A DNA stretch of 64,000 bases from a virus. This document shows positions 1 to 64,000 of the stretch, one piece after another. How positions within the stretch are numbered: the first letter of the stretch is position 1; each line of letters opens with the position of its first letter. The stretch lies in IMG/VR virus record IMGVR_UViG_3300031992_000005, positions 64,001-128,000 of that record; one strand, written 5' to 3'. The notes below the pieces were generated by a model, which ran no database searches, was not told where the DNA came from, and saw only the letters and a list, made by a program, of their open reading frames with translations. Both the position numbers and the translations under genes were made by a program.

Positions 1-7
1 TTCCAAT

Positions 8-577
8 TCATTTTTCTTTTGGTTTTCTAAAACTTTCTTTAAGATCAAATCCATGAGCCTCTATTTTCTGATCATTAGACTGTATCATTACAGGACCTTT
101 AGGATTTCCATACAAATCTTTAAGTAAACAAGCTTTACGTTCACTCAAGTTTTCGATCTTATAAGGGATAGCATCATCGAAAATTCTATTAACAACCTCG
201 AATAAGTCGTTTATAAAATGGTCTTCAAAACCAATTTTATCAACTATCTCCCAAGGTCTCAGGTCAACTCCGATACTAACTCCATTACTGCTACTTATAT
301 AAGTAATAGTGTACCTACAATTTCCTAGTAGGTTAATATACCAGTTAGTATAAACCCTAGATTGACCTGAAGCTGAACGATTCAGCTGATTCTCATAACC
401 TATATAATAAAAGCCTAAGGGAGATTTTTTCTTAACCTTTTTATAATTGCTAGGATTGTAACGAATTTGATAATATCTATCTGAATGTTCAAACTCAATG
501 CTGGATTTGTTACTAATACTTCCAACAAGTTTTTTTATCACTATGTGATTTTTATTGAATAATGTGATTTCTTTCAT
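8..577 (-). CDS. hypothetical protein (189 aa)
   Basis: Intact ATG ORF from the track. It is the lone minus-strand gene at the left edge. No motif recognised. Confidence 0.5.
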   Translation of the reverse strand: MKEITLFNKNHIVIKKLVGSISNKSSIEFEHSDRYYQIRYNPSNYKKVKKKSPLGFYYIGYENQLNRSASGQSRVYTNWYINLLGNCRYTITYISSSNGVSIGVDLRPWEIVDKIGFEDHFINDLFEVVNRIFDDAIPYKIENLSERKACLLKDLYGNPKGPVMIQSNDQKIEAHGFDLKESFRKPKEK

Positions 578-651
578 AACATTTATAAAGCTTTTAACGG
601 AACTGGACTCTGTATTACTTTAATTCCTTAATCTTGTTAAGGGTTAAAATT

Positions 652-1017
652 ATGTTTTCAACTTTATTAGAAATTCAATTTGATGAGGAATTAGAAAATA
701 TCTACGTACGGAAATATTTTCCAAAAATTCCCTCTAAATACTCCTGGGATCTCACAAATCTATGGGCTAATAATGTATTCTCAGTGAGAGAAGGTCGAGT
801 AACAGTTTGGTGGTTTAAAGATTGTTATAAAATAAAACCTAGGTTGAGTTTTTATCTTTGTCATAACGTCTTAGGTACACATGTTTGTCTTTCAAGAGAT
901 ACACTAGATAAAGAATTTTATCATATAAGTACAATATACGAAGCAAATACTAGGTTCGTATTTTATGAATACACAAGAAACTGTTGCTTGTATACTGGCA
1001 AATTAATTGAATTATAA
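652..1017 (+). CDS. hypothetical protein (121 aa)
   Basis: The track ORF 634..1017 starts at a non-ATG codon. The first ATG is at 652 (MFSTLLEIQ..). No motif recognised. Confidence 0.45.
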   Translation: MFSTLLEIQFDEELENIYVRKYFPKIPSKYSWDLTNLWANNVFSVREGRVTVWWFKDCYKIKPRLSFYLCHNVLGTHVCLSRDTLDKEFYHISTIYEANTRFVFYEYTRNCCLYTGKLIEL

Positions 1018-1018
1018 T

Positions 1019-1039
1019 CCCCATAAAACCTTATAAGTG
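1019..1039 (+). promoter_or_regulatory. copy of phage promoter-like motif
   Basis: ccccataaaaccttataagtg lies 19 nt upstream of the ATG at 1058. It matches the recurrent CCCTTAAAnCCTTATATATG motif. Confidence 0.35.
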
Positions 1040-1057
1040 TACAAAAACTTAAACTTT

Positions 1058-1516
1058 ATGAAAACTAAAGAGAAATCAGGATTAGTGTTGGTAAGACCAC
1101 TTCCAAAAAAGAAAAAAACTTGCGAAGTTGTTAAGTTCAACGAAAAGGGACAGCAACCTACTACAACGAAAAAGAGTAAGATTGACGACCTGAAGCTAGA
1201 AGACTATAAGAGTTTTCCGGAATGTCTTAAGGCTCTTTATCCGGAGCATAAGTTTAGCTATCGTAACGGAGAAGACGGAAACTACTATACGATAATAGTT
1301 GATGGAGAAGAATCTGATATTACTCTATTTGGCTTCGAATTTATGCCTTCGGAACTAACCCCTGAGGTTGATCAGAGTAATTGGAGAGATTATCTCTTCC
1401 AGATCAACTGCTTCATTGTCGATCTTTACCTAATGGGAGAGAAAACCGATCTTAATGAGGAGGATGTTTACTTCGATGACCCTATGATCGATCCAATCGC
1501 CTTTTTTGATGTATAA
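1058..1516 (+). CDS. hypothetical acidic protein
   Basis: The GTG at 1037 in the track ORF lies inside the promoter motif, so the ATG at 1058 (MKTKEKSG..) is preferred. The C-terminus is acidic. Confidence 0.5.
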   Translation: MKTKEKSGLVLVRPLPKKKKTCEVVKFNEKGQQPTTTKKSKIDDLKLEDYKSFPECLKALYPEHKFSYRNGEDGNYYTIIVDGEESDITLFGFEFMPSELTPEVDQSNWRDYLFQINCFIVDLYLMGEKTDLNEEDVYFDDPMIDPIAFFDV

Positions 1517-1564
1517 AACTCTGTTACAGTCCTTAGAAGACCTTACTAAAAAGAAACCACAGTT

Positions 1565-2353
1565 ATGAATAAGGACGCAGTATATGTAATGAAATCACAG
1601 GATAAGACAGCAATCACTATTATCCTGATGAATACTAAATTACCAGTATCAGAAAAAGTACATAAGGCAATCGACAGTCTTAAGACAGTTTCAGATTTAA
1701 TATTCGTATTCTCTGATAGGTTTAGTGAATTTAATAAAGGGATCGATATTCCTAAATTTACTAACTTATATGAGGGATCATTTATTGTAGGTTCCGGACA
1801 AAATGTCATTTTCCCAGTCTTAGAGGCTATCAGTTATTCAGTGAATATCTTTAAGTGTAGAACAATAGTTATCACGGATATTGATAAGCTAGATAAGGGA
1901 AGTGATGTGACTAACCCAGAATGCTTACAAAAATTTACGAATCTGAATGCATCTTCCGTCATAAACCCGATCTTATCTATAGATAGACAGACTTCTAAAG
2001 ACCTATTTGAAATCTATCATACTATGGATACTATTTCGGGAAAAGAGAGGAAAAAGTTCTGGAAATTTTGGGAAGAAGAAAAGAAGCTGGATGAAGTTCC
2101 AACTTCACCTGATAGAAAAAATAGTTTATACCAATCAAGTAGTCAATTCATATTTCTACGAGGATATACTGCAAGGATATTATTCCCTGAAGTAGTATCT
2201 TCAAGAGAAGAAGGTAAAGAGGAGTTTGATGAATATGTTAAAACTTTCAGCGAACCAAATCTAAATTACTTCTTTGCGTCAATAATAAAGACTAGAGGTA
2301 TGGAGTACATTGATGGTGACTTCTTAAATATAAATTTCAATGGAAATTCATAA
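1565..2353 (+). CDS. hypothetical protein (262 aa)
   Basis: Long ATG ORF in a co-directional train. The nested ORFs 1546..1809(-) and 2007..2195 are judged spurious. Confidence 0.6.
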   Translation: MNKDAVYVMKSQDKTAITIILMNTKLPVSEKVHKAIDSLKTVSDLIFVFSDRFSEFNKGIDIPKFTNLYEGSFIVGSGQNVIFPVLEAISYSVNIFKCRTIVITDIDKLDKGSDVTNPECLQKFTNLNASSVINPILSIDRQTSKDLFEIYHTMDTISGKERKKFWKFWEEEKKLDEVPTSPDRKNSLYQSSSQFIFLRGYTARILFPEVVSSREEGKEEFDEYVKTFSEPNLNYFFASIIKTRGMEYIDGDFLNINFNGNS

Positions 2354-2657
2354 ACAGAAGGGACACAATAGTGCATTCCCAGAAAAAATATTAACTTGGA
2401 AAAAGGGACAAAAAGTACCTGAATGGCTAAGCGATAAAGCGAAAGTTGTGGCTATCAACGGAATAGATGGGTCAGCCATACTTGGTACTAGAAATACTAG
2501 CTCTGGGGGAATCGAAATACTCGATTCCTCTGGGACTAGGGTCCTCGTAAGAACCTCAGGAGTGGATGATCTTGTTTGTATTAATGCAGATAACTTGATA
2601 TCAACTCCTTTTGTTCTTACTCCCATACAATTAAGTTTACTATATGAACGAAATTAA
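2340..2657 (+). CDS. hypothetical protein (105 aa)
   Basis: ORF overlapping its upstream neighbour by 14 nt. No motif recognised. Confidence 0.5.
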   Translation: MEIHKQKGHNSAFPEKILTWKKGQKVPEWLSDKAKVVAINGIDGSAILGTRNTSSGGIEILDSSGTRVLVRTSGVDDLVCINADNLISTPFVLTPIQLSLLYERN

Positions 2658-2946
2658 TGACATTTTCTCATTCTTAGATCATTCGATGGAGTGGTTAAAG
2701 AAAAGAGAAGTAACTAAAACTTCTGTTATAATAGAAGAATTGAAGAAGGCAAAAGAAATCCTACAAAAGGATTCTATAGATGACGATCTTAAGCTCTCCT
2801 ATTATAATAATATCAAAGAGAAATTCTTAGAGGTATCGAATAAGATGATTGAATTAAGTCAATTAGAAGACTCCCTATTAACAGCCTTTAGAATACTAGA
2901 AGAGAATGAGATCGATGATAGTGATAGTGAAGAGACTATCGAATAA
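2644..2946 (+). CDS. hypothetical acidic/coiled-coil protein (100 aa)
   Basis: ATG ORF with a short overlap to its neighbour. Rich in E/K/D. Confidence 0.5.
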   Translation: MNEINDIFSFLDHSMEWLKKREVTKTSVIIEELKKAKEILQKDSIDDDLKLSYYNNIKEKFLEVSNKMIELSQLEDSLLTAFRILEENEIDDSDSEETIE

Positions 2947-3298
2947 TACATTTCGATTTTATTGTAAAAATGCAGATCGTGAGAGTTATAGAGAGTTATC
3001 AAATTACCGTTTTGACAAAGAGGAGGATAATAATATCATCACGATAATGGAGTCCGAAAATAATTTCCCAGATTATAAAATATCTCCAAATATATATTTT
3101 ATAATAATTCGGGAAAATGACTTTCTTTGGAAATTTGGAAAACTATCTGGTTACAATAACTATAACTTGGAAGAACAACTTCAGCTTCTCACAAGTAACA
3201 ATAAAGTCGCAAAAATAAAAAAAGCAAAATTAGTTGAAGTAAACAAAAACAATATAGTATATGAATTTAATTATAAAGTGTCCGATTTGTGGACATGA
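2906..3298 (+). CDS. hypothetical protein (start uncertain)
   Basis: ORF from the track. It overlaps the previous gene by 41 nt, so the true start may lie further downstream. Confidence 0.4.
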   Translation: MRSMIVIVKRLSNNTFRFYCKNADRESYRELSNYRFDKEEDNNIITIMESENNFPDYKISPNIYFIIIRENDFLWKFGKLSGYNNYNLEEQLQLLTSNNKVAKIKKAKLVEVNKNNIVYEFNYKVSDLWT

Positions 3299-3626
3299 AA
3301 TGAAATTAGAAATAAAAGAATTACCAGAAGAGTCTATGTTCTTTGAGATTCTTCCAGCCGTTAGATACGCAGAAGCTAGTTGCCCAGAGTGTAATACTTG
3401 TTATAAGGGAAAACTACACGAAGAGGGTTCAAAGGAATATGAAGATCAAGAGTTCATGGCAAAAGAGGTACTAGAACGCATAGCTGAATTTGAAAAAGTT
3501 TCTAAAAAGATTAACCTACGAAAACTTGGTGCATTAATCCTTCAGCGTTATATGGCAGAAAAAACAGATGAATCCGAAATAACAGAAAAGGGTCTAATGG
3601 ACATTTTCGGATTTGAAAAATTCTAA
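3261..3626 (+). CDS. zinc-ribbon protein
   Basis: Two CxxC pairs (CPICGHEM ... CPECNTCY) near the N-terminus. Confidence 0.5.
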   Translation: MNLIIKCPICGHEMKLEIKELPEESMFFEILPAVRYAEASCPECNTCYKGKLHEEGSKEYEDQEFMAKEVLERIAEFEKVSKKINLRKLGALILQRYMAEKTDESEITEKGLMDIFGFEKF

Positions 3627-3637
3627 GAATCTCAGAA

Positions 3638-3658
3638 CCCCTTAAAATCTTATATATG
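3638..3658 (+). promoter_or_regulatory. copy of phage promoter-like motif
   Basis: ccccttaaaatcttatatatg sits directly after the stop of 3261..3626. It faces an ORF-free stretch of about 530 nt. Confidence 0.45.
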
Positions 3659-3659
3659 T

Positions 3660-4190
3660 GGATAAGGATAAGATATAGTTAAGGAAACTTAACAAGAGGA
3701 AAAATAATTAACCTGCATAGGATAATTATCTATTACTCATATCTTCTCCTTAGAAGCATAATCTAATTAAACATAAAACCTGAAATTTATATTATGACAC
3801 AAAACAACAGTATACTATAATCCGAAATCGGACGAACCGGGGTCTTACTACGGAGTGCTTCTTCAAGGGGAGTGTAGTAAGTGAAGAGTCCCAGGATAAA
3901 ACCGCTTGGGTGGAGTGATAAAAAATGGCTCTTATAGTATACGATGACACAATAACATCGCACAACAAAACTTAGTTCAAGTGGGCCAGAACAGCTTGAT
4001 ATTAACTATCAAGGAGAAACCTGTTGGAATCAGGTAGAGGAGTTGTGCTTTTAGTTGGTTGGATTATCACAAAATTAAAAAAAAAATAGGACGAAACAAT
4101 AATCTGTAAAATAGCTAGTGGTACTTTAGGTAACGCTACCTATAACCAACACCATGAAGATCAAGCTGCATAGTTTGATCATTTTTTTTA
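3660..4190 (+). ncRNA. candidate structured non-coding RNA (class not identified)
   Basis: No ORF of 60 aa or more on either strand in an otherwise gap-free genome. The stretch is bounded by a promoter motif (3638..3658) and a hairpin plus T8 (4159..4189). Perfect 11-bp long-range pairing joins gtatactataa (3810..3820) to ttatagtatac (3932..3942) and encloses a nested cttactac/gtagtaag helix. Further hairpins are cttgata/tatcaag and acctg/caggt. Confidence 0.45.
4159..4189 (+). terminator. putative intrinsic terminator
   Basis: gatcaa..ttgatc stem followed by a T8 run. Confidence 0.45.
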
Positions 4191-4201
4191 TTCTCTTTTT
4201 T

Positions 4202-4225
4202 CATCCACTTAAGTCCTTATTTTTG
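4202..4225 (+). promoter_or_regulatory. copy of phage promoter-like motif
   Basis: catccacttaagtccttatttttg lies 23 nt upstream of the ATG at 4248. Its 3' end TATTTTTG fits TAnnTTTG. Confidence 0.4.
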
Positions 4226-4247
4226 TATTATAAAATAAAAAAATATT

Positions 4248-4727
4248 ATGAACAATAGAAATTATTTAGGATTCTTAAAAGAAAAACAGCAATTGTTTAA
4301 TAGAATTGGAATCAAGTGTAAAAGTTTAGATGAACAAGTTTACAAGCTTGAACAAAATGAAAAAGATCTAAGTATTCTTGTAGAAGATCTCAGCGAAAGA
4401 GTTCCATTCAGGCCATTAGTGAAATGTGGAGTAGTAGGTTACCCATTCATCTTAGTGGGAATTGATGTAACTCATGAGAATGTTGCAGTACAGTTGATAA
4501 ATACTTTCAACCATATAAAATTTGAAACAACAATCGATAAGGTAAGACTGTACTTGAGATCTCTAGAGAATATGACAGAGGAAGAAAAACTGGAGGAAGA
4601 AAGACTCCATGATCCTCGAATCTGTATCTCTGAATTAATAACATTCTATAAGAAGAATAACCTCGATTATAGAGGCCTTATCCCAAGAGGTCTTGCAATC
4701 GAACAAATCCCAGAAAACCATGAATAA
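4248..4727 (+). CDS. FamA paralog, divergent (159 aa)
   Basis: Carries VRLYLRSLENMTEEEK and the C-terminal NNLDYRGLIPRGLAIEQ blocks of the 13-23 kb family. The N-terminal block is not conserved. Confidence 0.6.
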   Translation: MNNRNYLGFLKEKQQLFNRIGIKCKSLDEQVYKLEQNEKDLSILVEDLSERVPFRPLVKCGVVGYPFILVGIDVTHENVAVQLINTFNHIKFETTIDKVRLYLRSLENMTEEEKLEEERLHDPRICISELITFYKKNNLDYRGLIPRGLAIEQIPENHE

Positions 4728-4845
4728 GTTATTACAACAACTTTGCGAGGAATTACCTAATTATTCTACAGGTAAAGACGGTAAGCCTTACTTAAGGCCA
4801 TTAACTAACATGACCGAAGAAGAATTAAGGACATTTCGAATTTAA
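4720..4845 (+). CDS. FamA mini-paralog or truncated relic (41 aa)
   Basis: Hand-translated as MNKLLQQLCEELPNYSTGKDGKPYLRPLTNMTEEELRTFRI*. It keeps the N block and the YLRP..MTEEE block only. It is wedged exactly between its neighbours, below the ORF-track cutoff. Confidence 0.35.
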   Translation: MNKLLQQLCEELPNYSTGKDGKPYLRPLTNMTEEELRTFRI

Positions 4846-5082
4846 GTGATGACTCTTGTAAAAAAATTAGGAGAAAAGTTATATAACTGGACAAATAAAA
4901 ACCTACACTTCCTAATTGGTATTGCAATAATAGGAATTGTCTGTTCTATTATTGGACACTATGGAACAATGGGATTTGATCTCAGGTGGTTTTTTGGATT
5001 TGAATTACCATTATACCTATTTCTCCTTTGGGCTATTTTTAAAATAATGAAAATTTTTAAAAATAATGGATCAAAAAGATAA
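4846..5082 (+). CDS. small membrane protein (about 78 aa)
   Basis: Two hydrophobic segments (FLIGIAIIGIVCSIIG, LPLYLFLLWAIF). Start is GTG 4846 or ATG 4849. Confidence 0.5.
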   Translation: MMTLVKKLGEKLYNWTNKNLHFLIGIAIIGIVCSIIGHYGTMGFDLRWFFGFELPLYLFLLWAIFKIMKIFKNNGSKR

Positions 5083-5527
5083 GGAAAAATTAATTCAGAT
5101 TATTTGTGCAATGTTTCCCTACGGTTTAAACTGCTACTACACAATAGATGAAAAGTGGCATAGTATTACCGGAGTAGAAAATGATGCGGTGAGGTTATTG
5201 GGATCTAACGGTCGTCATGAATTTGTTGAAAAGTGGGAAGGAGATCTAGATACAATCAAGATCGGACTTCGACCACTATCTACAATGACCGAAAAAGAGA
5301 AGGAAGAACTATATACAGATCCAGATACTGATTATCTTTGTCGTGCAACAGTAATTGTTCCAGAAAATGAAGAAATTTATTTTAGGTTTGTTGATACCAA
5401 AATCGAATTTCTTTATAAAAACGTTACATTCTTCTTTAAGAAGAAATTTGATATATTGGGTCTAATAGAACAAGGTTTAGCAAAAGAGTATAACTATGAT
5501 AATGATAAATCCTTGGGCAGGATATGA
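5066..5527 (+). CDS. FamA paralog, divergent (153 aa)
   Basis: LIQIICAMFPYGL, IGLRPLSTMTEKEKEE and FDILGLIEQGLAKE correspond to the three FamA blocks. Confidence 0.6.
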   Translation: MDQKDKEKLIQIICAMFPYGLNCYYTIDEKWHSITGVENDAVRLLGSNGRHEFVEKWEGDLDTIKIGLRPLSTMTEKEKEELYTDPDTDYLCRATVIVPENEEIYFRFVDTKIEFLYKNVTFFFKKKFDILGLIEQGLAKEYNYDNDKSLGRI

Positions 5528-5804
5528 TCCAGATGATATACCTGACCTAAATCCTCATAGTAAAGAGGAGGAATATGGATGTATTGCAGGAATTATAGCA
5601 TTCTGTTTATCTTCTGCTATATTCATTGCACTTCAGGCAGTGATATTGAAGCTTAAATTAAGCGACACCATAGATACAAACATGCATATGGCCCTCATCT
5701 TAGTAAATATAATCATTTTTGTGATTATAACAATATGTTTTATGAAGCTGTCTTTTAAGATAGCTGATTATCTCTATGATAGAAATAAAAAGAAAAAATT
5801 ATGA
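5496..5804 (+). CDS. membrane protein (102 aa)
   Basis: Two long hydrophobic helices. ATGA overlap with the next gene. Confidence 0.5.
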   Translation: MIMINPWAGYDPDDIPDLNPHSKEEEYGCIAGIIAFCLSSAIFIALQAVILKLKLSDTIDTNMHMALILVNIIIFVIITICFMKLSFKIADYLYDRNKKKKL

Positions 5805-7840
5805 AAACAATAGAAGAAAAAGCAAAAGCTTATGATGAGTTCTTAAAAAGAGCAAAAGAACTATACAACAAAGACCACTATAAATCCGAAGACCTCAAAT
5901 ATATCTTTGGAGATGACCTGAAAGAAGAAAATGATGGGAAAAATTTAATAGAAACCCTCATTAACTTCTTCACTTCTTATAAGATCGAAAAAGTTGGAGA
6001 ATTTACAAGTGATCAGATAGTGGGCTGGCTGAAAAAGCAGCTTGAGAGACCAAAATATGAGTGGAGTGGGAAAATCACGTCCCGTAAAGCAAAAGGAAAG
6101 TTAAGTGCATTACTGAAAGATCTTGAGTCTCGGAAAAAGATCGACAATAGACCAATCTTTAGAATTGGCGATACACTCAAGAAAAAAGGAAAAGACTATA
6201 CTTTCACCGTTGATAGAATACAGGGCGGATATTATCACTGTGATCGCAATAATGGTGCCTTCTTTCCTATAGAGGAACAGTATGATTGGGAACTTATTGA
6301 TGATGGGAAAATATCCCCAAAATTTAAGGCCGGGGATTGGATCGTTTCACCAAATAATTTAGTTTTCAAAATTACTCATGCAAGTTCGCATAGCTACACA
6401 CTACATCTATATAACGATGATTATAGGATATTTGAAACTGAAAGTTGGCATATAGATAAAGAATATCACCTCTGGACTATTGCTGATGCAAAGCCCGGCG
6501 ATGTCCTTTACCATTCAGACAGTGCAAGCCACGGGATTTTCATCTTCAAGGGAATCCTCCAAATGGGGTTTAGTGAGAAGGTCACGTGCTATTGCGACTA
6601 TGATTCGGAAGATGGCTTCTGTATTGGTGAAAACCACACCTGTTGCTGGACAGACAGCAAGATTCTACATCCAGCAACCAAAGAACAGCAAAAAATTTTA
6701 TTCCAAAAAATGAAAGAAGCTGGGTGGACTTGGGATGATGAGAAGAAAGAGCTTGAACAGAAGTCTATAGATGAGGCTGAGTCGGAATTTAAGATTGGCG
6801 ACTGGATTACATTCTATGGATATAAGCCACTTAAAATACTTAAAATTGAACCAGAACAAAGTGGTATTTTGGATTATCTTTTATTAAACTTAAGTGGTCA
6901 TGACACTTATTATAATAAAAGACAAGTTGATAAAAAAGCAAGACTGTGGACAATAGAAGATGCCAAGGATGGTGATGTCCTTGCATCACACGAATGTTAC
7001 GTGAGATTCAAAGAAATTGATGGACCCAACATTAGGTGTTACTGCACGTATCATTATATGAATGATCCGAGTTTTAGTATAAATACCCTGCACAACAAGA
7101 GTGCCTTTCATCCAGCCACTAAAGAGGAATGTGAACTTTTATTCCAAAAAGCGAAAGAGGAAGGATATGAATGGGATAAAGAGCATAAGAATAGTGAAAC
7201 AGAAAATGAGACTGTTGAAAAGTTCATAGTTGGAAAATGGTATTTATGCATAAAGGATTTCTTTGGCAAGGGTGTTCGTTTCGATAAAGGGATTGCATAT
7301 TATTGCGCAAAAGAAGGATGTCTGCAATGTGAATATGGATGTCATATAGCGATCGTCAAAGATCTGTATGATTATTTCAAATTGTGGACAATCCAAGATG
7401 CCAAGGATGGAGATGTCCTTGTATCTACATGGAAAGGGAATCAATACATCTATATATTTAAAAATATAGAACATGATGCCATTATATCATACATCTATTA
7501 TTGTCCTAAATTTGACGAAGTGGATATAGATGCTGCTATCAATATGGATAACATCCCAACAGTTCCTGCAACAAAAGAACAACAGGAGTTGCTTTTCTCA
7601 AAAATAAAGGAAGAAGGTTACAAGTGGGATGATACTAAAAAATTAGAGGTAGATACGAACCAAAATAGTTCGTCCATTACTGAACAGAATCTTACTTGGA
7701 GTGAGGAAGATGAAGTTATGTGCCAGGAAACTATAGATTGGTTTGAACAGAAGTGTTTTCCTTATGCTTCAGAAGAAGAAAATCCTGCAAAGAAAAGTAT
7801 TCAGTGGCTCAAATCACTAAAACAAAAAATGGGAAAGTGA
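5801..7840 (+). CDS. modular repeat protein (679 aa; 3 full ModR modules)
   Basis: Three copies of FK.GDW..(about 45 aa)..LWTI.DAK.GDVL..(about 45 aa)..HPATKEQ..LF.K.KE.GY.WD. A WLKKQ/WLKSLKQ motif occurs near each end. Confidence 0.7.
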   Translation: MKTIEEKAKAYDEFLKRAKELYNKDHYKSEDLKYIFGDDLKEENDGKNLIETLINFFTSYKIEKVGEFTSDQIVGWLKKQLERPKYEWSGKITSRKAKGKLSALLKDLESRKKIDNRPIFRIGDTLKKKGKDYTFTVDRIQGGYYHCDRNNGAFFPIEEQYDWELIDDGKISPKFKAGDWIVSPNNLVFKITHASSHSYTLHLYNDDYRIFETESWHIDKEYHLWTIADAKPGDVLYHSDSASHGIFIFKGILQMGFSEKVTCYCDYDSEDGFCIGENHTCCWTDSKILHPATKEQQKILFQKMKEAGWTWDDEKKELEQKSIDEAESEFKIGDWITFYGYKPLKILKIEPEQSGILDYLLLNLSGHDTYYNKRQVDKKARLWTIEDAKDGDVLASHECYVRFKEIDGPNIRCYCTYHYMNDPSFSINTLHNKSAFHPATKEECELLFQKAKEEGYEWDKEHKNSETENETVEKFIVGKWYLCIKDFFGKGVRFDKGIAYYCAKEGCLQCEYGCHIAIVKDLYDYFKLWTIQDAKDGDVLVSTWKGNQYIYIFKNIEHDAIISYIYYCPKFDEVDIDAAINMDNIPTVPATKEQQELLFSKIKEEGYKWDDTKKLEVDTNQNSSSITEQNLTWSEEDEVMCQETIDWFEQKCFPYASEEENPAKKSIQWLKSLKQKMGK

Positions 7841-7844
7841 AATT

Positions 7845-8072
7845 ATGGAAACACCAGAGAAGATCTATATTCGTGTCAAAAACGGTAAAGTACTTAACAC
7901 ATGGAATAGTATGTGGAAAGGCGTTAATGACGTTGAGTACTTACGCAAGGATGCTTTTATGGAAAAAGTTTATAAATGTATTAAAGAGAACTTTCCGGAA
8001 ACAGACTCCCGTTTTGATGAAGATTTTACCGAAAAGTTAATCAGTTCTTTCCGTAAAGTAGTAGAAGAATAA
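7845..8072 (+). CDS. hypothetical protein (75 aa)
   Basis: ATG ORF immediately after the previous stop. Confidence 0.5.
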   Translation: METPEKIYIRVKNGKVLNTWNSMWKGVNDVEYLRKDAFMEKVYKCIKENFPETDSRFDEDFTEKLISSFRKVVEE

Positions 8073-8074
8073 TT

Positions 8075-8242
8075 ATGAAAGTAATTAAACAAAGGAATGA
8101 AAAAGAAGTTTCCTGTCCAAAATGTAAAACTACTTTTCTTTATGCACCACAAGACATATACCATACATCAGATTTAGACAATGAATGGTTTTATGCAGTG
8201 AAATGCCCGGAGTGTGGAAAGGAAATACAAATCAGAATATAA
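8075..8242 (+). CDS. zinc-ribbon mini-protein (55 aa)
   Basis: Hand-translated as MKVIKQRNEKEVSCPKCKTTF...VKCPECGKEIQIRI*. Below the track cutoff. Confidence 0.4.
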   Translation: MKVIKQRNEKEVSCPKCKTTFLYAPQDIYHTSDLDNEWFYAVKCPECGKEIQIRI

Positions 8243-8250
8243 ATTATAAA

Positions 8251-8418
8251 ATGGATATAGAGAATTTTAAATTAGTTATATGCGCTATTGCTCTTATAGC
8301 ATACGCCGCTTTAGTAGAATGTGGTGTCAAAAAAGCTAAAAGCAAAAAACTCAGAATATACCATATTGTTGAGTTAATTGGTATTTTGATAATATACTAT
8401 TTTCGTAGTAAAAATTAA
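8251..8418 (+). CDS. small membrane protein (55 aa)
   Basis: ATG at 8251 (MDIENFKLVICAIALIAYAALV..) within the track ORF 8185..8418. Confidence 0.4.
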   Translation: MDIENFKLVICAIALIAYAALVECGVKKAKSKKLRIYHIVELIGILIIYYFRSKN

Positions 8419-8431
8419 ATAATTAATAGTT

Positions 8432-8557
8432 ATGGAACCAAAAGAAAAAATCACATTGCCTCAATGGTTCTACGAAAAGTCAACCGAATTGAGGATAGAG
8501 TTTGACAGAAAGATGGACTATCTTATGGCAAAATTATATAACCTTGATAACAATTAA
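8432..8557 (+). CDS. small hypothetical protein (41 aa)
   Basis: Hand-translated as MEPKEKITLPQWFYEKS...LYNLDNN*. It fills an otherwise empty gap. Confidence 0.3.
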   Translation: MEPKEKITLPQWFYEKSTELRIEFDRKMDYLMAKLYNLDNN

Positions 8558-8561
8558 AAAT

Positions 8562-8735
8562 ATGATGCCTATGTTTCCACACCAACGACAACTAGTTAGA
8601 GCTCTTAGAACACTTATACCTCCTAATTGTGGGGATGGTAAGAAAATCGAAATAGTCAGTGTTTATGACCAAAGACCAGATGACTGGAATAGACCTGATT
8701 ATTTAAATTATGAGCACCTAAAACAATCAAAATAA
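8562..8735 (+). CDS. small hypothetical protein (57 aa)
   Basis: ATGATG at 8562 within the track ORF 8502..8735, which starts at a non-ATG codon. Confidence 0.35.
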   Translation: MMPMFPHQRQLVRALRTLIPPNCGDGKKIEIVSVYDQRPDDWNRPDYLNYEHLKQSK

Positions 8736-8746
8736 AAAGTATAGTT

Positions 8747-9085
8747 ATGGAAAAGAACTGTGAAATTAAAATTGAGAATGATGGTTTTGTGTATAACAAC
8801 GTACAATATAAATGTGCGCGTGCAATTAAAAGGGATAAAAAGATAATCCTTCAGCAAGCGGTATCGCACAAGAAAGAATTTGACGAGCTATATGATAGAA
8901 ATACACTGCGAGCAGATTCTGTACGTCTCACCTTCAATGAGAAGAACGAACCTATATTCGGGATGGTATTATATATCATCAACTATAAAGAAGGGCGACA
9001 TGGGCGATATGCTTGTGGAGAGTATTATCCAATCTCCTCGAAAACATTGGAACCTCACATTTATCAGGGAAGTATTTGTTGGTAA
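8747..9085 (+). CDS. hypothetical protein (112 aa)
   Basis: ATG ORF. The overlapping frames 8880..9095 and 8979..9275(-) are judged spurious. Confidence 0.5.
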   Translation: MEKNCEIKIENDGFVYNNVQYKCARAIKRDKKIILQQAVSHKKEFDELYDRNTLRADSVRLTFNEKNEPIFGMVLYIINYKEGRHGRYACGEYYPISSKTLEPHIYQGSICW

Positions 9086-9105
9086 TAATAAATAAAAAGA
9101 CAGTT

Positions 9106-9993
9106 ATGAAGAAGAAAACAGATTTTTCTCTTGGAACACTCAACAGTGAGCTCCAAGAACAAGAGATCCAGGTACCGGACGGATATGAAGCGAGTATTGA
9201 AGGTGGAAAAATCATCTTTCGCAAGTCGGAAAGTGAAGACGAGAAGATAAGGAAGATATTAGTTGGATTTTTCAAAGGTTATAAAGAGGAAGGCACTATA
9301 GGGGCTGAAACATTTAACGGAATACCAACTGATAATATTCTTGCTTGGCTTGAGAAGCAAAGTAAGTGCAATCCTTGTAGTGGAACATCATTTGAATATA
9401 ATGGTCATACCTGGGGAATGTGCGCAAGAGATAATGGAGTTGAAATTATCCTTGATGGTGAACTTAAGGCATTTCTTTCACCAAAGAGATCCTTTATTTA
9501 TCCTATTCACCTTCAGCCATCTATCGAATCTATACCTACACAAAAACCCACCAATGAAACAAAGATTAAATCAAGGTTTCATGAAGGCGATTGGATTGTT
9601 TTCAATGGATTTACTCTACTTATTGAAGAGGTTGTCCAAGGATATTATAGAACAGTCTCTATTAATGGTATTCATAATAGTTACGATTGGGATATAGATA
9701 ATTTAGCAAGATTATGGACCATCCAAGATGCTAAGGATGGTGACATACTTACGTGTTATAGTACCAAAAAAGGTGAACCAATCATGCAAACCGGTATATT
9801 TAAGCAATATATGGCAAATAACTGCTTTTTGGCATATATAGGCATTGATTGGGATGGTAATCTCAAAACAGACTTTTATATGGGCAATACTTTGATGGGT
9901 AGTACTATAGGCAATACTGATATATTTCCTTCCACTAAAGAACAACGCGACTATTTTCTCGCTGAGACAAGTAAGGCAGGGTTTAAAGTGTGA
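9106..9993 (+). CDS. modular repeat protein (1 ModR module)
   Basis: ATG at 9106 (MKKKTDFSLG..) is preferred over the track start at 9013. Contains DEKIRK..ILAWLEKQSK, then FHEGDWIV..LWTIQDAKDGDIL..FPSTKEQRDYF. Confidence 0.65.
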   Translation: MKKKTDFSLGTLNSELQEQEIQVPDGYEASIEGGKIIFRKSESEDEKIRKILVGFFKGYKEEGTIGAETFNGIPTDNILAWLEKQSKCNPCSGTSFEYNGHTWGMCARDNGVEIILDGELKAFLSPKRSFIYPIHLQPSIESIPTQKPTNETKIKSRFHEGDWIVFNGFTLLIEEVVQGYYRTVSINGIHNSYDWDIDNLARLWTIQDAKDGDILTCYSTKKGEPIMQTGIFKQYMANNCFLAYIGIDWDGNLKTDFYMGNTLMGSTIGNTDIFPSTKEQRDYFLAETSKAGFKV

Positions 9994-10030
9994 GATAAAA
10001 TTTTTGTTATAATTCTTAAATAAAAAAGTT

Positions 10031-12142
10031 ATGATCAACTCTGAAATTATACTAGAGAACATAGTAAAAATCGTAAAAGATGAGAAAAACAGTGATATTG
10101 GTTTTTCTAAAATCTATTCTTACTTATGTGAAAATTTCCCCGAACTCAAAGAGAACGAGGATAAGAAAATAAGAAAGGAATTGATTGATTTCTTGCAAGA
10201 AACCATTGACAATGTTGGTGAATATTCTCCCAATAATTGGGAAAACAAAGCTAAAAAATGGATTGCTTGGCTAGAAAAGCAGAGCAGACAGAAGGCTGTT
10301 GATTGTGAAAATACCCAACAGAAGGATATTGTTCAAGAACCAGAACCAGAGGATGAGAGAATAAGAAATTGGTGTATTTCACATTTTAAGGAATGTATTA
10401 GAGTCTCGAAAATTAACGTGGAATACCAAAAATATCTTAGTAACAAAGTAATCCCTTGGCTTGAGAAGCAAGGTGAACAAAAGAATCTTGCACAAAAACC
10501 AATAACAGGGGATGAGAGAATAAGAAAAGGTCTCATCCATGCGGTATCTGGAACATTGAAAGGTAACACTTTGTTCGGCACTGACGTAACAAGAGAAGAG
10601 GCGTTATCTTGGCTTGAAAAGCAAGGTAAAAATTCACAATGCAGATCAATCATAGAAGCGTGGAAAGATATGCGTTTAGAAGTGTATCAACAAGCGAGTG
10701 GTAATAGGCATGAGCCTAATTATTCTGATGACAGTACTAAGATGTTTTCGCTCAATGACATTGACGAAATAATTGAAAAGATAAACGAGCAAACAGAAAA
10801 GCAAGACTACGAATCTCAGGACATCACAGAATCAAAACCAGCAGTAGGAACTTTGGCTGATGAAATTAAGTTTCCCTTTAAAGCCAAGGTGAAAAAGAGC
10901 AATAAAATTATCGTAATTACAGGTGGACAATTAGACGATGCTCAACCAATAGAATCTCGCTCATACCTAGCATATACATCTGACATAACTGATGGATATA
11001 AGGTATATAAGCCAGAGGAATTAGAATTTATAAAACAACCTGGGTTCAAAGTAGGGGACTGGGTGGTAAATAAATTAGGTGATGCCTGGCATATAGATAG
11101 TTTCTATGGGGAAAACTATCAAGTTTCTAATGGAAAAGGAAACTTTAGTTACTTCCCAATATCCAAGCAAGATGAAATGCACCTCTGGACGATTCGAGAT
11201 GCAAAAGAAGGTGATGTGCTTGTAGATGCGTATGGAAACATAGGTATATATGAGAAATGTGATTATTCTGATTGGAGGTCTTATTGTTCTTTAGGGCATA
11301 ACGGAGGTTTTCAACATTTTAAAACAGAACACGAAAATGAAAAAACGTATCCAGCCACCAAAGAACAGCGTGATGCTCTTGAAAAGGCTATAACTAATGC
11401 AGGTTATTCATGGGATGGAGAGTTAAAGAAAAATACGAAGTTTAGTAAAGGGGATTGGATTTACCGAGGAACAGGAGATCCTTATTTTGTAGAATCAGTC
11501 TTTAACGAGCAATATGAATTGTGCTCGGGATTTGGGTATCATTTCAACAAGGGAACTGATGAAGTTGATAGCGATTACAGGCTCTGGAATATAAATGACG
11601 CCAAGCTTGGTGATATTCTTGCGGATGATGATAAAACAATCGCCCTTTATGAAGAACAATCCACAAAGACATTCTTTCACGTCCTTTGCTATTACTGTAA
11701 TAAGACATTTGTACCGAAAAAGGGTACACTTGCTGTCCTAGGTTTTCACCCAGCAACCAAAGAGCAAAGAGAATTTTTCAGTAATGAACTAAAAAAGTCA
11801 GGATATAACTTGGATTTAGAGAAAAAACAACTGGCTGATCAGCCTAAACTCACTAAGTTTGAGCAGTCCTTAAAGCACATTATTGAAGAAGCCTTAGATG
11901 ATGGAGATACACATAATCTTAAGGCTGATGCAGAACTACTTCTATCGGTAGCAAATCAGGATAGAGCTAAGATTGAGTTAACCATAGAAGAAGAAGATGC
12001 CCTCGACCAGGCTATTATATCACTTAATGATATGTTTGATGATAGTCAACCTGAAACTTGTTATGCAGGTCATCACGTACCCTTTGATGTAGCAGCTAAA
12101 TGTCTTAGTAGCTTAAAAGATAAGATTCTAAACAGTAAGTAA
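10031..12142 (+). CDS. modular repeat protein (703 aa; 3 WLEKQ units + 2 ModR modules)
   Basis: WIAWLEKQSRQK, VIPWLEKQGEQK and LSWLEKQGKNS, the last two each preceded by DERIR. Two modules follow: FKVGDWVV..LWTIRDAKEGDVL..YPATKEQRDAL and FSKGDWIY..LWNINDAKLGDIL..HPATKEQREFF. Confidence 0.7.
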   Translation: MINSEIILENIVKIVKDEKNSDIGFSKIYSYLCENFPELKENEDKKIRKELIDFLQETIDNVGEYSPNNWENKAKKWIAWLEKQSRQKAVDCENTQQKDIVQEPEPEDERIRNWCISHFKECIRVSKINVEYQKYLSNKVIPWLEKQGEQKNLAQKPITGDERIRKGLIHAVSGTLKGNTLFGTDVTREEALSWLEKQGKNSQCRSIIEAWKDMRLEVYQQASGNRHEPNYSDDSTKMFSLNDIDEIIEKINEQTEKQDYESQDITESKPAVGTLADEIKFPFKAKVKKSNKIIVITGGQLDDAQPIESRSYLAYTSDITDGYKVYKPEELEFIKQPGFKVGDWVVNKLGDAWHIDSFYGENYQVSNGKGNFSYFPISKQDEMHLWTIRDAKEGDVLVDAYGNIGIYEKCDYSDWRSYCSLGHNGGFQHFKTEHENEKTYPATKEQRDALEKAITNAGYSWDGELKKNTKFSKGDWIYRGTGDPYFVESVFNEQYELCSGFGYHFNKGTDEVDSDYRLWNINDAKLGDILADDDKTIALYEEQSTKTFFHVLCYYCNKTFVPKKGTLAVLGFHPATKEQREFFSNELKKSGYNLDLEKKQLADQPKLTKFEQSLKHIIEEALDDGDTHNLKADAELLLSVANQDRAKIELTIEEEDALDQAIISLNDMFDDSQPETCYAGHHVPFDVAAKCLSSLKDKILNSK

Positions 12143-12148
12143 ATTTAC

Positions 12149-12178
12149 TCCTCCCTTAACGGGGAGGGATTCTTTTTT
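12149..12178 (+). terminator. intrinsic terminator
   Basis: tcctccc-ttaacg-gggaggg hairpin followed by TTCTTTTTT. Confidence 0.6.
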
Positions 12179-12250
12179 ATTACTCCAGGGCTTTCATTTC
12201 TTTATCTATGTAATGAAATTTATAGATACAAATTCTAAAAATATTATAAT

Positions 12251-12631
12251 ATGGATAAGATCGTTCAAGAAAGGTATTGCTCGCCTAAAGTAGCAAGATT
12301 ATTAGCAAGTAAAGGATTTGATGAACCTATTTGGACTCGTTATGAAGATAACAATGAGGTTATATTTGGTGATAAATATAATTGGAATAGTAGTCCAGTG
12401 GGACAAACATCTGCGCCAACTCAACAAATGGCTATAGACTGGTTAATAGTAAATCACGATATATACATAGAAGTATTTCCTTATTCCAAGGATGAGTATG
12501 CTTTTAGTATTAGTAAACTATTACCTAAAGACGTCGAAGGCTATCCATTACCTAATGAGGAAGAAAGTTATAAAGATATAAGAGTAGCTACAGATACTGC
12601 TCTTGAATATGTACTTGAAAACTTAATCTAA
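12251..12631 (+). CDS. hypothetical protein (possible distant FamC member)
   Basis: The N-terminal S.KVARLLASKGFDEP loosely resembles the S..L..LG.D block of 13663 and 22153. Confidence 0.5.
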   Translation: MDKIVQERYCSPKVARLLASKGFDEPIWTRYEDNNEVIFGDKYNWNSSPVGQTSAPTQQMAIDWLIVNHDIYIEVFPYSKDEYAFSISKLLPKDVEGYPLPNEEESYKDIRVATDTALEYVLENLI

Positions 12632-12846
12632 TGGATATGAATCAGATAACTGAGATTCCAATTGAAGGATATGCTAATTTGTACAAATATAGTTACAGAG
12701 ATATAAACAGTAATGAACACGTTGAATACTGTTTAGGTAAGATTTGTACTGAAAAAAGCCAATTACCTCAACACTATGAGTATGATTGTGAAGCACATAA
12801 ACACCTGGGTGTAGTAAAAGTTACTATTTCAGATATAATCAAATGA
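12631..12846 (+). CDS. hypothetical protein (71 aa)
   Basis: ATG overlaps the upstream stop (TAATG). Confidence 0.5.
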   Translation: MDMNQITEIPIEGYANLYKYSYRDINSNEHVEYCLGKICTEKSQLPQHYEYDCEAHKHLGVVKVTISDIIK

Positions 12847-13082
12847 TCAGTAGAGAAGAAGCTAAGAGACAATGCCTTGAATGGGTAGATAAAGAAATTT
12901 CAGAAAAAGGCGAGGATTCTATATATTGCTTATCTCCTTGTATTGGAAAAAATAGCTGGACTCTAAAAGAATATAGAGATGCAGTTATTAACGATGTACC
13001 AATGGAAGGTTGCATAGACAATCCAATAGACGATTATCTTAACTATATAAAATGGAAGGATGAACATGGACGAGGAAAATAA
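12843..13082 (+). CDS. hypothetical protein (79 aa)
   Basis: ATGA overlap with the upstream gene. Confidence 0.5.
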   Translation: MISREEAKRQCLEWVDKEISEKGEDSIYCLSPCIGKNSWTLKEYRDAVINDVPMEGCIDNPIDDYLNYIKWKDEHGRGK

Positions 13083-13476
13083 GTTATTGAGATTTCTCAG
13101 TATGGCTTTACCTTATGGAGTTTTTTGTATAAACTCCGAAGATGAGAATAGTAAAGCCTATAAGCTAAAATCAATTAATAAGCATAAAGGATTATGGTAT
13201 TATGGGTTTGATGGATTTAGCTGTCTTAAACCATTACCGTATCTCCGCCCATTATCTTCTATGACCGAAGAAGAGCATAGTAACTTATTCAATGCTTATC
13301 ATTACTTAGAGGTGAAAGTAGCAAAGTCAACAGGAGATTACTTAAAAGCGGCTTATATAGGTGATGATGCTAAGTATAAGTGGCTTCTTGAAAATAAGTT
13401 TGACTTTCTAGACTTAATTTCAGATGGATTAGCTATTGAAATTACTGAGGAAAACAATCCGTATAAGAAGTTATGA
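13060..13476 (+). CDS. FamA paralog (138 aa)
   Basis: LLRFLSMALPYGV / LPYLRPLSSMTEEE / FDFLDLISDGLAIEITEENNPYKKL. Confidence 0.7.
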   Translation: MNMDEENKLLRFLSMALPYGVFCINSEDENSKAYKLKSINKHKGLWYYGFDGFSCLKPLPYLRPLSSMTEEEHSNLFNAYHYLEVKVAKSTGDYLKAAYIGDDAKYKWLLENKFDFLDLISDGLAIEITEENNPYKKL

Positions 13477-13685
13477 AAACATTTCACTTATTTGGAAAAT
13501 GGCAAGTAACCTTTCTTCATAATATTTACATTAATGAAGATACAAAGAGACTGTCAGAGCTAATAGTTACCCTTATTCCAACTATTCAAATCCTAATAGG
13601 CGGAAAAGGGATAGATGATGAGATATTGATTTCTTGGTTAATATTTACAATACAAGTAGATAATGGCTATTCAAACAGTAAATAA
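13473..13685 (+). CDS. hypothetical protein (70 aa)
   Basis: ATGA-coupled ORF. Confidence 0.4.
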   Translation: MKTFHLFGKWQVTFLHNIYINEDTKRLSELIVTLIPTIQILIGGKGIDDEILISWLIFTIQVDNGYSNSK

Positions 13686-14064
13686 ATTATGCACCTCAAT
13701 TGGACAATCTAACAACCTGAGATCATTAGGACTTGATATCCATACCGCCGACACTTATTGGTGGTTTTCAGGCGATAAGTTCTATATGGGGACGATGGAT
13801 GATGGTGATTTCGACGAAAAAGCTGATCAACCTTCTTGGAGCTTAGCTGCACTGGAAAAGTTAATTCCGCCAACTATAACTGATGATGAAGGTGAAACTT
13901 ATAAAATTTCTATAACAAAAAATGAACAAAGTAAAAAGTGGACTGCTTGCTATGTAAACAAAGAGCACGATCAGGTCTGCTGTATCTTCTGTGAAGAATC
14001 TCCGGACCTAATAGATGTTTTTTATAACACGGTATGTATGTTACTACTTGCGAAAAAAATATGA
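13663..14064 (+). CDS. FamC protein (133 aa)
   Basis: GQSNNLRSLGLDIHTAD and PSWSLAALEKLIP parallel AEQSKRLVELGIDVNTAD and PAWSLSALLDLLP in 22153..22575. Confidence 0.55.
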   Translation: MAIQTVNKLCTSIGQSNNLRSLGLDIHTADTYWWFSGDKFYMGTMDDGDFDEKADQPSWSLAALEKLIPPTITDDEGETYKISITKNEQSKKWTACYVNKEHDQVCCIFCEESPDLIDVFYNTVCMLLLAKKI

Positions 14065-14432
14065 ATACTGCAGAAGAATTTATAAAAAAGTATCCTGTAG
14101 GTACATTAATTTCATACATAGAAGGAGTACAGTATGTACGATCTGGTGCAAGAACTATCTTCAAAATAGGTAGATATGAACGGCGCACGAATGATCCTTG
14201 GGGATATTATATGTATGGGACCTACTGCGGATTTAACTTTCAAACAACAAGTTATAAGAAAGAATATTCTACATCAGACTTACCAAAGTGGCGATGTATC
14301 ATTTGCGAGACTGACCCCTTCGGTACTTCTTTAGGAATACTATCACATAAATTTAACGACGTTAGACTTGCAAACGACCTTGAAACTAGTATATTCAATG
14401 ACTGCATAACTAACGGAAGAGTAATCTCATGA
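14061..14432 (+). CDS. hypothetical protein
   Basis: ATG at 14061 forms an ATGA overlap with the upstream stop. The track start at 14034 is less likely. Confidence 0.5.
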   Translation: MNTAEEFIKKYPVGTLISYIEGVQYVRSGARTIFKIGRYERRTNDPWGYYMYGTYCGFNFQTTSYKKEYSTSDLPKWRCIICETDPFGTSLGILSHKFNDVRLANDLETSIFNDCITNGRVIS

Positions 14433-14863
14433 CTAAACTAGAAAAGCAGTTAATACTTCAGGATCTCTGTTCGAGATTATTATGCGGTGTAGTTTGTAGA
14501 ATCACTTTTACTTACAGTAATGAAACTACATTTGGCGAAGAAGTTGAGAATGAGGTTGATGATACAATTAGTATGATCAACATTAAACGAGAAACAGTTT
14601 TCGCGGACTACTTAGGCCGTGAATTTGATATTGAAAATGTTAAGCCTTATCTTCGTTCAATGGATGATATGACAGAGGAAGAATATAAAGAATATTGGAA
14701 TATTGATAATCGGTCATATTCTTGTCCAATGGTCTGTGCACATATCCCCGCTTCAGAAAGAATAGATTGGCTTAATAAACGTCACTTTGATTACCGTGGA
14801 CTTATTGGAAAATGCCTGGCCATTAAAGTTGATGAAATTAATAATCCTTATGATAAACTATAG
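14429..14863 (+). CDS. FamA paralog (144 aa)
   Basis: LILQDLCSRLLCGV / KPYLRSMDDMTEEE / DWLNKRHFDYRGLIGKCLAIKVDEINNPY. Confidence 0.7.
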   Translation: MTKLEKQLILQDLCSRLLCGVVCRITFTYSNETTFGEEVENEVDDTISMINIKRETVFADYLGREFDIENVKPYLRSMDDMTEEEYKEYWNIDNRSYSCPMVCAHIPASERIDWLNKRHFDYRGLIGKCLAIKVDEINNPYDKL

Positions 14864-14879
14864 ACATTCCAAACCTAAG

Positions 14880-15392
14880 ATGACTGAACAGTGTAAGCAG
14901 CTATTACTTCAAGATCTCTGCTCTAGACTACCATATGGTGTAAAAGTGTATAACACAAGCTTCGCAGAGCCGTATCAGGTACAAACATTATTCGGTAGAA
15001 AGTCAGAGGACGAGTTTATTATGAAAGAAACTTATAAATCTTTTGACTTAAATAACCGTCCAACTCGTATAAAAAATTATACTGGATACTTAGATCGTTT
15101 AAAGCCATATCTTCGACCTATGTCAAGTATGACTAAGGAGGAGAAATTGGAATATATATCCATTATAGATGGAACGCGATGGACTACCACCGTAGGTTTA
15201 GAGGAGAAAATAATTCTATCCATTGACTTAGTAGAGTGTAAAGCCGAAGATGGGACACCTGATAATATATACGATATCATTCAAATGACTCCCATTGATT
15301 GGCTACTAGAGAGACATTTTGATATTAGGGGTCTTATCTATAAAGACCTTGCTATTAAAGTGACAGAAGAAAATAATCCTTATAAAATATGA
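14880..15392 (+). CDS. FamA paralog (170 aa)
   Basis: ATG at 14880 (MTEQCKQLLLQDLCSRLPYGV) is preferred over the track start at 14787. Also KPYLRPMSSMTKEE / DWLLERHFDIRGLIYKDLAIKVTEENNPYKI. Confidence 0.7.
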   Translation: MTEQCKQLLLQDLCSRLPYGVKVYNTSFAEPYQVQTLFGRKSEDEFIMKETYKSFDLNNRPTRIKNYTGYLDRLKPYLRPMSSMTKEEKLEYISIIDGTRWTTTVGLEEKIILSIDLVECKAEDGTPDNIYDIIQMTPIDWLLERHFDIRGLIYKDLAIKVTEENNPYKI

Positions 15393-15796
15393 CACAGGAA
15401 GAAAAATTGCTTTTATTAAAAAGTCTTTGTGAAATGTTGCCTTATAAGGTGAAAGTAGAAATCATTTCATATGGACAAGAGACTTTGAAACCTTGGTTTG
15501 GGGAGTTATCTTGTAAAGACTTAGATTGTTTTATAGTTGATGTAGCATACAAAAGTGTTAAGCCATACCTCCGTCCGATGTCAAGCATGACTGAGGAAGA
15601 AGAAAAAGAGTATAGGAAGACTCAAATTACAAAATGGATTAAAAGTGTTGATTGTGCAGGTGGAGGATACTATGACCATAGAGACACCTTAAAAACATTT
15701 GATTGGCTAAAAGCTAATCATTTTGATTATAGAGGTTTAATCAAGAGAGGTTTAGCCATTAAGGTAACTGATGAAAATAATCCTTATAAATCATGA
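15389..15796 (+). CDS. FamA paralog (135 aa)
   Basis: LLLKSLCEMLPYKV / KPYLRPMSSMTEEE / DWLKANHFDYRGLIKRGLAIKVTDENNPYKS. ATGA-coupled. Confidence 0.7.
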   Translation: MTQEEKLLLLKSLCEMLPYKVKVEIISYGQETLKPWFGELSCKDLDCFIVDVAYKSVKPYLRPMSSMTEEEEKEYRKTQITKWIKSVDCAGGGYYDHRDTLKTFDWLKANHFDYRGLIKRGLAIKVTDENNPYKS

Positions 15797-16134
15797 CTCA
15801 GGAGGAGAAAAAAATTTTGCTCAAAGATCTTTGTGGTAGATTACCTTATGGAACAATTTATGATATTACAATTGGTGGGGTAACCTATGTAAAAGTATCA
15901 TTAAATTCATTTTATTATGGTTTAATTGAAAAAAATTTTAATAATGGGCAATTACAATCAATAGTTCCATATCTTAAAAAAAATGATATGTCATTTGAAC
16001 ATAAAGGTTTTTATTTAGAAAATCTTGATTATGTAATTGATTATTATAACTCTAATCATATTGATTATAGAGGATTTATTGAGAAAGGACTAGCTATTGA
16101 AGTGACTAATGAAAATAATCCATATAAGTTATGA
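15793..16134 (+). CDS. FamA paralog (113 aa), central block degenerate
   Basis: ILLKDLCGRLPYGT / VPYLKKNDMSFE (decayed) / HIDYRGFIEKGLAIEVTNENNPYKL. Confidence 0.65.
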   Translation: MTQEEKKILLKDLCGRLPYGTIYDITIGGVTYVKVSLNSFYYGLIEKNFNNGQLQSIVPYLKKNDMSFEHKGFYLENLDYVIDYYNSNHIDYRGFIEKGLAIEVTNENNPYKL

Positions 16135-16532
16135 CACAAGAAAGTAAAGAACTGATTTTAAAGGATATATGCGGGAGACTCCCTTATGGAACAATTGTTC
16201 AAATATCTCTTTATAGAAATGATGAAAAAAGAAGTGATATTGAATTAGATCCTCATGTAACGGAGAATATTTGGGAAATAATTGATAAATATCATGCGCT
16301 TCCCTATCTACGTCCAATGTCAAGCATGACGGAGGAAGAAAAGATAATACAAAAAACATATATTTATCATTTTTCAGGAAATAATCTTCCTAATTATGAA
16401 GGTGATTTTGTATTTGAAGATGAAGTACATGAATACATTGATTGGCTAAACGCTAATCACTTCGACTATAGAGGCCTTATCGGAAAAGGACTTGCAATCG
16501 AAGTAACGGAAAGTAATAATCCTTATGAATAA
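16131..16532 (+). CDS. FamA paralog (133 aa)
   Basis: LILKDICGRLPYGT / LPYLRPMSSMTEEE / DWLNANHFDYRGLIGKGLAIEVTESNNPYE. Confidence 0.7.
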   Translation: MTQESKELILKDICGRLPYGTIVQISLYRNDEKRSDIELDPHVTENIWEIIDKYHALPYLRPMSSMTEEEKIIQKTYIYHFSGNNLPNYEGDFVFEDEVHEYIDWLNANHFDYRGLIGKGLAIEVTESNNPYE

Positions 16533-16953
16533 TATAATGCAGGAAGATAAAAAAATACTTCTCCAGGATCTTTGTGCAAGATTACCGTATGGAGTAAAAA
16601 TAACAGATGGTTTGAATGTAATCAAAGCAGACCCATTTATCAGTATTGGTGTATTTGTTTATGATGGTAAGTGGAAACCCTATCTCCGTCCAATGTCAAG
16701 TATGACGGAGGAAGAGTATGAAACACTGAAGTCTTTAAGTACTATCTATATTCCCACTGATAGTAGAAATATAGGATTTGAAGATTACGGTATACTAGTA
16801 TTTACGCACCATCTCACCAATAATACTTATAGTTTCAAATTAAACATAAAAGTAATTGATTGGCTTCTTGAAAATCATTTTGATTACAGAGGTCTTATTG
16901 AGAAAGGCCTTGCTATAAAAGTGACAGAAGAAAATAATCCATATAAGTTATGA
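16525..16953 (+). CDS. FamA paralog (142 aa)
   Basis: ILLQDLCARLPYGV / KPYLRPMSSMTEEE / DWLLENHFDYRGLIEKGLAIKVTEENNPYKL. Confidence 0.7.
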   Translation: MNNIMQEDKKILLQDLCARLPYGVKITDGLNVIKADPFISIGVFVYDGKWKPYLRPMSSMTEEEYETLKSLSTIYIPTDSRNIGFEDYGILVFTHHLTNNTYSFKLNIKVIDWLLENHFDYRGLIEKGLAIKVTEENNPYKL

Positions 16954-17417
16954 CAGAACAGGATAAAAAATTACTCTTAATAGATCTCAGTGCAAGGTTT
17001 CCATATGGAGTCATTGTTAGGCATGCAGATCATTTAGTTGACTCCGATGGTAATTATACTGGACAATTTTGGTATAAACGAGGTTATCTATATGATATTT
17101 GTAGGATAGATAATATAACAACTACAATTATCGAAAGTGAAGGTAGCGATGAAGAAGGTAATGAGCATATTTGTGACCTAGAAAGATCTCTGCCTTATCT
17201 CCGCCCAATGTCAAGTATGACGGAGGAAGAGATAAAAGAATTTTATAAAATTGAAAATATAATACCAAAGATGGGATATATTTGCCCGTCAAAAGATTGG
17301 CATTTTACTACCAATGGTTTTGATTGGCTTAATGCTAATCACTTCGACTACAGGGGTCTTATTGAGAAAGGACTTGCTATTGAGGTAACTGATAAAGATA
17401 ATCCATACATATTATGA
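16950..17417 (+). CDS. FamA paralog (155 aa)
   Basis: LLLIDLSARFPYGV / LPYLRPMSSMTEEE / DWLNANHFDYRGLIEKGLAIEVTDKDNPYIL. Confidence 0.7.
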   Translation: MTEQDKKLLLIDLSARFPYGVIVRHADHLVDSDGNYTGQFWYKRGYLYDICRIDNITTTIIESEGSDEEGNEHICDLERSLPYLRPMSSMTEEEIKEFYKIENIIPKMGYICPSKDWHFTTNGFDWLNANHFDYRGLIEKGLAIEVTDKDNPYIL

Positions 17418-17557
17418 CAAAATATTTAATTATTTTAAATCCAGTAGATGGAATATATCAAGTTGATATTGATTTATATGATTCAGAAGAAGCTGCTCGA
17501 CTTAATTCCTTAATTGATGAAGAAGATATTTATAAAATAATTCCAATAGAATTTTAA
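17414..17557 (+). CDS. small acidic hypothetical protein (47 aa)
   Basis: Hand-translated as MTKYLIILNPVDGIYQVDIDLYDSEEAARLNSLIDEEDIYKIIPIEF*. ATGA-coupled to the upstream FamA copy. Confidence 0.35.
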   Translation: MTKYLIILNPVDGIYQVDIDLYDSEEAARLNSLIDEEDIYKIIPIEF

Positions 17558-17560
17558 AAC

Positions 17561-18040
17561 ATGACAAAAGTCAGGATAGAACAAGATAAAAATTTACTAT
17601 ATCAAGACATTTGTGCAAGATTGCCTTACGGTGTGATAGGGCAAATTAGCATAGAAGTACTTGACGGAACCTATGATATAAATAGCGGACACCTTGAATA
17701 TAAAGATGTTGATGTAGATGTTGAATTACTTGGTATACAAGAGGAAGAGATAATCTTTTCGACGATTAATGAAACATATGACGTAAATACATGTACATAT
17801 TTAGACTTTACTCCATATCTCCGTTCGATGTCTAGTATGACTGAGAAAGAGAAGGAAGAGTATTGTAATCTACAATGTATGTTTCTTTATAGCAGCCAGT
17901 ATCCAGTAACAGAAGCTCATAAACTGTTTGATTGGCTTCTTGAGAATCATTTTGATTATCGTGGCCTTATTGAAAAAGGTCTTGCCATTGAAGTTAATGA
18001 AAGTAATAATCCGTATAAAGAGTATGATACAAGAAAGTAA
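17561..18040 (+). CDS. FamA paralog (159 aa)
   Basis: LLYQDICARLPYGV / TPYLRSMSSMTEKE / DWLLENHFDYRGLIEKGLAIEVNESNNPYK, plus a short extension. Confidence 0.7.
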   Translation: MTKVRIEQDKNLLYQDICARLPYGVIGQISIEVLDGTYDINSGHLEYKDVDVDVELLGIQEEEIIFSTINETYDVNTCTYLDFTPYLRSMSSMTEKEKEEYCNLQCMFLYSSQYPVTEAHKLFDWLLENHFDYRGLIEKGLAIEVNESNNPYKEYDTRK

Positions 18041-18413
18041 AAAATTACTAATTCAAAACCTTTGTGCAATGTTACCTTATGGAGTAATGTGCCAAGTAGA
18101 CGTTGGATGCGCGGGTTTAGATGATGGAAAATTAGAAGAGATTGATATTCCAGAGGAGCGTGTGAGATTTGCTGATGATGGTTATTGGGATGCAGATATA
18201 GAAGATGTTAAACCTTATCTTCGTCCAATGTCTAGTATGACAGAGGAAGAGAAGAAAGAGTACCATAAGTTATGCGATAATTACTATGACGTATACTTTG
18301 ATAGTGTTGCTAGCCTGGACTGGCTCAATGCTCATCATTTTGACTACAGGGGCCTTATTGAAAAAGGTCTCGCTATTGAAGTTAATGAAAGTAACAATCC
18401 TTATAAATTATGA
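18024..18413 (+). CDS. FamA paralog (129 aa)
   Basis: ATG at 18024 (MIQESKKLLIQNLCAMLPYGV) is preferred over the track start at 17928. Also KPYLRPMSSMTEEE / DWLNAHHFDYRGLIEKGLAIEVNESNNPYKL. Confidence 0.7.
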   Translation: MIQESKKLLIQNLCAMLPYGVMCQVDVGCAGLDDGKLEEIDIPEERVRFADDGYWDADIEDVKPYLRPMSSMTEEEKKEYHKLCDNYYDVYFDSVASLDWLNAHHFDYRGLIEKGLAIEVNESNNPYKL

Positions 18414-18440
18414 AAGACAAAGAAAAAAAATGTTATTGTT

Positions 18441-18460
18441 ATCCCTTCATCTTATATGAG
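18441..18460 (+). promoter_or_regulatory. copy of phage promoter-like motif
   Basis: atcccttcatcttatatgag lies 46 nt upstream of the ATG at 18506. Confidence 0.35.
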
Positions 18461-18505
18461 AGATTATGATAATAACAGAGAGGAAATCTTCAAATTAGGG
18501 AAGAA

Positions 18506-18856
18506 ATGGCTACAAAACAAGCCATTGCCGAAGATTATGACCTAGACAATATCATCACTAATGACATGGGTGAGATATGGCATGAGGTTGGTGGTCAGGA
18601 TGGCATGTACGATAATTTCCCAATCAAGAGGGTGTATCGTGACAATGGAACTGTCAGAGTATATGCTATTGATAGTGGAGGTGGAGTTGCCATTATTGCA
18701 GGGAAAAATCAGTTTCAGATTCTTACACTTGGAGAAGATGACGGCTGGCACTTTCTTAATTCACGTAGAATATATGAAACATTCTATGGTAGTAAAACGG
18801 ACTTTGTTTATCTGATTTCAGAAGCATTGTCTTTATTTAATAATATCGAATTATAA
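18506..18856 (+). CDS. hypothetical protein (116 aa)
   Basis: ATG ORF. The overlapping frames 18542..18751(-) and 18561..18815 are judged spurious. Confidence 0.5.
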   Translation: MATKQAIAEDYDLDNIITNDMGEIWHEVGGQDGMYDNFPIKRVYRDNGTVRVYAIDSGGGVAIIAGKNQFQILTLGEDDGWHFLNSRRIYETFYGSKTDFVYLISEALSLFNNIEL

Positions 18857-18879
18857 AAAATACGAATTAGAAAATCAAT

Positions 18880-19038
18880 ATGAAAAAAGTATTAATCAGT
18901 ATTTATCATTTTTTCTTCAAGAGGAAAAGATGCAAACATTGTGGGTGTGAATTACATAAATATAACACTTACAAGAATGGTTGGAAAGACTATTGCTGTG
19001 ATTGTGAAGACTTTTGTAGATATACTGGTAATTTATAA
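18880..19038 (+). CDS. Cys-rich mini-protein (52 aa)
   Basis: Hand-translated as MKKVLISIYHFFFKRKRCKHCGCELHKYNTYKNGWKDYCCDCEDFCRYTGNL*. It has 8 Cys. Confidence 0.35.
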   Translation: MKKVLISIYHFFFKRKRCKHCGCELHKYNTYKNGWKDYCCDCEDFCRYTGNL

Positions 19039-19043
19039 TAACA

Positions 19044-19337
19044 ATGAAAACAATTAAAACTCCTAAATACAAGCATTCTAATAATGGAACACCTTATGAA
19101 CATTTAGGGAATAAGGATGAAAGAAAAGAAGCAAGAAAATTTGTTAAATCATTGAGGCACAAATTATTGCTTAATATTCCATTGTCTGACGCTGAAAAAA
19201 GTATTGTAGAAGAGTTTGAAATCACAAAAGATTATAAACTCGATACAAATCACGACGTAATTATCTACAGAGAATTTAAAAATTACGATAATGAAAGGTG
19301 GGTTAATGAAGATGAAATTTATAATTCTAAGAATTAA
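19044..19337 (+). CDS. hypothetical protein (97 aa)
   Basis: ATG ORF in the gene train. Confidence 0.5.
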   Translation: MKTIKTPKYKHSNNGTPYEHLGNKDERKEARKFVKSLRHKLLLNIPLSDAEKSIVEEFEITKDYKLDTNHDVIIYREFKNYDNERWVNEDEIYNSKN

Positions 19338-19345
19338 TAAAGGTT

Positions 19346-19786
19346 ATGTACGACGAAAAATTTATAGATGTTTTTAACGAACATTATCCATTTGAAAGAT
19401 ATATCGTTAAGACTCCAAAAGCAGTGGGATTGCTATTTGACGACGCATTATTAACTGAAATATTTATTCCAGATGCTGAGGAAAAAGCTAATCGTCCTTA
19501 CCTAAATAAAGACAAAATTAGCATAAAAATACAAGGTCCTGCTGGGGAAATGAGATTCTGGTTCTATGACTTCGAAGAACATATTCGCCTAAATATTATT
19601 AGAATTATAATAGAGGATATTGGAGATTATCAATATGAGTGTTTATATATTGATAACGAAGATATGGAACCGTTAATAGATGAACTCAAAACTCAAAAGT
19701 CATTAATAGAAAAGAAATATAATATTTGTAAAATAAAACAAAACCTAGTAGACAAAAGTTTTGCAGACGAATCAATCTATAAATAA
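19346..19786 (+). CDS. hypothetical protein (146 aa)
   Basis: ATG ORF in the gene train. Confidence 0.5.
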   Translation: MYDEKFIDVFNEHYPFERYIVKTPKAVGLLFDDALLTEIFIPDAEEKANRPYLNKDKISIKIQGPAGEMRFWFYDFEEHIRLNIIRIIIEDIGDYQYECLYIDNEDMEPLIDELKTQKSLIEKKYNICKIKQNLVDKSFADESIYK

Positions 19787-19788
19787 CT

Positions 19789-20250
19789 ATGACTCAAACC
19801 AAATTAACCGAACAAGGTAAGCAGTTACTCTTAATGGATCTCTGTGCGAGGTTGCCTTATGGAGTAATGTGCGATATGGGATTAAAACATCCATTGCAAT
19901 TACAAAGAATTCTTGTGGATAAACTTGATGGTAATTTACTGGATTTTTATGAAGATGGTAATGATTATCAAGTATATTTAAGTGAAGTTAAGCCATATCT
20001 CCGTTCAATGTCAAGTATGACAAAGGAAGAAAGTATAGAATTACAAACGATTCTAAATGATTGGTGGAATAAAGAGCTTTTTACATTAACAGAAGAACCA
20101 ATGATAGAATATGCATTGTCTTCTATTAATTATACTCTTAATCCTACATTGTTTGATTGGCTTAATAAGAAACATTTTGATTATCGTGGGCTTATTAAAA
20201 AAGGCCTTGCTATAAAAGTAACGGAAGAGAATAATCCTTATAAACTATGA
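19789..20250 (+). CDS. FamA paralog (153 aa)
   Basis: LLLMDLCARLPYGV / KPYLRSMSSMTKEE / DWLNKKHFDYRGLIKKGLAIKVTEENNPYKL. Confidence 0.7.
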   Translation: MTQTKLTEQGKQLLLMDLCARLPYGVMCDMGLKHPLQLQRILVDKLDGNLLDFYEDGNDYQVYLSEVKPYLRSMSSMTKEESIELQTILNDWWNKELFTLTEEPMIEYALSSINYTLNPTLFDWLNKKHFDYRGLIKKGLAIKVTEENNPYKL

Positions 20251-20675
20251 CAGAACAAGGTAAGCAGTTACTCTTGATAGATCTTTGTGCAAGATTACCT
20301 TATGGAGTAAAAGTATGGTATAAATATGGTGCATGGTTTTCTGAAAAGTTTGCAACATCAATAAGATTGGCTGATGAAAAAATTGCCCTTTCCTCTAAAT
20401 TCAATAAAGAAGGCGATTGGTTTCCCATCGAAGAAGCAGGGAAAATTCTAATTAAACCTTATCTCCGTCCGATGTCAAGTATGACTGAGGAAGAAAAAGT
20501 TCAATTATCTCAATATGCTTGCATTGGAGAAGATTTAAATGGAGAATTTATAGACGAAGTACAAAGAAAGGATTGTGCGCCATATATTGATTGGCTCAAT
20601 AAACACCACTTTGACTATCATGGGTTGATTGAGAAGGGTTTAGCGTTAGAAGCACCAAAAGGAATGTATAACTAA
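20247..20675 (+). CDS. FamA paralog (142 aa)
   Basis: LLLIDLCARLPYGV / KPYLRPMSSMTEEE / DWLNKHHFDYHGLIEKGLALEAPKGMYN. Confidence 0.7.
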   Translation: MTEQGKQLLLIDLCARLPYGVKVWYKYGAWFSEKFATSIRLADEKIALSSKFNKEGDWFPIEEAGKILIKPYLRPMSSMTEEEKVQLSQYACIGEDLNGEFIDEVQRKDCAPYIDWLNKHHFDYHGLIEKGLALEAPKGMYN

Positions 20676-20688
20676 AACTTACAAAAAG

Positions 20689-20805
20689 ATGCCTTATATA
20701 TATTTTCCTATTGAATTTTCTTCTTATGTAGATTATGTTAAATACCTAAAAGAAAAAAGTTTCGCTATTGACGTAACAGATGTAATTAACTCATATAAGT
20801 TATGA
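20689..20805 (+). pseudogene. FamA C-terminal relic (38 codons), possibly re-used as promoter/5' leader
   Basis: Translates to MPYIYFPIEFSSYVDYVKYLKEKSFAIDVTDVINSYKL*. The tail FAIDVTDVINSYKL parallels LAIEVTEENNPYKL and keeps the TTATGA junction with the next copy. Its first bases (gatgccttatatatat) also match the promoter motif. Confidence 0.35.
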
Positions 20806-21248
20806 CAGAAGAAGAAAAAGAAATATTGTTAAAAGACCTTTGTGGTAGATTACATTATAGAGTCCTTGTTAGTTACAAAGGCTTAATATACCCACTATTC
20901 AGTGTTGTCCCTACACAACATTTTCAAATCACGCTTGATAGTAGTAAATATTGTGGATTAGTGCATATCAGTCTTGATGATGATGGTGAAAAGCCAAAAC
21001 CTTATCTTCGTCCGATGTCAAGTATGACTGAGGAAGAGAAGAGGGAATATTTCTCATTTATTGGTGGTGTGAGACCATTTGACTGTGATTTTTCTGCATA
21101 TCCGATAGAGTACAAATTCGTTTATGAACATGATATAAATAGTTATATTGATTGGCTCAACAAACACCACTTTGACTATCGTGGATTAATTGAAAAAGGC
21201 CTCGCCATTGAAGCACTAGAAGGAATGTATAATTTAAAAATGGAATAA
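20802..21248 (+). CDS. FamA paralog (148 aa)
   Basis: ILLKDLCGRLHYRV / KPYLRPMSSMTEEE / DWLNKHHFDYRGLIEKGLAIEALEGMYN. Confidence 0.7.
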   Translation: MTEEEKEILLKDLCGRLHYRVLVSYKGLIYPLFSVVPTQHFQITLDSSKYCGLVHISLDDDGEKPKPYLRPMSSMTEEEKREYFSFIGGVRPFDCDFSAYPIEYKFVYEHDINSYIDWLNKHHFDYRGLIEKGLAIEALEGMYNLKME

Positions 21249-21252
21249 AATT

Positions 21253-21405
21253 ATGACTGTTCAAATAAATAAACCAAGATGGAAAAATAAAGAGTGGACG
21301 TTTAATTTAATTCCATATTTGTCAATAACAAAAATCTCTAACTTAGTTATTGCAATTAACATTGGATGGCTATTTTGGGGAATAACAATTAGTAATAATT
21401 TCTAA
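21253..21405 (+). CDS. small membrane protein (50 aa)
   Basis: Hand-translated as MTVQINKPRWKNKEWTFNLIPYLSITKISNLVIAINIGWLFWGITISNNF*. Confidence 0.3.
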   Translation: MTVQINKPRWKNKEWTFNLIPYLSITKISNLVIAINIGWLFWGITISNNF

Positions 21406-21411
21406 ATAATC

Positions 21412-21567
21412 ATGGAACAGAAAAGCAAAGAATTACTATTAAACCTTCTTTCAGAATTAAATGAGAAAGGTTTATTATATATCTATGACAAGGATGAATC
21501 AAATTACTCAATGGATTGGGTATTTTTCGACGGAGAAAAATTATGCATAAAAATTGAGAAAATCTAG
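21412..21567 (+). CDS. small hypothetical protein (51 aa)
   Basis: Hand-translated as MEQKSKELLLNLLSELNEKGLLYIY.. . Its N-terminus faintly echoes the FamA N block. Preferred over the antisense track ORF 21410..21691. Confidence 0.3.
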   Translation: MEQKSKELLLNLLSELNEKGLLYIYDKDESNYSMDWVFFDGEKLCIKIEKI

Positions 21568-21569
21568 TC

Positions 21570-21785
21570 ATGGAAGAATTATTATTCGATAACGTAATGG
21601 ACGGTGAATCATTGGTTAAAGATATATTAAATACTGATGGCGTAAGCTCTATCACGGACGATAATGGAAAATCGTATTGGTGGAATACCATTGATAAGAC
21701 AAGAAATTATCAAGTTAGGAAATATAAATATGATAGAGCACTCCAAGACTATTCAGTTATTTCATATAAAATAAAGGAATTGTAA
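21570..21785 (+). CDS. hypothetical protein (71 aa)
   Basis: ATG ORF in the gene train. Confidence 0.45.
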   Translation: MEELLFDNVMDGESLVKDILNTDGVSSITDDNGKSYWWNTIDKTRNYQVRKYKYDRALQDYSVISYKIKEL

Positions 21786-21795
21786 TAATTATATT

Positions 21796-22140
21796 ATGAT
21801 ACCGGAAAGTAAAAGGCTATTAATCACAGACCTCTGTGCAAGACTACCTTATGATACTATAGTTAGTGTTGCAGAAGGAGGGATTGATGGGGTTCAATGG
21901 AATAAGTCAACATTAAATTTCTATCTACTTCATCAGATCGAAGAGGAAGATGGTTGGGAATTCATTAAACCCTATCTACGTCCAATGGATGATATGACAG
22001 AGGAAGAATCTGAAGAATTTTCCAATATGGAAATCGTAGGTTACTCTAACTATGATTGGCTAAATGCCCATCACTTTGACTATAGAGGCCTTATCGAAAA
22101 AGGACTTGCAATAGATTGTACTGGTTTAAATATTTACTAA
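21796..22140 (+). CDS. FamA paralog (114 aa)
   Basis: LLITDLCARLPYDT / KPYLRPMDDMTEEE / DWLNAHHFDYRGLIEKGLAIDCTGLNIY. Confidence 0.7.
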   Translation: MIPESKRLLITDLCARLPYDTIVSVAEGGIDGVQWNKSTLNFYLLHQIEEEDGWEFIKPYLRPMDDMTEEESEEFSNMEIVGYSNYDWLNAHHFDYRGLIEKGLAIDCTGLNIY

Positions 22141-22152
22141 AATTAAAAAACT

Positions 22153-22575
22153 ATGTCTAAAATTGGTACTTCAGCAGAACAATCTAAGAGACTCGTAGAA
22201 TTAGGAATTGATGTAAATACTGCTGATATGGCATTATGTGGTACACAATTATTAACAACAAGTTACGTATTAGCAAAAAAGAAATTTAGTAATGCTGGTG
22301 AAATCCCTATTGAACCTGCATGGAGTCTTTCTGCTTTGTTGGATTTGTTACCATGTAGCTTGTCTTTATATCCAGAAGCCACGGAAGAAGGAGTAAAAGA
22401 AGGTAAATATAGAAGCTCTGATTTAATTGCTTCAAAAGAAGGTTTTCTTAGAAAAAGATATGATGGCGATTATCAATACAGATACGATGGAATTAAAGTG
22501 GTAGGAGATTTTCAAAATCCTACTGATGCAGTATTTGAAATTATTTGTTGGTTAAAAGAAAATAATAAAATATGA
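22153..22575 (+). CDS. FamC protein (140 aa)
   Basis: AEQSKRLVELGIDVNTAD and PAWSLSALLDLLP. Paralog of 13663..14064. Confidence 0.55.
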   Translation: MSKIGTSAEQSKRLVELGIDVNTADMALCGTQLLTTSYVLAKKKFSNAGEIPIEPAWSLSALLDLLPCSLSLYPEATEEGVKEGKYRSSDLIASKEGFLRKRYDGDYQYRYDGIKVVGDFQNPTDAVFEIICWLKENNKI

Positions 22576-22976
22576 CACAAGAAGGAAAATTTCTTTTATT
22601 GAAAGACCTAAATGCAAGGTTGCCTTATGGAGTTTATGTAGAGCATACAACCACAAAAATAAGAGGCAAATTAAAGGGTATGATGTTTGAACATATCTAC
22701 AATGACACAGATTCTATTCAAGATATAAATGCTTGGGCAATGTTTTTCGGGGATGAATATGTGGATGCTACATATTTTAGGCCAATCTTACGTCCAATGT
22801 CAAGTATGACAGAGGAAGAAAGAAAGGAGTATAAGCATCTTGTAGCATTTAGTGGTAGTCCTGATGGAGCAACAAATTTTACAGACTGGCTAAATGCTAA
22901 TCACTTCGACTATAGAGGTCTTATTGAAAAGGGTTTAGCTATTGAAGTAACAGAAAAGAATAATCCATATAAATAG
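22572..22976 (+). CDS. FamA paralog (134 aa)
   Basis: LLLKDLNARLPYGV / RPILRPMSSMTEEE / DWLNANHFDYRGLIEKGLAIEVTEKNNPYK. Confidence 0.7.
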   Translation: MTQEGKFLLLKDLNARLPYGVYVEHTTTKIRGKLKGMMFEHIYNDTDSIQDINAWAMFFGDEYVDATYFRPILRPMSSMTEEERKEYKHLVAFSGSPDGATNFTDWLNANHFDYRGLIEKGLAIEVTEKNNPYK

Positions 22977-23021
22977 AAGGTTGTAAATTCCTTTTAGAAG
23001 CTATAAAACACTAATTTATAT

Positions 23022-23219
23022 ATGAAAAGAATATTACATTTTATTAGTTTTCCGTTTAGGATAATAGCGGAATATATAATAGCTTTTATACTATTTATGG
23101 TATACTTGTTACTTATCCTATCAAGTATTATTTACGAAATGGTTTATAATTGTTATGACGACATTAAAAGATATTATTCAATACTTAAAGAAAAAATCTG
23201 CAGTAAAATGCCAACCTAG
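23022..23219 (+). CDS. small membrane protein (65 aa)
   Basis: Hydrophobic core IIAFILFMVYLLLILSSIIY. Confidence 0.45.
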   Translation: MKRILHFISFPFRIIAEYIIAFILFMVYLLLILSSIIYEMVYNCYDDIKRYYSILKEKICSKMPT

Positions 23220-23325
23220 TATGGATGGCAGTAGAGAACAGTACTACGAAGGTAAAAAAGATGCTTACCTAGACTGTGCGGAAATTCTTGAAAAGTATTT
23301 ATCTCAATCATCAGATAAACTATGA
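23155..23325 (+). CDS. small hypothetical protein (56 aa)
   Basis: Hand-translated as MTTLKDIIQYLKKKSAVKCQPSMDGSREQYYEGKKDAYLDCAEILEKYLSQSSDKL*. ATGA-coupled to 23322. It overlaps the 3' end of 23022..23219. Confidence 0.3.
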   Translation: MTTLKDIIQYLKKKSAVKCQPSMDGSREQYYEGKKDAYLDCAEILEKYLSQSSDKL

Positions 23326-23669
23326 ATACTATAAAAATATTCGTCAAGAATTTATTTGGGTTACCGGTCACTAGAGTTGATGTCTTGAAACGGGCTAGAG
23401 ACTATAAATGGACTAGTGGTCTATGTATTGCCATCAAATGTGCTTTATGGGACTTTAATATTCCTACCGAACCTAAAAATGTTGTCTCGAAGTTGTATTT
23501 CCCAGAGTTCAATCGAAAAAGTGCACTAGTATTTGGCGCAGATCCTTACAGTGTATTTTGGTGGGAAGTACACAATTGGTCTACAGGTAGGGAAAGATAT
23601 TTAAATTACCTGATAAACTGTTATAAAGATGATAAAATTAATTTAAGAAAATTAGCATATGATGAATGA
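23322..23669 (+). CDS. FamB paralog (115 aa)
   Basis: LPVTRVDVLKRA..GLCIAI..FPEFNRKSALVFGA..WWEVHNWSTGRERYLNYLINCYKDDKINLRKL. Confidence 0.6.
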   Translation: MNTIKIFVKNLFGLPVTRVDVLKRARDYKWTSGLCIAIKCALWDFNIPTEPKNVVSKLYFPEFNRKSALVFGADPYSVFWWEVHNWSTGRERYLNYLINCYKDDKINLRKLAYDE

Positions 23670-24063
23670 TTGGAAATTAAAAATAAAGGGAGCTATAAAG
23701 AAGTTTATTTTGAAGATTATTCAAGTATATTTCTTTTATATACCCAAACCCGTAACGAGAGTTGAAGTTTTAAGGCGTGTAAAATCACTTAAAACTGGCA
23801 AAGGACTATGTGGAGGTTTACTCTATGTAATGGGGCAGGAATTTGATTTAGATATTTCTATATCTACTGCATTTCCACTATTCACTAATGAAAATGCACG
23901 AAAATTTGGAGCAAAACCAGTAGAAGAATTCATGTCGCGCTATGAATACTGGTGGAAAATGGGAAAATGGAATACTGGTAGAGAAGATTTTCTAGATTGG
24001 CTGATAGAACAGTATAAAGATGATACGACAAATCTAAGAAAATTAAAATACCATGAAGATTAA
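23659..24063 (+). CDS. FamB paralog (134 aa)
   Basis: PVTRVEVLRRV..GLCGGL..FPLFTNENARKFGA..WWKMGKWNTGREDFLDWLIEQYKDDTTNLRKL. Confidence 0.6.
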   Translation: MMNDWKLKIKGAIKKFILKIIQVYFFYIPKPVTRVEVLRRVKSLKTGKGLCGGLLYVMGQEFDLDISISTAFPLFTNENARKFGAKPVEEFMSRYEYWWKMGKWNTGREDFLDWLIEQYKDDTTNLRKLKYHED

Positions 24064-24433
24064 AGATTACCTAATAGTAGCACTAATACTGGCACTTTCT
24101 ACTCTAGCACTATTAATTATAGGATTTTTTATAGGAATTCCCGTATATCTTTTTCTAACTTGGAATATTTTTATAGGATGTGTCTTATCCTCTATTTACC
24201 TAATAGTCTTTTTTGAATTATTCTTTGGTTCTAAGGAAGAATATGTTGAATTTGAAGTAGGAGATGTATTGAAATACTTGGAAGAAGATGCTAGAACATG
24301 GCAAGGAAAAAACTATGTAATAGTAAAAAATATTGGTGAATTAGATGGGAAAAAGATCCTAGAATTTGAAGATGGTACTTGGGAATATGCACATAAAGCT
24401 AATCACAATTATTATAAAATAGGAAGAAAATGA
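24053..24433 (+). CDS. membrane protein (126 aa)
   Basis: Two N-terminal TM helices and a soluble C-terminal half. Confidence 0.5.
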   Translation: MKIKDYLIVALILALSTLALLIIGFFIGIPVYLFLTWNIFIGCVLSSIYLIVFFELFFGSKEEYVEFEVGDVLKYLEEDARTWQGKNYVIVKNIGELDGKKILEFEDGTWEYAHKANHNYYKIGRK

Positions 24434-24936
24434 ATAAGAAAAAAGTACTATTTGCCGACTTAGATGGAACATTAATCGAGACGGCAACAGGAAAAACATT
24501 TCCTCTTGGTATCTGGGATATGAAATTTAAGTTTGATGTCCTAGATGCTATAAAAAAGTATAACTTCGAAGGTTTAATAATCGTCACTAATCAAGGTGGC
24601 ATTGAAAAAGGATTAGTTAATGAGAAACACTTTGTAAAAGCAAAGATGGCTTATGTAACTAAATCTTTGGAAGAATATTTACATATTCCAGTCAAATTTG
24701 TTTACTGTGCGTCCAATGACAAGGATTGTGGGCATAGAAAACCTAATACCGGTATGTTAGAAAACGCTTATTGGAAGTTCATTATTAATCAATGGAAAAT
24801 GAATATCAATAAAAGTGATATGCTTATGATAGGTGATGCTAGTGGTAAACCTGGCCAATTCTCTGATTCAGATAAAAAGACCGCAGAGAATTATGGCATT
24901 GACTATATGGATATCGAAGATTTTAAGGCTCTCTAG
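24430..24936 (+). CDS. HAD-superfamily (IIIA-like, PNKP/GmhB-type) phosphatase
   Basis: Motif I FADLDGTL, motif II VTNQGG, motif III RKPNTGM and motif IV GDASG..SDSD, in canonical order. Confidence 0.7.
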   Translation: MNKKKVLFADLDGTLIETATGKTFPLGIWDMKFKFDVLDAIKKYNFEGLIIVTNQGGIEKGLVNEKHFVKAKMAYVTKSLEEYLHIPVKFVYCASNDKDCGHRKPNTGMLENAYWKFIINQWKMNINKSDMLMIGDASGKPGQFSDSDKKTAENYGIDYMDIEDFKAL

Positions 24937-24960
24937 AAATAGAGAGCTTTTTATTTTTTC
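24928..24960 (+). terminator. intrinsic terminator
   Basis: gctctct-agaaat-agagagc followed by TTTTTATTTTTT. Confidence 0.6.
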
Positions 24961-25018
24961 AAAGGCCTAATTCTTTAATTATATAAAGATTTATTAATTA
25001 ATTTAAAACAGAAAATTT

Positions 25019-25402
25019 ATGTTAGAAATGTATTTACTTAGCAGAATTGGAGCAATTCATACTGCATTATGTTGGTTAACAATTGGATTATTCCTTGCCT
25101 GGATAATCTGTTGGTTCATGATCGCTCTTCGGGAAGACTTCTCCGATGAACATGTCTTTGATGAAGATCAGAGAGCTAGATTAAAGAAAAACGCAAAAAA
25201 GTTACTGTACTCACTTGTGGTTTCTTTTTTGATACTAGTGGTAACACCAACAGAGAAAGATGCATACTTGATTTATGGTCTTGGTGGTACCATAGATTAC
25301 ATACAATCAAACGATAAGGCAAAACAGATTCCAGACAAATGTATAGAAGCATTAAATACTTGGCTAGATAAAATACAACCAGAAGAAACGTCAGATAAAT
25401 AA
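25019..25402 (+). CDS. membrane protein (127 aa)
   Basis: Two or three hydrophobic helices (ALCWLTIGLFLAWIICWFMI, LLYSLVVSFLILVV). Confidence 0.5.
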   Translation: MLEMYLLSRIGAIHTALCWLTIGLFLAWIICWFMIALREDFSDEHVFDEDQRARLKKNAKKLLYSLVVSFLILVVTPTEKDAYLIYGLGGTIDYIQSNDKAKQIPDKCIEALNTWLDKIQPEETSDK

Positions 25403-25406
25403 AGCT

Positions 25407-25670
25407 ATGGACAGGAAGAAAAGATTTGAAGAAAAATACGGAAGCAGTGAAGTGAAATTACATCACAGCGTTCTAACTATTCATGACTGCCGCTCAGACC
25501 CATTTAGTTCCGGAGAAAATGGATACCTAGAGAAAGTCCGGGTTAGAAACGGTAAGTTTGAATTCTACCACGATTGGTGGAGTTATGGCTGGATCACTGA
25601 AGATGAGGTCCTGGATAAATATCCGAACGCTTATTGCCAAGTGAATCTAGAAGTCAATAGCTTATTATGA
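25407..25670 (+). CDS. hypothetical protein (87 aa)
   Basis: ATG ORF in the gene train. Confidence 0.5.
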   Translation: MDRKKRFEEKYGSSEVKLHHSVLTIHDCRSDPFSSGENGYLEKVRVRNGKFEFYHDWWSYGWITEDEVLDKYPNAYCQVNLEVNSLL

Positions 25671-25939
25671 GACGAATAATGCTTATAACACTCTTAATTA
25701 TACTCTTCCTAATACTGTTTCACTATGCAGTTAGAAAAGAGTATAATAATATTGAAGATTATAGAGGTTATACAGTATTAGATAAGTTAGCTACAGACGA
25801 CGCCTATATGTTAGCTATAAAAGTAGACACACCAATCCACCGTGAGTTTATCGGATACGAATATGAAATTATTATGCCTTGTGCAATAGTTTCAAAAACG
25901 GATTTCGATAAGTACAATATAGGAGATACTATCAGATGA
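25667..25939 (+). CDS. hypothetical protein with N-terminal TM helix (90 aa)
   Basis: ATGA-coupled. N-terminal ITLLIILFLILF. Confidence 0.5.
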   Translation: MRRIMLITLLIILFLILFHYAVRKEYNNIEDYRGYTVLDKLATDDAYMLAIKVDTPIHREFIGYEYEIIMPCAIVSKTDFDKYNIGDTIR

Positions 25940-26331
25940 AAATAAAAATAGAAACAGAAGGAGTAGTGATAGGTTCAAGGACTTTGCCAGAATTTAAGTT
26001 TCAAGTTCTGAACTTTATGAGTATGTTATGGGACAATATTACTAACCCTGATTGGGGAAAATCTAGTGATCCCGATCCCCATTATATTCGTAGCTATACT
26101 TATGCAAATTTTCACGTCGCAATTAATAATCTAAAATTTGAATTAGGGCGATTGGAAAAAGAAACCGGTATCCCTGCCTGTGAAGAACAGGAAATGATAA
26201 CTAGGATGAAATGTTTAGGTGGCGGTAACGGTAGAACTGAAGAGATTTGGACTAAACTCCTAAAAGATCTTACAAAAAAGTACAACTTAAAATACAAATT
26301 AAATGGTAACCGAAGTACAAATAGTAGATAA
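25936..26331 (+). CDS. hypothetical protein (131 aa)
   Basis: ATGA-coupled ORF. Confidence 0.5.
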   Translation: MKIKIETEGVVIGSRTLPEFKFQVLNFMSMLWDNITNPDWGKSSDPDPHYIRSYTYANFHVAINNLKFELGRLEKETGIPACEEQEMITRMKCLGGGNGRTEEIWTKLLKDLTKKYNLKYKLNGNRSTNSR

Positions 26332-27064
26332 CACTAAATCGCCAATTGGTTATTTATCCACCTTGGAGAACTTCAAAAATGGTACGGTATATAAGTTCAA
26401 TAAAGGGGTAAACATTATAGTTGGTGAAAATGGAAGTGGTAAATCTACACTACTAAATCTTATTAGATACTACCTCTTAGTAGGAGAAAAAGAGTGTGAT
26501 AAAGGATTATATAACTCCAATATCAATCGATTGTACGGTTTAGATAGTTTATTCTCTGATGGAGTTAGTGTATTCGCTGACTATAAGAAAAATGTATTCA
26601 GACTTTGTCATGAAGATGAGACATCAATAGATAACACTCCCGATTTTGATTCTTTCGGAACTTATTTCGCACAGAAACAATCATCTACTGGTGAAAGCGT
26701 TAATATAGCACTGAGATCTCTTATTCGGAGAATGTACAGTAAAGATGCTAAGCTGTATTATGATTTTTCATTAAAAGAGATGTATCCTAAGTACACCGAA
26801 TATATTGAGAAACATAGGATTGACGATGACGAGGAGTGGACAATCTTAATGGATGAACCTGACAGAAACCTTGATATCAATAATATCAAAGAAGTTCAGG
26901 GGATTCTTTCCTTTCACAAGGAACAGACTCAGGTCATCGCTGTTATACACAATCCATTAATGATCTATTCGTTATCCAAGTGCAAGGACATTAACTTCAT
27001 AGAGTTAACGGATGGATATATTAATAATGTATGTAGAATCATTAACGAGATTGTAAGGGAATGA
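26303..27064 (+). CDS. ABC/SMC-type (AAA_15/21-like) ATPase (253 aa)
   Basis: Walker A GENGSGKST, signature-like QSSTGES, Walker B ILMDEPDRNLD and H-loop VIAVIHNP. Confidence 0.65.
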   Translation: MVTEVQIVDNTKSPIGYLSTLENFKNGTVYKFNKGVNIIVGENGSGKSTLLNLIRYYLLVGEKECDKGLYNSNINRLYGLDSLFSDGVSVFADYKKNVFRLCHEDETSIDNTPDFDSFGTYFAQKQSSTGESVNIALRSLIRRMYSKDAKLYYDFSLKEMYPKYTEYIEKHRIDDDEEWTILMDEPDRNLDINNIKEVQGILSFHKEQTQVIAVIHNPLMIYSLSKCKDINFIELTDGYINNVCRIINEIVRE

Positions 27065-27435
27065 ATACAGATACAGAGGCTTATCATCAATCTGAGCAAT
27101 ATGATGGTATTGAAGGAAGTTATTATGCACATACCACTCTCTACTCTAGAGTAAGAAGGAGAAAATTTATTGCCGAGAAAGAAAAGCGTTTTTCAAAAAA
27201 AGATAAGGAGAAATTTGTTATTACGCAAACTCCTAGAAAAAATACTGCGGTGGTAAAAACTCTCTACTTAGTTGATAGGAGTAAGACAAGAAGATTTTGG
27301 TGGTCACACGATGCCTATTTTGCAAAGAAATTTGATAGTGAAAGTGAGGCAATGAATAAAGCATTGAAATATAAATATAATAATTGTAGGGTAATTAAAA
27401 TAGAAAATATCATCAATGGGAAAAATAGCAGATAG
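27061..27435 (+). CDS. hypothetical basic protein (124 aa)
   Basis: ATGA-coupled ORF. Confidence 0.5.
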   Translation: MNTDTEAYHQSEQYDGIEGSYYAHTTLYSRVRRRKFIAEKEKRFSKKDKEKFVITQTPRKNTAVVKTLYLVDRSKTRRFWWSHDAYFAKKFDSESEAMNKALKYKYNNCRVIKIENIINGKNSR

Positions 27436-27601
27436 CCTAGAAAAATATTTCAAAGAAACTCCCCCGGAACAGCTTGACAAGGACTGGGAAGAGATAAAGG
27501 ATCTTAATAATATTGGTCCAGACGCAATAGAATATATAAACAAATATAAGAATCATGTGGGTAAAAGTAGACTATTCGGAAGAGGCCAAGAAAAATCCTA
27601 A
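27416..27601 (+). CDS. hypothetical protein (61 aa)
   Basis: ATG ORF. It overlaps both neighbours. Confidence 0.4.
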   Translation: MGKIADSLEKYFKETPPEQLDKDWEEIKDLNNIGPDAIEYINKYKNHVGKSRLFGRGQEKS

Positions 27602-27755
27602 GCCAAATATGGCAGGAGAATGGGCTATTTACACTAAAAGGCATTGGTGGAATCATTGGGTAGAACGCCAGACCTATGCTAGCTTAGATCTGTGTGAAAA
27701 AGAAGCTGAAAAGATAGTCAAATTTCCAAAATACTATTTCAAATGGGGCAAATAG
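27555..27755 (+). CDS. hypothetical Trp-rich protein (66 aa)
   Basis: ATG ORF. Overlaps 27416..27601 by 47 nt. Confidence 0.4.
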   Translation: MWVKVDYSEEAKKNPKPNMAGEWAIYTKRHWWNHWVERQTYASLDLCEKEAEKIVKFPKYYFKWGK

Positions 27756-28093
27756 ATTATACTACAGTAGAACATATTATGATAGGTCCATTAATTAGCG
27801 ATCTTCTTAAACTTCCAGTAACAAGGGTGGACTTATTAAGGAGAGCAAGAAAGAAAGTCAAAGCTCGCCTTGGATTATATACAATAATACAAGGCACAAT
27901 AAACGAGTATGGCTTACAGGTATCCGCGAAAAAATGTTTTCCAAAGCTTACTATTGAAAATGCCAAGGAATTCGGTGCAGATAAAACATTTACCTGGTGG
28001 ACTGAAGAAGATTGGAATACTGGTAGAAAAGAATTCCTAGACTGGCTGATAGAACAATATAAGAACGATAAAGAAAACTTAAGAGATGGATAA
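27743..28093 (+). CDS. FamB paralog (116 aa)
   Basis: LPVTRVDLLRRA..FPKLTIENAKEFGA..WWTEEDWNTGRKEFLDWLIEQYKNDKENLR. Confidence 0.6.
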   Translation: MGQIDYTTVEHIMIGPLISDLLKLPVTRVDLLRRARKKVKARLGLYTIIQGTINEYGLQVSAKKCFPKLTIENAKEFGADKTFTWWTEEDWNTGRKEFLDWLIEQYKNDKENLRDG

Positions 28094-28231
28094 TATTACG
28101 CATACTGAAGATTATTTTTGGGAATATACATGTACCAGACCCTCCGATTATTATAATGAGAGGTGCTCAACCTGTTCTGCAAGAAATCCCAATCATAATT
28201 GTGAATATCTAAGAATAAAATATACAATAAA

Positions 28232-28570
28232 ATGAATATAGTAAAACTACTTTTTATCAGGTTATTCAGGTTACCTGTAAGAAGAGAAAGTGTATTGACA
28301 CTTACAAAGAAGATTCGAACAGAACAATCCAATATAGGGTTATGTTCTGCAATAAGTTCAGCACTAGCTAGTTATGGTATATGGAGAGATCGTACACTTG
28401 AAGAATATTTTCCAGAATTCACTTTTGAAAATGCAAGAGAAAAATTCAAAGCTGATGGAACTAAAGAATTCTTTTGGTGGATAAATTACGACGATCCTAA
28501 TAGGATGGAATTCTTAGATTGGCTTATCAAACAGTACAAAAACGATAATACGAACTTAAGAAAACTTTAA
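28232..28570 (+). CDS. FamB paralog (112 aa)
   Basis: LPVRRESVLTLT..GLCSAI..FPEFTFENAREKF..WWINYDDPNRMEFLDWLIKQYKNDNTNLRKL. Confidence 0.6.
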   Translation: MNIVKLLFIRLFRLPVRRESVLTLTKKIRTEQSNIGLCSAISSALASYGIWRDRTLEEYFPEFTFENAREKFKADGTKEFFWWINYDDPNRMEFLDWLIKQYKNDNTNLRKL

Positions 28571-28576
28571 AACGAA

Positions 28577-28610
28577 AAGGGTATCTTTTATAGATACCCT
28601 TTCCTTTTTT
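28577..28610 (+). terminator. intrinsic terminator
   Basis: aagggtatct-ttta-tagataccctt followed by a T-run. Confidence 0.6.
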
Positions 28611-28668
28611 GGTGTAATAAACTCCTATTAATTAACTTAAATCCCTTATAACTAAATATATAAATCAC

Positions 28669-28869
28669 ATGGATTATAAAAAAGAATACTTAGCTGCTCG
28701 TAAAAGAGCAAAAGAAATTTTTACATATTATTGTGATGATAGAGAGCAGTTGGGAAAAATATTATATATATTTCCTGACATAGAAGGTGAAACGGAAGAA
28801 GAGGAGAAAGATGCAGAATCTTATCCATCCTTTGATGATTCACAAGGAACACCAATTATAAAAACATGA
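28669..28869 (+). CDS. hypothetical acidic protein (66 aa)
   Basis: ATG ORF. Confidence 0.45.
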   Translation: MDYKKEYLAARKRAKEIFTYYCDDREQLGKILYIFPDIEGETEEEEKDAESYPSFDDSQGTPIIKT

Positions 28870-28873
28870 TATT

Positions 28874-29194
28874 ATGAAACTAAAGACTACAGAAATCATT
28901 ATTTATTATGATGGACCGCAGGTAGTAGTAGCAGAGGATGAAAACAAACAGCTTTACATAAACACATTGTATGAAATTAATAGCCTGGGAGATTTTCTCT
29001 ACTTAACTGCGAAAACAACAGAAGAAAACCTAGAAGAATTTAAAACAGGAAAAATTGATCTTAGATCACTTTACAAGGCTCCTTATTATGTAAGCACTGA
29101 TGAATTCGGCGACGTATTTAATGCAAGAGAAATTAAGGAATCTGAAGTGAAAAGCTCAATGCTTCCAGACAAAAACTTTTATTTAGACAGATGA
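28874..29194 (+). CDS. hypothetical protein (106 aa)
   Basis: ATG ORF, ATGA-coupled to the next gene. Confidence 0.5.
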   Translation: MKLKTTEIIIYYDGPQVVVAEDENKQLYINTLYEINSLGDFLYLTAKTTEENLEEFKTGKIDLRSLYKAPYYVSTDEFGDVFNAREIKESEVKSSMLPDKNFYLDR

Positions 29195-30111
29195 AAAGAT
29201 TCTTTTATAGACTTTGGACAAAGTTTATCTTAACACTCAAAACACTCTTTGTTGATGGAGGTTTTGTAGAAGTTTATCATCCAACACAAGACACCCCAAA
29301 AATGAAATTAAGACAATTACCTCATGAAGAAATTATGAAGTATGACAAAAATGGGGATGGAATAGTTGATGAAAAAGACGTAACTGCACTAGTAAACGAT
29401 ATTCTTCTGGGGAATTATGACCCTGGATTAGATCTTAACGGAGATGGAGAAACCGACATATCCGATGTAGTGGAATTTGTAAATATAATCCTAGAAACGG
29501 AAAAAGAAAGAGCATTCTCTTTTGAGTTACTTGGTTATGATTTTACACATCAGCCTGAGAATTGTATTTACTATACAACCTACAATAAAAAGCCGTGTGA
29601 TATTTTTATCATAGAAAACTTCGGCGCAATAGATCTAGTAGAAAATCGTTATTATGAAGGACATGATTTTGGAAAATTGATCTTTAGCGGACCTATTACC
29701 AGAATCCCTGATTATGCATTCTATTTTTGTACAGAGCTCACTAGTATTTCCATACCTAGAAAGGTGATCGATATAGGAGCTCATGCATTTGCAAACTGTA
29801 CAAGACTAGACGCAATCGTTCTCGGAGAAGATGTTAAAAGAATTAATATCGCCGTAAATACTTCAGAAGGAGGAAGCTTTGCTTTTGATGACTGTATTAA
29901 TCTAAATCACATAATTTCATTAGCACAAGAAGCTCCTGCAATAGACTGGAGTACCTTCAGGGATATGGGAAAACCTGGAGAAAGAACATTATATGTAAGA
30001 AAAAAGAGTACAGGATATCAGGAAAACTGGCTTAAAGTAGGAACTGGTATGGCTGTATACCTAGGTAATTATAAATTTAATCTAGCATATCTAGGGGACT
30101 ACGAATACTAA
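29191..30111 (+). CDS. dockerin-repeat + BspA-like LRR protein (306 aa)
   Basis: N-terminal hydrophobic segment. Two EF-hand-like dockerin repeats (DKNGDGIVDEKDVTALVNDIL, DLNGDGETDISDVVEFVNIIL). LRR_5-type units (FYFCTELTSISIPRKVIDIGAHAFANCTRL). The C-terminal module is shared with 43764 and 46114. Confidence 0.6.
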   Translation: MKRFFYRLWTKFILTLKTLFVDGGFVEVYHPTQDTPKMKLRQLPHEEIMKYDKNGDGIVDEKDVTALVNDILLGNYDPGLDLNGDGETDISDVVEFVNIILETEKERAFSFELLGYDFTHQPENCIYYTTYNKKPCDIFIIENFGAIDLVENRYYEGHDFGKLIFSGPITRIPDYAFYFCTELTSISIPRKVIDIGAHAFANCTRLDAIVLGEDVKRINIAVNTSEGGSFAFDDCINLNHIISLAQEAPAIDWSTFRDMGKPGERTLYVRKKSTGYQENWLKVGTGMAVYLGNYKFNLAYLGDYEY

Positions 30112-30115
30112 CTCT

Positions 30116-30152
30116 GGGATGCCTATCTTAATGGTAGGCACCCTTCTTTTTT
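30116..30152 (+). terminator. intrinsic terminator
   Basis: gggatgcctatc..ggtaggcaccc hairpin followed by TTCTTTTTT. Confidence 0.55.
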
Positions 30153-30176
30153 CCCAAATATGGTTTTTTCTTTTTT

Positions 30177-30200
30177 CTTCCACCTATTACCTTATACTTG
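30177..30200 (+). promoter_or_regulatory. copy of phage promoter-like motif
   Basis: cttccacctattaccttatacttg lies 21 nt upstream of the ATG at 30221. Confidence 0.35.
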
Positions 30201-30220
30201 TAATATAAATTTTTATTTTT

Positions 30221-31825
30221 ATGGCTAAAAAGATAAAAGAAGAAGTTATTGAATTTCTAAAACCAAGAGATGCTGTAAGAAAAAGATACGGCATGTATAT
30301 TTCAACAAACGAAAATGCCAATGTGATCTTTCGAGAGATCATTGACAATTCATGCGATGAAATATCAGCTGGATATGGAGATACAGTATTAATTAGCAAT
30401 AACTTAAATGGTTTTTGTTTTGTAGCTGATAATGGTAGAGGTATACCTATCAGCATGTCTAAAGATAAACCAGGAGTAACTCAAGCTTATCTTAGTATAA
30501 GTGAATTACACAGTGGATCTAAATTTGATTCAACTGATGTAAGTAGAGTTGGTATGAATGGCGTAGGCTCAGCATGTTGTAATTTCTTATCTGATCAATA
30601 TTGGCTACTGTCTAGGATCACTGAGGATAATTATTATAAATCTATTCCCGCAGTTAAAGAACTATGGGAAAACAGTGGACCTAGAAGTAAAAGAGATTTG
30701 TTCTATGTGGCATTCTGTCACAAAGGTGAATTAGTTACAGAAGGAGCTGGTAGATTAAAGGACATAGAAAAAGCTATCTTCAAGGATATTAGAGGCTATA
30801 CTTCTATACCTGAGGGACAAAGTACTATTGTTCTTTTTAAACCGGACCCAGAGATCTTTGAATCTACTAATGCAGAAGTTCCTATCAGAAACTTACAGTA
30901 TTTTCTTATGATACAAGAGAAGTTTTATAAGAGAAAAATTAATATTGTAGTTGATGGACAGCTAGTGAATAATACGTTCAAGCCATTTAAATTTGAATTA
31001 ATTAGAATGGTTGAGCCAAAGGATACTAGTTTCAATAAACAAGTTGGTATCTATATGACATTTGAAGCTGACCCTGGATTAGGACAGAAAACTGAAATAG
31101 GTAGTGTTAATGGCCTTGATGTAAATCAGGGACAACATATACAAATTGCAGAATCTGTATATAAAGCTGCATTGAAGGATTATTATAAAATAAAGCATGA
31201 CTGCCTCTTAAATGGTCTTCAACTTTGTGTTATAATATTAGCTGGTGAGGTTGTATTCGATAGCCAAACTAAAACTAGATTAAAAAGTATTAGTAAGGTA
31301 AAATCATCGGACTTCGTTGACGTTGTTAAGGATATCGAAAAAATATTCAGACAAAACCCTGAATATTGGGATCTTCATGTGGAGAAACTGGATAAACTTG
31401 CTGAATCAATGAAGAGCATTGGTGCAGCAGATAAGGCACAGAAATTTATTGATGCTAATAGCGGAATAAATCAATATAGAAGTAGAGCTGATCTACCAAA
31501 AGGATTTGCTGATGCTACTAGCAGAGATAGAAGTGAATGTGAAATTCTAATTTGTGAAGGCTTATCAGCTGGTGGGTCCTTGATTGCAGGAAGAAAAGAT
31601 ACAAGGTATCAGGCGATACTCTCGCTTCGCGGAAAAATATTAAATGTAACTGATAAGGGTGTTGATCGGGCCCTTGAATCTAAAGTTATTAATGATATCT
31701 TCAAGGTTATCGGACTTGGACTCGATGTGAATTGGGTAGGAGCTGGATTAAACTACGAAGAGGCACACGAGGTTATCAAACGTAAGTCTAGGTACAACAA
31801 AATTATTATAGCAAGTGATGCGGAT
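30221..31825 (+). CDS. type II DNA topoisomerase large subunit (GyrB / T4 gp39+gp60-like), exon 1
   Basis: GHKL ATPase motifs (EIIDNSCDE, DNGRGIP, GMNGVGSA) and Toprim Glu (ICEGLSAGGS). The frame ends ..IIIASDAD just before an in-frame TAG, in the middle of the DxDxDG Toprim motif. Confidence 0.8.
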
Positions 31826-32693
31826 TAGAATTTATCTGAGTCCGTGAGATTTAGAAATAATTCTCAAAAGAATCGTATTGCTGCGGGGAACTCCTGTTAG
31901 GCTAATAGTACTAGGGATAGTAACAATCTATTAGATAGGGACAATCCGCTCGTTATAAAGATTAGTTAAAAAACAATAAAAAATATGAATAATATAAAAC
32001 TTTTTTCAGATATTACAAAAACTCTTTCAGACAGAAAAACTATTGAAAAGTTTATAGATAAATATGGATTTGATTTTATAAATCGAATAAATCACGATAG
32101 AAACGGAGGATGCTATGAAGATGGCTGCCCTAAAAGATTACACTTTGAAATGGGCATTAGTCATGGCGAAGCTGCACAATCTCCAGAAAAAGTTTTAAAA
32201 ATAATATCCTATAATAATGATATTATTGGATTATTTTACAATCACCCTAACTATTGCAAAGGATTTTCTGATTACCCAGGTGGATATCCAGTAACATGTT
32301 CCTGTTGGAAAGGAAAAATGTATATTCAATGCCTAGATAAGGTTTTTGATGATTTATATGGATGGGGAACTAGGGAAATTATTGCGAAGATTTTAGGTTG
32401 TAACGATAATAGCAGTTTTAGAAGCATATATCGTGCTGAAGAAGAAGAACGATATAATTCAAAATATTAATAATTATATACAAAAAATAAATATAAATTA
32501 ACAAAAACTAATCTTTATAACTTCAACGACTATCCCCAAAAGGGAGTAGGGTAGCAAGTCTATAACGGCTACTCGAAAGATACGACATCTGACCAGGTTA
32601 AGCTGAAGATGAAAATATAGTCTGATCTGTATGGAGACATACAGGAGTTCATAAGAGAACCGGGAATTAGTGACGCAATTCTTGAACAACATG
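31826..32693 (+). mobile_element. group I intron 1 (868 nt) with internal ORF
   Basis: The 5' exon ends in U31825. An internal guide GUCCGUG (31840..31846) can pair with the exon end UGCGGAU, with a U.G wobble at the splice site. The intron ends in G32693. Joining restores DAD|ADGDAI, equivalent to the GyrB DADVDGSHI motif. A 67-nt 5' core (31883..31949) and a 3' core of about 125 nt containing ..gaagatgaaaatatagtct (32500..32623) are nearly identical to those of intron 2. Confidence 0.75.
31985..32470 (+). CDS. intron-1-encoded protein, unknown family (161 aa)
   Basis: ATG ORF located between the two conserved ribozyme blocks. Cys/His-rich (CYEDGCPKRLH, HPNYC, CSCW). No LAGLIDADG, GIY-YIG, HNH or His-Cys-box signature recognised. 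Confidence 0.55.
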   Translation: MNNIKLFSDITKTLSDRKTIEKFIDKYGFDFINRINHDRNGGCYEDGCPKRLHFEMGISHGEAAQSPEKVLKIISYNNDIIGLFYNHPNYCKGFSDYPGGYPVTCSCWKGKMYIQCLDKVFDDLYGWGTREIIAKILGCNDNSSFRSIYRAEEEERYNSKY

Positions 32694-32916
32694 GCAGATG
32701 GAGATGCAATCTTTAATGAAATAATATACTTATTCAGTAAATTCGCACGTTTCTTATTAGACCATCATATGGTATATCGTGCTATGTCTCCTCTTTTCAG
32801 AGGAATCAGTAAGACAACAGGACAAGTAACTTATTATTATCCAGATGATAAGTTCGACAATAAGGGTATTCCAGTAGATCTTGATATAAAGAAACCATAT
32901 GATCGCTGGAAAGGAT
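32694..32916 (+). CDS. type II topoisomerase large subunit, exon 2
   Basis: ADGDAIFNEIIYLF..HMVYRAMSPLFRG..DRWKGL matches the GyrB Toprim tail (DG.HI..LL..F...G.vY.a.PPLY ... KGLGE). The reading frame continues only by splicing. Confidence 0.7.
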
Positions 32917-34455
32917 TAGGAAATAGTCCTAGTATGTAGAAATACATACCGTATAATTCTATTAAAAGCGGGGAACTCCTGTTAGGCTAATAGTACTAGA
33001 GATAGTAACAATCTATTAGATAGGGACAATCCGCAGTTGATGAGATTAGTTAAAAAATTAAAATAAAAACATGTTAAGACAAGACCTGAAGAAACAATTA
33101 GAGAACAAAGACTTAGACAAAATTTTCTTACAACATCGAGATAACATAGATCCAGGAAATTATAGAGTCGGGGAAATAGGCGAAGAAGTAGTTGTCTGGA
33201 ACCCTGACACTAATGAAATAATGGACTATTTCTTTGATGATAGTAAGGAAGAATGGTTTTGTTTAAGTATGATAAATAAAAATTTAGGTAATTATTCTAT
33301 AAATAAAAAAGGGGAAGTTAAAAGCCCAAAAAAACTACTAAAAAAAGTAGAACATGAAAGTTATTTATGCTATTTTCCATCTTATATTATAAATAAGAAA
33401 AGAAAATCTGTTAATCTCTATATTCATAGAGTATTAGCGATGATATTTATTCCAAACATAGATCCAAAAAATAAGGTAGATGTAGATCATATTGATAGGA
33501 ATAGGCATAATTTTTCACTAACTAACTTAAGATGGGTAACTAAAAAAGAAAGTGCTGAAAATAAAGAACAACCGCGTTGGCACGGGGAATATTCATACAT
33601 AGCCTACAAAGATAAAGAAAAGACACAAATCGCTTTCAAGCTAAATGAAGAGGATTTCCTTAAGAAAGGCTTTAAAAAGAAGCCATTATATGGTGCTATC
33701 AAGAACAATCATAGGTCACAAGGATATTATTGGACTAGAGTAAATCTACAGTTAGCAGAGTATCTAAAAAAGTTTAATATGCAAGAACAAGATATTGATG
33801 ATACAGAATGGAAATTACATTATTCTGGAACATTCTGGGTACATCCGCTAGGTTTAGTAAAAAAAACAAAACATAGTCCAATTATTTCTCCTGGTTGTCT
33901 TGACAGGAAGCGGAAAGAACGTCATTCAGTTAAAAGATATAATGGTAAACTAGTTCATATTTTGGTGGCAGAGGTGTTTTTAAACGACAATAAACCAATA
34001 CCTAAGAAATATGAGGTGGACCATACATCTGGAGATTCTCTGGATAATAGAGCCTCGAATTTAAATATTTGCACACACATCAAGAATATGAATAACCCAA
34101 ATACTTTAAAAAAAAAATATAAAAAAATAATCAATCTTGATACTGGTGAAATCTATAATTCGATAGCAGAATGTGCAAATGTATCTAAAATACATCGTGC
34201 CACGGTGTATAGAAATATAAAAAAAGGAATAAGATTTAAATATTACAAAGAAAATTAACAAAAAACTAATCTCATCAACTTCAACGACTATCCCTTTATG
34301 GGAGTAGAATAGCAAGTCTACAATGGCTATTCGAAAGATAGAACATCTGACCAGGTTAAGCTGAAGATGAAAATATAGTCTAAGCACCGTAGAGATGCGG
34401 TGGAGAGTTTACTACTCTCGCGTTTAAAGTAGGCGATTAAACGTAAATATAACTG
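32917..34455 (+). mobile_element. group I intron 2 (1539 nt) with HNH homing-endonuclease ORF
   Basis: The 5' exon ends in U32916. Guide GUCCU (32926..32930) pairs with the exon end AGGAU. The intron ends in G34455. Joining restores KGLG|SLSPETGEVYDSFYNPYTRRLVLVT, equivalent to GyrB KGLGEMNPEQLWETTMDP..R.L..V. Its core blocks 32968..33034 and 34257..34381 match intron 1. Confidence 0.7.
33071..34258 (+). CDS. HNH homing endonuclease (tandem NUMOD4+HNH_3 units, C-terminal NUMOD1-like HTH)
   Basis: YSINKKGEVKS + VDVDHIDRNRHNFSLTNLRWVTKKESAENK, then a second unit YEVDHTSGDSLDNRASNLNICTHIKNMNN, then GEIYNSIAECANVSKIHRATVYRNIKKG. Confidence 0.75.
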   Translation: MLRQDLKKQLENKDLDKIFLQHRDNIDPGNYRVGEIGEEVVVWNPDTNEIMDYFFDDSKEEWFCLSMINKNLGNYSINKKGEVKSPKKLLKKVEHESYLCYFPSYIINKKRKSVNLYIHRVLAMIFIPNIDPKNKVDVDHIDRNRHNFSLTNLRWVTKKESAENKEQPRWHGEYSYIAYKDKEKTQIAFKLNEEDFLKKGFKKKPLYGAIKNNHRSQGYYWTRVNLQLAEYLKKFNMQEQDIDDTEWKLHYSGTFWVHPLGLVKKTKHSPIISPGCLDRKRKERHSVKRYNGKLVHILVAEVFLNDNKPIPKKYEVDHTSGDSLDNRASNLNICTHIKNMNNPNTLKKKYKKIINLDTGEIYNSIAECANVSKIHRATVYRNIKKGIRFKYYKEN

Positions 34456-34643
34456 TAGGAAGTCTTTCGCCTGAAACAGGTGAAGTATATGATTCCTTCT
34501 ATAACCCTTATACAAGAAGACTTGTCTTAGTAACTCCTGAGGACATTGATTATTCGATGAAACTCAACGAGGACATTGATAGTAGGAAAAAGCTATTATA
34601 TGATAAAAATATTATTAGTAATCCTTATAATTTTACAGATTAA
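34456..34643 (+). CDS. type II topoisomerase large subunit, exon 3 (C-terminal tail)
   Basis: The frame ..(L)GSLSPETGEVYDSFYNPYTRRLVLVTPEDID...NFTD* ends in TAATG, overlapping the start of the next subunit gene. Confidence 0.65.
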
Positions 34644-35980
34644 TGCCTAGAAAGAAAAAAGAAATAGAAGAACCAGTATTAAGGCCAATAGAGGTACTGC
34701 CTATTGGAGAAGCTACTGAACAAGCTATTCTAAATGCAGCCTCATATATAGATAATCAAAGAGCCTTAGCCAATGTAAAGGATGGATGTAAGGTTAGCTA
34801 TAGGCGACTCATTTGGTCTGCATTGCAATTCCCTAGAGGAGTAATGCAGCCAAGTGTAGAAGTTATTAACAAAATGGCTTCTTATCATCCACATAGCCTT
34901 GACTCAATGAAACTATTATCTGCATCTTTTGTTAGGACTGGTATATTTTCAGGAACAGGTTCTTTTGGAACAACTTCTATCTTAGGAGATGTTAAGGAAC
35001 CAGCTGCTCCTAGATACACGCACATGAGGTTAAGCGATCTATATTATGACCAGATCGCACCACTCCTATCGTGCGTAGATATGGTAGAGTCTCCTGTGGG
35101 AGCTCTTGAAATAGACTACTGTCCACTGGCATTGCCACTATGTTTATCTTTAAAAGGATTAGTTAGTGGTATTGGTGTAGGTATTAGTACTGTATATCCT
35201 AACTTTTCACCAAAATCATTATACCTGGCTTATAAGAATAATAATCCACAACTACTAGAACCGAATGTAGATCTAATTATGGATAAAAATAATTCAGAAT
35301 TAGAATCCCTTTGGACAACTGGAAAAGGTAGAATAATATATTCTTATAAACTCAGTCCATATACAAATGAAGACGGAAAGCCAGGATTCTTATTTGAGGG
35401 CGATACCTGTATCTTCACGCCAAACTTGAGAAAGATAAATAAATATGTTGATCAAGGACAGGTATTTATTGAAGATATGACAGACATGAATGGCCCTAAA
35501 ATGTTCGTTGGTCTGATAAGCAATAGAGGTAATCTTAGAATAGAAGACCTAGAGAAGCTTTGTAGACAATGCTGCTTTGATGCCACTGTTTATCAATTAA
35601 ATGTAACAGATGGAACCACCTGTTATAGAATTCCTCTCTATGATTGGATAAACTATACTTATAGAAGATATATCAAACTTCTTGAGCGAGTTAATTTAGA
35701 GAAGATAGAGAAGGTTAAGTTCGAAATAAAAGTACAAGAATCTTTGCCTGAAATTGCGAATTACATTATAAACGTAAATCCAGGTGCAACAGATAAAGAA
35801 ATTTGTACAAACCTAGGAATTGAACCTGAAGTAGTATCAACAGTAATGTCTAAGCCAATAGGACAACTTAGAAAAAATAAAGATAATACTGGGAAAATAA
35901 AAGCATTAAAACAAAGACTAAAGGATCTCCTAGTATTTGATCCAGAACTTTATGTTAAAAATTTAATAGAAAAATTATGA
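34643..35980 (+). CDS. type II DNA topoisomerase cleavage subunit (GyrA N-terminal / T4 gp52-like)
   Basis: YRRLIW, SYHPHS and the active-site Tyr context AAPRYTHMRL (GyrA AAMRYTE.RL). Confidence 0.8.
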   Translation: MPRKKKEIEEPVLRPIEVLPIGEATEQAILNAASYIDNQRALANVKDGCKVSYRRLIWSALQFPRGVMQPSVEVINKMASYHPHSLDSMKLLSASFVRTGIFSGTGSFGTTSILGDVKEPAAPRYTHMRLSDLYYDQIAPLLSCVDMVESPVGALEIDYCPLALPLCLSLKGLVSGIGVGISTVYPNFSPKSLYLAYKNNNPQLLEPNVDLIMDKNNSELESLWTTGKGRIIYSYKLSPYTNEDGKPGFLFEGDTCIFTPNLRKINKYVDQGQVFIEDMTDMNGPKMFVGLISNRGNLRIEDLEKLCRQCCFDATVYQLNVTDGTTCYRIPLYDWINYTYRRYIKLLERVNLEKIEKVKFEIKVQESLPEIANYIINVNPGATDKEICTNLGIEPEVVSTVMSKPIGQLRKNKDNTGKIKALKQRLKDLLVFDPELYVKNLIEKL

Positions 35981-36279
35981 ATCAAAAATATTTTACAATT
36001 CGTATCCCAGGCAACTTATTGTCTGATGCTGCAGGAAGTAATTTCCCAATATTATGGAAAAATCTTCCAAGTGAATTAAAGAAACGTCTCCCAGAGTATT
36101 TCCTTGAGAATCTTTTCGTAGTCGATTCAAATGGTGAACTAAAAGAAAAAACCTTTGTTTACTTACAAGAATTAGAGCTCGATGAAGATCTAACAGAAGA
36201 AGTGGTACTGAGAGATTGTCAAGTATTTGATGGAGGAAATATTAATTTCCTGATTGACCCAGAAGCAGATGAAATATGA
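35977..36279 (+). CDS. hypothetical acidic protein (100 aa)
   Basis: ATGA-coupled to the topoisomerase subunit gene. Confidence 0.5.
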   Translation: MNQKYFTIRIPGNLLSDAAGSNFPILWKNLPSELKKRLPEYFLENLFVVDSNGELKEKTFVYLQELELDEDLTEEVVLRDCQVFDGGNINFLIDPEADEI

Positions 36280-36830
36280 TATTAGGAAATTCGCTTGAAG
36301 CAATAGTTGAGGCATGTTACCTAGGAGAATCCCTAACAAAGAAAACAGGAAGAGCTAATATTCTTGTTAATCCTAAAGACTACCTCGACTATATAATTGG
36401 AAGAACTATTATTATCAATAGTAGTGTAATCCCAATTGATACAATCAGGACTCTACAAGAAAATAAGAACAAAATTATCTGTAGAGTTAAGCGTGAGGAT
36501 TTTCCCTATTATCCTTATGTACTTAGAGTTAATTTCAATGTAAGATGGAATGGGCAGGTTCTTGATTGCCCTAAAACCAATATTCCTGAAATTAGCTCTT
36601 GGATCTGGGGATCAGAGGACTTTGAATTGGAATTTGATACCGGCGAAAAACCTGTAATGTATTTCCCAAAAATAAAAGGAATACCAAAGGAACTTCTTAT
36701 AGATGAATGTGGAAATCTGAACTTCCTAGGATGGGTTCTACAACAGGTAGGAGTTAATGTGACACTGGAAACAAAATTTCATGACATGGATATTATAAAA
36801 ACAAAAAAGCTTGTAACATTACCAGAATGA
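36276..36830 (+). CDS. hypothetical protein (184 aa)
   Basis: ATGA-coupled ORF. Confidence 0.55.
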   Translation: MILGNSLEAIVEACYLGESLTKKTGRANILVNPKDYLDYIIGRTIIINSSVIPIDTIRTLQENKNKIICRVKREDFPYYPYVLRVNFNVRWNGQVLDCPKTNIPEISSWIWGSEDFELEFDTGEKPVMYFPKIKGIPKELLIDECGNLNFLGWVLQQVGVNVTLETKFHDMDIIKTKKLVTLPE

Positions 36831-36832
36831 AT

Positions 36833-36949
36833 CCTCCTAAATCCTTATATATGAGCATCACTGACAATAGTGGTGAATTGCAATAATTAGTTTTATATTC
36901 AAATGAATTCAAGAGATCCGTTCGTGAGAATAGATCTCTCTTTTTTTTC
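36833..36949 (+). promoter_or_regulatory. ORF-less promoter-motif / hairpin / T-run mini-cassette
   Basis: Motif tcctcctaaatccttatatatg (36833..36853), then about 58 nt, then hairpin gagatccgttc-GTGA-gaatagatctc (36912..36940) and a T8 run. Confidence 0.45.
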
Positions 36950-36971
36950 TTCCCTGAAACCCTTAATAATG
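36949..36971 (+). promoter_or_regulatory. copy of phage promoter-like motif
   Basis: cttccctgaaacccttaataatg lies 21 nt upstream of the ATG at 36992. Confidence 0.4.
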
Positions 36972-36991
36972 TATTATTAAATAGAAAAATT

Positions 36992-37909
36992 ATGGATTCA
37001 AGACAAAAATTTTTAATGATAAAGCTAGCAGCTCTTGAGAAGAGAGAGTTAGAATTTATAAATCATTCAAACCGTGATTGTCCTCAATGTAAAAAAATCA
37101 AAGAGATTTTTCAGATGGATTTGAATTTGAGGGCCCAAATCTTAGACATGGAAGTATCAGAATTAGAGAAAACAGCGGATGAAATCCTGAAAAGACACAA
37201 CAATATATATCGTTGGCCTCCTAAGCGCTTTAGGGAAATTAAAAAGGAACCTGCCCCAGAGATAGAATCTTATACTGATCCTCTTGAAAAGGAAATAGTA
37301 GAACTGTTAAAAAATCGAGTTGGAATACATATTGTCGACGATGACTTATTAAAAGGTCTGATTGAAAATTCTAAATTAAATGATCATATATGTAAAAAAG
37401 TTGGAGAACCATCAGTACAAATAACTGACGCTGAATTGAGACTAGACTATCGTACCTATCAGATAGAAATGATTACTGAATTTAGTGCATGTAGTTATAA
37501 TAATGAACTGATAATTCCTATTAAAGGAATGTTTTCAGAGGATTTTAAGAAAAATCTGATAGACTACGTTAATAGGAGTGAGAAAATTGATGATGAAATC
37601 CGAGAACTTGGTTTTAGTAACAATGAAATAAAAGATAAGAGAAATATTCGAAAATTAGCGAAAGCTATGTCTTTGGATCAAATCCCAATTAACGTCCGTG
37701 TTTTGGGACTGGCAGTAATTGGTACAGAGTTGTGTTTAGATTTTGGTCCAATACATTTTAAAAACAATACGTCATTACGAATTTATTGGAATGATGAAGA
37801 TTGGGAAGACAACAATCGATATATCAAACTTAGAGACTTACCTATTAAGGTGAAAGAAATAATAGTTAACATCTTAAAACGTAAGAAGAAAAATGCCAAA
37901 CTGGTGTGA
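36992..37909 (+). CDS. hypothetical protein (305 aa)
   Basis: Long ATG ORF with one CPQC pair. No domain recognised. Confidence 0.55.
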   Translation: MDSRQKFLMIKLAALEKRELEFINHSNRDCPQCKKIKEIFQMDLNLRAQILDMEVSELEKTADEILKRHNNIYRWPPKRFREIKKEPAPEIESYTDPLEKEIVELLKNRVGIHIVDDDLLKGLIENSKLNDHICKKVGEPSVQITDAELRLDYRTYQIEMITEFSACSYNNELIIPIKGMFSEDFKKNLIDYVNRSEKIDDEIRELGFSNNEIKDKRNIRKLAKAMSLDQIPINVRVLGLAVIGTELCLDFGPIHFKNNTSLRIYWNDEDWEDNNRYIKLRDLPIKVKEIIVNILKRKKKNAKLV

Positions 37910-38501
37910 TACAACTTACATTTGTGTAGGAAATCCTATCGAGATTCGTCAATTGCATAAAGCAATAGTAACGAATATGAGAAGAAAAACTAGTCGTGTC
38001 AAGAATGATTTTGGCACTCTCTGGTTAGGCAACATTATTGATCAACTCGGCGGTAATTGGAAAGACTGGAATTGTAGAGGTTCAATTCTAAACTATTATA
38101 TAGAAAGAGCCTCTAAAGTTAATTCTAATAAACTTGTAAAACTTACTATTTACCAAACAACTGCTTGGAATGAACAGGAGGGATTTAGAAAATTTATTGA
38201 ACAGAAGTTTCCATCTATCAAAGTCTACTACTTGGAAATAGAACCAGAAGATTCAAGGTTTAGAACAAACGATGATACTGGTAATTATTTTCCAGATCGC
38301 TATCTTATAGATACTCATTGCGGAATTAAGATGTTTAATACTCTTAAAGAAGTAGCTGAATTTGCATCGAAGAAAGTAGAAAAAACAGTAGATGCTAACG
38401 TAGATGCTATAAAGAAAGCTTTAGATGATATTATATTTGATGTAGACAGTAACGAGGAAGACATCTTTTATGAATTTCATGAAATCCAAGTCATCCCCTG
38501 A
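37893..38501 (+). CDS. hypothetical protein; N-terminus resembles the DUF1281/Api92-like MPNWC signature
   Basis: Starts MPNWCDTTYICVGNP. This pattern is recalled from memory as typical of the DUF1281 ferredoxin-like family and has not been verified. Confidence 0.45.
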   Translation: MPNWCDTTYICVGNPIEIRQLHKAIVTNMRRKTSRVKNDFGTLWLGNIIDQLGGNWKDWNCRGSILNYYIERASKVNSNKLVKLTIYQTTAWNEQEGFRKFIEQKFPSIKVYYLEIEPEDSRFRTNDDTGNYFPDRYLIDTHCGIKMFNTLKEVAEFASKKVEKTVDANVDAIKKALDDIIFDVDSNEEDIFYEFHEIQVIP

Positions 38502-39272
38502 AACCCTTATATATGTACCCAGGTATATTATGCCAACCCCAATTACCTGGGTTTGCCAAATTAATCATGTTTTTTTATTAAGAAGACTTGCTCGTGAGAG
38601 TAGGTCTTTTTTTTATCCCCTTAAATCCTTATTAATGTCTCAGAAAAAAGTTTTTTTATGTCATCTTGTATTTGATTTTTTAAATGAATGGCTTGCTCGT
38701 GATGAGTAGGCCATTTTTTTTTATCCCCTTAAACCCTTATTAATGAATATGTCTTTAGGGAGCCTCGGCAATAGTAACCCCGGTCTTAGGTTATCACTAG
38801 CCACGTGGTAACGGGTTACTGGGCTCCCTTTTTTTATCCCTTAAATTCCTTATAATTGGATTAATACTCATATTTTGTTTTTTATTTAATACTAAAGGCC
38901 CACGTCTGTGAAGATATGGGTCTTTTTTTATCCCTTTAGTTCCTTATATATGAACATTTGTTAATAATATTTTAATTGTTAATGTGAATGGTTTGCCTGG
39001 GAAGGTAGACCATTTTTTCAAATCCCTTTAAACCCTTATATATGAGTTAGTCGTGAGAAGGGAGCCATTCGAGTAGTCCGGACCTTGAGACCGTCTACGG
39101 ACGGTAATGGGATTACAGGCTCCCCATTTTTTTTTTCAAATCCCGTTAAATTCTTATATATGTTAAGAACATGGCATAGATTTTTTTAGCATTTAAAGGA
39201 AATTCGCTCGTGATGAGTAGATTTCCTTGCTTTTTTTTCTGTTCCCAGAGAAGGATTTCCTTATAAGTATGA
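38491..39272 (+). repeat. array of 8 promoter-like motifs interleaved with 8 hairpin + T-run terminators; no credible ORF
   Basis: Motifs lie at 38491-38515, 38615-38637, 38723-38745, 38836-38859, 38930-38952, 39019-39044, 39137-39162 and 39242-39271. Hairpins lie at 38517-38552, 38583-38608, 38687-38715, 38758-38828, 38894-38925, 38987-39014, 39060-39124 and 39196-39228. Each hairpin is followed by a T5-T10 run. Confidence 0.7.
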
Positions 39273-39293
39273 ATAGTATAAATTTTAGGTTAT

Positions 39294-40343
39294 ATGTTAA
39301 CAATTGTACCAGATGTTGAACAGGTTGTGGAAGATATTTATATAGAACATATTCAAAAAGGTAAAGGAGTTGGATTGAATTATAGAATTTATCCACTTAC
39401 CCCTGATGGCGGCGATATTTATACAGATACGGGATATATACCAACTATATGTTTTAATAATAATCCATCCACAGCAAAAACATTACCGATCATAAACCTA
39501 GTTTCTTCGAGAATAGATAAATTTAAATCTGGGAATACGGGTAATGCTATGAACGTATTTAACTATTTGAAAAATGACTACAGTCCTAGTATAGGGGTTC
39601 CCGATCTAATATTGATTAGAGAATACCCAATTCCTATAGATAATCCCAACGTATGGAAGAAATATGTAATTAAAGAATTTAAAAATGATCTGAATAATCT
39701 AGATTTTAAATTCCTAAATAGAAGTTTTATTAGTTTAGACGTTTATTCACCACAGCAAAAATTAGCAATAGAAGCAGATTCTAGTAAATATCACTCTGGA
39801 ATTAATGAAAGAAAAGATTGGGTAAGGGACAGATATTTAGAAGACGTTGTTGGAATAGATACAATTCGAATTATGGACTTTATTCCTTCTTCTGAATATA
39901 ATATAAACGAATTTAAAAAGAAACTGGATAATTATAAGATCAATAAAACTAAAGACGCTTATTACCCAGAACCTAAAAAACTTGCTTCTACAGTTTTTAA
40001 TTATAATAATACCCCACTAGTAAAAGAAACTGTTAATTATATAAGAAATTTCGTATACAGGGAAAATCACTTAGAAGATAAGCCCTCTAATAACCTAGCT
40101 TATAGAATTTTATCCTATTTTATGAGTCTTGAACTTAAAATTAAATTTGTGGGAGAAAGTTTATTTACAATGGGAGATTATAAGAATAGAGCAAGAAACT
40201 TTCTAATGACAGTAAAAACTATCATAAATAAAACAATCAAAGATCCAACACTGGAATTTTTAATTTCCGATGAAGATGTCCAATATTATATTGACTGTAA
40301 TTATAAAAAAGGAATTCTGAAGCACTTAATTCCTTACAAATGA
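39294..40343 (+). CDS. hypothetical protein with possible PD-(D/E)xK (DUF559/Vsr-like) nuclease core
   Basis: FISLDVYSPQQKLAIEADSSKYHSG..RKDWVRDRYLEDVVGIDTIRI resembles the ..D..(n)..vEvDG..H...D..R...L...G..v.R pattern. The match is weak. Confidence 0.45.
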   Translation: MLTIVPDVEQVVEDIYIEHIQKGKGVGLNYRIYPLTPDGGDIYTDTGYIPTICFNNNPSTAKTLPIINLVSSRIDKFKSGNTGNAMNVFNYLKNDYSPSIGVPDLILIREYPIPIDNPNVWKKYVIKEFKNDLNNLDFKFLNRSFISLDVYSPQQKLAIEADSSKYHSGINERKDWVRDRYLEDVVGIDTIRIMDFIPSSEYNINEFKKKLDNYKINKTKDAYYPEPKKLASTVFNYNNTPLVKETVNYIRNFVYRENHLEDKPSNNLAYRILSYFMSLELKIKFVGESLFTMGDYKNRARNFLMTVKTIINKTIKDPTLEFLISDEDVQYYIDCNYKKGILKHLIPYK

Positions 40344-40448
40344 TAGTAGCTACAATATAAATATATTTATATAGAGCCGGGGAATAAGATCATTCGATAA
40401 AAAGAACCTTATTCGAAACACTCAATACATATATAAATATAAACAGAA

Positions 40449-40510
40449 GGGAATTATAAATTATCTCCGGCCGGCTTAAGAGATAATAAATAATTCCCTC
40501 ACTTTTTTTT
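40449..40510. terminator. long palindromic bidirectional terminator
   Basis: gggaattataaattatctc-CGGCCGG-ctta-agagataataaataattccc (40449..40498) followed by a T8 run. It lies between convergent genes. Confidence 0.5.
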
Positions 40511-40862
40511 ACTCGATCATAATAGACTTCTTATTTGTCTTCTCATAATCCTTTGGAATAGTAATAGTTAGAACACCTAGTTCAACTTTTGCTTTAATAT
40601 TACCTAGGTCACACCCATAAGGAATCTCTATTCTCTTATTGATCTTATCCGGCCTAAATTCGTGTCTCAACCATTTATTGTTTTTATTAGTAGTGTCGGT
40701 CTTACTTTTAACGATTAAAACATCATCTTCAACAGAAATATCAATGTCTTCTTTATTGAGACCAGTTGCTCTTAATTCAATTACAAAAGAATCTTCAGTT
40801 TCGCTAAGATTCATTAGAGATGCGCTTACCCATGAAGTAGGAAAAAATAAATCTTCAAACAT
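40509..40862 (-). CDS. Hsp20/alpha-crystallin small heat-shock protein
   Basis: FVIELRATGLNKEDIDISVEDDVLIVKSK..RHEFRPDKINKRIEIP..IKAKVELGVLTITIPK. The ATG at 40862 (MFEDLFFP) is preferred over 40901. Confidence 0.75.
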   Translation of the reverse strand: MFEDLFFPTSWVSASLMNLSETEDSFVIELRATGLNKEDIDISVEDDVLIVKSKTDTTNKNNKWLRHEFRPDKINKRIEIPYGCDLGNIKAKVELGVLTITIPKDYEKTNKKSIMIE

Positions 40863-41012
40863 AATTATTATAAATTTTAAAGTTAAACGTATTGGGTACA
40901 TAATCGGTACCCTCTACAGTTAATGCAAATCCCATACCAACCAACATTAACTGACAAAAAGTCAGTTCAGATGACATAAAGTCCTTATCTTTGTATTCTA
41001 AATTTAAAATAT

Positions 41013-42068
41013 ATGAGTGATTTATTAAAGCAACTAGTAAACATTCCATCTCCTACGGGAAATGAAGAAAGAATTACAGAATTCTTAAATTCCGAATTTA
41101 CTAAGAAAGGATTTGAGGTAGAGTTCCAGGACAAGTTTGGAAATATTGCATTTTCAATAGGCTCTAATTGCCCAGGAACAAAGATCCTACTATCCGCACA
41201 CCATGATGAATTAGGATTTATGGTTTGTCATATAACGGATAATGGAGGATGTAGATTGATGAGAACTAGTGGAGAAGATAGAAGAATTCTTCCTGGAGCA
41301 TCACTCTTAGTACTTACAGACAAAGGTCCAGTAACAGGAGTAATTGTTCATAAGCCAATTCATGTTCAAGATGATGAAGAATATGGCGAAGTTACTAAAA
41401 TGAAGGACCTTATCCTTGACCTTGGTTGTAGCAATAAGCAAGAGGTATTAGATATGGGTGTTCATGTAGGAACAAGAGCCGTATTTACAAGAGGACAAGA
41501 AATGATACATTTCGGAAGTTCAGGAAAATACATTTGTGCACCTGGCCTGGATGATAAGATCGGTGTATACTGTGTAATGAGAGCTATGATTTATGCACAG
41601 GAACACGAAGAAGATCTAATTAGAAAAGGTATCAGAATATACTTTGCATCTCTCAGTGGAGAAGAATCCGGTTTAAGAGGAGCTAGAGTAGCAGCTAGAA
41701 GAATTAATCCAGATTATTCCATTGACATCGATGTTACTCCATCTACAGAGGATGACATGGGAATCTCTAAGGATGAATTCGGAGATATCGAATTGGGTAA
41801 AGGCGTAGTAATTGCTTATGGACCAGACAAGAATCTTGAATTGACAGAACTTCTTAGATCTTTAGCTGGTGACAAAGTTCAATTAGAGGCTACTAGAGCA
41901 GGAAGTACTAACACTGCTAAAATACAAGAAAATGCTCTAGACTGCGCAACTGCCCTCTTAAGTATCCCTAATAAAAATATGCATCAACCATTTGAGATTT
42001 GTCACTGGGATGATGTAGAGGATTGTATAAGTTTGTTGGAAAAATATATTTCTCACATTGCAGAATAA
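41013..42068 (+). CDS. M42-family metallo-aminopeptidase (FrvX/PepA-like)
   Basis: LLKQLVNIPSPTGNEE, SAHHDELGFMV, APGLDDKIG, GEESGLRGA and IDIDVTPS, in canonical order. Confidence 0.75.
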   Translation: MSDLLKQLVNIPSPTGNEERITEFLNSEFTKKGFEVEFQDKFGNIAFSIGSNCPGTKILLSAHHDELGFMVCHITDNGGCRLMRTSGEDRRILPGASLLVLTDKGPVTGVIVHKPIHVQDDEEYGEVTKMKDLILDLGCSNKQEVLDMGVHVGTRAVFTRGQEMIHFGSSGKYICAPGLDDKIGVYCVMRAMIYAQEHEEDLIRKGIRIYFASLSGEESGLRGARVAARRINPDYSIDIDVTPSTEDDMGISKDEFGDIELGKGVVIAYGPDKNLELTELLRSLAGDKVQLEATRAGSTNTAKIQENALDCATALLSIPNKNMHQPFEICHWDDVEDCISLLEKYISHIAE

Positions 42069-42073
42069 AATAC

Positions 42074-42105
42074 CTTCCCGAAGTAAGAATAATGCCTTAT
42101 ATATG
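42074..42105 (+). promoter_or_regulatory. copy of phage promoter-like motif
   Basis: cttcccgaagtaagaataatgccttatatatg lies 16 nt upstream of the ATG at 42121. Confidence 0.4.
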
Positions 42106-42120
42106 TAATATATAAGAGAT

Positions 42121-42264
42121 ATGATAGGGATTATATTTTTAGCATGGGTCGCATTGATGATTGCGATTCGTTGCAATGCAGAGAGTATAATAAAGAAGAG
42201 CACTGATGTTCTTGAACAACTAAACTCTTCAAGTACACAACAACAAAATAAAGGGGATGCGTAA
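42121..42264 (+). CDS. small TM/secreted peptide (47 aa), moron-like unit
   Basis: Hand-translated as MIGIIFLAWVALMIAIRCNAESIIKKSTDVLEQLNSSSTQQQNKGDA*. It is flanked by its own promoter motif and terminator. The antisense track ORF 41958..42296 is judged spurious. Confidence 0.4.
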   Translation: MIGIIFLAWVALMIAIRCNAESIIKKSTDVLEQLNSSSTQQQNKGDA

Positions 42265-42286
42265 TCGACTCCCCTAATTTTTTTTT
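42253..42286 (+). terminator. intrinsic terminator
   Basis: gggga-tgcgtaatcgac-tcccc followed by a T9 run. Confidence 0.5.
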
Positions 42287-42309
42287 GCCCCGTCATATCC
42301 TTATTATTG
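42287..42309 (+). promoter_or_regulatory. copy of phage promoter-like motif
   Basis: gccccgtcatatccttattattg lies 21 nt upstream of the ATG at 42330. Confidence 0.4.
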
Positions 42310-42329
42310 TAGATATAAATTTTAGTGAT

Positions 42330-43382
42330 ATGGAAAGATTTTATGAATTAAGTGAAATTACATTATTACCAAAAGCAGTGAATCATGGTTTTCAAAGTAT
42401 TGAGAAATATGATTTTTATGTAGAAGATCTTGAGGATCATACTGGAATTTCAAGAACCTTGCCAATATTTACTGCTCCGAGAGAAAGTATTATCGGGAAG
42501 GATAATGCTAAGTTATTCCAGGATAAAGGAATCCGACCAATTCTTCCGGCATCAGAGGATATTAATGTAAGATTGGAGTATTGTCAATGGATTTTCTGTT
42601 CTTTCACTCTCGGGGAAATAAGAAAACATTTCTGTGAGAGAAAGGCAATATATGATGATAGAACACAACTACACGTCAATATTGAAACAGATAACGGCCA
42701 TTCTGAAGGTCTCCTAGCTATATGTAAAAACCTTCGCCGATTATATGGTGCACAGATTATAATTATGGCAGGTAATATAGGAAGAGATACTACTTACAAG
42801 GAATATTGTAATTCCGGAGTTGATTACATTAGAGTGGGAATAGGAACAAGCTCCTTAGAGGAAGGAGACAATTCAGGTTTTTATTTCCCACTAGGTAGTC
42901 TCTTGGATGCTATAAAAAACTATAAAAGAGTAAACAGTGCAATATTACCTAGACAAACAAAATTAGTGGTCGATGGAGGACTTGAATCTATCACAGATGT
43001 TATAAAGGCCTTTGCATTAGGGGCTGATTATGTCATGATCGGATTTATGTTTGCAGGACTCTTGGAAGCTGCAGGACCACTCAGAAAAAGCGATAAGAAT
43101 AAAGATGGTTCTACAAACTTCAATGTAGTTGATCCAAATTCATTGGCGGGCATGACAGGACCACAACTCAGATCTAATGGGCTCTGTAGACAATATTACG
43201 GGAATAATGAGTTTAATTTCCGAAAATTCTCTCCAAAATGGATCGGAGTAAAGAAAACGTTAGATGAATGGGTACAAGAATTTATCGAAAAATCTTACTA
43301 TGCATTTACTATGTCAGATGTATCTAATTGGGCAGATTTTGGAAGATCAACAACTTACGGAATATCTTTGGGAGGTAGATAA
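42330..43382 (+). CDS. GMP reductase / IMPDH-family TIM-barrel protein lacking the catalytic Cys
   Basis: Collinear with GuaC: ITLLPKA, IMAGNIG, GVDYIRVGIGTSS, VVDGGL and GADYVMIG. The GIGPGSvCTTR loop reads GIGTSSLEEGD, with no Cys. The ATG at 42330 is preferred over the track start at 42285. Confidence 0.65.
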   Translation: MERFYELSEITLLPKAVNHGFQSIEKYDFYVEDLEDHTGISRTLPIFTAPRESIIGKDNAKLFQDKGIRPILPASEDINVRLEYCQWIFCSFTLGEIRKHFCERKAIYDDRTQLHVNIETDNGHSEGLLAICKNLRRLYGAQIIIMAGNIGRDTTYKEYCNSGVDYIRVGIGTSSLEEGDNSGFYFPLGSLLDAIKNYKRVNSAILPRQTKLVVDGGLESITDVIKAFALGADYVMIGFMFAGLLEAAGPLRKSDKNKDGSTNFNVVDPNSLAGMTGPQLRSNGLCRQYYGNNEFNFRKFSPKWIGVKKTLDEWVQEFIEKSYYAFTMSDVSNWADFGRSTTYGISLGGR

Positions 43383-43384
43383 TT

Positions 43385-43732
43385 ATGGAAGAGGATAAAT
43401 TATATTTTTTATTAGGATTATTCGAAGACGATACTCAGAAAGTGAAACATTTTCTAATCACCGCCAAGAATATTAATAGTGCAAGAAAAAAAGTAGTAGA
43501 TTATTATAACGATAATCTAACTACATACCCAAAAGCTCTTGACGCAGCAGGCATAAAATTTCTAAATCCAAGAATCTTAGATAAATATACTTATGGAAGA
43601 GACATGGACTTCTTAGAAGTTTGGAAAGATAAAGTACTGGAGGATGGGTCACATCAATTTACCTTAGGCCTGGATGGAGTATTAGTTGGCGAAATAGATC
43701 CAATAGAAGAAGAAGAATTAATTAGATTATAA
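43385..43732 (+). CDS. hypothetical protein (115 aa)
   Basis: ATG ORF 2 nt after the upstream stop. Confidence 0.5.
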   Translation: MEEDKLYFLLGLFEDDTQKVKHFLITAKNINSARKKVVDYYNDNLTTYPKALDAAGIKFLNPRILDKYTYGRDMDFLEVWKDKVLEDGSHQFTLGLDGVLVGEIDPIEEEELIRL

Positions 43733-43765
43733 AAAAGGTGGGGACATTGCGTCCCCTTTTTTTTT
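43733..43765. terminator. bidirectional intrinsic terminator at convergence point
   Basis: A6-ggtggggac-attgc-gtcccc-T9, between the + and - gene blocks. Confidence 0.65.
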
Positions 43766-46097
43766 ATTGTTCAACTATAGTCCAACCATATTTTCCTAAA
43801 TAATAATTTCCCGTTCCCATCCAAGTGTCGTAGCCTGTAGAACCAGCTGGAACTGTTAAAGTACCATTGGACTTAATATAATAAAAGGTACTAGAACTTA
43901 TACTTGGGGCTGTAGTTGCAAGAGAAGTAATATTAACTAGATGAGTACAGTATTCGAATGCGTGGTTACCAATACTAGTCACTGAATTACCTATTGTAAC
44001 AGAAGTTAAAGAACTACAATAAACAAATGCATTAATTCCAATACTAGTAACTAAATCTGGAATTGTAATAGAGGTTAGAGAAGAACAACTTCGAAATGCA
44101 CCGGCACCAATACTAGTTACTGAATCTGGTATTATAACAGAAGTTAGAGAGGTACAACTTTCAAATGCAGCGCCACCAATACTAGTAACTGAATCTGGTA
44201 TTGTAACAGAAGTTAGAGAGGTACAAGTCCGAAATGTAAAATCACTAATACTAGTAACTGAACTAGGAATTGTAATAGATGTTAAAGAAGTACAATTATA
44301 AAATGCACTATTACCAATACTAGTAACTAAATTTGGAATTGTAATAGATGTTAAAGAAGTACAATTATAAAATGCACTACTACCAATCCTAGTAACTGAA
44401 TCTCCTATTATGATAGAAGTTAGAGAAGTACAGTTTTGAAACGCATAATTATCAATACTAGTAACTGAACTAGGAATTGTGATAGAAGTTAAAGAAGTAC
44501 AACCATTAAATGCACTATTACCAATACTAGTAACTGATTCTGGAATTGTGATAGAGGTTAAAGCAGAACAATCACTAAATGCACTACTTCCAATACTAGT
44601 AACTGAACTTGGAATTATAATAGAAGTTAAGGAAATACAACCAGCAAATGCATTATTATCAATACTAGTAACTGAATTTGGAATTATAGTGTTCTTACAA
44701 CCAGTAATTAATTTATTACTAGATTTTCCTATAATTGCGTTACAATCATTTCTAGAGTCATAATAAGAATTATTTGGATCAACTACTATTACTTCAATAC
44801 TACTGCATCCATAAAATGCATACTGACCAATATTAGTAACTGAACTAGGAATTGTGATAGAAGTTAAAGAAGTACAACCATTAAATGCACTATTACCAAT
44901 ACTAGTAACTGATTCTGGAATTGTGATAGAAGTTAGGGAAGTGCAGCTCTGAAATGCCTGACCACTAATACCAACAACCGAATCTGGAATTATTACATCT
45001 AAGTTTATACCTCTATAACGATAGACTATGTTATTTTTTATACATAACCCGTCAATCTCCAAATCTATTATAGTAGCTCCCCAATAACTGTACACTGTCT
45101 CATCAAGAGAGCTATTATTAACAAAATTATTAGATAAAAATAAGCAACCAGCAAATGCACCCTGACCAATACTAGTGACTGATTCTGGAATTATGATAGA
45201 AGTTAATCCAGTACATCCAGCAAATGCACCACTACCAAGACTAGTGATTGAATCTGGAATTGTAACGGAAGATAAAGAAAAACAATTATTAAATGCACCA
45301 TTACCCATACTAGTAATTGAATTACCTAGCGTAAGACTAGTTAGTTCATGACAGCCAGAAAATTCTTGTCCACCGATGGCAGGAACGGAATCTCCTATAA
45401 TTAATGTTTTTAATTTTCGACAAAAACTAGAACCATTAGAACTAAAAATACCTGATAATGGCGCTTGTGCATTATAATTAATATACTCTAAATTAATACA
45501 CCTAGCAAATGCACCACTAAGACTAGTAACTGATTCTGGTATTGTAATAGAAGTTAAAGAAGTACAACTACTAAATGCACCATAATTAACCTCAATTACT
45601 GATTCTGGTATTGTAATAGAAGTTAGAGAAGTACAATTCTGAAATGCACTATTATTAATTTTAGTAACACTACTTCCGATAACAAGATTAACCAGTTTAG
45701 GACAATTATTAAATGCACCATTAGTAATAGTTGTTACAGAATCTCCTATGATTGCTGTTACAAGTTCTGGAGAATTAGAAAAAGATGAATTACTAATACT
45801 AGTACACAATTTACCTATTTCAGCTTTAACACAATTACTATTATATTCACCCAGTCCGGATGCAGTTAACTCACCTTCGCCCTCTATTTCAATAACACTT
45901 CCATCTATTAAGGTTAATTTGCAGAATCCTTCATAAGGAGGTTCTTCGCTATCACCCCCCCCCCCTTGGCCGATTAGGTCTTCACTATTAAGTGATGGGA
46001 AGTAGTCACTCTTAGTCTTCTTTTTCACATTTGAATAAATATATTCACTTAGTGTATCCCCACCTAATTCATGAGAGAAACAATCATTTACATTCAT
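43764..46097 (-). CDS. BspA-like leucine-rich-repeat (LRR_5) protein, 777 aa
   Basis: More than 20 units of about 23 aa of the type CTSLTSITIPxSVTSIGxxAFxx. The C-terminal GTLTVPAGSTGYDTWMGTGNYYLGKYGW module is shared with two other LRR proteins. Confidence 0.8.
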   Translation of the reverse strand: MNVNDCFSHELGGDTLSEYIYSNVKKKTKSDYFPSLNSEDLIGQGGGGDSEEPPYEGFCKLTLIDGSVIEIEGEGELTASGLGEYNSNCVKAEIGKLCTSISNSSFSNSPELVTAIIGDSVTTITNGAFNNCPKLVNLVIGSSVTKINNSAFQNCTSLTSITIPESVIEVNYGAFSSCTSLTSITIPESVTSLSGAFARCINLEYINYNAQAPLSGIFSSNGSSFCRKLKTLIIGDSVPAIGGQEFSGCHELTSLTLGNSITSMGNGAFNNCFSLSSVTIPDSITSLGSGAFAGCTGLTSIIIPESVTSIGQGAFAGCLFLSNNFVNNSSLDETVYSYWGATIIDLEIDGLCIKNNIVYRYRGINLDVIIPDSVVGISGQAFQSCTSLTSITIPESVTSIGNSAFNGCTSLTSITIPSSVTNIGQYAFYGCSSIEVIVVDPNNSYYDSRNDCNAIIGKSSNKLITGCKNTIIPNSVTSIDNNAFAGCISLTSIIIPSSVTSIGSSAFSDCSALTSITIPESVTSIGNSAFNGCTSLTSITIPSSVTSIDNYAFQNCTSLTSIIIGDSVTRIGSSAFYNCTSLTSITIPNLVTSIGNSAFYNCTSLTSITIPSSVTSISDFTFRTCTSLTSVTIPDSVTSIGGAAFESCTSLTSVIIPDSVTSIGAGAFRSCSSLTSITIPDLVTSIGINAFVYCSSLTSVTIGNSVTSIGNHAFEYCTHLVNITSLATTAPSISSSTFYYIKSNGTLTVPAGSTGYDTWMGTGNYYLGKYGWTIVEQ
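45955..45965 (-). repeat. G11 homopolymer (C11 on + strand) inside the LRR gene
   Basis: Read directly as atca-ccccccccccc-ttgg. It encodes GGGG at residues 45-48 (..GQGGGGDSEE..). Confidence 0.9.
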
Positions 46098-46113
46098 AAT
46101 TTAAGTATTTTTT

Positions 46114-47511
46114 TTAATTCATTGTTACTTTTATCCAGCCTCCTGGTAATGAGTTCATCCAGGTATCATAGCCTCTAGCACCTTGCGGAACATATAATGT
46201 ACCGTTAGGACAGATGTCTTTAAATGGGTTAAAGCCACTTGGGAAAGTTGGTGCAATTGCTGGTTTTGCTACTATTTCACATAAGTTACTACAATAAACA
46301 AATGTATCTTGACCAATAGATGTAATACTACCAGGTATTATTATACGAGATAAACCTGCACATCCAAGAAATACACCATGATCAATAGTAGTCAGTGAAC
46401 TATATTCAGGTAAATTAATTTCAATTAGCCTGTAACAATGGGAAAATGCATAAGAACCAATACTACTTAGATTATCCCCTAAGACAACTTTTTTCAAACC
46501 ACCACAACCATCGAACTTATCACCGGTGATACTAGTGACACCTTTTAAGACTACTGTTTCCAATGTATTAATTGCTCTGAAAAATCCATATTCAATACTT
46601 GTCACGGAATCCCCTAAGATTAATGTCTCTAGAGTTCTATGATTACCAAAAGTTTCTGTACTGAAATTAACCTGTGCATCATAATTAATATACTTAATAT
46701 TTGCACAATTCTTAAACGCATTACTTCCAATACTAGTAACTGAATGTGGAACTGTTATGTTAGCTAGGTTTGTACATCCGTCAAATGCATTATCTCCAAT
46801 ACTAGCTACTCCATCCTCTATTACTACATCAGTTAAGCTAGTACAACCTTGAAAGGTGGAGCTATTAATATTAGTTAACTTACCAGGGATTTCTATACTA
46901 ATTAAGCTAGTGCAGCCATAAAATGCACTACTACCTAAGGTAGTTAGATTCTTAGGCAACCTCACATTAACTAAGCTATTACAATTATATAAAGCCTGAT
47001 CACCAATACTAGTAACGGTATTAGGTATTACCACCTTGGTTAAATTATTACATCCATATAATGCAAATTTACCTATAGAAGTTACACCATCAGGTATAAT
47101 TAATTCCACCAATGCACCACTAAAGAAAATTGGAGCTGTCCCGCCCAAAGTGCCACTTGGATTAGTCAATTCAAACCTAATTGTATGTATTCCTGTAGTA
47201 TTAAAGGTATAGGTTACTACTATAGGATTATCCCCCGTTTGAAGTACTCCATCAATTTCAGTAGCTTTAATCACATCAGGTCCAGTATAACCAGATGTTA
47301 TAACAGTAGGTGAAGTAGTACTAGTGACATTATACTTACCTATCATCCATGCACTAGGCTTATTATAATGTACCTCATTTTCTGCTTCACAGTATACTAC
47401 ATTAGGTCCTTGGATGCTATCTTTTTGTTCTTCATACTCGGTATGAGTATTAAATTTCTTTAAATATTTCATATTAGAAAAAATAGAGCAACTCTCTCTC
47501 AAGTTGCTCAT
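46114..47511 (-). CDS. BspA-like LRR protein (start uncertain: 47511 or 47472)
   Basis: Non-repeat N-terminal domain of about 150 aa, then LRR_5 units (CNNLTKVVIPNTVTSIGDQALYNCNSL..). C-terminal GTLYVPQGARGYDTWMNSLPGGW. Confidence 0.75.
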   Translation of the reverse strand: MSNLRESCSIFSNMKYLKKFNTHTEYEEQKDSIQGPNVVYCEAENEVHYNKPSAWMIGKYNVTSTTSPTVITSGYTGPDVIKATEIDGVLQTGDNPIVVTYTFNTTGIHTIRFELTNPSGTLGGTAPIFFSGALVELIIPDGVTSIGKFALYGCNNLTKVVIPNTVTSIGDQALYNCNSLVNVRLPKNLTTLGSSAFYGCTSLISIEIPGKLTNINSSTFQGCTSLTDVVIEDGVASIGDNAFDGCTNLANITVPHSVTSIGSNAFKNCANIKYINYDAQVNFSTETFGNHRTLETLILGDSVTSIEYGFFRAINTLETVVLKGVTSITGDKFDGCGGLKKVVLGDNLSSIGSYAFSHCYRLIEINLPEYSSLTTIDHGVFLGCAGLSRIIIPGSITSIGQDTFVYCSNLCEIVAKPAIAPTFPSGFNPFKDICPNGTLYVPQGARGYDTWMNSLPGGWIKVTMN

Positions 47512-47518
47512 TTTAATT

Positions 47519-47905
47519 TTATAGTAAGTTCGTAAGTTTTTCAAAAAGACGATCGAGTTTAGCCATATCAAGAAGAGCCGTATAGCCTTTATGTGCTATT
47601 ACTTTTCCCTTGAACTGAACTAATGGATACATACCACCATCCCAGATATCAAGTCGTCTTTCATCAGGGATATATACGATTTCGCCCAGAGGGGTTTTTC
47701 TATGATCCTGACTACGAATTACGTATTTATATACATCGACACCTTCTGCGATTAGCATTGTTAATGTATTTAATCCAAACAATATCTTTATATTATCATA
47801 GATGGATTTTACTTTAAGGGCATTCTTATGCGTTTCATCCTTAAAGAATCCTGTAACATTCTTAACTTCCGCAAAAGGTAATCCTTGATAACTAAGCCTT
47901 AACAT
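47519..47905 (-). CDS. hypothetical protein (128 aa)
   Basis: ATG ORF in the minus-strand train. Confidence 0.5.
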   Translation of the reverse strand: MLRLSYQGLPFAEVKNVTGFFKDETHKNALKVKSIYDNIKILFGLNTLTMLIAEGVDVYKYVIRSQDHRKTPLGEIVYIPDERRLDIWDGGMYPLVQFKGKVIAHKGYTALLDMAKLDRLFEKLTNLL

Positions 47906-48497
47906 CTGTTTGTAATTTTTGTTGTGCTAAATTTAAAGCCGAATTATAGTAGCAATTATTGCCCAGAGGATTATAACTCATATAATCAAGATTTCTGTTC
48001 AACGTTACTTTAGACACGATATTTCTTACCTCCAGTAGAATATCTTCAGGGTCTCCTAGAAAATTATACCAACCAGGGTCAGCAAATATCATTAGTTCCT
48101 TTGAAGTCAATTTCACAAACAAGTTAATCTCTGATACCCAAGCCTCAGGTAATGCTGTTAACCCAAATTCAATGTCTTTATTAAGAGAGCTTTGATCAAA
48201 ATTTCTCTGTACATCAACTAGAGTAAAATCCTTTATTTTATCAAATACTAGGTCATTCAATACAAAAAGCTTACTCTCTTCAATGATATCCTTGTAGTCC
48301 TTCACAACAAAGTCTCTATAATAAGACGGATAAAATGAGTCATAATAATAGTTTTTACTTAAAGTATCAATGCAAGAACTCAAGCTACTTGATAAATCAG
48401 TAGTAACACCAGTTATTTTAGAGAATGCATCATTAAGAACTATCTTTGATAAGCTACTTACTACTCCATTTTCATCTTTCATTTTTTCTTCCATCAT
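47892..48497 (-). CDS. hypothetical protein (201 aa)
   Basis: ATGA-coupled downstream of the nuclease gene. Confidence 0.55.
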   Translation of the reverse strand: MMEEKMKDENGVVSSLSKIVLNDAFSKITGVTTDLSSSLSSCIDTLSKNYYYDSFYPSYYRDFVVKDYKDIIEESKLFVLNDLVFDKIKDFTLVDVQRNFDQSSLNKDIEFGLTALPEAWVSEINLFVKLTSKELMIFADPGWYNFLGDPEDILLEVRNIVSKVTLNRNLDYMSYNPLGNNCYYNSALNLAQQKLQTDVKA

Positions 48498-51214
48498 TTT
48501 ACTAAAACATTAGTTATTGCTGAATCATTTAATGTTAATTGAATGGACTTATTATTAAAGCTTGGAACAGAATCCATATGACTACATAATATTACGCAAT
48601 CAACCTTCATCTCTTTAATCAAGTCTAATACAATATCATGATTTTCTGAATCGAGGTGCTTTAAGAATTCATCCATAATTAAGAATCCCATTCCAGTTAC
48701 GATTTTCTGAAGAAAATCCACGTCAAGAATAGTTCTCTGACCATCACTACAGTTGATATAAGGCACTTCATTTCCCCTAAGATTATAAAAACTATCCAAG
48801 CTAAGATGTTCTTTTCCCCTAAAGGTAAAGTGATTTGTCTTATAAGTTACTCTATTGTCACTAAATTCTCCTGCAAGACGTTTCATAATCTCTTCATATA
48901 TATCACCGGTCGGACCAGTTAGTTTTATATACCTCTGGAAATCTTCCATGAGAGAAGAGGTTTTTTCAATCTCACTTTCGTAGGCTTTTATTTTTTCTTC
49001 TTCCTTAGATTTATCTAGAACTAGAGTATTGTACTGATTCCATGTACCAATCTCTGCCTCTATAAAACCGAGTTGTTCAATGAAACCCTCTGGAAGTTCA
49101 GGCTTCTCCGGGATATTACCAAGATTGGATAGATCTTCCTCTACCTTTTTCAGATCTTGCCTTACTTTATCATACTCAATACTAGTGAGAGTATTATTTT
49201 GTTTCTCTGTATAAAGTCTAGCAATACTGTTATTTAATTCAGCTTTTGCCTTATCATCCCAACCCAAGAGAACTTGATTTTGTTCCTGAATAGCCCTATC
49301 TACAGAGAAAATGCGCTGTTCAAATTCCTGAATATGACTTCCCGGATTTTTCTTAATAGGTTGGCCACATGTAGGACATATCGCACCGGCCATTAATTGA
49401 TCCTTTTCCCTAATTAACTTATCTTTTTCTACATTGAGTGAATAAAATTTCATATATTCAGCCTCAACCCAAGATTGTTGTTTCTTAAGTCGTTCTATTT
49501 CAGAATCAATAGTAGGAAAATCCCTAAAGGAGTCTAACTTTTGCTTCAATTCAGCTAATCTGAAAGTATCATTTTCCTTCCTGGCCATTAAGGAAGCACT
49601 TCTTTCTATAAAATCGTTATAAGCGATCAGTTTCTTTTGTAAAGATCTTCCATAATCTCTTTTAACAATCAAAGAATCTAGTGATTCTTGTGGAAGAACA
49701 ATACCTTGTAGTTTGGTTTCAATAAACCTAAGAACTTCTTTAGATTTATCGATACCCTCCAGCCACTTACTACTACCTCTCACCAACTGCTCGAGGAGTA
49801 CCTTAGCATGATCATTGTAGGTATCGATCCTATCCATCTTGAAAAACCTACTAATGATCTCAGATTTTCTCTCTGGAGTAATATCCCCAATGAATCTAGG
49901 GTGATCTGAGTCAAAGAAACATACATCCATGAAGTCTATGAAAGGAAATCTAATATGCATATCCTTTTCAAACTCTGCCTTCTTATTATATTTCTGTGGC
50001 TCACCTTCAATCCAAAAACCATACTTCTTACTACCTCTCTGAATTCTATAATTCACACCTTGATATATAAAATCTACTTCGGTTATACATTCTTTTGCTC
50101 CAAATTGAACAAAATCCTTGTAATGTGGATTTTCTACAAAGGCATACTTAATAGCAGATAAGAGACTAGATTTACCAGAACCATTATGTCCCGTCAAGAG
50201 GATTCTATCTCCTGCACCGAGATAAAGTTCTGCTTCTTCTATACTTCTCCAATTCTTACAATAGAATCTGGTGATAGTAAAGTTAAAATCTACCTCATTG
50301 GCATCTAAGTTTGGAATAGTTTTTATTACTTCAGAATGAATGTTCTCTAATTTTTCTCGAACTAATACATTTTCTATTAAGTGACCTATTTCTTCCCAAG
50401 CTGGGATATTGATATTTCTTACGCCACTATTTACTACGTGATTACTCGGCTTATATACATACCAAGTCTTATCTAATTCATTCCAACCCTCAAGATCCCT
50501 TTGTTCCGTATATTGAAACTTGATAAGATTATCATGAGGATTAAGATTTACCCAATAGCACTTACTTTCTACACAATCCACTATTACACCAGTACAGTAC
50601 TCTGAATCAGACATCCTACAACGTTGTGGAATACCTATACTCATATACTTACCACTGTTGGCTGGCTTATGTATATCTCCGCAAATAGCGAGTTTAAACT
50701 TGCTTTCATCTAGAACTTGGCTATGGAAATTATCTTCCCTCGAATAAGATATAGTAGCATGCGTAAATAAGATATCAAGCTGCCCATTTACCCAAGATAG
50801 GTCAAACTCAGGTCTCCAATTATAAAACCCTATTCTCTTGCCATCTACATTAATCTCCTTCATATCTGCATAATAAAGGTTCTTTGGTAGCATGACAGAT
50901 AATGCACAGTCAGTAAATTCAGAATTAACTCCCTTGTTATCCTGATCGTGATTTCCCCAGATTATAAAACCCATCTTAAAATGAGCCATTACAGTATCTA
51001 AGAAATTCTTTACTTCTGCCTGAACATAGGGTCTATTTAAAAAATTATCTACAGTATCTCCAGCGATAACTAAGATATCAGCCCCTTCAGACTCAGCAAC
51101 CTCTATTATATTAGAGGCTACTGTTCTAGTCTGATAGAGTCTATATTTATTTGTTGGATTTCTTTGTGGATAATCGTGTATATGAAGATCCGAAATTGCA
51201 AGAATTTTACTCAT
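48494..51214 (-). CDS. fused Mre11-Rad50 (SbcD-SbcC / T4 gp47-gp46-like) nuclease-ATPase, 906 aa
   Basis: N-terminal phosphoesterase motifs ISDLHIHD, AGDTVD, WGNHD and GDIHKP. Then Walker A GHNGSGKSS, coiled coil with zinc hook CPTCGQP, signature SDGQRT, Walker B LIMDEF and H-loop LCSH. Confidence 0.8.
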   Translation of the reverse strand: MSKILAISDLHIHDYPQRNPTNKYRLYQTRTVASNIIEVAESEGADILVIAGDTVDNFLNRPYVQAEVKNFLDTVMAHFKMGFIIWGNHDQDNKGVNSEFTDCALSVMLPKNLYYADMKEINVDGKRIGFYNWRPEFDLSWVNGQLDILFTHATISYSREDNFHSQVLDESKFKLAICGDIHKPANSGKYMSIGIPQRCRMSDSEYCTGVIVDCVESKCYWVNLNPHDNLIKFQYTEQRDLEGWNELDKTWYVYKPSNHVVNSGVRNINIPAWEEIGHLIENVLVREKLENIHSEVIKTIPNLDANEVDFNFTITRFYCKNWRSIEEAELYLGAGDRILLTGHNGSGKSSLLSAIKYAFVENPHYKDFVQFGAKECITEVDFIYQGVNYRIQRGSKKYGFWIEGEPQKYNKKAEFEKDMHIRFPFIDFMDVCFFDSDHPRFIGDITPERKSEIISRFFKMDRIDTYNDHAKVLLEQLVRGSSKWLEGIDKSKEVLRFIETKLQGIVLPQESLDSLIVKRDYGRSLQKKLIAYNDFIERSASLMARKENDTFRLAELKQKLDSFRDFPTIDSEIERLKKQQSWVEAEYMKFYSLNVEKDKLIREKDQLMAGAICPTCGQPIKKNPGSHIQEFEQRIFSVDRAIQEQNQVLLGWDDKAKAELNNSIARLYTEKQNNTLTSIEYDKVRQDLKKVEEDLSNLGNIPEKPELPEGFIEQLGFIEAEIGTWNQYNTLVLDKSKEEEKIKAYESEIEKTSSLMEDFQRYIKLTGPTGDIYEEIMKRLAGEFSDNRVTYKTNHFTFRGKEHLSLDSFYNLRGNEVPYINCSDGQRTILDVDFLQKIVTGMGFLIMDEFLKHLDSENHDIVLDLIKEMKVDCVILCSHMDSVPSFNNKSIQLTLNDSAITNVLVK

Positions 51215-51729
51215 TATATTGTCTTCATTATTGCCTGATAATTAGACATAACCCAAGATAAAGCTGCATATGCATGCTTACATAATGTAGTTACACCAGC
51301 TTTTCCCTTTGGGGCATCAGACAATGCTTGTCCTAATACAGTTTTTATTCGATCATTATTAAATAATGAATCTCTCTTAGATAAGATATAACTAGACCGA
51401 TATTTAAAGTCAGCGCAATCACAGTATATGCGAACTTGATTATTTCCCCAATTCCTAAGAGAAAAATCTGGCTCTAATTGAATAAATACATAATGAGTAT
51501 TGCCCGTATTGCTCTGAACCTTTAACTTTAACGTAATATAGAATACTTTAATAATATCGGTCTTAAAGAATTGTCGAATCTTAGCGGATAAACTTTCTTC
51601 CTTTAAGGTGAAAAATGTATCCGCCAATGAAACAGTACAACCACTTGCTCTAGCAGTTCTCTGTTCATCTATGCTCATTAATTCTCCAATTGTATACCTC
51701 TTACCAAATAGGTTATCTAATAGTCCCAT
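51214..51729 (-). CDS. SWIM-type zinc-finger protein (171 aa)
   Basis: CDCADFKYR..(n)..LCKHAYA fits CxCxnCxH. Confidence 0.5.
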   Translation of the reverse strand: MGLLDNLFGKRYTIGELMSIDEQRTARASGCTVSLADTFFTLKEESLSAKIRQFFKTDIIKVFYITLKLKVQSNTGNTHYVFIQLEPDFSLRNWGNNQVRIYCDCADFKYRSSYILSKRDSLFNNDRIKTVLGQALSDAPKGKAGVTTLCKHAYAALSWVMSNYQAIMKTI

Positions 51730-51733
51730 AATA

Positions 51734-51961
51734 TTATCTGATTGAATTAATATCTACTACAGGTTTACTATTCCCTGAGAGGGTGATAATTGTATTAGTA
51801 GACTTTACATACAGTCCACTAAAAATAGGGACGTTCTCTTCAGAATTACCACTGAAAACAGGCTCCACATCAGATCTAGGTACATATTCACCGTCCTTGA
51901 AGAGTCTCTGTGTGGTTTCATCATAAGAGAATTTTCCTATACTTGAATTAATGTATATCAT
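51734..51961 (-). CDS. hypothetical protein (75 aa)
   Basis: ATGA-coupled ORF. Confidence 0.45.
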   Translation of the reverse strand: MIYINSSIGKFSYDETTQRLFKDGEYVPRSDVEPVFSGNSEENVPIFSGLYVKSTNTIITLSGNSKPVVDINSIR

Positions 51962-53016
51962 CTTCCTGAATATAATGTAGGATCAAACCTACTAATGAAT
52001 TCTGTAAAATATCTATCACTAATTCTAGTGATCCCATACTTACCGCAGAATTTATGAAACTCATCTAGTGTTCCTAATTTTCCTGCAGTTGGGAGATGAT
52101 CCGTTATCATTCTTTTTGCTTCCTCTAATCTAGGATACTTTGAAAGATCAAATGTTTCCATCTGTTTCTGAAATAATTCCGGATCCTCTAAGTCTGATAA
52201 GTCACCAGATACTATGTGTTGAATAGCCTCTACTTGATTAACATGTTCCTTAGCAGTTCTTCTCATAGCATTATGCCCAAATCCGAGAGAATCACTATAA
52301 GATTTATATGCATAAAGAGACATTCCGAGGTCTTTCATTTCCTGTGGCATCTCACTATACATTCTCTCATAAGTAATAAACTCTGGATCAGATTTACCAA
52401 TAGGCATTCTGAATTGGAGCATCTTAGGGGAAGTGAAATATGAAATATCACTGTCCTTAGTTACCATGACACTAGGCTTAGCATCTGGTTCATATAACAT
52501 CATTGAAGCCAAGTACATTAAGTTATCTGCTTCATATCCAGGTACAAATATTGAAGGTACACCAAACTTATCAAATTCATACATTAATGCAAACTTAGCC
52601 TTCTGCTTAGTCTCATTAAAGTATAATTTTTTATAAGCCTCCTGAATAACATCTTCAGTGACACCTGGAGTATTCTTTAATTCTTCAAATTTCTCCTTAG
52701 TCATGTATGTACTAAGAGGATCTTTATTTCCTCTGTTCCCTTCAATGTCACCTCTATTATCCTTATACCCACCACCTAGGAGATATGTTGTATAATACCC
52801 ATTCCATTCTGGATCCCACTTATCTGCTACAAAGACATATTTATCGGCCAAGACTTTATAATCTCGAGCAAACTTATTCAAAGACCAGATTGTCATCTGT
52901 ATCACATCTCCTGGAGTATATTCTCCTGGTTCTTTATCCTTACTTACAACAAAGCATGATCTATATAATAACATGCTTAAGTCTATAAGCGCGTATTTAA
53001 ACGTATTACTAATCAT
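51958..53016 (-). CDS. FEN-family 5'-3' exonuclease / RNase H (T4 rnh-like)
   Basis: Acidic clusters in PIN-like order: LIDLSMLLY, FVADKWD, YKDNR, GYEADNL and TKDSDISY. Confidence 0.55.
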   Translation of the reverse strand: MISNTFKYALIDLSMLLYRSCFVVSKDKEPGEYTPGDVIQMTIWSLNKFARDYKVLADKYVFVADKWDPEWNGYYTTYLLGGGYKDNRGDIEGNRGNKDPLSTYMTKEKFEELKNTPGVTEDVIQEAYKKLYFNETKQKAKFALMYEFDKFGVPSIFVPGYEADNLMYLASMMLYEPDAKPSVMVTKDSDISYFTSPKMLQFRMPIGKSDPEFITYERMYSEMPQEMKDLGMSLYAYKSYSDSLGFGHNAMRRTAKEHVNQVEAIQHIVSGDLSDLEDPELFQKQMETFDLSKYPRLEEAKRMITDHLPTAGKLGTLDEFHKFCGKYGITRISDRYFTEFISRFDPTLYSGR

Positions 53017-53082
53017 GTATGAAATTAAAGGGGAGAGCTGAATGAGAAATCATCAACCCTCCCAATTTTATTTGAGTATTCC

Positions 53083-54393
53083 TTAGAAACTTACACCACT
53101 ACCCCAAGCACTGGTCTTTGCAAAATCAGGCTTAGTAAATGTTGTAGCACCACTATTACCACCGCCAACAGGACTTCCACTAATTGGATCATAATGACCT
53201 GCAGGAGGATTTGTGTACGGATTAGTATTCTTAGCAGCAATCTCTTCTGGATTTCTTGGTATATTAGTATTACCATAAGCTCCATTTGAAATCTGTGCTT
53301 GCTCATTCTTAGCAGCTTGTTCTGCCATCTGAGCTAAGATCGGATCATTTGTTTGCTGACCTCGAGTATTCGTAGGTTGCTGCTTCTTAATAATCATCTC
53401 ATTTGTGGCACTAATGGCTTCCTGGATGCTGGTCTTATTCTGCTTTGCCATTCTGATTCTTACAATCTGATCAGTCATGTACTGAATGGCCTCCTCAATG
53501 AGAGGACGATTAAACAGCCTCTTCTGTGAATGATCTGGCTGAGCATCATCCTTATTTGCTTGCCAACCAAGGAAAGTCTCTACTGGATTTTGCATGAGCT
53601 CCAAGTCCTCTTCTGGAATAACATAGCTACCAGTAATATTGCCAGTACCTATCTGATGGTTTACTGAAATATTAAATCCAGGACCATCAGCCTTATTGAC
53701 TGATAACATAACTAATCCAGTTCGACCTGTTGAGTTTCTGTTATAAATCTCATCAATCCAATTAGGATTTCCCTGACCAATCAAGAAATTGGTGTCATTA
53801 ATACTGTTATTAACAATGTCTAAGAAATTCTTAGCCGTTATAATAAACAGTGCGCAGAAGTTTTGACGAGATGGACTTCTCATATCACCACCAGCTGACC
53901 AGAACATAGTAGCCATTGCATGGAAGATAGTGTAGTTCTTCCTTCTAATAAGTTTACTAATAACTGGATCGAGGGCATTGTTCCTTCCATCTACTTCCTG
54001 ATAAAGCTCTTCCCATGTAGCATAAGCTCTTCTAAGAAGCTCTTCGTCTGAAGCAGTTAAACTAGATACTTCACGACCACTACTAGGATCTTTAATTGTA
54101 TAAGCTGACTCTGGAAGTAATTTAATCCAAGAATAGTATACGGTCTCTTGACCATCACTGCTCAAATTCTTTCTTGGCATATTAATCTCCCTAGTATTCT
54201 TCAAAAATACATAAGGGAAACCATCACTAATGGTGCTTGTAATTGGAAGTAACTGATACTTTCCAAAAGCCCCTGGGAAAGAACAATAAATCTTTTCAAT
54301 TAATCTCTTTTTCTCAAATTGTACTTGTTTGTTCGAAGGAGAAATACTTTGAAGCTTTCCTAAAAACTGCTCTAAACCGTTTGAATTACTCAT
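53083..54393 (-). CDS. hypothetical protein (436 aa) with low-complexity Q/N/G/P-rich C-terminal tail
   Basis: Long ORF in the replication/recombination block. The tail and position are compatible with an ssDNA-binding or mediator protein, but no motif supports this. Confidence 0.5.
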   Translation of the reverse strand: MSNSNGLEQFLGKLQSISPSNKQVQFEKKRLIEKIYCSFPGAFGKYQLLPITSTISDGFPYVFLKNTREINMPRKNLSSDGQETVYYSWIKLLPESAYTIKDPSSGREVSSLTASDEELLRRAYATWEELYQEVDGRNNALDPVISKLIRRKNYTIFHAMATMFWSAGGDMRSPSRQNFCALFIITAKNFLDIVNNSINDTNFLIGQGNPNWIDEIYNRNSTGRTGLVMLSVNKADGPGFNISVNHQIGTGNITGSYVIPEEDLELMQNPVETFLGWQANKDDAQPDHSQKRLFNRPLIEEAIQYMTDQIVRIRMAKQNKTSIQEAISATNEMIIKKQQPTNTRGQQTNDPILAQMAEQAAKNEQAQISNGAYGNTNIPRNPEEIAAKNTNPYTNPPAGHYDPISGSPVGGGNSGATTFTKPDFAKTSAWGSGVSF

Positions 54394-54603
54394 AAAATTA
54401 ATGAAATTAAAATTAAATTAAATATAAAATTAGAAATTTTTATTATGTCTGCTAGAACAAAACTAACAGAATTTATCATCAAAGATAAGATTTTAAAGTG
54501 ATTTCACATTAATAAAGAGTTCCCTGCTTCTAAACTCCGTTTTTTACATGTAGAAAAAAAATTCCCCGGGAATTTTCCCAGGGAACACAGATATATACAA
54601 CGA

Positions 54604-55341
54604 TTATTTCTTCACGGATAATGAGCTCTTAAATCCATGAAGTTTTTTCAAATTCTCATCTGACAGAGGGCTACTAGTTCTAATAACCCTCTTGACAATA
54701 TTGTAGGAGCCATGATTCTCGATATTTGATGGCGGCTTCAAAAGACCTAACTGAATCTTAGCAGCCTTATCACCCGAAGCGTTTACCTCATTATAGAAAG
54801 TTTTGAGCGCAATCAATGCCTCAAAGGAGATATAGATGCAATCACCACTCTCCAATGGCAATGCACAAGCTCGAGTGCCCTTCACCGTCTCAATAGGGAA
54901 ATTCAGGTCAAACCTTCTGAGAGCCTTGTTCTCTTCTTCACCGAACTCAGTCTTTCCTTGCTTTGACATTCTTTCCTGTATCTTCTTAATCTGGTTCTTA
55001 CGATCCTTGTGATACTTTTCAATGCTATCAAGGTCAGATAGACGAATATTCAAGATAGGACATCTTGCTATATTGTTCACCTTCAACTGTGGATCAAGCT
55101 TCTTAATGAGGAATGTGCCAAGATCCTTCTTATCAGTTACTTGGCCAACCACTTTGAAAAGGAACCTGATATACTTCAGTTTTCCTCCACCAGCCTCAAT
55201 CAGATCAGCAATCTTCAAGATGGCCTCTTGAGCTTTCACCAGGTCAAAAGGATGTTTTCCTGCTGCATCCCACTTAGTGTCTTCTTCTAGACAATATTTC
55301 TCCTTAATGGAGAGAAACACACTTTTCCTTTTCTTTATCAT
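54604..55341 (-). CDS. hypothetical protein (245 aa)
   Basis: ATG ORF with its own upstream promoter motif. Confidence 0.55.
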   Translation of the reverse strand: MIKKRKSVFLSIKEKYCLEEDTKWDAAGKHPFDLVKAQEAILKIADLIEAGGGKLKYIRFLFKVVGQVTDKKDLGTFLIKKLDPQLKVNNIARCPILNIRLSDLDSIEKYHKDRKNQIKKIQERMSKQGKTEFGEEENKALRRFDLNFPIETVKGTRACALPLESGDCIYISFEALIALKTFYNEVNASGDKAAKIQLGLLKPPSNIENHGSYNIVKRVIRTSSPLSDENLKKLHGFKSSLSVKK

Positions 55342-55367
55342 ACTCTTTTAATTATTAAAAATTAATA

Positions 55368-55391
55368 CATATATAAGATTTTAAAGGGAAG
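55368..55391 (-). promoter_or_regulatory. copy of phage promoter-like motif (minus strand)
   Basis: The reverse complement reads cttccctttaaaatcttatatatg, 27 nt upstream of the start at 55341. Confidence 0.4.
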
Positions 55392-55395
55392 AAAA

Positions 55396-55420
55396 AAGAA
55401 AAGGCCCGAAGGCACTTTTC
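55396..55420 (-). terminator. intrinsic terminator (minus strand)
   Basis: The reverse complement reads aaaagtgcc-TTCG-ggcctttt followed by a T-run. It lies downstream of 55445..55750. Confidence 0.5.
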
Positions 55421-55444
55421 TTATGCTACCGGAAGAGAGTTGTG

Positions 55445-55750
55445 TTACTTTTTCTCTTCTTCCTTGTTGTTCTTTTCCTGCTGACCTTGACCTGGTTCTG
55501 GTTTTTGTTCAGGTTGTTCAGTCGTTGGAAACCTCTTATCGAGGCCCCTTTTTGCAGATTTCATTGTGTCACCAATAGCATCGGTAACTTTGTCCATCGC
55601 TGCGTTAGCTACAATCGCTACTAAGATAGCGGCTCCGACCAATGTACCTGCGGCAATAATGCCGAGGATGATCATAATGATCGACTTCACCACTTTGTTA
55701 ATGCTACGTTTCTGAGCAGTCTTGATCTGTTTTTTGTTAATCTTTTCCAT
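55445..55750 (-). CDS. single-pass membrane protein with charged C-terminal tail (101 aa)
   Basis: TM segment IIMIILGIIAAGTLVGAAILVAIVANAA, with a K/E/Q-rich tail. It has its own promoter motif and terminator. Confidence 0.55.
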   Translation of the reverse strand: MEKINKKQIKTAQKRSINKVVKSIIMIILGIIAAGTLVGAAILVAIVANAAMDKVTDAIGDTMKSAKRGLDKRFPTTEQPEQKPEPGQGQQEKNNKEEEKK

Positions 55751-55792
55751 GATTTCTTAAGTTTTAAAGTTGAACATAAAATTTAACTGTTT

Positions 55793-55826
55793 CTATATAT
55801 AAGGCATTTTTCCTCTTTTAGGAAGG
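55793..55826 (-). promoter_or_regulatory. copy of phage promoter-like motif (minus strand)
   Basis: The reverse complement reads ccttcctaaaagaggaaaaatgccttatatatag, 43 nt upstream of the start at 55750. Confidence 0.4.
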
Positions 55827-55836
55827 AAAAAATAAA

Positions 55837-55853
55837 GGGCGGAAATTCCGCCC
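55837..55853 (-). terminator. intrinsic terminator (minus strand)
   Basis: gggcgg-aaatt-ccgccc, followed by a T-run on the minus strand. Confidence 0.55.
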
Positions 55854-55931
55854 ACCTTTTAAAAATAGAAGATTTTCTGGAGAAAACCTGATATGATTGG
55901 CCAGATTACTTCGTCAAATACTCTAAACATA

Positions 55932-56081
55932 TTAATACAACGTTTTTTTTAAGTTAGACATAAATCTTTTAAAACCATAATCTTGTATAGCTCTCATCAA
56001 GTCATACGTCTGATCACCTATTGCTGTGCCATGATGTCCACATATATATGCAGATAATCCAGTTAAAATCTTCATAATCAT
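55932..56081 (-). CDS. small hypothetical protein (49 aa)
   Basis: Hand-translated as MIMKILTGLSAYICGHHGTAIGDQTYDLMRAIQDYGFKRFMSNLKKTLY*. Its start overlaps the upstream stop (ATGA-type). Confidence 0.3.
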   Translation of the reverse strand: MIMKILTGLSAYICGHHGTAIGDQTYDLMRAIQDYGFKRFMSNLKKTLY

Positions 56082-56221
56082 AATCCTCTGCTGTTTCTAA
56101 TTTTTTCATCAGCCTTTCTTCCAAAAGCTGAATCTAAATAATATCGATATAAAATTTCGGTACCAATCGCCGCTACTGCAGCTTCCATACCTACTACAAT
56201 AATTGTTGCTAAATAATACAT
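56078..56221 (-). CDS. small membrane protein (47 aa)
   Basis: Hand-translated as MYYLATIIVVGMEAAVAAIGTEILYRYYLDSAFGRKADEKIRNSRGL*. Its start lies 40 nt downstream of a promoter motif. Confidence 0.35.
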   Translation of the reverse strand: MYYLATIIVVGMEAAVAAIGTEILYRYYLDSAFGRKADEKIRNSRGL

Positions 56222-56262
56222 AATGTTGTTTATTTTTAAAATTGTTAGAAATTATTAATATT

Positions 56263-56291
56263 TATATATATAAGGCATTAAAAGGACGAGC
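56263..56291 (-). promoter_or_regulatory. copy of phage promoter-like motif (minus strand)
   Basis: The reverse complement reads gctcgtccttttaatgccttatatatata. An imperfect hairpin plus T-run (56294..56330) precedes it in the direction of transcription. Confidence 0.4.
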
Positions 56292-56346
56292 AAAAAAGAA
56301 AGGGAGGCAATCCCTGCTTCCTTTCTTTTGATGTGTTCAGATGAAC

Positions 56347-56733
56347 TTAACCCCTTTTCTTTCCGTGGGGTTGCTTACGATGATTCTTCCTATACTTAAG
56401 ACTTAATCCCAATCGGGTCTTGCGACCGAAGGTTTTGATCTCTTCCTCTGTCAAATCTTCATCCATGTGCTTTATCGTTGACATAAGACGCTTTCCCAGC
56501 ACTTCGACTGGGGTCTTGATGTCTACAAAGAATCTTGCGGTTGCCCTAATTGCACGGACAACTGCAAAGAATTTCTGTAAAAATGGGATTTTTGAATCCC
56601 TATCCCTTCTTTTCCAGACGAACTTCCACATCTGGATTAGTAAATTGACCCTTTCGATCAGGCCAACCAAAAAGTTACTCACTACGTATATGATCATAAT
56701 GACCGAATACACGAAGTTAAATTTCTTTTTCAT
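56347..56733 (-). CDS. membrane protein with basic C-terminal region (128 aa)
   Basis: N-terminal TM segment FVYSVIMIIYVVSNFLVGLI. It has its own promoter motif. Confidence 0.55.
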   Translation of the reverse strand: MKKKFNFVYSVIMIIYVVSNFLVGLIERVNLLIQMWKFVWKRRDRDSKIPFLQKFFAVVRAIRATARFFVDIKTPVEVLGKRLMSTIKHMDEDLTEEEIKTFGRKTRLGLSLKYRKNHRKQPHGKKRG

Positions 56734-56773
56734 AATTTTTTGAAATTAAAAGTTAGACATTTTTTAATTAACT

Positions 56774-56807
56774 CTATATATAAGGCATTTTCCCTCTTTT
56801 GGGAAGG
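56774..56807 (-). promoter_or_regulatory. copy of phage promoter-like motif (minus strand)
   Basis: The reverse complement reads ccttcccaaaagagggaaaatgccttatatatag. It is nearly identical to the copy at 55793..55826. Confidence 0.4.
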
Positions 56808-56816
56808 AAAAATAAA

Positions 56817-56834
56817 AGGTGGTTTTACCCACCT
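56817..56834. terminator. intrinsic terminator downstream of 56840..57376
   Basis: aggtgg-ttttac-ccacct, flanked by an A-run and a T-run. Confidence 0.5.
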
Positions 56835-56839
56835 TCTTT

Positions 56840-57376
56840 TTAGAAGAAATCCACTATTATATAAGAAACAGAATTATATACAGGCCTTCTATACAACAAT
56901 TTATTCCAGATCCAAGGAATAGGTAATAAACAATACCAGAAGTGCTTTTTATCTATTTCTGGAAAATAGTTATGTGATGTAATATCAGACGTTGTAATAA
57001 AATTCCACTTAGGCTTTTTTATTGCAATAAAACCTACCTTACAACCTTCTGGTATCCAACCTGCAACTAGGTTAATAAAATCCTCAGGATAAGAATGCCA
57101 ATCTCCCTCATAAGTAAAGTTAAGAATACACTCATGACCCTTAAAGAGATTCATTGCTTCTTTAACTGTCATCTTACTTCTCCAAAGACCATGAGCAAAT
57201 ACCCACGTATCTCCCTTTTCTTTTACTCTAAGATCAAACCAGGTAATACCACTATTAAGCTGTTCTGACAAAGTTTTTCTTTGACACTTAGCAAAGATCT
57301 TACCTAGTCGACTTAAAAACCCAGAACTTTTCTCACCTGTCGCACTATTATGCGTTCCGATTTTCAATGAATTCAT
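56840..57376 (-). CDS. PLC-like phosphodiesterase (PI-PLC X-domain-like), 178 aa
   Basis: IGTHNSATGE (compare PGTHDSGT), ITWFDLRV (compare IFDIRGR) and VFAHGLW (compare VLHHGPL), with the order and spacing of the bacterial PI-PLC catalytic His/Arg/His. Its start overlaps the cca gene by 29 nt. Confidence 0.45.
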   Translation of the reverse strand: MNSLKIGTHNSATGEKSSGFLSRLGKIFAKCQRKTLSEQLNSGITWFDLRVKEKGDTWVFAHGLWRSKMTVKEAMNLFKGHECILNFTYEGDWHSYPEDFINLVAGWIPEGCKVGFIAIKKPKWNFITTSDITSHNYFPEIDKKHFWYCLLPIPWIWNKLLYRRPVYNSVSYIIVDFF

Positions 57377-58727
57377 TATATTTAATTTTAATAAAATTTT
57401 CCAAAGCCTCAGGAGTATTTTCTAACACTCCATCTAAAACTGCCTCTTTCATAGCATTTTTTATTAGACCGACCATTCTTCCTTTTCCAATACCTAGGAT
57501 TTCCATTATCTCATTTCCTCCAAGGCATGGTTGAAAAAGCCGAACGAGATCTTTTTCTTGCAGGTCACTAATCATCTTTCTTAACTTATCATAGTGATCC
57601 TGTAACCTCATTCTTTTCGAGGGTCTTCTCGAAGTTACGTCAGATTCACAAAGGAGTAGTAGGTCTTCTAAATCTTCTCCAGCATCATAAATAAGCCTTC
57701 TAACAGCACTATCAGTAATAACTGAAGTACTAATCATAGCTGGCCTCATGTGCATATCAACCAGCTTTTGAACATAGTCTTTCTTACCTATCCTAAGCCT
57801 ATCAAGAACTCCTGGTATTAAGTTAGCCCCAATATGTTCATGATTATAGAAGGTCCACTCTCCTGTAGTAGGATCAAATCTCTGAGTAGAAGCTTTTCCA
57901 ATATCATGAAGAAGAGCCGCTATTCTAAGGTAAGGATTAGTTGTTTTCCCCACAATATTTCTCAAAACCTGTAAAGAATGCTTATAATTATCCTTATGTC
58001 CTTCAAGATCATTTCCTGCTTTAAGGGCAGTTAACTCAGGGAGAATCATTTCAAGGAGTTCAGCTGCATCTAGGAGTTCAATTCCTGCAACTGGATCGGG
58101 AGAAGCCATGATTTTTAGAAATTCCGTGCCAATCCTATCAGGGGTTAGAATTTTTATTCTATCCTTCAAAACCTTCATTGCATCAATTAGTCTCGAATCT
58201 ATGAGAAAACCCAATTTACACGTGAATCTAATAGCTCTGAACATGCGCAATGGATCATCCTTGAAAGTAATCATGGGATCCGTTGGTGTCATTATAATCT
58301 TACTTTTTAAATACTTTCGTCCATCAAACGGATCAACATACTCCCCAAAATGCTTCTCATTAAGACACATGGCAATAGTATTTATAGTAAAATCCCTTCT
58401 CATCTGATCATCATATAATGTACCTGGTACTACAGAAGGTTTTCTACTATCTGGGCTATAGGATTCTTTCCTAGCCCCAACAAATTCTACTTCTAGGTTA
58501 TTATACTTTACTGCGGCAGTTCCATAACGTTCATATCTGAGAACCTTACTCTGATGAATCTCCTTGGCAAATTCATCCGCCATCTTTACACCATCACCGA
58601 CGACAACAATATCAATGTCGTCATTTTCTATACCTAGAAGCTTATCTCTTACGTATCCACCTATAACATAACATGGTAGATTAATTTTGTCTGCTACTTT
58701 TCCAATTAATTTTAATAAGTCTTCCAT
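57348..58727 (-). CDS. cca: tRNA nucleotidyltransferase (CCA-adding enzyme) with HD domain
   Basis: Pol-beta head GGYVRDKLLG..DDIDIVV, RDFTINT, and HD domain HSLQV..LLHDIGK. Confidence 0.85.
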   Translation of the reverse strand: MEDLLKLIGKVADKINLPCYVIGGYVRDKLLGIENDDIDIVVVGDGVKMADEFAKEIHQSKVLRYERYGTAAVKYNNLEVEFVGARKESYSPDSRKPSVVPGTLYDDQMRRDFTINTIAMCLNEKHFGEYVDPFDGRKYLKSKIIMTPTDPMITFKDDPLRMFRAIRFTCKLGFLIDSRLIDAMKVLKDRIKILTPDRIGTEFLKIMASPDPVAGIELLDAAELLEMILPELTALKAGNDLEGHKDNYKHSLQVLRNIVGKTTNPYLRIAALLHDIGKASTQRFDPTTGEWTFYNHEHIGANLIPGVLDRLRIGKKDYVQKLVDMHMRPAMISTSVITDSAVRRLIYDAGEDLEDLLLLCESDVTSRRPSKRMRLQDHYDKLRKMISDLQEKDLVRLFQPCLGGNEIMEILGIGKGRMVGLIKNAMKEAVLDGVLENTPEALENFIKIKYNEFIENRNA

Positions 58728-58747
58728 AATTTTTCTTTTTAATTATA

Positions 58748-58773
58748 CATATATAAGGAAAATAAAGGGAGGC
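58748..58773 (-). promoter_or_regulatory. copy of phage promoter-like motif (minus strand)
   Basis: The reverse complement reads gcctccctttattttccttatatatg, 21 nt upstream of the cca start. Confidence 0.4.
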
Positions 58774-58900
58774 ATTTCGCTATTAGGAGAGTTGAGCCTA
58801 AGTATCTTCACCTCATACTCAGACCCAAACTCCTAATAATAGATAAGACTTTCCAGTCTCACCGACCAAGACCCCTCCATTAATGGGCCTTAAGCGAAAT
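58774..58900. other. structured segment in divergent intergenic region (strand and function unknown)
   Basis: 8-bp closing helix atttcgct (58774..58781) / agcgaaat (58893..58900). Nested 9-bp helix tattaggag (58781..) / ctcctaata (58830..58838). Hairpin agact-ttcc-agtct (58846..58859). Confidence 0.3.
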
Positions 58901-58941
58901 CCTCATTAGTAAGGGGATAATGGGTAGTGAAGTGAGTTTTT

Positions 58942-59060
58942 ATTCCCTTTAATGCCTTATATATAGCTAGAAAGCATTTTATTATTATTAATACTGCAGA
59001 AAGAGTCGGTCCGGGATGGATAGACTCTTTTTTTTATTCCCGTTAAAACCTTATTAAAAG
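58942..59060 (+). promoter_or_regulatory. ORF-less mini-cassette followed by the promoter motif of 59077
   Basis: Motif attccctttaatgccttatatatag (58942..58966), hairpin aagagtc..gactctt (59001..59029) plus a T8 run, and motif attcccgttaaaaccttattaaaag (59036..59060), which lies 17 nt upstream of the ATG. Confidence 0.45.
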
Positions 59061-59076
59061 AAATAAAATAAAATAA

Positions 59077-59532
59077 ATGGGAACAAATGGTTTTTTCGAG
59101 AAAATGAAAAGAGGTTTTAGAGAACCTACAAAACTCGAATGGGAAAATAATCAACCGTCGACCCAGGGACAGAGAGTAGATGAGAATAAAGAAAAAGACT
59201 CATCTAATGAAGAACCCCTCCCCGTATTTGGAACAATATATTTATCGGGATTAGGGAAAGAACAGAGATCTATGAAAAGAGTATCTGGATCAGAGGTAAG
59301 ACTTCTTCATTCAACCGGAAAGTTATTTGTAGATATTCCGGGATTCTCTCAAGTAGATTCGAGTATATGGGTAATAGGTGACAGATATAGATTCATACCC
59401 ACATCTAAGTTACCGGGTCGATTTAACAATCTCTTATTCGAAGTGAAACACTTTGATGGAGATTTGATTAATGCTAGACTAATAACAAATGACGGCGAAT
59501 TACTCGTCGGAAAAGTATTGGTTAGGCTATGA
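59077..59532 (+). CDS. hypothetical protein (151 aa)
   Basis: First gene of the right-hand + block. Confidence 0.55.
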   Translation: MGTNGFFEKMKRGFREPTKLEWENNQPSTQGQRVDENKEKDSSNEEPLPVFGTIYLSGLGKEQRSMKRVSGSEVRLLHSTGKLFVDIPGFSQVDSSIWVIGDRYRFIPTSKLPGRFNNLLFEVKHFDGDLINARLITNDGELLVGKVLVRL

Positions 59533-59554
59533 ACAAAACTAATCTTAATTATAT

Positions 59555-59884
59555 ATGGAAAATAAGAATAACGTACTATATAACATACTAATCTTAATCA
59601 TAGTACTAATCTTGATCACAGTTTGTTCAAAATTTATTTTTTTTAAGTGGGAAAAAAGTAAGTTGAACGAAGAATGTGATCAGCTTTACGGAGATTATGA
59701 ACGCGAAGCAAATGCTATAAAAAATATAGTAGATACTATTGATAAGAAAAAGAAACAAGGCGCAACAAAGGATGACCTTGTAGACTTAAATAATGAGATA
59801 AATATACACGAACAAAACTTAAGTGAAATATTTAAAAAATATGAATCTACAATTGAAAAACGTAACAGTAGCTTTCGACTTTAA
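59555..59884 (+). CDS. membrane-anchored coiled-coil protein (109 aa)
   Basis: N-terminal TM segment VLYNILILIIVLILITVC. Confidence 0.5.
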   Translation: MENKNNVLYNILILIIVLILITVCSKFIFFKWEKSKLNEECDQLYGDYEREANAIKNIVDTIDKKKKQGATKDDLVDLNNEINIHEQNLSEIFKKYESTIEKRNSSFRL

Positions 59885-60428
59885 AAGTTCATCCGTAAAC
59901 GTGAAATTCAACCCATTTGAACGCGTTGATGAGAAAAAGAGGGCTAAAGAATTCGCAAGAATTTGTAAGAAAGTGAGTAAACACACTACTGTAAAAGAAA
60001 ACGAGATTGCTATCGTGAAGTGTAAGGTCTGGGATAAGGATGAGAGTAAACCTCTCTTCTATATTGACATTCCTGCCTTGACTAATAAGCTGGAAAGAAA
60101 AAAGGAGGGCGACATTCTCCGCATTAAGTGGGATGGAAAAATATACCACTTAGTCTTGAAGCAGCTTGGTACCCGGAATGGATACGCTACGTTTGAGCAA
60201 ACCGTTGGATCTTTTTCATCTATATTTTCAAAACTCTATAAAAGAGAGCAAGCCCAAAAGGATGTTCTTAGGGAGAAGAGAGCCAAGATACAAGATGAAA
60301 AAGAAGCTAGAGAAAAGAAAATGAAAGAAGAAAGGATGAGGAAGAAGCAGGTAGAAAAACTTATAAGAAGGGCAGAATTTCTACATCCTTGGGAAATTGA
60401 TAACGAATTCTTTTCTCGAATTCACTAA
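59841..60428 (+). CDS. hypothetical protein with K/E-rich C-terminal helix (start uncertain)
   Basis: ATG at 59841, or GTG at 59823. Overlaps the upstream gene. Confidence 0.5.
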   Translation: MNLQLKNVTVAFDFKSSSVNVKFNPFERVDEKKRAKEFARICKKVSKHTTVKENEIAIVKCKVWDKDESKPLFYIDIPALTNKLERKKEGDILRIKWDGKIYHLVLKQLGTRNGYATFEQTVGSFSSIFSKLYKREQAQKDVLREKRAKIQDEKEAREKKMKEERMRKKQVEKLIRRAEFLHPWEIDNEFFSRIH

Positions 60429-60434
60429 AAGATT

Positions 60435-60462
60435 GGGGAATAATTCCCCTTTCTTTTTTTTT
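60435..60462 (+). terminator. intrinsic terminator
   Basis: ggggaa-taa-ttcccc followed by TTTCTTTTTTTTT. Confidence 0.55.
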
Positions 60463-60527
60463 CTAACTTAAAAAACTCCACTCAGAACCTAGGAATTCCC
60501 TATAAGTGAAATTTAAATTCAGATTTT

Positions 60528-60791
60528 ATGAAAACAATAGATTCAAAAATTTTAGTAAAAAAAGTCGAAGAAGACGGTGTTGAAGATTATACTGAAAAAG
60601 TAGGTAATCTTGTCATTCCGAATAGAAATAAGCAGACTGAAAAGTATGAAGTTATTTCTGTTGGGGAGAAAATTACTTCCTTGAAGGAAGGAGATGTTGT
60701 TATTACATTTCCTAATCCAGGGACAACAGTAAAGCATGACGGAGTAGATTACCGTGTTATATCAATACCAGACATTCTTATTGTACTTTAA
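60528..60791 (+). CDS. groS: GroES-like co-chaperonin (Cpn10), 87 aa
   Basis: ILVKKVEE..GNLVIP......EVISVGEKI..LKEGDVV.....GTTVKHDGVDYRVISIPDILIVL is collinear with GroES. Confidence 0.75.
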   Translation: MKTIDSKILVKKVEEDGVEDYTEKVGNLVIPNRNKQTEKYEVISVGEKITSLKEGDVVITFPNPGTTVKHDGVDYRVISIPDILIVL

Positions 60792-60803
60792 AATTTAAAA
60801 AAA

Positions 60804-62438
60804 ATGGATAGTAAAATTATTAGAAAAGGCGATGGTGTTCAAGAGAAGATCATCGCTGGTGTATCAGAATCAGTTAAAGCAATTAAAACAACTCTTGGTC
60901 CAAGTGGAAAAGGAGTAGCACTAGATGAAGGTGATATGTTAGGAATAACTATCACACGAGATGGGGCTACTGTTGCTAAAGCTATTCACCTAAAAGATAG
61001 AGAGGAAAATATTGGCGCAGAACTCGTTAAGAAAGCTGCCACTATGACTGAAGATCTGGCGGGTGATGGAACATCCACGACATCAATTCTCATAGAAGAA
61101 TTTTGTAAGAAAGGTCAGAAAGCAGTAAATGCCGGAGCTAATGTAAATGAGCTCAAAAGTGGTATGCTGAAAGCCGGTAAGTGGATGGAGAACTTTATCA
61201 AGGATAACGCCATTGAAATTGATGGTGACTTAACTAAGATTGAAAAAGTTGCTACATTATCAGCAAACAATGATCCTGAAATAGGTAGATTAGTAGTGAA
61301 AGGTCTTAGCGAAGTTGGTCTTAATGGTCTTATTACGGCTGACTTAGCATCCGGACTTGACACTATTATTGATATTACTACTGGTATGAAATTAGATAAA
61401 GGTTGGGCAAGTCCACAATATGTGACCGAACCTGAAACAGGAAAATGTATCCTAGAGGATCCTTATGTCTATGTGGTAGGTGAAAAGATTAGTTCAGTAT
61501 CTCAGATAATGAACTTCTTAGAGTCTTATCAAAATTCCGGTGGTGGTCGTCCATTACTCATTGTATGTGATGATATGGATGATAATGTTAATAGTATGCT
61601 GGTAATCAATACTTTACGTGGAGCTCTCAGATGCTGTGTAGTAAAAGGAATTGATTTTGGTGATGGTAGAAAGAATGCTATGGCTGACTTAGCAGTAGCA
61701 GTTAATGCTAATTATATCTGCCCTGATAATAACTCTGACCTAAGTAAGAGTACTATTGGAGATGCAGGTTTTGCTAAGAAGGTAGTTGTTAGTAGAGACT
61801 CTTGTATTATCTTTGAAGGCTATGGTGATCCACAGGCTATTAAAGATAGAGCTAATATCATTAAGGCTAGACTAGAAAGCAATGAAATTAGTGACTATGA
61901 CAAGAAGAAGTTCGAAAAACGCTTAGCCAACTTAACGGGCGGTATTGCAGTCATTCGAGCTGGTGGAGCTGTTGAATCTGAAAAGAGAAACAGAAAAGCA
62001 ACTATTGAAGATGCTGTCCTAGCTGCTAAGAGTGCTATTGAAGAAGGATGTTGTCCTGGTGGTGGATATGTTTTCTGGAAAGGAAGTATTGAAGCTAAGG
62101 AAGACAGGGAGTTTTGGAAAAAACTCACAGAAGATGAAGCACAAGGAGCTAAGATTGTATTCGATTCACTACCAATTATCCTAAAGACCGTGGCAGAAAA
62201 TGCCGGTGTCTCTGGAGATGTAGTTCTGAATGAGATGGTTAAGTCTAAGAAGAAAGAAAACTATGGCTTTAATGCTAAAACTAAGAACTTCGGTAACTTA
62301 GTAGATACTGGAATTCTTGATAGTGCTAAAGTTCTTAGAGTTAGCCTAGAAAATAGTATCAGTACAGCATCAATGATTCTCTTGATTGACTGTACTATTA
62401 TACAGGAAGAAGAAAATAAGGAAAACAGTGGACAATAA
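60804..62438 (+). CDS. groL: GroEL-like chaperonin (Cpn60), 544 aa
   Basis: TLGPSGKGV, ITRDGATVAKAI, AGDGTSTTSIL, VIRAGGAVESE and EEGCCPGGG. No C-terminal GGM tail. Confidence 0.85.
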   Translation: MDSKIIRKGDGVQEKIIAGVSESVKAIKTTLGPSGKGVALDEGDMLGITITRDGATVAKAIHLKDREENIGAELVKKAATMTEDLAGDGTSTTSILIEEFCKKGQKAVNAGANVNELKSGMLKAGKWMENFIKDNAIEIDGDLTKIEKVATLSANNDPEIGRLVVKGLSEVGLNGLITADLASGLDTIIDITTGMKLDKGWASPQYVTEPETGKCILEDPYVYVVGEKISSVSQIMNFLESYQNSGGGRPLLIVCDDMDDNVNSMLVINTLRGALRCCVVKGIDFGDGRKNAMADLAVAVNANYICPDNNSDLSKSTIGDAGFAKKVVVSRDSCIIFEGYGDPQAIKDRANIIKARLESNEISDYDKKKFEKRLANLTGGIAVIRAGGAVESEKRNRKATIEDAVLAAKSAIEEGCCPGGGYVFWKGSIEAKEDREFWKKLTEDEAQGAKIVFDSLPIILKTVAENAGVSGDVVLNEMVKSKKKENYGFNAKTKNFGNLVDTGILDSAKVLRVSLENSISTASMILLIDCTIIQEEENKENSGQ

Positions 62439-62766
62439 TTCAGAAGAAGACTATAACGGCTATTTACCGGAGAACATAGAGAGAGCGGATGATGGAACCT
62501 GCTCTCTTTATGACTCCATCTTAGCCTTATCTCTCATGCCAAGACCTTTTGGTGTGGTATGGAGCTTAGATAAGATAGAGGAATTCTTAACGAAAAGAGG
62601 CTACCTAATAATAACCAGGTATACAGATGATGATGATGAATATAAATATGCTGTAAAACCCGATGAAGACCTTATACCTGATAATGGAAAATCCAATATA
62701 ATGGAAACTTTCAGACAAGAAGTAGAAGGTATAATGTTTAACTGGTTATTAAAAATAGCAAAATGA
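62428..62766 (+). CDS. hypothetical acidic protein (start uncertain)
   Basis: There is no ATG before residue 51 of the track ORF. GTG 62428 overlaps the groL stop, and TTG 62386 is the alternative. Confidence 0.4.
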   Translation: MDNNSEEDYNGYLPENIERADDGTCSLYDSILALSLMPRPFGVVWSLDKIEEFLTKRGYLIITRYTDDDDEYKYAVKPDEDLIPDNGKSNIMETFRQEVEGIMFNWLLKIAK

Positions 62767-64000
62767 TTGTAGAACAAGCAGTTTTAGACAAGTGGTCAGG
62801 ACTTATCGATTGTGCTAAGAGGTATTGGATAGATTCATTACCAACTGGCATATCGGATGGTGATTTCGACGAACTCGAAAGAAAAGCTATCATTGAGGAT
62901 AAGTTTTATGTACGAGATTATGTCTTAGAAACCTACTTAAAAGGTACTAGGACACAGAATAAGTACATTGAGAAGATCACAAAATTTAAAGTCGTAGGAA
63001 AATCAATGCTTCAGGGAATGATAGACTCAGCCAAGGAATTAAGTATTCCTGCGGAAGAACTCTATTGTGACCTAAAGTACGATGGATCTAGTATAGCAAT
63101 ATACTTAAATCCAGAAAAAGGAACAGTTGAAAGAATCGTAACCGTTGGAAATTTAAATCTTGATGGTTATGGTATCGATCAAACTTGGAAATTAATAAAC
63201 CATGTTCCTAAAAAGTTCCCACTAGGTATTGCTGCCATTCAATGCGAAGCTCTCATTGATCTCACTAGATATTCTGGTGATGTTGAAAGGGCTAGACAAA
63301 AGGCAAATGGCCTAATTAACTCTAAGTATTGTGACAGTGATGTTAATAATCTCTTGACCTTAAGAGCTTATCGATATTACTTAGCAAAAACTCAAGATGG
63401 ATATACATTGTCTACCAGAGGTTACAAAGGAGTTATAGAATCATTACCAACAGTAAAATCTCCTTGTGATGGCCATATTCTGTTTAGTCCAGCACAAGTT
63501 TGGACATTGGCAGACTTAATGGCTAAAGGAGGTGATTTTACAGAAACCGATCGAGTAGTAACTAATACTGGAACATTCTTATGTGATGGTTGGGTTCTCT
63601 ACAACAAAGCGGGAATCTGTCAGAGAGCATTAAAGTTTTCTGGTGCTGGTAGTGGGACAGAAGCAATAAAAACTACAGTTAAGAGTATTCTCTGGAATGA
63701 TCAATCTCCTAAGGGAAAAGATTCCTGGTCAGCTAATGTTATTATTGATCCAGTCACTATAAAAGGTTGTACTATCACAAAACCTAGTGCTGGTAGTGTA
63801 TCAAAGCTGATCAAAGGAAACTGTACTCCAGGGGCTAGTGTAGGCATTATCCTAGCAAACAGTACTATTCCAATGGTAGGAGAAATATTCTCCCCTGGGG
63901 ATGGTAATTATTCATGGCCAACATGTGGTTGTGGATATAAGTTAGGACCTGGTGATATATACGGTAGTCTCCTGAAGTGTGGAAATCCAGAGTGTACGGA
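62763..64000 (+). CDS. ligA: NAD-dependent DNA ligase (LigA-like), 3'-truncated by window end
   Basis: Not in the ORF track because no stop occurs inside the window. Hand-translated. Domain Ia-like YWIDSLPTGISDGDFDELERKA, adenylation KxDG in CDLKYDGSS, IQCEALID (EvRGE position), DGWVLY, an OB-fold stretch, and zinc finger WPTCGCG..LKCGNPEC. Confidence 0.7.
   Translation, partial: MIVEQAVLDKWSGLIDCAKRYWIDSLPTGISDGDFDELERKAIIEDKFYVRDYVLETYLKGTRTQNKYIEKITKFKVVGKSMLQGMIDSAKELSIPAEELYCDLKYDGSSIAIYLNPEKGTVERIVTVGNLNLDGYGIDQTWKLINHVPKKFPLGIAAIQCEALIDLTRYSGDVERARQKANGLINSKYCDSDVNNLLTLRAYRYYLAKTQDGYTLSTRGYKGVIESLPTVKSPCDGHILFSPAQVWTLADLMAKGGDFTETDRVVTNTGTFLCDGWVLYNKAGICQRALKFSGAGSGTEAIKTTVKSILWNDQSPKGKDSWSANVIIDPVTIKGCTITKPSAGSVSKLIKGNCTPGASVGIILANSTIPMVGEIFSPGDGNYSWPTCGCGYKLGPGDIYGSLLKCGNPECT

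Follow-up and report, generated by a model that had tools for sequence, protein, structure and literature searches.

The window (the whole 64,000-nucleotide stretch analysed) derives from a jumbo phage found in rumen metagenomes; the phage's longest contig measures 353,905 bp. The window contains an array of 15 intact paralogs (c01 to c15), here named FamA, which encode proteins of 113–170 aa, all lie on the plus strand and begin where the initial annotation had placed them. The three common blocks it described are present and form a constant frame, composed of an N-terminal helix (K.LLL.DLCARLPYGV), a central part comprising barrel strand 5, a turn and a helix (KPYLRPMSSMTEEE), and a C-terminal helix with an extended tail (DWLN..HFDYRGLIEKGLAIEV..NNPY). 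Between the blocks lie two variable segments, M1 (26–59 aa in the 15 copies) and M2 (12–51 aa). Copies are indeed unalignable in these segments: pairwise identity within the window does not exceed 0.29 for M1 and 0.33 for M2.

In a six-frame scan of the whole window with an HMM built from the 15 copies, each copy scores E = 1e-40 to 1e-54, so chance is excluded for the family. At least 17 full-length copies are present, 15 in the array and two divergent ones outside it, together with two decayed or truncated remnants. The extent first given for the array, 13060–22976, holds for the 15 copies but not as the limit of the family, since three members lie upstream of it.

4248..4727, + strand: divergent full-length member outside the reported span, 159 aa, HMM E = 9e-16
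4720..4845, + strand: truncated mini-copy, 41 aa, HMM E = 1e-6; N-block fused near-directly to the central block (..GKPYLRPLTNMTEEEL..), lacking M2 and the C-block
5066..5527, + strand: divergent full-length member outside the reported span, 153 aa, HMM E = 4e-18
13060..13476, + strand: c01, 138 aa, C-block divergent, HMM E = 2e-45
14429..14863, + strand: c02, 144 aa, M2 is NIDNRSYSCPMVCAHIPASER
14880..15392, + strand: c03, 170 aa, longest cassettes (M1 53 aa, M2 51 aa)
15389..15796, + strand: c04, 135 aa, overlaps c03 via ATGA
15793..16134, + strand: c05, 113 aa, central block degenerate (VPYLKKNDMSFEH)
16131..16532, + strand: c06, 133 aa
16525..16953, + strand: c07, 142 aa
16950..17417, + strand: c08, 155 aa
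17561..18040, + strand: c09, 159 aa
18024..18413, + strand: c10, 129 aa, copy modelled with AlphaFold2
19789..20250, + strand: c11, 153 aa
20247..20675, + strand: c12, 142 aa, alternative tail ..EAPKGMYN
20701..20805, + strand: decayed C-block remnant (..KSFAIDVTDVINSYKL*), ending in the usual ATGA junction with c13
20802..21248, + strand: c13, 148 aa, tail ..EALEGMYNLKME
21796..22140, + strand: c14, 114 aa, tail ..DCTGLNIY
22572..22976, + strand: c15, 134 aa, M2 cassette at about 22824–22910

Three independent contigs are 100% identical to the array wherever they overlap it, and one of them (L004) covers all 15 copies; the array is therefore not an assembly artefact. The tail type of c14 is also found in low-GC phage contigs.

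FamA corresponds to PHROG 10841, the profile of which is matched by 127 of 129 family members. That PHROG is annotated as of unknown function, and neither function, structure nor cassette behaviour is on record for it. Searches of Pfam, NCBIfam, PADLOC and PDB gave no match, in agreement with the earlier impression that the scaffold is not a named domain, and no housekeeping domain was matched. In addition, no similarity to characterised anti-defence, immunity or adaptor proteins was found. The family comprises 10,526 clusters at 50% identity, nearly all metagenomic. In related rumen jumbo phages of about 320–413 kb, as many as 27 copies are arrayed within 20 kb, and arrays of 27 and 15–16 copies are found in other UViGs of about 390–413 kb.

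In the AlphaFold2 model of c10 (pLDDT 92.7, pTM 0.86), residues 3–19 form the N-terminal helix and residues 22–67 the five-stranded barrel, followed by a helix (74–83), the M2 hairpin (85–92), another helix (95–103) and an extended tail. In the predicted structure, M1 is strands 1–4 of a five-stranded SH3/Sm/Tudor-like barrel, and block 2 (KPYLRP) provides the fifth strand. The models of c10 and c03 rule out the original description of the first insert as a loop presented on the scaffold. M2 is positioned between two helices and varies from a hairpin to a segment of up to 51 residues. In the c03 model the frame has pLDDT above 90 and M2 below 57; confidence is low for the long M2 cassettes, whose folding is therefore not assured. 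The FamA proteins have a median pI of 4.9 (84% below 5.5) and a net charge as low as −16. GRAVY is negative in all 15 copies, and no hydrophobic N-terminal or membrane-like segment was found in these proteins, which are likely soluble.

The Sm/KOW/Tudor-like barrel might bind RNA or DNA, in which case the copies would be many sequence-specific regulators of transcription or translation. An N-terminal helix leading into five bent antiparallel strands is the topology of Sm/LSm proteins, and the best weak PDB matches of c10 are ribosomal L24 (KOW), Tudor and Gemin6/7. Moreover, expansions of putative DNA-binding proteins are documented in jumbo phages, the lineage-specific Zn-ribbon and Myb-type expansions of Bacillus phage G serving as a precedent (PMC7824862). 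We nevertheless consider a regulatory role unlikely. All fold matches have E of at least 0.04 and TM of at most 0.34 on the query, and the proteins are acidic. The conserved ligand-binding motifs of Sm/LSm, Tudor and KOW proteins are absent, because strands 1–4, which bear them in those families, are here the variable and swappable part. FamA also differs from these families in adding a conserved helix, hairpin, helix and tail.

Between paralogs, the frame blocks have a median pS of 0.72, which is saturated, versus a pN of 0.22. The duplications are thus old and under purifying selection on the scaffold, as had been proposed, and synonymous divergence is far from the near-zero value of a recent amplification. 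Each cassette type is likewise under purifying selection. Within a type, dN/dS is 0.12 for M1 (92 pairs) and 0.18 for M2 (53 pairs), the pairs being phylogenetically non-independent, and between strains the cassette pN/pS is about 0.08 (recalculated from counts, with the swapped c15 cassette left out). These values reject the variable segments as neutral linkers. Within cassette types, no sign was found of the positive selection expected from an ongoing arms race.

The main new result is the independent exchange of the cassettes. M1 and M2 are discrete cassettes, and recombination in the conserved blocks reassorts each independently of the other, among paralogs as well as among phages; contrary to what the initial annotation had implied, the diversity is not hypervariation that arises in place. 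For example, c10 and the gene P0008 share 90% identity in M1 and 26% in M2, whereas the M2 of P0008 is 89% identical to that of c02. Among 14,878 pairs, again phylogenetically non-independent, both cassettes are similar (threshold 70% or more) in 20, M1 only in 63 and M2 only in 449. An independent set of 240 unique copies contains 194 M1 types and 193 M2 types, and at least two different partners occur in 30 of the 31 multi-member M1 types and 29 of the 31 multi-member M2 types. The c02 M2 type, the commonest M2 in the first sample, is found there with 28 different M1 partners, and the c06 M1 type is joined to a c04-type M2 in other phages. Cassette types keep 70–97% identity across phages while the partner cassette differs.

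Individual exchanges can be seen at the DNA level in relatives. A gene of contig L044 is 73–90% identical to c10 up to the central block; compared with c12, it has 93–100% nucleotide identity across M2 and only 60–77% in the C-block. A stretch of contig L042 syntenic with c07–c10 contains a gene fusion together with an M2 swap, in which the c08 M1 has become joined to another M2 and to a tail of the c09 type. In c11 of strain L001, a 20-nt patch at 19815–19824 is identical to c08 sequence at 16956. FamA copies also undergo fusion, deletion and truncation. The earlier argument against gene conversion holds in so far as homogenisation is not seen in the blocks; cassettes, however, are replaced, even at close range: the entire M2 of c15 is replaced in a strain 97.8% identical.

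Such turnover could also accompany a largely non-adaptive expansion, in which one frame-borne function is duplicated by unequal crossing-over and the cassettes are tolerated filler whose sequence matters for folding only. A C-block and the N-block of the next gene make up a recurring junction of about 130 nt, which favours unequal crossing-over, and the remnants and fusions indicate birth-and-death turnover. Moreover, a single copy suffices in small phages, and repeated cassette types are absent within an array but no more so than random assortment gives, so that selection for a non-redundant repertoire is not supported. This explanation appears improbable, since all 15 copies are intact, frame and cassettes are both under purifying selection, the 70–97% conservation of cassette types persists despite a changed partner, and several jumbo phage lineages possess large arrays.

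The array genes are co-directional and tightly packed, as first described. Seven of the 15 copies (c02, c04, c05, c06, c08, c12 and c15) start in an ATGA overlap, and three others overlap the preceding gene by 8, 17 or 23 nt; the chaining is real, but the claim that it joins most copies was overstated. The conserved junction reported with it exists as well, but amounts to no more than the codons for ..NNPYKL* and for the MTQ... that comes next. No terminator was found inside the array. The only plus-strand terminator-like site there, at 15700–15720 (within c04), is conserved block-3 coding sequence, GATTGGCTAAAAGCTAATCATTTTGATTAT, which reads DWLKANHFDY. Upstream, a consensus scan, which does not imply function, gives two sites.

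12149..12168, + strand: terminator-like hairpin, 8 pairs, then a T run, upstream of the small-gene cluster
12219–12250: promoter-like site, after the hairpin

Gene packing and the consensus scan suggest that the FamA copies are probably co-transcribed, and the overlaps that they are probably in part translationally coupled.

The array is located in an accessory-gene region of the phage, within a plus-strand block of DNA and RNA metabolism genes that includes topoisomerase II, PNK phosphatase and an SMC-like ATPase; no virion genes were found within the window. BspA-type LRR proteins are encoded 20 kb from the array. Shine-Dalgarno cores lie upstream of 4 of 72 genes versus a 14% background, and this near absence speaks for a host of the Bacteroidota type; relatives have been binned with MAGs of Prevotella and Bacteroidales. 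The window also contains two RNA-repair genes.

24430–24936: PNK 3'-phosphatase
57348–58727: CCA-adding enzyme

Gene content bears on whether the FamA proteins are virion-associated, as decoration of the capsid or tail, as internal or ejected components or as chaperones of assembly, with the frame docked on the particle and the cassettes displayed. Docking and display would be served by a conserved frame that exposes variable modules. Jumbo phage particles contain paralog families, for example the paralogous inner-body protein families of phiKZ-like phages, and the BspA-type LRR proteins can be counted on the same side. A virion role is rather improbable, however, given the metabolic genes in the array's block, the lack of virion genes in the window, and the absence of a signal peptide, Ig-like fold or protease-site pattern from the FamA proteins. 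Two cultured Cellulophaga phages encode true sequence-family kin of FamA, the PHROG 10841 members phi10:1 gp046 and phi13:1 gp097 (30–34% identity over 91–94% of the query in the best tblastn alignments). Both have small hypothetical genes as neighbours and are located outside the structural module. The portal protein of the phi10:1 record carries a 'structural virion proteome' note that is missing from gp046; in the gp097 neighbourhood, no gene carries such a note. Each of these phages has a single copy, in contrast to at least 17 here and up to 27 in relatives.

Our preferred reading, held tentatively and at somewhat less than an even chance, is that the FamA copies may be expressed together as a repertoire of binders or adaptors, each with two modules, directed at variable targets of the host or of competitors. 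The constant frame would provide the fold and probably a shared contact, through self-association or docking to one common partner, and M1 and M2 would confer separate specificities. The most plausible targets would be those of host defence or takeover, or else proteins from competing phages, met by copies that are probably expressed together from the accessory-gene region with partial coupling in translation. Polar residues kept in the frame (R16, R67, E74–76, H105, D107, Y108, R109, N124–125 and Y127) could instead form an active site or a nucleic-acid contact.

A special case of such a binder repertoire, which sequence data cannot separate from it, would be an immunity or antitoxin-like array modelled on bacterial tandem poly-immunity loci. 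Every copy would then counteract its own toxic effector, for instance an abortive-infection toxin, a polymorphic toxin that neighbouring bacteria deliver or a toxin of a rival phage. The immunity-gene arrays of polymorphic toxin systems have an organisation like that of FamA, and small soluble acidic proteins, long tandem arrays, diversified paralogs and cassette exchange all fit, as do the RNA-repair genes in the same window. We regard this narrower version as doubtful, since no Pfam immunity family (SUKH, Imm families) is matched and toxin genes are not interleaved with the FamA copies.

The array has counterparts in other large viruses. ASFV MGF360/505 and the poxvirus ankyrin/F-box proteins are lineage-specific multigene families of large DNA viruses. 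Together with the about 35 Zn-ribbon copies of Bacillus phage G (PMC7824862), they share with FamA a tandem, co-oriented arrangement of anciently diverged paralogs in accessory regions of very large viral genomes. Their role is thought to be host interaction, and their folds and families are unlike FamA. For these families, no description of combinatorial exchange of two internal cassettes at frame blocks was found in the literature searched.

The gp38 adhesins of T-even phages carry hypervariable segments bounded by conserved glycine-rich motifs. In both systems, short motifs under protein-level selection double as recombination points for segment swaps between phages. While gp38 is a virion adhesin, single-copy and placed at the tip of the fibre, FamA is multi-copy, acidic, probably non-virion and unrelated in sequence.

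HsdS, the specificity subunit of type I restriction-modification systems, is composed of TRD1, a central conserved region, TRD2 and a distal conserved region, and recombination in the conserved segments reassorts its recognition modules into new combinations. FamA has no sequence or fold relationship with HsdS and no Methylase_S hit; it is one third the size, with a predicted SH3-like barrel in M1 and no known partner enzyme, and its copies are apparently all expressed rather than phase-variable. The likeness lies in the design logic, as FamA likewise possesses two variable modules separated and flanked by conserved segments in which recombination takes place.

The array of FamA, the tandem paralog family at positions 13060-22976 on the + strand, is composed of 15 copies (c01-c15) built on a frame of three conserved blocks: the N-block, the central block and the C-block, which starts with DWLN. 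Each of the 15 ORFs listed in the initial annotation is found at the start assigned to it on the + strand and encodes 113-170 aa, and when the window is scanned in six frames with an HMM made from the copies, each of them scores E = 1e-40 to 1e-54. The three-block layout is as described there, and the segments between the blocks, M1 (between N-block and central block) and M2 (between central block and C-block), are indeed unalignable between copies, with at most 0.33 identity for any window pair in either segment; M1 ranges from 26 to 59 aa and M2 from 12 to 51 aa. Further members and remnants are present both inside and outside the reported span.

FamA features of the window in addition to the 15 copies
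4248-4727, divergent full-length member outside the reported span (HMM E = 9e-16)
4720-4845, truncated mini-copy, in which the N-block is fused nearly straight onto the central block
5066-5527, divergent full-length member outside the reported span (HMM E = 4e-18)
20701-20805, decayed C-block (..KSFAIDVTDVINSYKL*), with the ATGA junction with c13 still present at its end

A 51-aa ORF at 21412-21567 (+) has an N-terminus (MEQKSKELLLNLLSELNEKG) like the N-block and lacks the other blocks; it may be a further FamA remnant or an independent small gene. The proposed chaining of most copies by ATGA stop/start overlaps stands only in part: overlaps do exist, but only 7 of the 15 copies have an ATGA-overlap start, with 3 others overlapping the gene before them by 8-23 nt. 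The conserved junction is present as well, and is the stretch that codes for NNPYKL* and then MTQ. In three independent contigs obtained from other samples, the covered parts of the array show 100% identity, and one of these contigs (L004) spans all 15 copies, so the array is not an assembly artefact. The FamA finding is real, bigger than reported and more structured than initially supposed.

The main new finding is that the variable parts of FamA are discrete cassettes, which reassort independently. When the window copies are compared with FamA proteins from other phages, c10 and P0008 have M1 in common (90%) but not M2 (26%), and the M2 of P0008 is that of c02 (89%). P0078 joins a c10-type M1 to a c13-type M2, P0076 carries the M2 of c10 behind a different M1, and the M1 of c06 is combined with the M2 of c04 in P0016, P0034, P0051 and P0057. 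Among the 14,878 pairs formed by 173 members, identity reaches 70% in both cassettes for 20 pairs; 63 pairs are alike in M1 but not in M2, and 449 in M2 but not in M1. A single M2 type is paired with 28 different M1 types. A second, independent set of 240 unique copies from 113 loci, with segments delimited by hmmalign, contains 194 M1 types and 193 M2 types; of the types with several members, 30 of 31 for M1 and 29 of 31 for M2 occur with at least two different partners. Such free reassortment suggests that M1 and M2 need little co-adaptation, and fits independently acting modules. The idea that arrays avoid repeated cassette types was dropped, as the observed arrays do not differ from random assortment; the lack of repeated types within an array is not significant, because with a type space of this size repeats are just as scarce under random assortment.

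The breakpoints of reassortment lie in the central and C-terminal blocks. In the related contig L044, one gene is 73-90% identical to c10 up to the central block, 93-100% identical to c12 over M2, and 60-77% identical in the C-block; in this gene only the M2 cassette has been transferred. Another contig, L042, is syntenic with c07-c10, with 94% identity across c07 and the first part of c08, and contains a single gene composed of the M1 of c08, a novel M2 and the tail of c09. In addition, L042 combines the M1 of c10 with a c02-type M2 and lacks the three genes at 18506-19337. In the strain contig L001, which is 97.8% identical to the window, the M2 of c15 is changed from KHLVAFSGSPDGATNFT to GLVLCDELSINQY, with exact flanks in TEEER and DWLNA. 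Since adjacent genes abut, a C-block and the next N-block form a repeated conserved junction of ~130 nt, which together with the remnants accounts for gain, loss and fusion of copies through unequal crossing-over. Strain comparison shows a threefold higher density of synonymous differences in the blocks (0.069 versus 0.023), and one 20-nt patch in c11 of L001 is identical to c08. These two patterns are no more than suggestive of gene conversion from paralogs or of exchange inside the blocks, as the majority of clustered difference patches have no donor in the window. Assembly chimerism is an unlikely source of the mosaics, in view of the identical independent contigs, the occurrence of mosaics on several contigs and the short exact block runs.

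The frame is constant and strongly constrained at the protein level, and both cassettes are under purifying selection. Between paralogs, the median pairwise block pS is 0.72, which is saturation, with a minimum of 0.43 for any pair, while the median pN is 0.22. The blocks are thus kept as protein rather than as DNA and the duplications are old, in line with the initial argument for old duplications under protein-level conservation; the near-zero synonymous divergence that would mean recent amplification was looked for, and saturated pS was found instead. Relative to the window, the blocks of L001 contain 37 synonymous and 20 non-synonymous changes, and the variable parts 16 of each. Eleven of the 16 non-synonymous changes in the variable parts fall within the one swapped segment of c15, and pN/pS in these parts, recalculated from the same counts with that segment left out, is ~0.08. 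Across phages, dN/dS within a cassette type is 0.12 for M1 (92 pairs) and 0.18 for M2 (53 pairs), descriptive figures from phylogenetically non-independent pairs of the same type at 60-97% identity. Neutrally evolving inserts would have a dN/dS near 1, and with these values the variable parts are not neutral linkers. The expansion of FamA could in principle be non-adaptive, an explanation that we consider very unlikely, as every intact copy is under purifying selection and the cassette types are conserved across phages.

The AlphaFold2 model of c10, calculated with a 129-sequence alignment, is of high confidence (pLDDT 92.7, pTM 0.86). According to DSSP on this model, the predicted helices are at residues 3-19 (block 1), 74-83 (starting from TEEE) and 95-103 (starting from DWLN), and the strands are at 22-26, 32-41, 46-50, 55-58 and 62-67, the fifth being KPYLRP of block 2. 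M1, which had been described as a variable loop, instead makes up the bulk of a small barrel in the model, and M2 forms a short hairpin (85-92), followed by an extended C-terminal tail that is placed confidently. In the model of the 170-aa c03, the frame has pLDDT >90, M1 69-89, and the 51-residue M2 <57. Conserved polar residues of the frame (R16, R67, E74-76, H105, D107, Y108, R109, N124-125 and Y127) suggest a role beyond packing.

A Foldseek search of predicted structures had been among the proposed checks; with the c10 model all matches in the PDB are weak, none reaching E <=0.001 (best E = 0.043, TMq 0.32), and the top ones are the SH3/Sm-like barrels of ribosomal L24 (KOW), Tudor domains and Gemin6/7. 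Against BFVD, only two phage proteins with uninformative names, uncharacterised members of the family, match at E <=0.001. The predicted topology of c10, an N-terminal helix followed by a strongly bent five-stranded sheet, is that of Sm/LSm (Hfq-like) proteins; membership was rejected, as the Sm1/Sm2 motifs are not conserved and strands 1-4 are unalignable between copies. Sm-protein structural matches are limited to Gemin6/7 and the Edc3/Scd6 LSm domain at E >0.1, with no Hfq/Sm among the best 50. FamA proteins are acidic: their median pI is 4.9, and for 84% of them the pI is below 5.5. The 15 window copies all have a negative GRAVY and contain no hydrophobic N-terminal or membrane-like segment. 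That FamA proteins are nucleic-acid-binding regulators is quite unlikely, given this acidity and the fact that the barrel strands expected to bear the binding motifs are the variable part.

By profile matching, FamA is assigned to PHROG 10841 (function not assigned), its sole membership among the families tested. The PHROG 10841 profile HMM matches 8 of 8 scanned window copies (E 8e-5 to 1.2e-10) and 127 of the 129 members of the family alignment (best E 3e-14). Scans of single copies with Pfam-A, NCBIfam and PADLOC give no match at gathering score, and a Pfam scan of the 129 aligned members, relaxed to E = 1, yields scattered noise, the commonest hit being Ribosomal_L9_N (13/129, best E 0.026). 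Among Pfam anti-defence entries, there is one sub-threshold match only (AcrF31, E = 0.21), and a sequence-profile search of the PDB yields no relative of solved structure (best E 0.55). The absence of a recognisable named domain noted at the outset therefore holds for Pfam, NCBIfam, PADLOC and PDB sequences.

The family comprises at least 8,000 clusters at 90% identity, and at 50% identity 10,526 clusters at E <=1e-3 or 4,401 at <=1e-10. Nearly all of the proteins stand alone, with a length of 120-160 aa; among the longer ones no informative domain fusion was found, just tandem fusions and low-complexity or uninformative extensions. A search with a 49-aa M2 query for cassettes outside the frame gave no match, its word prefilter having passed no candidate. 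Most loci have 1-4 copies, while L075 (a 413-kb UViG) has 27 copies in 20 kb and L116 (388 kb) has 15-16. In three family queries against 50,697 GenBank phage records, the matches are confined to the Cellulophaga phages phi10:1 (gp046) and phi13:1 (gp097), with one copy each amid small hypothetical genes; GenBank phages give no match by megablast at the DNA level or by tblastn with a low-GC FamA variant. Our literature searches found no published description of FamA or its cassette behaviour. FamA is huge yet near-invisible, having neither a Pfam entry nor a solved structure.

The array is accompanied by other paralog families, and the window also encodes proteins of DNA and RNA metabolism and a chaperonin.

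Other features of the window
5801-7840, + strand, large internal-repeat protein (679 aa)
9013-9993, + strand, large internal-repeat protein (~300 aa)
10031-12142, + strand, large internal-repeat protein (703 aa)
13663-14064, + strand, second small paralog family, interleaved with the array
22153-22575, + strand, second small paralog family, interleaved with the array
23322-23669, + strand, member of an adjacent paralog pair just downstream of the array
23659-24063, + strand, the other member of this pair
24430-24936, + strand, PNK-type 3'-phosphatase
30221-31828, + strand, topoisomerase II subunit
33071-34258, + strand, double-HNH gene
34643-35980, + strand, topoisomerase II subunit
57348-58727, - strand, CCA-adding tRNA nucleotidyltransferase with HD domain
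60804-62438, + strand, GroEL chaperonin

The three large repeat proteins have no Pfam match and carry the motifs 'F.GDW(I/V)V', 'LWTI.DAK.GDVL', 'HPATKEQ..LF....GY.WD' and 'DE(R/K)IRK...WLEKQ'. Their region is more diverged between strains (88-96% identity) than the rest (97.8%), and on an unrelated contig of 47% GC, a 'DERIRK...LEK' protein (L020, 8351-9613) lies directly 3' of the only FamA copy. The two members of the interleaved family are 31% identical (E = 6e-8), with the motif 'LG(L/I)D..TAD ... P(S/A)WSL(A/S)AL..L(I/L)P' and no family match, and ORF 12251-12631 may be a distant relative of them. The downstream pair is 40% identical (E = 7e-24), with 'PVTRV.VL.R' and 'W.TGRE..L..LI..YKDD..NLRKL' in common. 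Comparison of FamA by hhalign with the large repeat proteins, 12251-12631 and 22153-22575 reveals no relationship. Between array segments, within the part (18506-19337) absent in L042, a 52-aa Cys-rich ORF at 18880-19038 (+) with CKHCGC...CCDCEDFC is possibly a zinc ribbon.

Consensus scans place a terminator-like hairpin (12149-12168) followed by a promoter-like site upstream of the array, and the sole + strand terminator-like site within it, at 15700-15720 in c04, is block-3 coding sequence. The array genes are co-directional and densely packed, with start/stop overlaps, in an accessory region without virion genes. This context speaks against FamA being virion-associated display proteins, as does the Cellulophaga annotation, in which gp046 lacks the structural-proteome note carried by the portal protein of the same record; we regard this explanation as hardly probable.

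The gene content of the window includes a T4-type topoisomerase II, an SbcCD-like nuclease, a 5'-3' exonuclease, a CCA-adding enzyme, GroEL and a PNK 3'-phosphatase; RNA-repair and chaperone functions are typical of very large phages. No tRNA genes were detected in the window by ARAGORN. The GyrB-like ATPase/Toprim part and the GyrA-like part of the topoisomerase are encoded separately, and the gene between them, for a 395-aa double-HNH endonuclease, resembles a homing endonuclease inserted at the topoisomerase locus. A single 906-aa ORF at 48494-51214 (-), with an N-terminal calcineurin-like phosphoesterase (SbcD/Mre11-like) and an SMC/SbcC-like ATPase, appears to be a fused SbcDC nuclease. 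Two BspA-type leucine-rich-repeat proteins at 43764-46097 and 46114-47571 (-) match PF13306 (E = 1e-171 and 2e-72) and are candidate host-adhesion or receptor-binding proteins; the larger has a 69-nt tandem repeat of 10.4 copies (43966-44685). In the related jumbo-phage contig L120 (~329 kb), an IS605-family OrfB/TnpB (Cas12f-like) gene (6098-7258) sits amid small accessory genes near the FamA copy.

Contigs bearing the window's proteins reach 353,905 bp and come from JGI and ENA metagenome assemblies, which are taken as rumen samples because closely related contigs are from rumen MAGs. The contigs of relatives are 100-413 kb long and derive from gut metagenomes, ruminant and other; many have been binned as 'MAGs' of Prevotella, Bacteroidales, Firmicutes or Tenericutes. 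Shine-Dalgarno cores are found upstream of 4 of 72 window genes (background 14%), and the GC skew is positive to ~44 kb, negative until ~60 kb and then positive, tracking the coding-strand switches. The low Shine-Dalgarno use and the skew pattern are consistent with a phage of a Bacteroidota-type host.

We are highly confident of the anatomical and evolutionary part, namely that the FamA genes of rumen jumbo phages form a multigene family with a mosaic of two cassettes. How the proteins act is more tentative: a two-module binder or adaptor repertoire is the favoured reading and a fair possibility, in which the copies would be made together, the frame would supply the fold and probably one shared contact, and M1 and M2 would supply separate specificities. 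The most plausible candidate targets would be variable host defence or takeover targets, or rival-phage proteins, since the diversity is open-ended and it is the largest genomes that show the expansion. An immunity or antitoxin-like array would be a special case of this binder model without supporting homology, and is given a low probability; membership of a polymorphic-toxin immunity family (SUKH, Imm*) was rejected, with no such Pfam match and no toxin domains in neighbouring ORFs. A broader and doubtful proposal is that rumen and gut jumbo phages keep a germline-encoded combinatorial recognition repertoire, serving as a broad-spectrum counter-defence or takeover 'library'. It would consist of 15 to >27 co-expressed members on one constant frame, each with two specificity cassettes that can be swapped independently; recombination in the frame blocks would keep reassorting them, both inside one phage and from phage to phage. 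If true, this would be a viral analogue of framework-plus-variable-region binder systems.

Among gut and rumen phages, some of the largest genomes have tens of kb filled by FamA, and the two-cassette mosaic system offers a concrete and testable hypothesis for a large share of the dark matter in these jumbo phages. Should host defence proteins be the targets, the catalogue of cassettes would map phage-host conflict in Bacteroidota-rich ecosystems, from which, to our knowledge, few phages have been cultured. In addition, the fold is a possible protein-engineering scaffold, being naturally modular, ~130 aa long and confidently predicted, with two segments that can be replaced wholesale.

In its genome biology, FamA resembles the lineage-specific multigene families of very large viruses, such as the ~35 Zn-ribbon copies of Bacillus phage G (PMC7824862). 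What is new here is the two-cassette mosaic behaviour; viral multigene families and modular specificity proteins are known kinds. FamA cassettes do not fit diversification by diversity-generating retroelements (DGRs), as they vary in length (26-59 and 12-51 aa) and are unalignable, which DGR mutagenesis cannot yield. The gp38 adhesins of T-even phages have variable segments swapped at conserved motifs, and FamA is similar in this exchange. The HsdS subunits of type I restriction-modification systems contain two recognition domains that are shuffled at conserved spacers; FamA likewise has two variable modules, with the conserved regions between them as recombination points. Homology was rejected, there being no Pfam match to Methylase_S or the TRD fold, and no methyltransferase or restriction genes are interleaved with the array in 12-24.5 kb. 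By analogy, FamA would nonetheless work, by design, most like HsdS subunits, a comparison of mechanism and not of membership.

Follow-up and report, generated by a model that had tools for sequence, protein, structure and literature searches.

Group I introns of the T4 td type (IA2), namely td with its gene for the GIY-YIG protein I-TevI and the related nrdB and nrdD, interrupt genes of nucleotide metabolism. Several related group I introns within one phage gene are found in orf142 and nrdE of Staphylococcus phage Twort and in the DNA polymerase genes of the SPO1 family, and HNH_3 endonucleases of the I-HmuI type, with their DH..N..N motif, are located inside phage group I introns in SPO1 and SP82. 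Jug and crAss-like gut phages are intron-rich; a Jug phage genome contains 18.5 group I introns on average, the listed target genes being terL, nrdD and those for DNA polymerase, and 37 of 76 were spliced according to metatranscriptomes (PMC12880540). The window, i.e. the 64-kb stretch of viral DNA that we analysed, very probably contains a phage topoisomerase II large-subunit gene in three exons, split by two mobile td-type (IA2) group I introns, with the product restored by predicted splicing. In the searched literature we found no description of introns interrupting a type II topoisomerase gene in this manner.

Both window introns follow the helix plan of td, including P7.1, P7.2 and a GNRA-capped P9, have the J6/7-P7 sequence AACGACUAU and the P7' sequence AUAUAGUC of the td type, and hold their ORFs in the P6 loop, as td does; the 3' end ..GAACAnnAUG is common to td and intron 1. 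They differ from td in the host gene, in the length of the P4-P5 block (67 nt with an extended P5, against 29 nt), in their ORFs, which encode a tandem HNH_3 protein and a member of an uncharacterised family, and in being two copies in a single gene. As in Twort, the SPO1 family and the Jug and crAss-like phages, introns of the same family occupy conserved motifs of essential genes, with ORF-bearing and ORF-less copies mixed. The HNH_3 protein shares the catalytic motif and the intronic location with the I-HmuI type, but it has two predicted modules in tandem.

The same protein is targeted in T4 gene 39/60, likewise at its Toprim metal-binding cluster, by MobA and a 50-nt translational-bypass cassette. 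There the coding gap comes after DADHDG, at a distance of three codons from our site 1 (DAD|ADG), and the outcome is a split protein with ribosome hopping, whereas the window gene would yield a single polypeptide via predicted RNA splicing. We also noticed that the topoisomerase IIA gene of an isolated phage, Vibrio phage 150E35-1 (OX241562.1), contains a group I intron that is not annotated (81.4 bits with Rfam RF00028, 80.5 bits with our model R1, see below). The host gene is the same as in the window, but the intron is single, ORF-less and located at another site (..AILPL|RGK.., the PLRGK Toprim motif).

Colinear exons of the topoisomerase gene

The first-pass annotation had described a GyrB-like gene broken at its DxDxDG and KGLG codons by two related group I introns; all its coordinates proved correct and every feature it named is present (Table 1). 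Exon 1 comprises 535 codons and ends with ..IIIASDAD, within the acidic cluster of the Toprim domain. The assignment to GyrB-like type II topoisomerase large subunits was borne out by PHROG 543 (E=5.7e-67) and by Pfam matches to Toprim, HATPase_c and DNA_gyraseB. Exon 3 opens with TA GGA AGT.., which completes the Leu codon started by exon 2. The joined exons (2016 nt) encode 671 aa in frame, which agrees with the earlier estimate of about 670 aa, near the size of T4 gp39 plus gp60 (516+160 = 676 aa).

Table 1. Features of the split topoisomerase gene and its neighbour (positions in the window)
Feature	Coordinates	Strand	Remarks
Exon 1, GyrB/gp39-like topoisomerase II large subunit	30221..31825	+	ORF list, PHROG 543, Pfam
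Intron 1 (W1), predicted T4 td-like IA2 group I, 868 nt	31826..32693	+	starts UAG.., ends ..CAUG; fold P1-P9.2, R1 match, intron-less allele
Intron 1, internal guide region	31834..31846	+	MFE P1; exon-guide covariation across relatives
Intron 1, P4-P5(-P5a)-P4' core	31883..31949	+	66/67 positions match intron 2
Intron 1, 161-aa ORF	31985..32470	+	P6 loop
Intron 1, P6 3' strand	32506..32521	+	16-bp stem (AACUAAUCUUUAUAAC); pairs 31952-31967, closing the ORF-bearing loop
Intron 1, 3' catalytic core	32522..32647	+	J6/7, P7, P7.1, P7.2, P3', P8, P7', P9
Exon 2	32694..32916	+	ADGDAIFNE...DRWKG and base 1 of Leu codon; gap-free alignment to L003, L143
Intron 2 (W2), predicted same group I family, 1539 nt	32917..34455	+	ends ..ACUG; folds, R1 match
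Intron 2, P4-P5 core	32968..33034	+	
Intron 2, 395-aa ORF	33071..34258	+	P6 loop; predicted HNH_3 endonuclease
Intron 2, P6 3' strand	34264..34279	+	
Intron 2, 3' catalytic core	34280..34405	+	
Exon 3	34456..34643	+	(L)GSLSPETGEVYD...NFTD; stop at 34641-34643
gp52-like topoisomerase II A subunit, 445 aa	34643..35980	+	downstream gene

The spliced product aligned with uninterrupted phage GyrB-like genes in one HSP covering residues 8-671. Intron-less relatives, to which the first-pass annotation had pointed for the insertion sites, agreed with both junctions: an uninterrupted homologue (L003, 58% identical) aligned with zero gaps over the two of them, with STDADADGSQI against ASDAD|ADGDAI at site 1 and RYKGLGSLSPETGEV against RWKG(L)GSLSPETGEV at site 2, and another relative (L143) was contiguous at site 1. 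A splice pair shifted by one base at site 1 (31826/32694) is also in frame and replaces D-A-D by D-S-D; it was disfavoured by the canonical U.G wobble, by the P1/P10 register and by the Ala residue in L003.

The A-subunit gene (Pfam DNA_topoisoIV, E=6.7e-13; also PHROG 551) begins with an ATG that overlaps the exon 3 stop codon. The topoisomerase gene, both introns and the A-subunit gene may be transcribed together, the one basis for this being that no + strand terminator-like sites were found inside the topoisomerase gene.

Ribozyme architecture, covariation and family membership of the inserts

As annotated, U is the last base of each 5' exon and G the last base of each insert. Guides complementary to the own exon ends had also been claimed, and unconstrained MFE folding paired both of them. 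In intron 1, GUCCGU(G) (31840-31846, 14 nt inside the intron) forms P1 with (U)GCGGAU at the end of the 5' exon, and AUCUG (31834-31838) can pair with CAGAU of the 3' exon as P10; in intron 2, the guide is GUCCU (32926-32930, 9 nt inside) and P10 is weak (~2 bp). At the splice site, the P1 of each intron contains a U.G wobble; P2-P9.2 follow, and a G closes the intron. The same helices were obtained from independent segment folds of both introns, five relatives and T4 td, and the long-range P3 pairing is preserved in five sequence variants. Between introns 1 and 2 there are 12 compensatory double changes (two in P3, four in P6, five in P9, one in P7.2) and zero broken pairs, and at exon position -5 the pair formed with the guide is C-G, U-A, A-U or G-C, depending on the intron. 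Over the family, 94.8% of cells were paired, in comparison to 67.8% in shuffled data (score 0.668 vs 0.163), and 0 of 500 shuffles reached the observed value. By sequence and predicted fold, both inserts belong to subgroup IA2 of the group I introns and are like T4 td.

The shared 67-nt 5' core indeed differs at one position, and the shared 3' core, put at about 125 nt in the first-pass annotation, was found as a repeat of 148 nt with 82% identity (32476-32623 vs 34234-34381). Apart from these two introns, the window is free of the core motifs (0-0.07 matches expected from shuffled sequence). Many phage introns are similar to the 3' catalytic core of intron 1.

The first-pass annotation had proposed a comparison with the Rfam group I models as a check. 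RF00028 gave no match in the window even at E<=10, which is a failed direct test; we attribute it to the ORF insertions in both introns. This model also missed T4 td and scored T4 nrdB below threshold. ORF-less introns at the window's sites in relatives reached 53.7 and 47.3 bits (L002) and 51.1 bits (L131), against a gathering score of 50, the 53.7 bits being at the site of intron 2. Model R1, built from 44 other viral introns, gave exactly two matches in the window, 32522-32647 (73.7 bits, E=2.8e-16) and 34280-34405 (66.2 bits, E=1.8e-14). Since td was missed too, same-site ORF-less relatives pass and the independent model matches both inserts, the RF00028 result is not informative. The R1 sequences were gathered with a pattern derived from the window's core, so anchor motifs match partly by construction. 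This bias is mitigated by the matches of R1 on T4 td (72.5 bits) and nrdB (70.0 bits) and by training loci that are themselves RF00028-positive: among 16 checked, eight have an RF00028 match at or above the gathering score within the stretch used for training, and at one more locus such a match falls on a neighbouring intron.

Presence/absence polymorphism, intron-borne ORFs and the two intron copies

All combinations of intron presence or absence and of ORF content were found at the two sites in relatives, including ORF-less inserts of ~325 nt at both. L143 and L144, 97% identical over residues 1-611, are contiguous across site 1 and so without intron 1; L143 has intron 2. Conversely, L129, L131 and L134 have intron 1 and lack intron 2. 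The window comes from a jumbo-phage-type genome; a 108-kb contig contains an identical stretch, and the HNH protein is also encoded on a 354-kb contig.

As annotated, the introns carry different ORFs in the same peripheral position, L6. The 395-aa protein matched Pfam PF13392 (HNH_3, E=2.2e-18) in two stretches as well as PHROG HNH families; with modules at about residues 105-165 and 290-350 followed by a C-terminal tail, it is a predicted tandem HNH_3 endonuclease. About 40 homologues of similar length are known, many on 200-400 kb contigs. The 161-aa ORF of intron 1 had no match in Pfam, PHROG or PDB, no nuclease motif and no recognisable domain, and its predicted structure was not confident (pLDDT 59). 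The family is extremely rare (six homologues in 5.8e9 proteins; two clusters in 1.84e9 representatives), and homologues on longer contigs (L124, L125, L127) all lie within the same topoisomerase gene, where the L124 and L125 carriers fold as the same intron family. The 10:4 ratio of synonymous to non-synonymous codon differences from strain L127 indicates that the ORF is under constraint. Its product is a candidate for a homing endonuclease or a maturase; a role in mobility would be a guess.

The first-pass annotation had proposed that one ribozyme was duplicated and its ORF then swapped. That the two introns are related was upheld. A single duplication appears plausible from the sequences, but recent gene conversion of the cores or independent invasions would explain the data equally well. 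Identity between the copies is mosaic: 99% in P4-P5 and 95% in P3'-P8, against 59% in P1-P2 and ~50% from P9 to the end. The tail of intron 1 is like those of T4 td and L129, that of intron 2 like those of L124 and L2c. This could mean that the gene was invaded separately by two td-like introns that were distinct beforehand and whose cores were later homogenised by gene conversion within the genome, a history to which we would give slightly less than an even chance. The P4-P5 core of intron 1 is closer to that of intron 2 (1 of 67 positions differs) than to its own orthologue in L127 (3 of 67), the cores of the three introns in L002 are likewise closer to one another than to the window's, and relatives with only one of the two introns fit as well. 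However, the numbers behind this are low, and strong selection acting on the core might produce the same picture as homogenisation; moreover, the guides share GUCC and the exon ends GGAU, as required for one intron transposing by reverse splicing.

Predicted splicing, alternatives and mobility

In the proposed mechanism, each intron would fold into a P1-P9.2 ribozyme whose guide pairs with the last 5-6 exon bases and sets the 5' splice site at the U.G wobble. A guanosine cofactor would attack this site, and the terminal G of the intron would then define exon ligation, giving the 671-aa protein with the DADADG metal-binding cluster and the KGLGS motif whole. Splicing is predicted from sequence features.

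Alternatively, the inserts could be free-standing homing-endonuclease cassettes and the three fragments be translated separately and assemble, as for T4 gp39/gp60 (mobA) or Aeh1 NrdA (mobE). In T4 this Toprim domain is likewise split, and both resulting polypeptides work (10.1101/2022.08.31.505936; PMC2988022), a TAG stop directly follows exon 1, and the last three bases of intron 1 (..CAUG|GCAGAU) form an AUG in frame with exon 2. Exon 3, however, has no in-frame start codon (TAA lies upstream at 34425-34427), which, with the lack of terminator-like sites, makes separate translation unlikely. Nor are there extra C- or N-terminal extension peptides, unlike in the MobA and MobE splits, and a cassette accounts neither for the complete, covarying group I cores in both inserts nor for the ORF-less inserts of relatives; we consider this reading highly improbable.

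It is somewhat less improbable, though still unlikely, that the introns are real and at least one is splicing-impaired or needs a helper, which could be a host factor or the 161-aa protein acting as a maturase, so that the gene is partly or conditionally expressed. The absence of a nuclease signature in that ORF and the minimal P10 of intron 2 are in line with this, as is a tandem intron of related contigs that seems to lack the terminal G, suggesting that imperfect copies are tolerated in the lineage. On the other hand, neither window intron shows damage to any core helix, to the U.G wobble or to the terminal G, and the exons stay highly conserved (62:21 synonymous to non-synonymous differences in exon 1 from L127), which argues that the gene is expressed.

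We favour two mobile introns removed by splicing, each of which has its ORF in a loop emerging from P6, like the I-TevI ORF of td. The encoded proteins would most likely cut or nick intron-less alleles at co-infection, and repair would copy the intron in (homing); their endonuclease activity and target are inferred. The locus would represent a selfish element of a familiar kind, T4-like group I introns with nuclease-type genes, in an unusual host gene.

Exons and junctions of the topoisomerase gene

The exons, the inserts and their boundaries that the first-pass annotation had described for a split GyrB/gp39-like topoisomerase II gene are all present in the sequence, including the stop at DAD, the resumption of the frame, the U at the end of both 5' exons and the G at the end of both inserts. 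Exon 1 matched PHROG 543 ('DNA topoisomerase II large subunit') with E=5.7e-67 and the Pfam families Toprim, HATPase_c and DNA_gyraseB, and the adjoining downstream gene encodes a gp52-like A subunit. Removal of the inserts restored a continuous frame, colinear with intron-less homologues. The joined exons (2016 nt) encode 671 aa, close to T4 gp39 plus gp60 as had been predicted, and the joined protein aligned with uninterrupted phage GyrB-like genes in a single HSP covering residues 8-671.

Coordinates of the topoisomerase gene, its inserts and the compared features (window positions unless a locus or record is named; slashes mark splice or insertion points)
Feature	Position	Remarks
Exon 1, GyrB/gp39-like ORF	30221-31825	TAG directly after ..IIIASDAD
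Intron 1 (predicted)	31826-32693	868 nt
Exon 2	32694-32916	starts ADGDAIFNE..; last base is the first of the Leu codon after ..DRWKG
Intron 2 (predicted)	32917-34455	1539 nt
Exon 3	34456-34643	starts TA GGA AGT.. = LGSLSPETGEVYD..
Predicted spliced junction 1	31825/32694	..GATGCGGAT/GCAGATGGA..
Predicted spliced junction 2	32916/34456	..TGGAAAGGAT/TAGGAAGTC..
Intron 2 ORF	33071-34258	395 aa
gp52-like A subunit gene	34643-35980	
R1 match 1	32522-32647	73.7 bits, E=2.8e-16
R1 match 2	34280-34405	66.2 bits, E=1.8e-14
Context genes	43764-47571 (-), 48494-51214 (-), 57348-58727 (-), 60804-62438 (+)	
Tandem introns	L002:7603-9255 (= L128), L131:8023-8670	6 nt apart
Third insertion	L130:5755-6171, L131:7336-7752	about 417 nt, residue 445
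Intein-bearing products	L124:1744-4827, L125:2789-4825	1027 aa and 678 aa
Vibrio phage 150E35-1 intron	L126:1736-2130; OX241562.1 145723-146117	at PL/RGK
Site 1 flanks, window	31820-31825 + 32694-32705	GCG GAT/GCA GAT
Site 1 flank, L143	L143:3594-3653	GCC GAT CCG GAC

The comparison with relatives, which the first-pass annotation had proposed, was decisive: judged from the sequence, the three pieces are one gene. In L003, a 305-kb viral contig, the topoisomerase gene is uninterrupted (673 aa, 58% identical) and the alignment was gap-free across both junctions, with STDADADGSQI against the window's ASDAD/ADGDAI at site 1 (the DxDxDG codons of the Toprim domain) and RYKGLGSLSPETGEV against RWKG(L)GSLSPETGEV at site 2 (the KGLG codons). 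The relative L143/L144, which lacks intron 1 and carries the HNH intron at site 2, was contiguous at site 1, where one HSP spanned residues 1-611 with 97% identity. Site 1 holds an intron and site 2 is empty in three other relatives (L129, L131 and L134), and L002 has introns at both sites.

Several other readings of the interruptions were considered. Translation of the exons as separate subunits, which the first-pass annotation had set against a spliced product, is disfavoured by the absence of an in-frame start codon for exon 3 (a TAA lies at 34425-34427) and of terminator-like sites on the + strand within the topoisomerase gene, so that a single polypeptide is the better reading. The pseudogene, intein and group II intron readings were all rejected, given conserved, in-frame exons, stop codons at the very beginning of the inserts or shortly after it, and no Hint or reverse-transcriptase domain. 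The frame of exon 1 stops at the first intron codon and that of exon 2 seven codons into intron 2, and no Hint or Intein Pfam match was found among the window ORFs.

For intron 1, a pair of splice sites shifted by one base (31826/32694) is likewise in frame and would yield D-S-D. We favour the originally annotated junction as the probable one because G31840 of the guide then forms the canonical wobble with U31825, because P10 (31834-31838 AUCUG with 32695-32699 CAGAU) then adjoins P1, and because the intron-less L003 has Ala at that position. Intron 2 opens with UAGGAA, the same six bases that start exon 3, a repeat that reflects the usual P1 extension/P10 exchange.

Group I core structure and covariation

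The two inserts share a 67-nt 5' block with one base different, just as the first-pass annotation had noted, and a 3' block of 148 nt with 82% identity; the terminal G residues (32693 and 34455) correspond to omega-G. To compare their structures we folded eight introns segment by segment: both window introns, the three introns of L002, those of L124 and L125, and T4 td. These per-segment folds were used for counting pairs, as the MAFFT whole-intron alignment (A3) was not structure-aware in P1, P2 and, for td, P7.2-P8; a forced P2 comparison was left out, as it was not position-homologous.

An identical helix plan was obtained in all eight. In each MFE fold, the end of the 5' exon paired with an internal guide as P1, the splice site being marked by a U.G wobble, and the further helices comprised a tetraloop-capped P2, P4-P5, P6, P8, a GNRA-capped P9, P9.1 and P9.2. 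P7.1 and P7.2, the signature of subgroup IA, were found between P7 and P3' in every folded intron, T4 td included, and P3, a long-range pairing across the ORF, was complementary in 8/8 introns with five different sequences. The conserved core P3-P4-P5-P6 and P7-P3'-P8-P7', with the P3/P7 pseudoknot, is present in both inserts. Between intron 1 and intron 2 there were 12 compensatory double changes (two in P3, four in P6, five in P9 and one in P7.2) and no broken pairs. Position -5 of the exon and the guide base facing it occurred as C-G, U-A, A-U and G-C across eight introns, and this covariation fixes the 5' splice sites.

The first-pass annotation also expected the inserts to fit a group I covariance model, and here the outcome depended on the model. 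The Rfam model RF00028 gave no match in the window, whether the cut was set by the gathering threshold or by E<=10, and this direct test therefore failed; the sole Rfam match, to an sRNA model at E=9.7, was attributed to chance. In the T4 control (L001, T4 134000-146000) RF00028 did not report td, the archetypal intron, at E<=1 either, and nrdB reached 35.7 bits with a gathering threshold of 50. ORF-less introns at the same sites of the topoisomerase gene scored 53.7 (L002, site 2), 47.3 (L002, site 1) and 51.1 bits (L131, site 1). We attribute the failure with the window introns and td to the ORF inside the ribozyme, and Rfam-based screens for phage introns will systematically miss ORF-bearing IA2 introns, T4 td among them.

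A custom covariance model, R1, was built from 44 viral-contig 3' cores, from which the window and T4 sequences were left out. R1 was limited to the 3' half because strict regular expressions on the pattern hits gave only four ORF-less full-length relatives. Of 16 training loci checked with RF00028, eight had a match no lower than the gathering score along the stretch used for training; in a ninth, such a match lay on a neighbouring intron. R1 gave exactly two matches in the window, one in each insert, although the match of the anchor motifs is in part built in, the collecting pattern having been derived from the window's own core; in T4 it scored td at 72.5 and nrdB at 70.0. For 113 distinct family members, 94.8% of cells were paired compared to 67.8% after shuffling, and the covariation score was 0.668 compared to 0.163 (slid controls 0.06-0.15); the observed value was attained by 0/500 shuffles. 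The 5' and 3' core motifs were found nowhere else in the 64-kb window, with about zero matches expected from shuffles. An apparent third core copy at 27702-27720 (3 mismatches), where R1 had no match, was dismissed as chance. Taken together, the folds, the compensatory changes and the R1 matches support the interpretation of both inserts as T4 td-like group I introns (subgroup IA2), for which splicing is predicted.

Reading frames within the introns

As the first-pass annotation had observed, the inserts carry different ORFs in the same peripheral position; both lie in the P6 loop, which in each case is closed by a perfect 16-bp stem. The intron 2 protein has two HNH_3 modules (PF13392, E=2.2e-18, two stretches), with catalytic motifs near residues 140-160 (DHIDRNRHN..NLRWV) and 318-345 (DHTSGDSLDN..NL), and matched PHROG HNH families with E values down to 2.3e-32. 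About 40 homologues have the same length, many of them on contigs of 200-400 kb, and the tandem layout is kept in about 30 homologous clusters (380-407 aa). We regard this protein as a candidate HNH_3/I-HmuI-like homing endonuclease, whose insertion site is intron-polymorphic among close relatives. The known I-HmuI-type enzymes are single-module nickases, so the tandem form might cut both strands.

The 161-aa ORF of intron 1 had no Pfam, PHROG or PDB sequence match in single-sequence or profile searches, and no sequence or fold similarity to GIY-YIG, HNH, LAGLIDADG, PD-(D/E)xK or EDxHD proteins was found. Foldseek comparison of its AlphaFold2 model with the PDB gave no match at E<=0.001, the model (pLDDT 59) being too poor for meaningful fold matches. 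We found six homologues in 5.8 billion proteins and, by profile search, two clusters in 1.84 billion representatives. Those on longer contigs (L124, L125 and L127) are all located in the DxDxDG codons of the same topoisomerase gene, and the L124 and L125 introns fold as the same intron family. Compared with the L127 strain (DNA 93% identical), codon differences in the ORF numbered 10 synonymous and 4 non-synonymous. The shared gene and codons and the 10:4 codon differences point to a real, constrained protein tied to site 1. A homing endonuclease is our default guess for its function, and a maturase the alternative. We consider it possible, if rather doubtful, that it represents a new homing endonuclease or maturase family dedicated to the DxDxDG codons in the Toprim part of phage topoisomerase II genes and, separately, that the intron family spread within the gene by guide-directed reverse splicing, beyond endonuclease homing.

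The ORF content of these introns changes freely. No ORF is carried by the site 1 intron of L129 and L131 or by the site 2 intron of L002. One of the two site 1 copies in L002 encodes a 320-aa protein whose matches all stay below threshold; Phage endonuclease I comes closest (E=0.0019; 18.3 bits, cut-off 29.1).

Origin of the copies and the Toprim hotspot

The identity of the two window introns is a mosaic, amounting to 99% in P4-P5, 95% in P3'-P8, 59% in P1-P2 and about 50% from P9 to the end; the tail of intron 1 is td-like and that of intron 2 resembles L124. At the 67 core positions intron 1 differs from intron 2 once and from its own L127 orthologue three times, and the cores of the three L002 introns are alike among themselves. 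The first-pass annotation proposed duplication of one ribozyme followed by an ORF swap. One duplication with ORF turnover would fit these data, but so, equally well, would separate invasions followed by gene conversion of the core. GUCC is common to both guides and GGAU to both exon ends, so that ectopic spread by reverse splicing would be allowed; within every copy the guide agrees with the adjoining exon end, ..GGAU or ..AGAU, and the paired copies 6 nt apart in relatives likewise bear on such spread. Introns of the intron 1 type follow the second Asp of DxDxDG in the window but the first in L129, L124 and L125, and in all four this position tracks the exon-guide match.

The intron-less site 1 allele of L143 (ATAGCAACTGATGCCGATCCGGACGGAGAT) diverges from the window exons precisely around the junction, with Ala replaced by Pro, a pattern to be expected of a co-conversion tract and of a target resistant to cleavage alike. 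In two related jumbo-phage contigs, L002 and L131, two tandem td-like introns occupy the DxDxDG codons in the arrangement ..ACGGAT/intron a/GCAGAT/intron b/GCAGAY GG.., and intron a ends ..AAUAGCAGAU in both. To keep the frame and allow a 6-bp P10, GCAGAU would have to serve as a 6-nt micro-exon, and the last base of intron a would then be A, whereas G is canonical; with an intron a ending in G the micro-exon would have 5 nt and the frame would be broken, unless the 5' splice site shifts by one too. The third insertion in L130 and L131, in the ..CEGxSA Toprim glutamate motif, matched neither RF00028 at E<=0.01 nor R1, and the window is uninterrupted at this site. In L124 and L125, carriers of the 161-aa-ORF intron, a precomputed Pfam Intein_splicing match lies in the upstream part of the topoisomerase gene. 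An intein, somewhere in the same gene as the hotspot, and a group I intron appear to coexist there.

The window introns follow the T4 td/I-TevI design of subgroup IA2, which accounts for over half of viral group I introns (PMC11835236). Several introns per essential gene are well known in phages, and in gut jumbo phages multi-intron genes are common, as transcript data confirm (PMC12880540). The MobA/bypass cassette is already known to target the Toprim cluster in topoisomerase II of phages (10.1101/2022.08.31.505936), and the 50-nt coding gap of T4 follows DADHDG, three codons from window site 1. The Toprim metal-binding codons are a hotspot shared by group I introns, in the window and its relatives, and by the T4 MobA/bypass cassette. 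The topoisomerase IIA gene of Vibrio phage 150E35-1 contains an unannotated ORF-less group I intron (RF00028, 81.4 bits), over which the GenBank record OX241562.1 shows a pair of partial proteins together with two small 'hypothetical proteins' on the reverse strand. In the literature searched, no paper explicitly describing a phage type II topoisomerase gene with a group I intron was found, an absence that does not prove novelty. The kind of element is entirely familiar; the finding is real and its interpretation supported.

Among the context genes, two encode large leucine-rich-repeat proteins of the BspA type (LRR_5, E=9e-172); the others encode a fused Metallophos and SMC-like ATPase (SbcCD/gp46-47-like), a CCA-adding/poly(A) polymerase-HD enzyme and a GroEL-type chaperonin. 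There are no tRNA genes in the 64 kb and no obvious Shine-Dalgarno sequences at start codons, which together with the context genes fits a jumbo phage.

Gene callers give this essential topoisomerase gene as three fragments and two hypothetical proteins. Once the introns are recognised, a topoisomerase of normal gp39 plus gp60 length is restored, and type II topoisomerase joins the phage genes that IA2 introns have colonised. The finding does not alter what is currently understood about the workings of such elements, and the main points of interest are the orphan intron ORF family, the parallel with the T4 gene 60 hotspot and the tandem-intron puzzle. A small natural series results, in which the same gene has 0, 1, 2, 3 or 4 insertions and the introns are ORF-less or carry HNH, PD-(D/E)xK-like or unknown ORFs; it lends itself to the study of how introns are gained and lost, how ORFs are exchanged and how cores become homogenised.

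Follow-up and report, generated by a model that had tools for sequence, protein, structure and literature searches.

Seven predicted ORF-less transcription units in a 0.8-kb array of a phage genome, some carrying candidate structured small RNAs

The window examined here is a 64,000-nucleotide stretch of viral DNA (positions 64,001 to 128,000 of IMG/VR record IMGVR_UViG_3300031992_000005), which contains at 38493-39272 a region of 0.8 kb without a credible ORF, in which a 23-nt motif, aTCCCyTTAAAnCCTTATATATG, is found seven times. An initial annotation of 38.49-39.27 kb had described eight ORF-less units and read them as a battery of small RNA genes, with moron-type cassettes or PeSL (promoter-early stem-loop) cassettes as alternatives. 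Its claim that the region lacks a credible ORF was borne out: just two ORFs of at least 60 aa touch the array, a 79-aa frame that runs across two terminators and one promoter and one of 67 aa on the minus strand, overlapping the next gene, and neither is credible. The motif copies, located by a fuzzy scan and a repeat finder, start at 38493, 38615, 38723, 38836, 38930, 39022 and 39140 and are spaced 92-122 nt apart. The window contains 11 occurrences of the core CCTTATWWWTG, where 1.02 are expected and 0 of 100 shuffles reach 11; six of them fall within 38505-39044.

The hairpin and T-run said to follow each motif were recovered for all seven copies, with stable hairpins (z-scores of the unit folds from -2.2 to -5.2) and confirmed runs of T6-T10. 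The eighth copy (39241-39271) is a longer variant of the motif, GTTCCC-N12-TTTCCTTATAAGTATG, and because the ATG of ORF 39294-40343 lies 22 nt downstream, we assign it as the promoter of that ORF rather than as an empty unit; the description of ORF-less units therefore stands for seven copies and fails for the eighth. Single ORF-less units elsewhere in the window, at 36831-36948 and 58943-59035, were likewise found as annotated, as were two long rods (38757-38829 and 39060-39124) that share the closing helix GGGAGCC/GGCUCCC. The features are listed below; all promoters and terminators are predicted, and L006 is a related locus, from sample SRR16020848, that is 90-94% identical to the window.

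36831..36948, + strand: single ORF-less unit u0, made of motif (36831-36853), 5' hairpin H0 (36855-36876), AU-rich linker, GNRA-loop terminator (36912-36939) and T-run (to 36948)
36949-36971: gene promoter directly after u0, serving ORF 36992
38493..38515, + strand: promoter P1, the first array motif, overlapping the TGA stop codon of ORF 37893-38501
38517..38552, + strand: hairpin H1 of unit 1, with a 9-bp stem and an 18-nt C-rich loop (GCCAACCCCAA), GC 47%; its tail, conserved in L006, extends to 38572 (+ strand)
38583..38614, + strand: terminator T1 (GUGA loop) and T-run
38615..38722, + strand: unit 2, with promoter P2 (38615-38637), AT-rich slot (20% GC), terminator T2 (38687-38715) and T-run (to 38722); missing in L006
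38723..38745, + strand: promoter P3, 100% identical in L006
38757..38835, + strand: rod A of unit 3 and its T7 run; coaxial helices of 9, 8 and 8 bp, GC 56%
38836..38929, + strand: unit 4, with P4 (38836-38858, a 1-nt indel variant), AT-rich slot (14% GC, just 68% identical in L006), T4 (38895-38924) and T-run
38930..39018, + strand: unit 5, with P5 (38930-38952), AT-rich slot, T5 (38987-39014, GGGA loop) and T-run
39022..39044, + strand: promoter P6
39060..39136, + strand: rod B of unit 6, GC 58%, apical UACG tetraloop, with C-A and T10 at 39125-39136
39140..39238, + strand: unit 7, with P7 (39140-39162), AT-rich slot, terminator T7 (39196-39228) and T-run (39231-39238)
39241..39271, + strand: long-variant promoter P8, predicted to drive ORF 39294-40343
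58943..59035, + strand: second single ORF-less unit, with promoter (58943-58965), slot, GNRA-type terminator (59000-59030) and T-run
59037-59059: gene promoter after the second single unit

By its position and composition the 23-nt motif behaves as a putative promoter. It is always co-oriented with genes, on both strands, and in a scan that took in the window and nine relatives, 21 of the 54 sites precede an ORF of at least 40 codons, with 12-54 nt (mostly 14-30) between the end of the motif and the ATG. The long variant also precedes ORFs at 42095, 55804 (- strand) and 56785 (- strand), and is found in relative L061. The best matches in the window (at most 3 mismatches) all precede ORF-less units. 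In the Bacteroidota, the sigma-A promoter consists of a -33 TTTG and a -7 TAnnTTTG element, the latter with near-invariant T-12, A-11, T-8, T-7, T-6 and G-5 (PMC6847099). The motif consensus from 51 sites (T16 A17 .. T20 A21 T22 G23) matches five of these six positions, A replacing T at -7, and the T-run of the preceding terminator falls at the expected -33 position of the next promoter. As the 3' end of the motif fits this -7 box, its terminal "ATG" would belong to the promoter and not be a start codon. The host sigma consensus does not account for the conserved TCCCyTTAAA element that lies between -33 and -7. A sigma-70 scan of the window did not detect the motifs; such sigma-70 and terminator scanning misses nearly all elements, as the stems include mismatches and the promoter departs from the sigma-70 type. 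Shine-Dalgarno sequences are rare in the genes of the window (4 of 71), and the initiation regions are A-rich, as in Bacteroidota. The same promoter class carries a tRNA gene or other structured RNAs in relatives: in L057, a motif at 4854-4876 lies upstream of tRNA-Leu(taa) (4936-5019), which is followed by a hairpin with a T8 run and the next promoter.

The hairpins that close the units form a covarying GNRA-loop family of predicted intrinsic terminators. Across the 21 hairpins of the clade, 89% of cells were paired, against 60% in shuffled and 32-47% in slid controls; 12 of the 13 pairs vary on both sides, and loop positions 1, 3 and 4 are invariant G, G and A. The covariation check proposed in the initial annotation is positive for these terminators. 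In L006, the loop of T1 has changed from GUGA to GCGA and its basal pair from A-U to G-C. The predicted folds place a stable G+C-rich hairpin directly 5' of a U-run, as in intrinsic terminators. The motif had been taken as the repeat; the repeat unit is in fact the terminator, T-run and promoter jointly, a composite of ~55 nt, and direct-repeat families of 28-53 nt that cover the hairpin 3' arm, T-run and promoter recur every 92-122 nt. A GNRA-apex hairpin followed immediately by the motif is found at eight sites in the window, where GNRA-apex terminators are almost confined to the flanks of ORF-less units.

Comparison with relatives revealed gain or loss of a unit and of genes at these cassettes. 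L006 is without unit 2 and has a hybrid T1/P3 cassette at the junction; unit 2 is apparently lost there via cassette-to-cassette recombination, and is evidently dispensable. Between L061 and L007, a 715-bp indel with two ORFs is bounded by a repeated 38-nt cassette, and of a 305-aa ORF lost in L006 only one boundary lies near a cassette. The arrays of relatives are found at non-syntenic places with mutually unrelated contents, and similar arrays can occur more than once per contig (L031 and L073 are one contig). Birth-and-death turnover of tiny predicted transcription units is documented among genomes 90-99% identical. More distant comparisons were negative: homologues (at most 60% identity) of the 202-aa flanking protein lie mostly in unrelated resolvase contexts, neither array nor motif is present in L022, a topoisomerase locus of 69% identity, and all-against-all blastn of the related loci gave no pair of intermediate divergence with a common non-coding unit. 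Megablast against 50,697 phage records gave no match to a cultured phage, and by tblastn the topoisomerase II large subunit is less than 30% identical to that of any cultured phage.

The contents of the units fall into two kinds. Rods (56-58% GC) and H1 (47%) stand out against the genome (34%) and the empty slots (14-24%). Both rods have the same three-helix layout. In the predicted fold of rod A, the 5' side has two bulges and the 3' strand is uninterrupted, and the basal helix and T7 run double as the predicted terminator of unit 3; the interior of rod B resembles that of rod A at p ~0.03 by shuffling. Between the window and L006, identity is 95-100% in the terminators (100% for that of u0), 93% in rod A and 92-95% in H1, against 33-68% in linkers and slots (33% in the linker adjoining H1) and 79-92% at four-fold degenerate sites of neighbouring genes. 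AT-rich slots thus diverge faster than synonymous sites, and rod A is modestly more conserved than neutral sites. At the paired positions of rod A there are three substitutions, each of which retains pairing through a G.U wobble, in the + strand RNA only, and the + strand folds at -33.9 kcal/mol, against -28.3 kcal/mol. Because rod A is known from three near-identical genomes in which no pair is changed on both sides, its shuffle controls are uninformative. In H0, pairing is retained by a compensatory change of U-A to C-G in L006 and by a change of U.G to U-A in L021, a locus from sample ERZ28612945 (ENA). H0, H1 and rod A are the elements with measured conservation; for rod B, constraint is surmised from its resemblance to rod A, the single comparison available for rod B and units 5-7 being 99% identical. 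No constraint is apparent on the slots of units 2, 4, 5 and 7, and a "battery of sRNAs" would therefore describe part of the array at best.

A covariance model of rod A, run on the window and 16 loci, recovered three near-identical copies only and did not match rod B. A degenerate pattern for both rods had no match in IMG/VR and one, likely by chance, in GTDB genomes. The Rfam scan suggested in the initial annotation gave no match to any Rfam 15 family, Bacteroides sRNAs included, at gathering thresholds over the whole window; the best sub-threshold matches (21-26 bits, thresholds 54-105) were terminator-driven. The search for antisense targets in the window yielded none that was convincing, the longest complements (11-14 nt) being judged near chance for AT-rich sequence.

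We consider it probable that the array consists of seven monocistronic ORF-less transcription units, of which part encode functional small RNAs and part are empty, and that these units turn over fast. The anatomy of the array, its repeat family, the covariation of the terminators, the geometry of the promoters, the indels at cassette borders and the pattern of conservation are observed; transcription, its start sites and the function of the RNAs are what we infer. RNA polymerase of a Bacteroidota-type host would probably start ~5 nt past the final G of the motif, perhaps assisted by a phage factor specific for the conserved TCCCyTTAAA, and transcription would end 60-95 nt later at the next hairpin and U-run. 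The 5' ends would then fall near 36858 for u0 and near 38520, 38642, 38750, 38863, 38957, 39049 and 39167 for units 1 to 7. Units 1, 3 and 6 and u0 would carry the GC-rich structured small RNAs H1, rod A, rod B and H0, which are probably stable and bind a protein or another RNA; units 2, 4, 5 and 7, which are AT-rich, are most likely empty or decaying cassettes. The ~55-nt cassettes would be substrates for homologous recombination, by which the array could grow, shrink and swap its cargo like the PeSL regions of T4-type phages. Of the small-RNA reading in the initial annotation, the independent promoter-to-terminator units (~60-95 nt) are retained, and conserved candidate RNAs are found in part of the array only.

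The most serious rival, which we regard as possible if doubtful, is that the array is purely a by-product: unequal recombination would have left seven empty cassettes, the RNAs would be functionless and the rods would be long terminators. The dispensability of unit 2, the divergence of AT-rich slots and leaders beyond that of synonymous sites, the non-syntenic arrays of relatives with their unrelated contents, the lack of an Rfam match or of an antisense target in the window and the way in which both rods run straight into a T-run, as terminators do, all agree with it. However, recombination between cassettes deletes the intervening DNA and does not alone make seven different interiors. The rods and H1 are also GC-rich islands (47-58%) in a genome of 34% GC, with elaborate and conserved interiors well beyond what termination needs, their substitutions preserve pairs in a + strand-specific manner, and the L057 unit of the same promoter class contains a bona fide tRNA gene. 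A quite improbable alternative is that the array acts at the level of DNA or transcription, as a multi-terminator insulator separating gene modules, as a sink of strong promoters for host RNA polymerase or as a replication origin primed by transcription. The presence of seven near-consensus promoters and as many terminators within 780 bp would suit such a role, as would the restriction of the best motif matches to ORF-less units and the AT-rich segments that follow several promoters; insulation, however, needs just one terminator and one promoter, and similar arrays occur more than once per contig and are differently placed in relatives. As for an origin, the cumulative GC skew has no inflection at 38-39 kb (it turns at ~43-44 kb, at the flip in gene orientation), a repeat search found no iterons apart from the cassette itself, and strong terminators just after the promoters disfavour R-loop priming.

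Two readings in terms of known gene products were also weighed. That the rods could be tRNAs of a degenerate or unconventional kind, or belong to a described family (Y-RNA-like, CRISPR-repeat mimic or type III antitoxin), appears very improbable. They are tRNA-sized (65-73 nt) and closed by a G-rich helix of 7 bp, the phage has genes for a CCA-adding-enzyme-like protein (at 57348-58727) and for a PNK 3'-phosphatase, and relatives carry tRNAs, one of them within the same type of promoter-to-terminator unit; against this, ARAGORN finds no tRNA in the window, a search of 36700-39400 against Rfam 15 with E up to 10 matched neither tRNA nor Y-RNA-like or CRISPR-repeat families, and on direct reading of the sequence no cloverleaf can be drawn, D- and T-arms being absent. 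In ToxI-type arrays, it is the RNA body (~36 nt, identical) that is repeated, whereas here promoter and terminator repeat around interiors that are unrelated to each other. Beside the array, nothing ToxN-like is evident: Pfam returned nothing for the upstream ORF and weak sub-threshold restriction-endonuclease-like matches only for the downstream one. The least credible reading is that micro-proteins of 2-24 aa are made from the ATG of the motif or from internal ATGs. All motifs do end in ATG or TTG, and a 5-codon ORF in unit 2 begins 20 nt past the motif, the usual distance, but the terminal TG closes the predicted -7 box, where it is conserved, and is present before tRNA-Leu too. The frames are inconsistent and the peptides mutually unrelated, as had been noted in the initial annotation. 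The micro-ORFs were rejected, since the candidate peptides of units 0, 1 and 3 are broken in L006 by new stops, a 2-nt indel and an 8-nt insertion, all of which leave the hairpins intact.

An extension of the small-RNA reading, which we advance speculatively and think distinctly unlikely, is that this clade of uncultured phages of Bacteroidota-type hosts uses the terminator-promoter cassette as a standard plug-in platform for RNA genes, which would be captured, duplicated or discarded through cassette-to-cassette recombination, and that the rods and H1 form a new class of highly expressed phage RNAs, acting on a host factor such as a defence nuclease or RNA-binding protein as decoys or sponges. 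The cargo of such an integron-like platform for non-coding RNAs would span tRNAs, rods, large-loop hairpins and longer structured RNAs, and the RNA-repair genes of the phage, those for the CCA-adding-enzyme-like protein and the PNK 3'-phosphatase, would fit the decoy or sponge role.

Should the seven monocistronic units be transcribed as we predict, mobile regulatory cassettes of the PeSL kind would extend beyond T4-type coliphages to uncultured phages of Bacteroidota-type hosts, where, under another promoter grammar, they would organise non-coding RNA genes besides ORFans. H0, H1 and rods A and B are candidate phage small RNAs, each with a predicted start and stop, and the 23-nt promoter and the terminator consensus should be useful for annotating this phage group and as parts for expression in Bacteroidota.

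Several known systems resemble parts of this arrangement. A classical gene for a trans-acting sRNA consists of a 5' stem-loop, a single-stranded AU-rich stretch and an intrinsic terminator; u0 and u1 share exactly this layout and their predicted 60-95 nt fits, whereas the array packs seven units head to tail with shared regulatory cassettes, half of them apparently unconstrained. The tRNA region of phage T4, including the species 1 and 2 RNAs, is co-transcribed and later processed. Like that cluster, the array is a gene-free stretch given over to small stable RNAs (here predicted), but each of its units has its own predicted promoter and terminator, and its predicted RNAs are not tRNAs and fit no family in Rfam. 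The morons of temperate phages are also autonomous promoter-to-terminator units between phage genes; the array units are in tandem and carry no conserved cargo ORF, and with no cargo gene and no prophage context the moron alternative was not upheld. As an analogy only, integron cassette arrays are likewise tandem arrays in which boundary repeats mediate gain, loss and reshuffling of short cargo. Here, neither integrase nor attC was seen, the units have RNA as cargo or none, each comes with a predicted promoter of its own, and exchange presumably proceeds by general homologous recombination. The array also resembles the PeSLs of T4-type phages, the other alternative raised in the initial annotation, which fits both the anatomy (a repeated terminator, T-run and promoter) and the dynamics (the loss of unit 2 and the 715-bp indel). 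PeSLs are, as here, composites of terminator stem-loop and promoter, present in many repeats and clustered in variable regions, and they are described as flanking small ORFans (Arbiol et al. 2010, PMC2839356; Comeau et al. 2014, PMC4122927), whereas the array cassettes flank ORF-less slots; a text search of these two papers found no stack of ORF-less cassettes. PeSLs differ in having a sigma-70 promoter, where the array has a putative Bacteroidota-type -7 box with TCCCyTTAAA, and a polyG/polyC stem, where the array has a GNRA-apex hairpin; they lie in hyperplastic regions of T4-type myoviruses, and this phage, with the large subunit of its topoisomerase II below 30% identity to that of any cultured phage, is not demonstrably T4-type. 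In both systems, cassettes flank the insertions and deletions that separate close relatives, and a hybrid cassette marks the junction.

The array at 38493-39272 is a genuine, non-random feature. No credible ORF was found in the 792 nt between ORF 37893-38501 and ORF 39294-40343, as the initial annotation had claimed. The window has 11 occurrences of the core CCTTATWWWTG where 1.02 would be expected, and six of them lie inside the array. Fuzzy searching and a repeat finder located seven copies of the 23-nt promoter-like motif at 92-122 nt spacing; every one of them has a stable hairpin and then a run of T6-T10 downstream. Eight such units had been proposed; seven of them stood, and the eighth (39241-39271) proved to be a promoter variant of greater length, 22 nt upstream of the start of ORF 39294 (ATG). 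The two long hairpins with a shared closing helix (rods A and B, in units 3 and 6) and the two single ORF-less units outside the array were as initially described. We consider the array to be, probably, a PeSL-like (promoter-early stem-loop) hyperplastic stack whose mini transcription units would be independent of one another. Some would carry conserved structured small RNAs (the 5' hairpin H1 of unit 1 and rods A and B, to which the lone 36.8-kb unit adds its own 5' hairpin, H0), and others would be empty or decaying cassettes.

With a G+C content of 34% and dense coding, the window looks like part of a large phage genome. It encodes both subunits of a T4-like topoisomerase II, SbcCD-like nuclease subunits, a GroEL-like chaperonin and BspA-type LRR proteins, one of which has a weak, sub-threshold dockerin match. 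No nucleotide match to the window was found among 50,697 cultured-phage records, and the topoisomerase II large subunit shared less than 30% identity with any of them. A Shine-Dalgarno-like 4-mer was present at only 4 of 71 window genes and initiation regions were A-rich, a combination that is the Bacteroidota pattern (PMC6847099). Two further products together point to a kit for RNA or tRNA repair:

57348-58727 (-), CCA-adding-enzyme-like protein with PolyA_pol head, RNA-binding and HD domains
24430-24936 (+), PNK 3'-phosphatase-domain protein

Despite this putative kit the 64-kb window contains no tRNA genes, which are present in the relatives L057 and L073. Elsewhere, a long series of paralogous ORFs of ~130-150 aa each with mutually similar N-termini spans ~13000-23000, with one copy in relative L003/L057. 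An HNH endonuclease ORF (33071-34258), situated between the genes for the two topoisomerase II subunits, is flanked by direct repeat copies (32497-32706 and 34241-34405) that are near-identical over ~60 nt and extend to ~170-200 nt by translated similarity. Relative L022 has one repeat copy and lacks the HNH gene; the repeat had no Rfam match. Two origins are conceivable: a homing endonuclease that inserted with duplication of its target, or a structured element present as a repeat.

The motif is most likely a promoter whose closing ATG does not act as a start codon, in agreement with the initial view that this ATG opens no consistent frame. At every copy, on both strands, its orientation is that of the genes, and 21 of 54 scanned sites precede an ORF, with the motif end 12-54 nt (mostly 14-30) from the ATG. 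The consensus of 51 sites from ten loci was T-rich / aTCCCtTTAAAnCCTTATATATG, and the final eight bases agree with the Bacteroidota -7 box at five of its six near-invariant positions. Since the G of this box lies at position -5 (PMC6847099), transcription is predicted to start ~5 nt past the motif. The T-run upstream, contributed by the end of the terminator before it, occupies the position of the -33 element. TCCCyTTAAA, strongly conserved between the -33 and -7 elements, is outside the host consensus and may point to a phage-specific factor. In L057 the same motif lies upstream of a tRNA-Leu gene, behind which come a T8-tailed hairpin and then the next promoter; a stable RNA gene is thus served by this promoter class together with a hairpin/T-run terminator. 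The short variant precedes ORFs and ORF-less units alike, whereas the long variant was found only in front of ORFs:

39241 (+), 42095 (+), 55804 (-), 56785 (-), and 3925 and 4110 in relative L061, long promoter variant, CCTTCCC + ~12 nt + GCCTTATATATA

Its ~12-nt spacer is often a small inverted repeat (TTCCC..GGGAA). No motif copy occurs between 4215 and 36831, so that read-through or another promoter type must serve these ~32 kb of + strand genes.

The hairpins are one predicted terminator family. When 21 of them, from the window and relatives, were aligned on the loop, G, G and A at loop positions 1, 3 and 4 were invariant, 89% of cells were paired (60% when shuffled, 32-47% with slid partners) and 12 of 13 pairs had changes on both sides. 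In L006 the terminator of unit 1 (T1) differs in its loop (GUGA to GCGA) and basal pair (A-U to G-C). In the window such hairpins are nearly confined to the neighbourhood of ORF-less units, each time with the promoter immediately after, so the true repeat is a composite of ~55 nt: terminator, T-run and promoter. Many short units also have a T6-T7 run 5-20 nt before an A-rich stretch (TTAAA) abutting the terminator stem:

38568-38597 and 38673-38702, T6-T7/TTAAA feature; also in units 4 and 7, and in unit 1 of L061

The repeat could accordingly reach further 5' than the hairpin; this T-run is not kept in unit 4 of L006.

Other structured units and elements were observed:

3636-4203, ORF-less unit of ~570 nt, near-consensus promoter motif at 3636-3658, terminal hairpin + T8 immediately ahead of the following promoter (4203)
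58771-58942, G+C-rich element of ~170 nt between divergent promoters 58748 (-) and 58943 (+)
L031 4047-5371 (-), L073 1445-4282 (-), L044 7112-9720 (+), relatives' ORF-less units with the same promoter

The interior of 3636-4203 is G+C-richer and strongly folded, making it a candidate long non-coding RNA; a relaxed Rfam search (E up to 1) gave no match, and no homologue was present in the loci retrieved. The 58771-58942 element, for which no homologue was found, is closed by the long-range helix GGCATTTCGCT / AGCGAAATCC and folds better on the minus strand (-62 vs -44 kcal/mol). The relatives' units hold larger, G+C-rich predicted structured RNAs (136 to >260 nt) without Rfam matches.

Constraint was compared segment by segment between the window and L006.

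Identity of window segments to L006
Terminators, 95-100%
Rod A, 93%
H1 and its conserved tail, 92-95%
Promoters, 74-100%
Leaders, linkers and AT-rich slots, 33-68%
Four-fold degenerate sites of neighbouring genes, 79-92%

All three rod A substitutions at paired positions preserve pairing through G.U wobbles, which are possible in the + strand RNA only (fold -33.9 vs -28.3 kcal/mol for the opposite strand); as rod A is known from three genomes only, this structural evidence is suggestive, not statistical. H0 carries both a compensatory change (U-A to C-G) and a U.G to U-A change. G+C is 56-58% in the rods, 47% in H1 and 14-24% in the slots of units 2, 4, 5 and 7. The rods have their closing helix in common, as well as a layout of three helices with two bulges on the 5' side, and their 3' strands are alike; interior similarity gave p ~0.03. 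Outside the close lineage no copy of rod A was found, a pattern spanning both rods gave no convincing match, and no antisense target was prominent in the window. The proposed battery of sRNA units would hold for H1, the rods and H0 at most, the other units probably being empty or decaying. A functionless by-product of recombination is a less probable alternative to the PeSL-like stack. That the array acts at the DNA level is improbable. We regard membership of a known RNA family as very unlikely, since the Rfam scan proposed initially matched no family and no tRNA was found, and micro-ORFs as less credible still, the candidate peptides being broken by indels and stops in L006.

Sequence comparison indicates that the cassettes recombine. 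Relative L021 (99% identity to the window) has the entire array; L006 (90-94%) lacks exactly unit 2, its junction cassette being T1 fused to P3, the promoter of unit 3. The 305-aa ORF 36992-37909 is also absent from L006, the gap running from its start codon to that of the next gene, and we take this to be a deletion because the more distant L007 and L072 keep a homologue. L061 and L007, which form a second lineage, both carry an array of five ORF-less units behind a ClpB-like gene. An indel of 715 bp, which holds two ORFs and has a 38-nt repeated cassette at its boundaries, separates them. Array position relative to a conserved gene pair varies among relatives, and interiors are unrelated.

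The array composite has the same terminator/T-run/promoter anatomy as PeSL cassettes of T4-type phages (PMC2839356, PMC4122927). This anatomy and the cassette-bounded gain and loss among relatives fit the PeSL alternative raised in the initial annotation. The cassette logic is already known from T4-type phages and is common to both systems, whereas the promoter grammar, ORF-less stacking, RNA cargo and clade differ and are new here.
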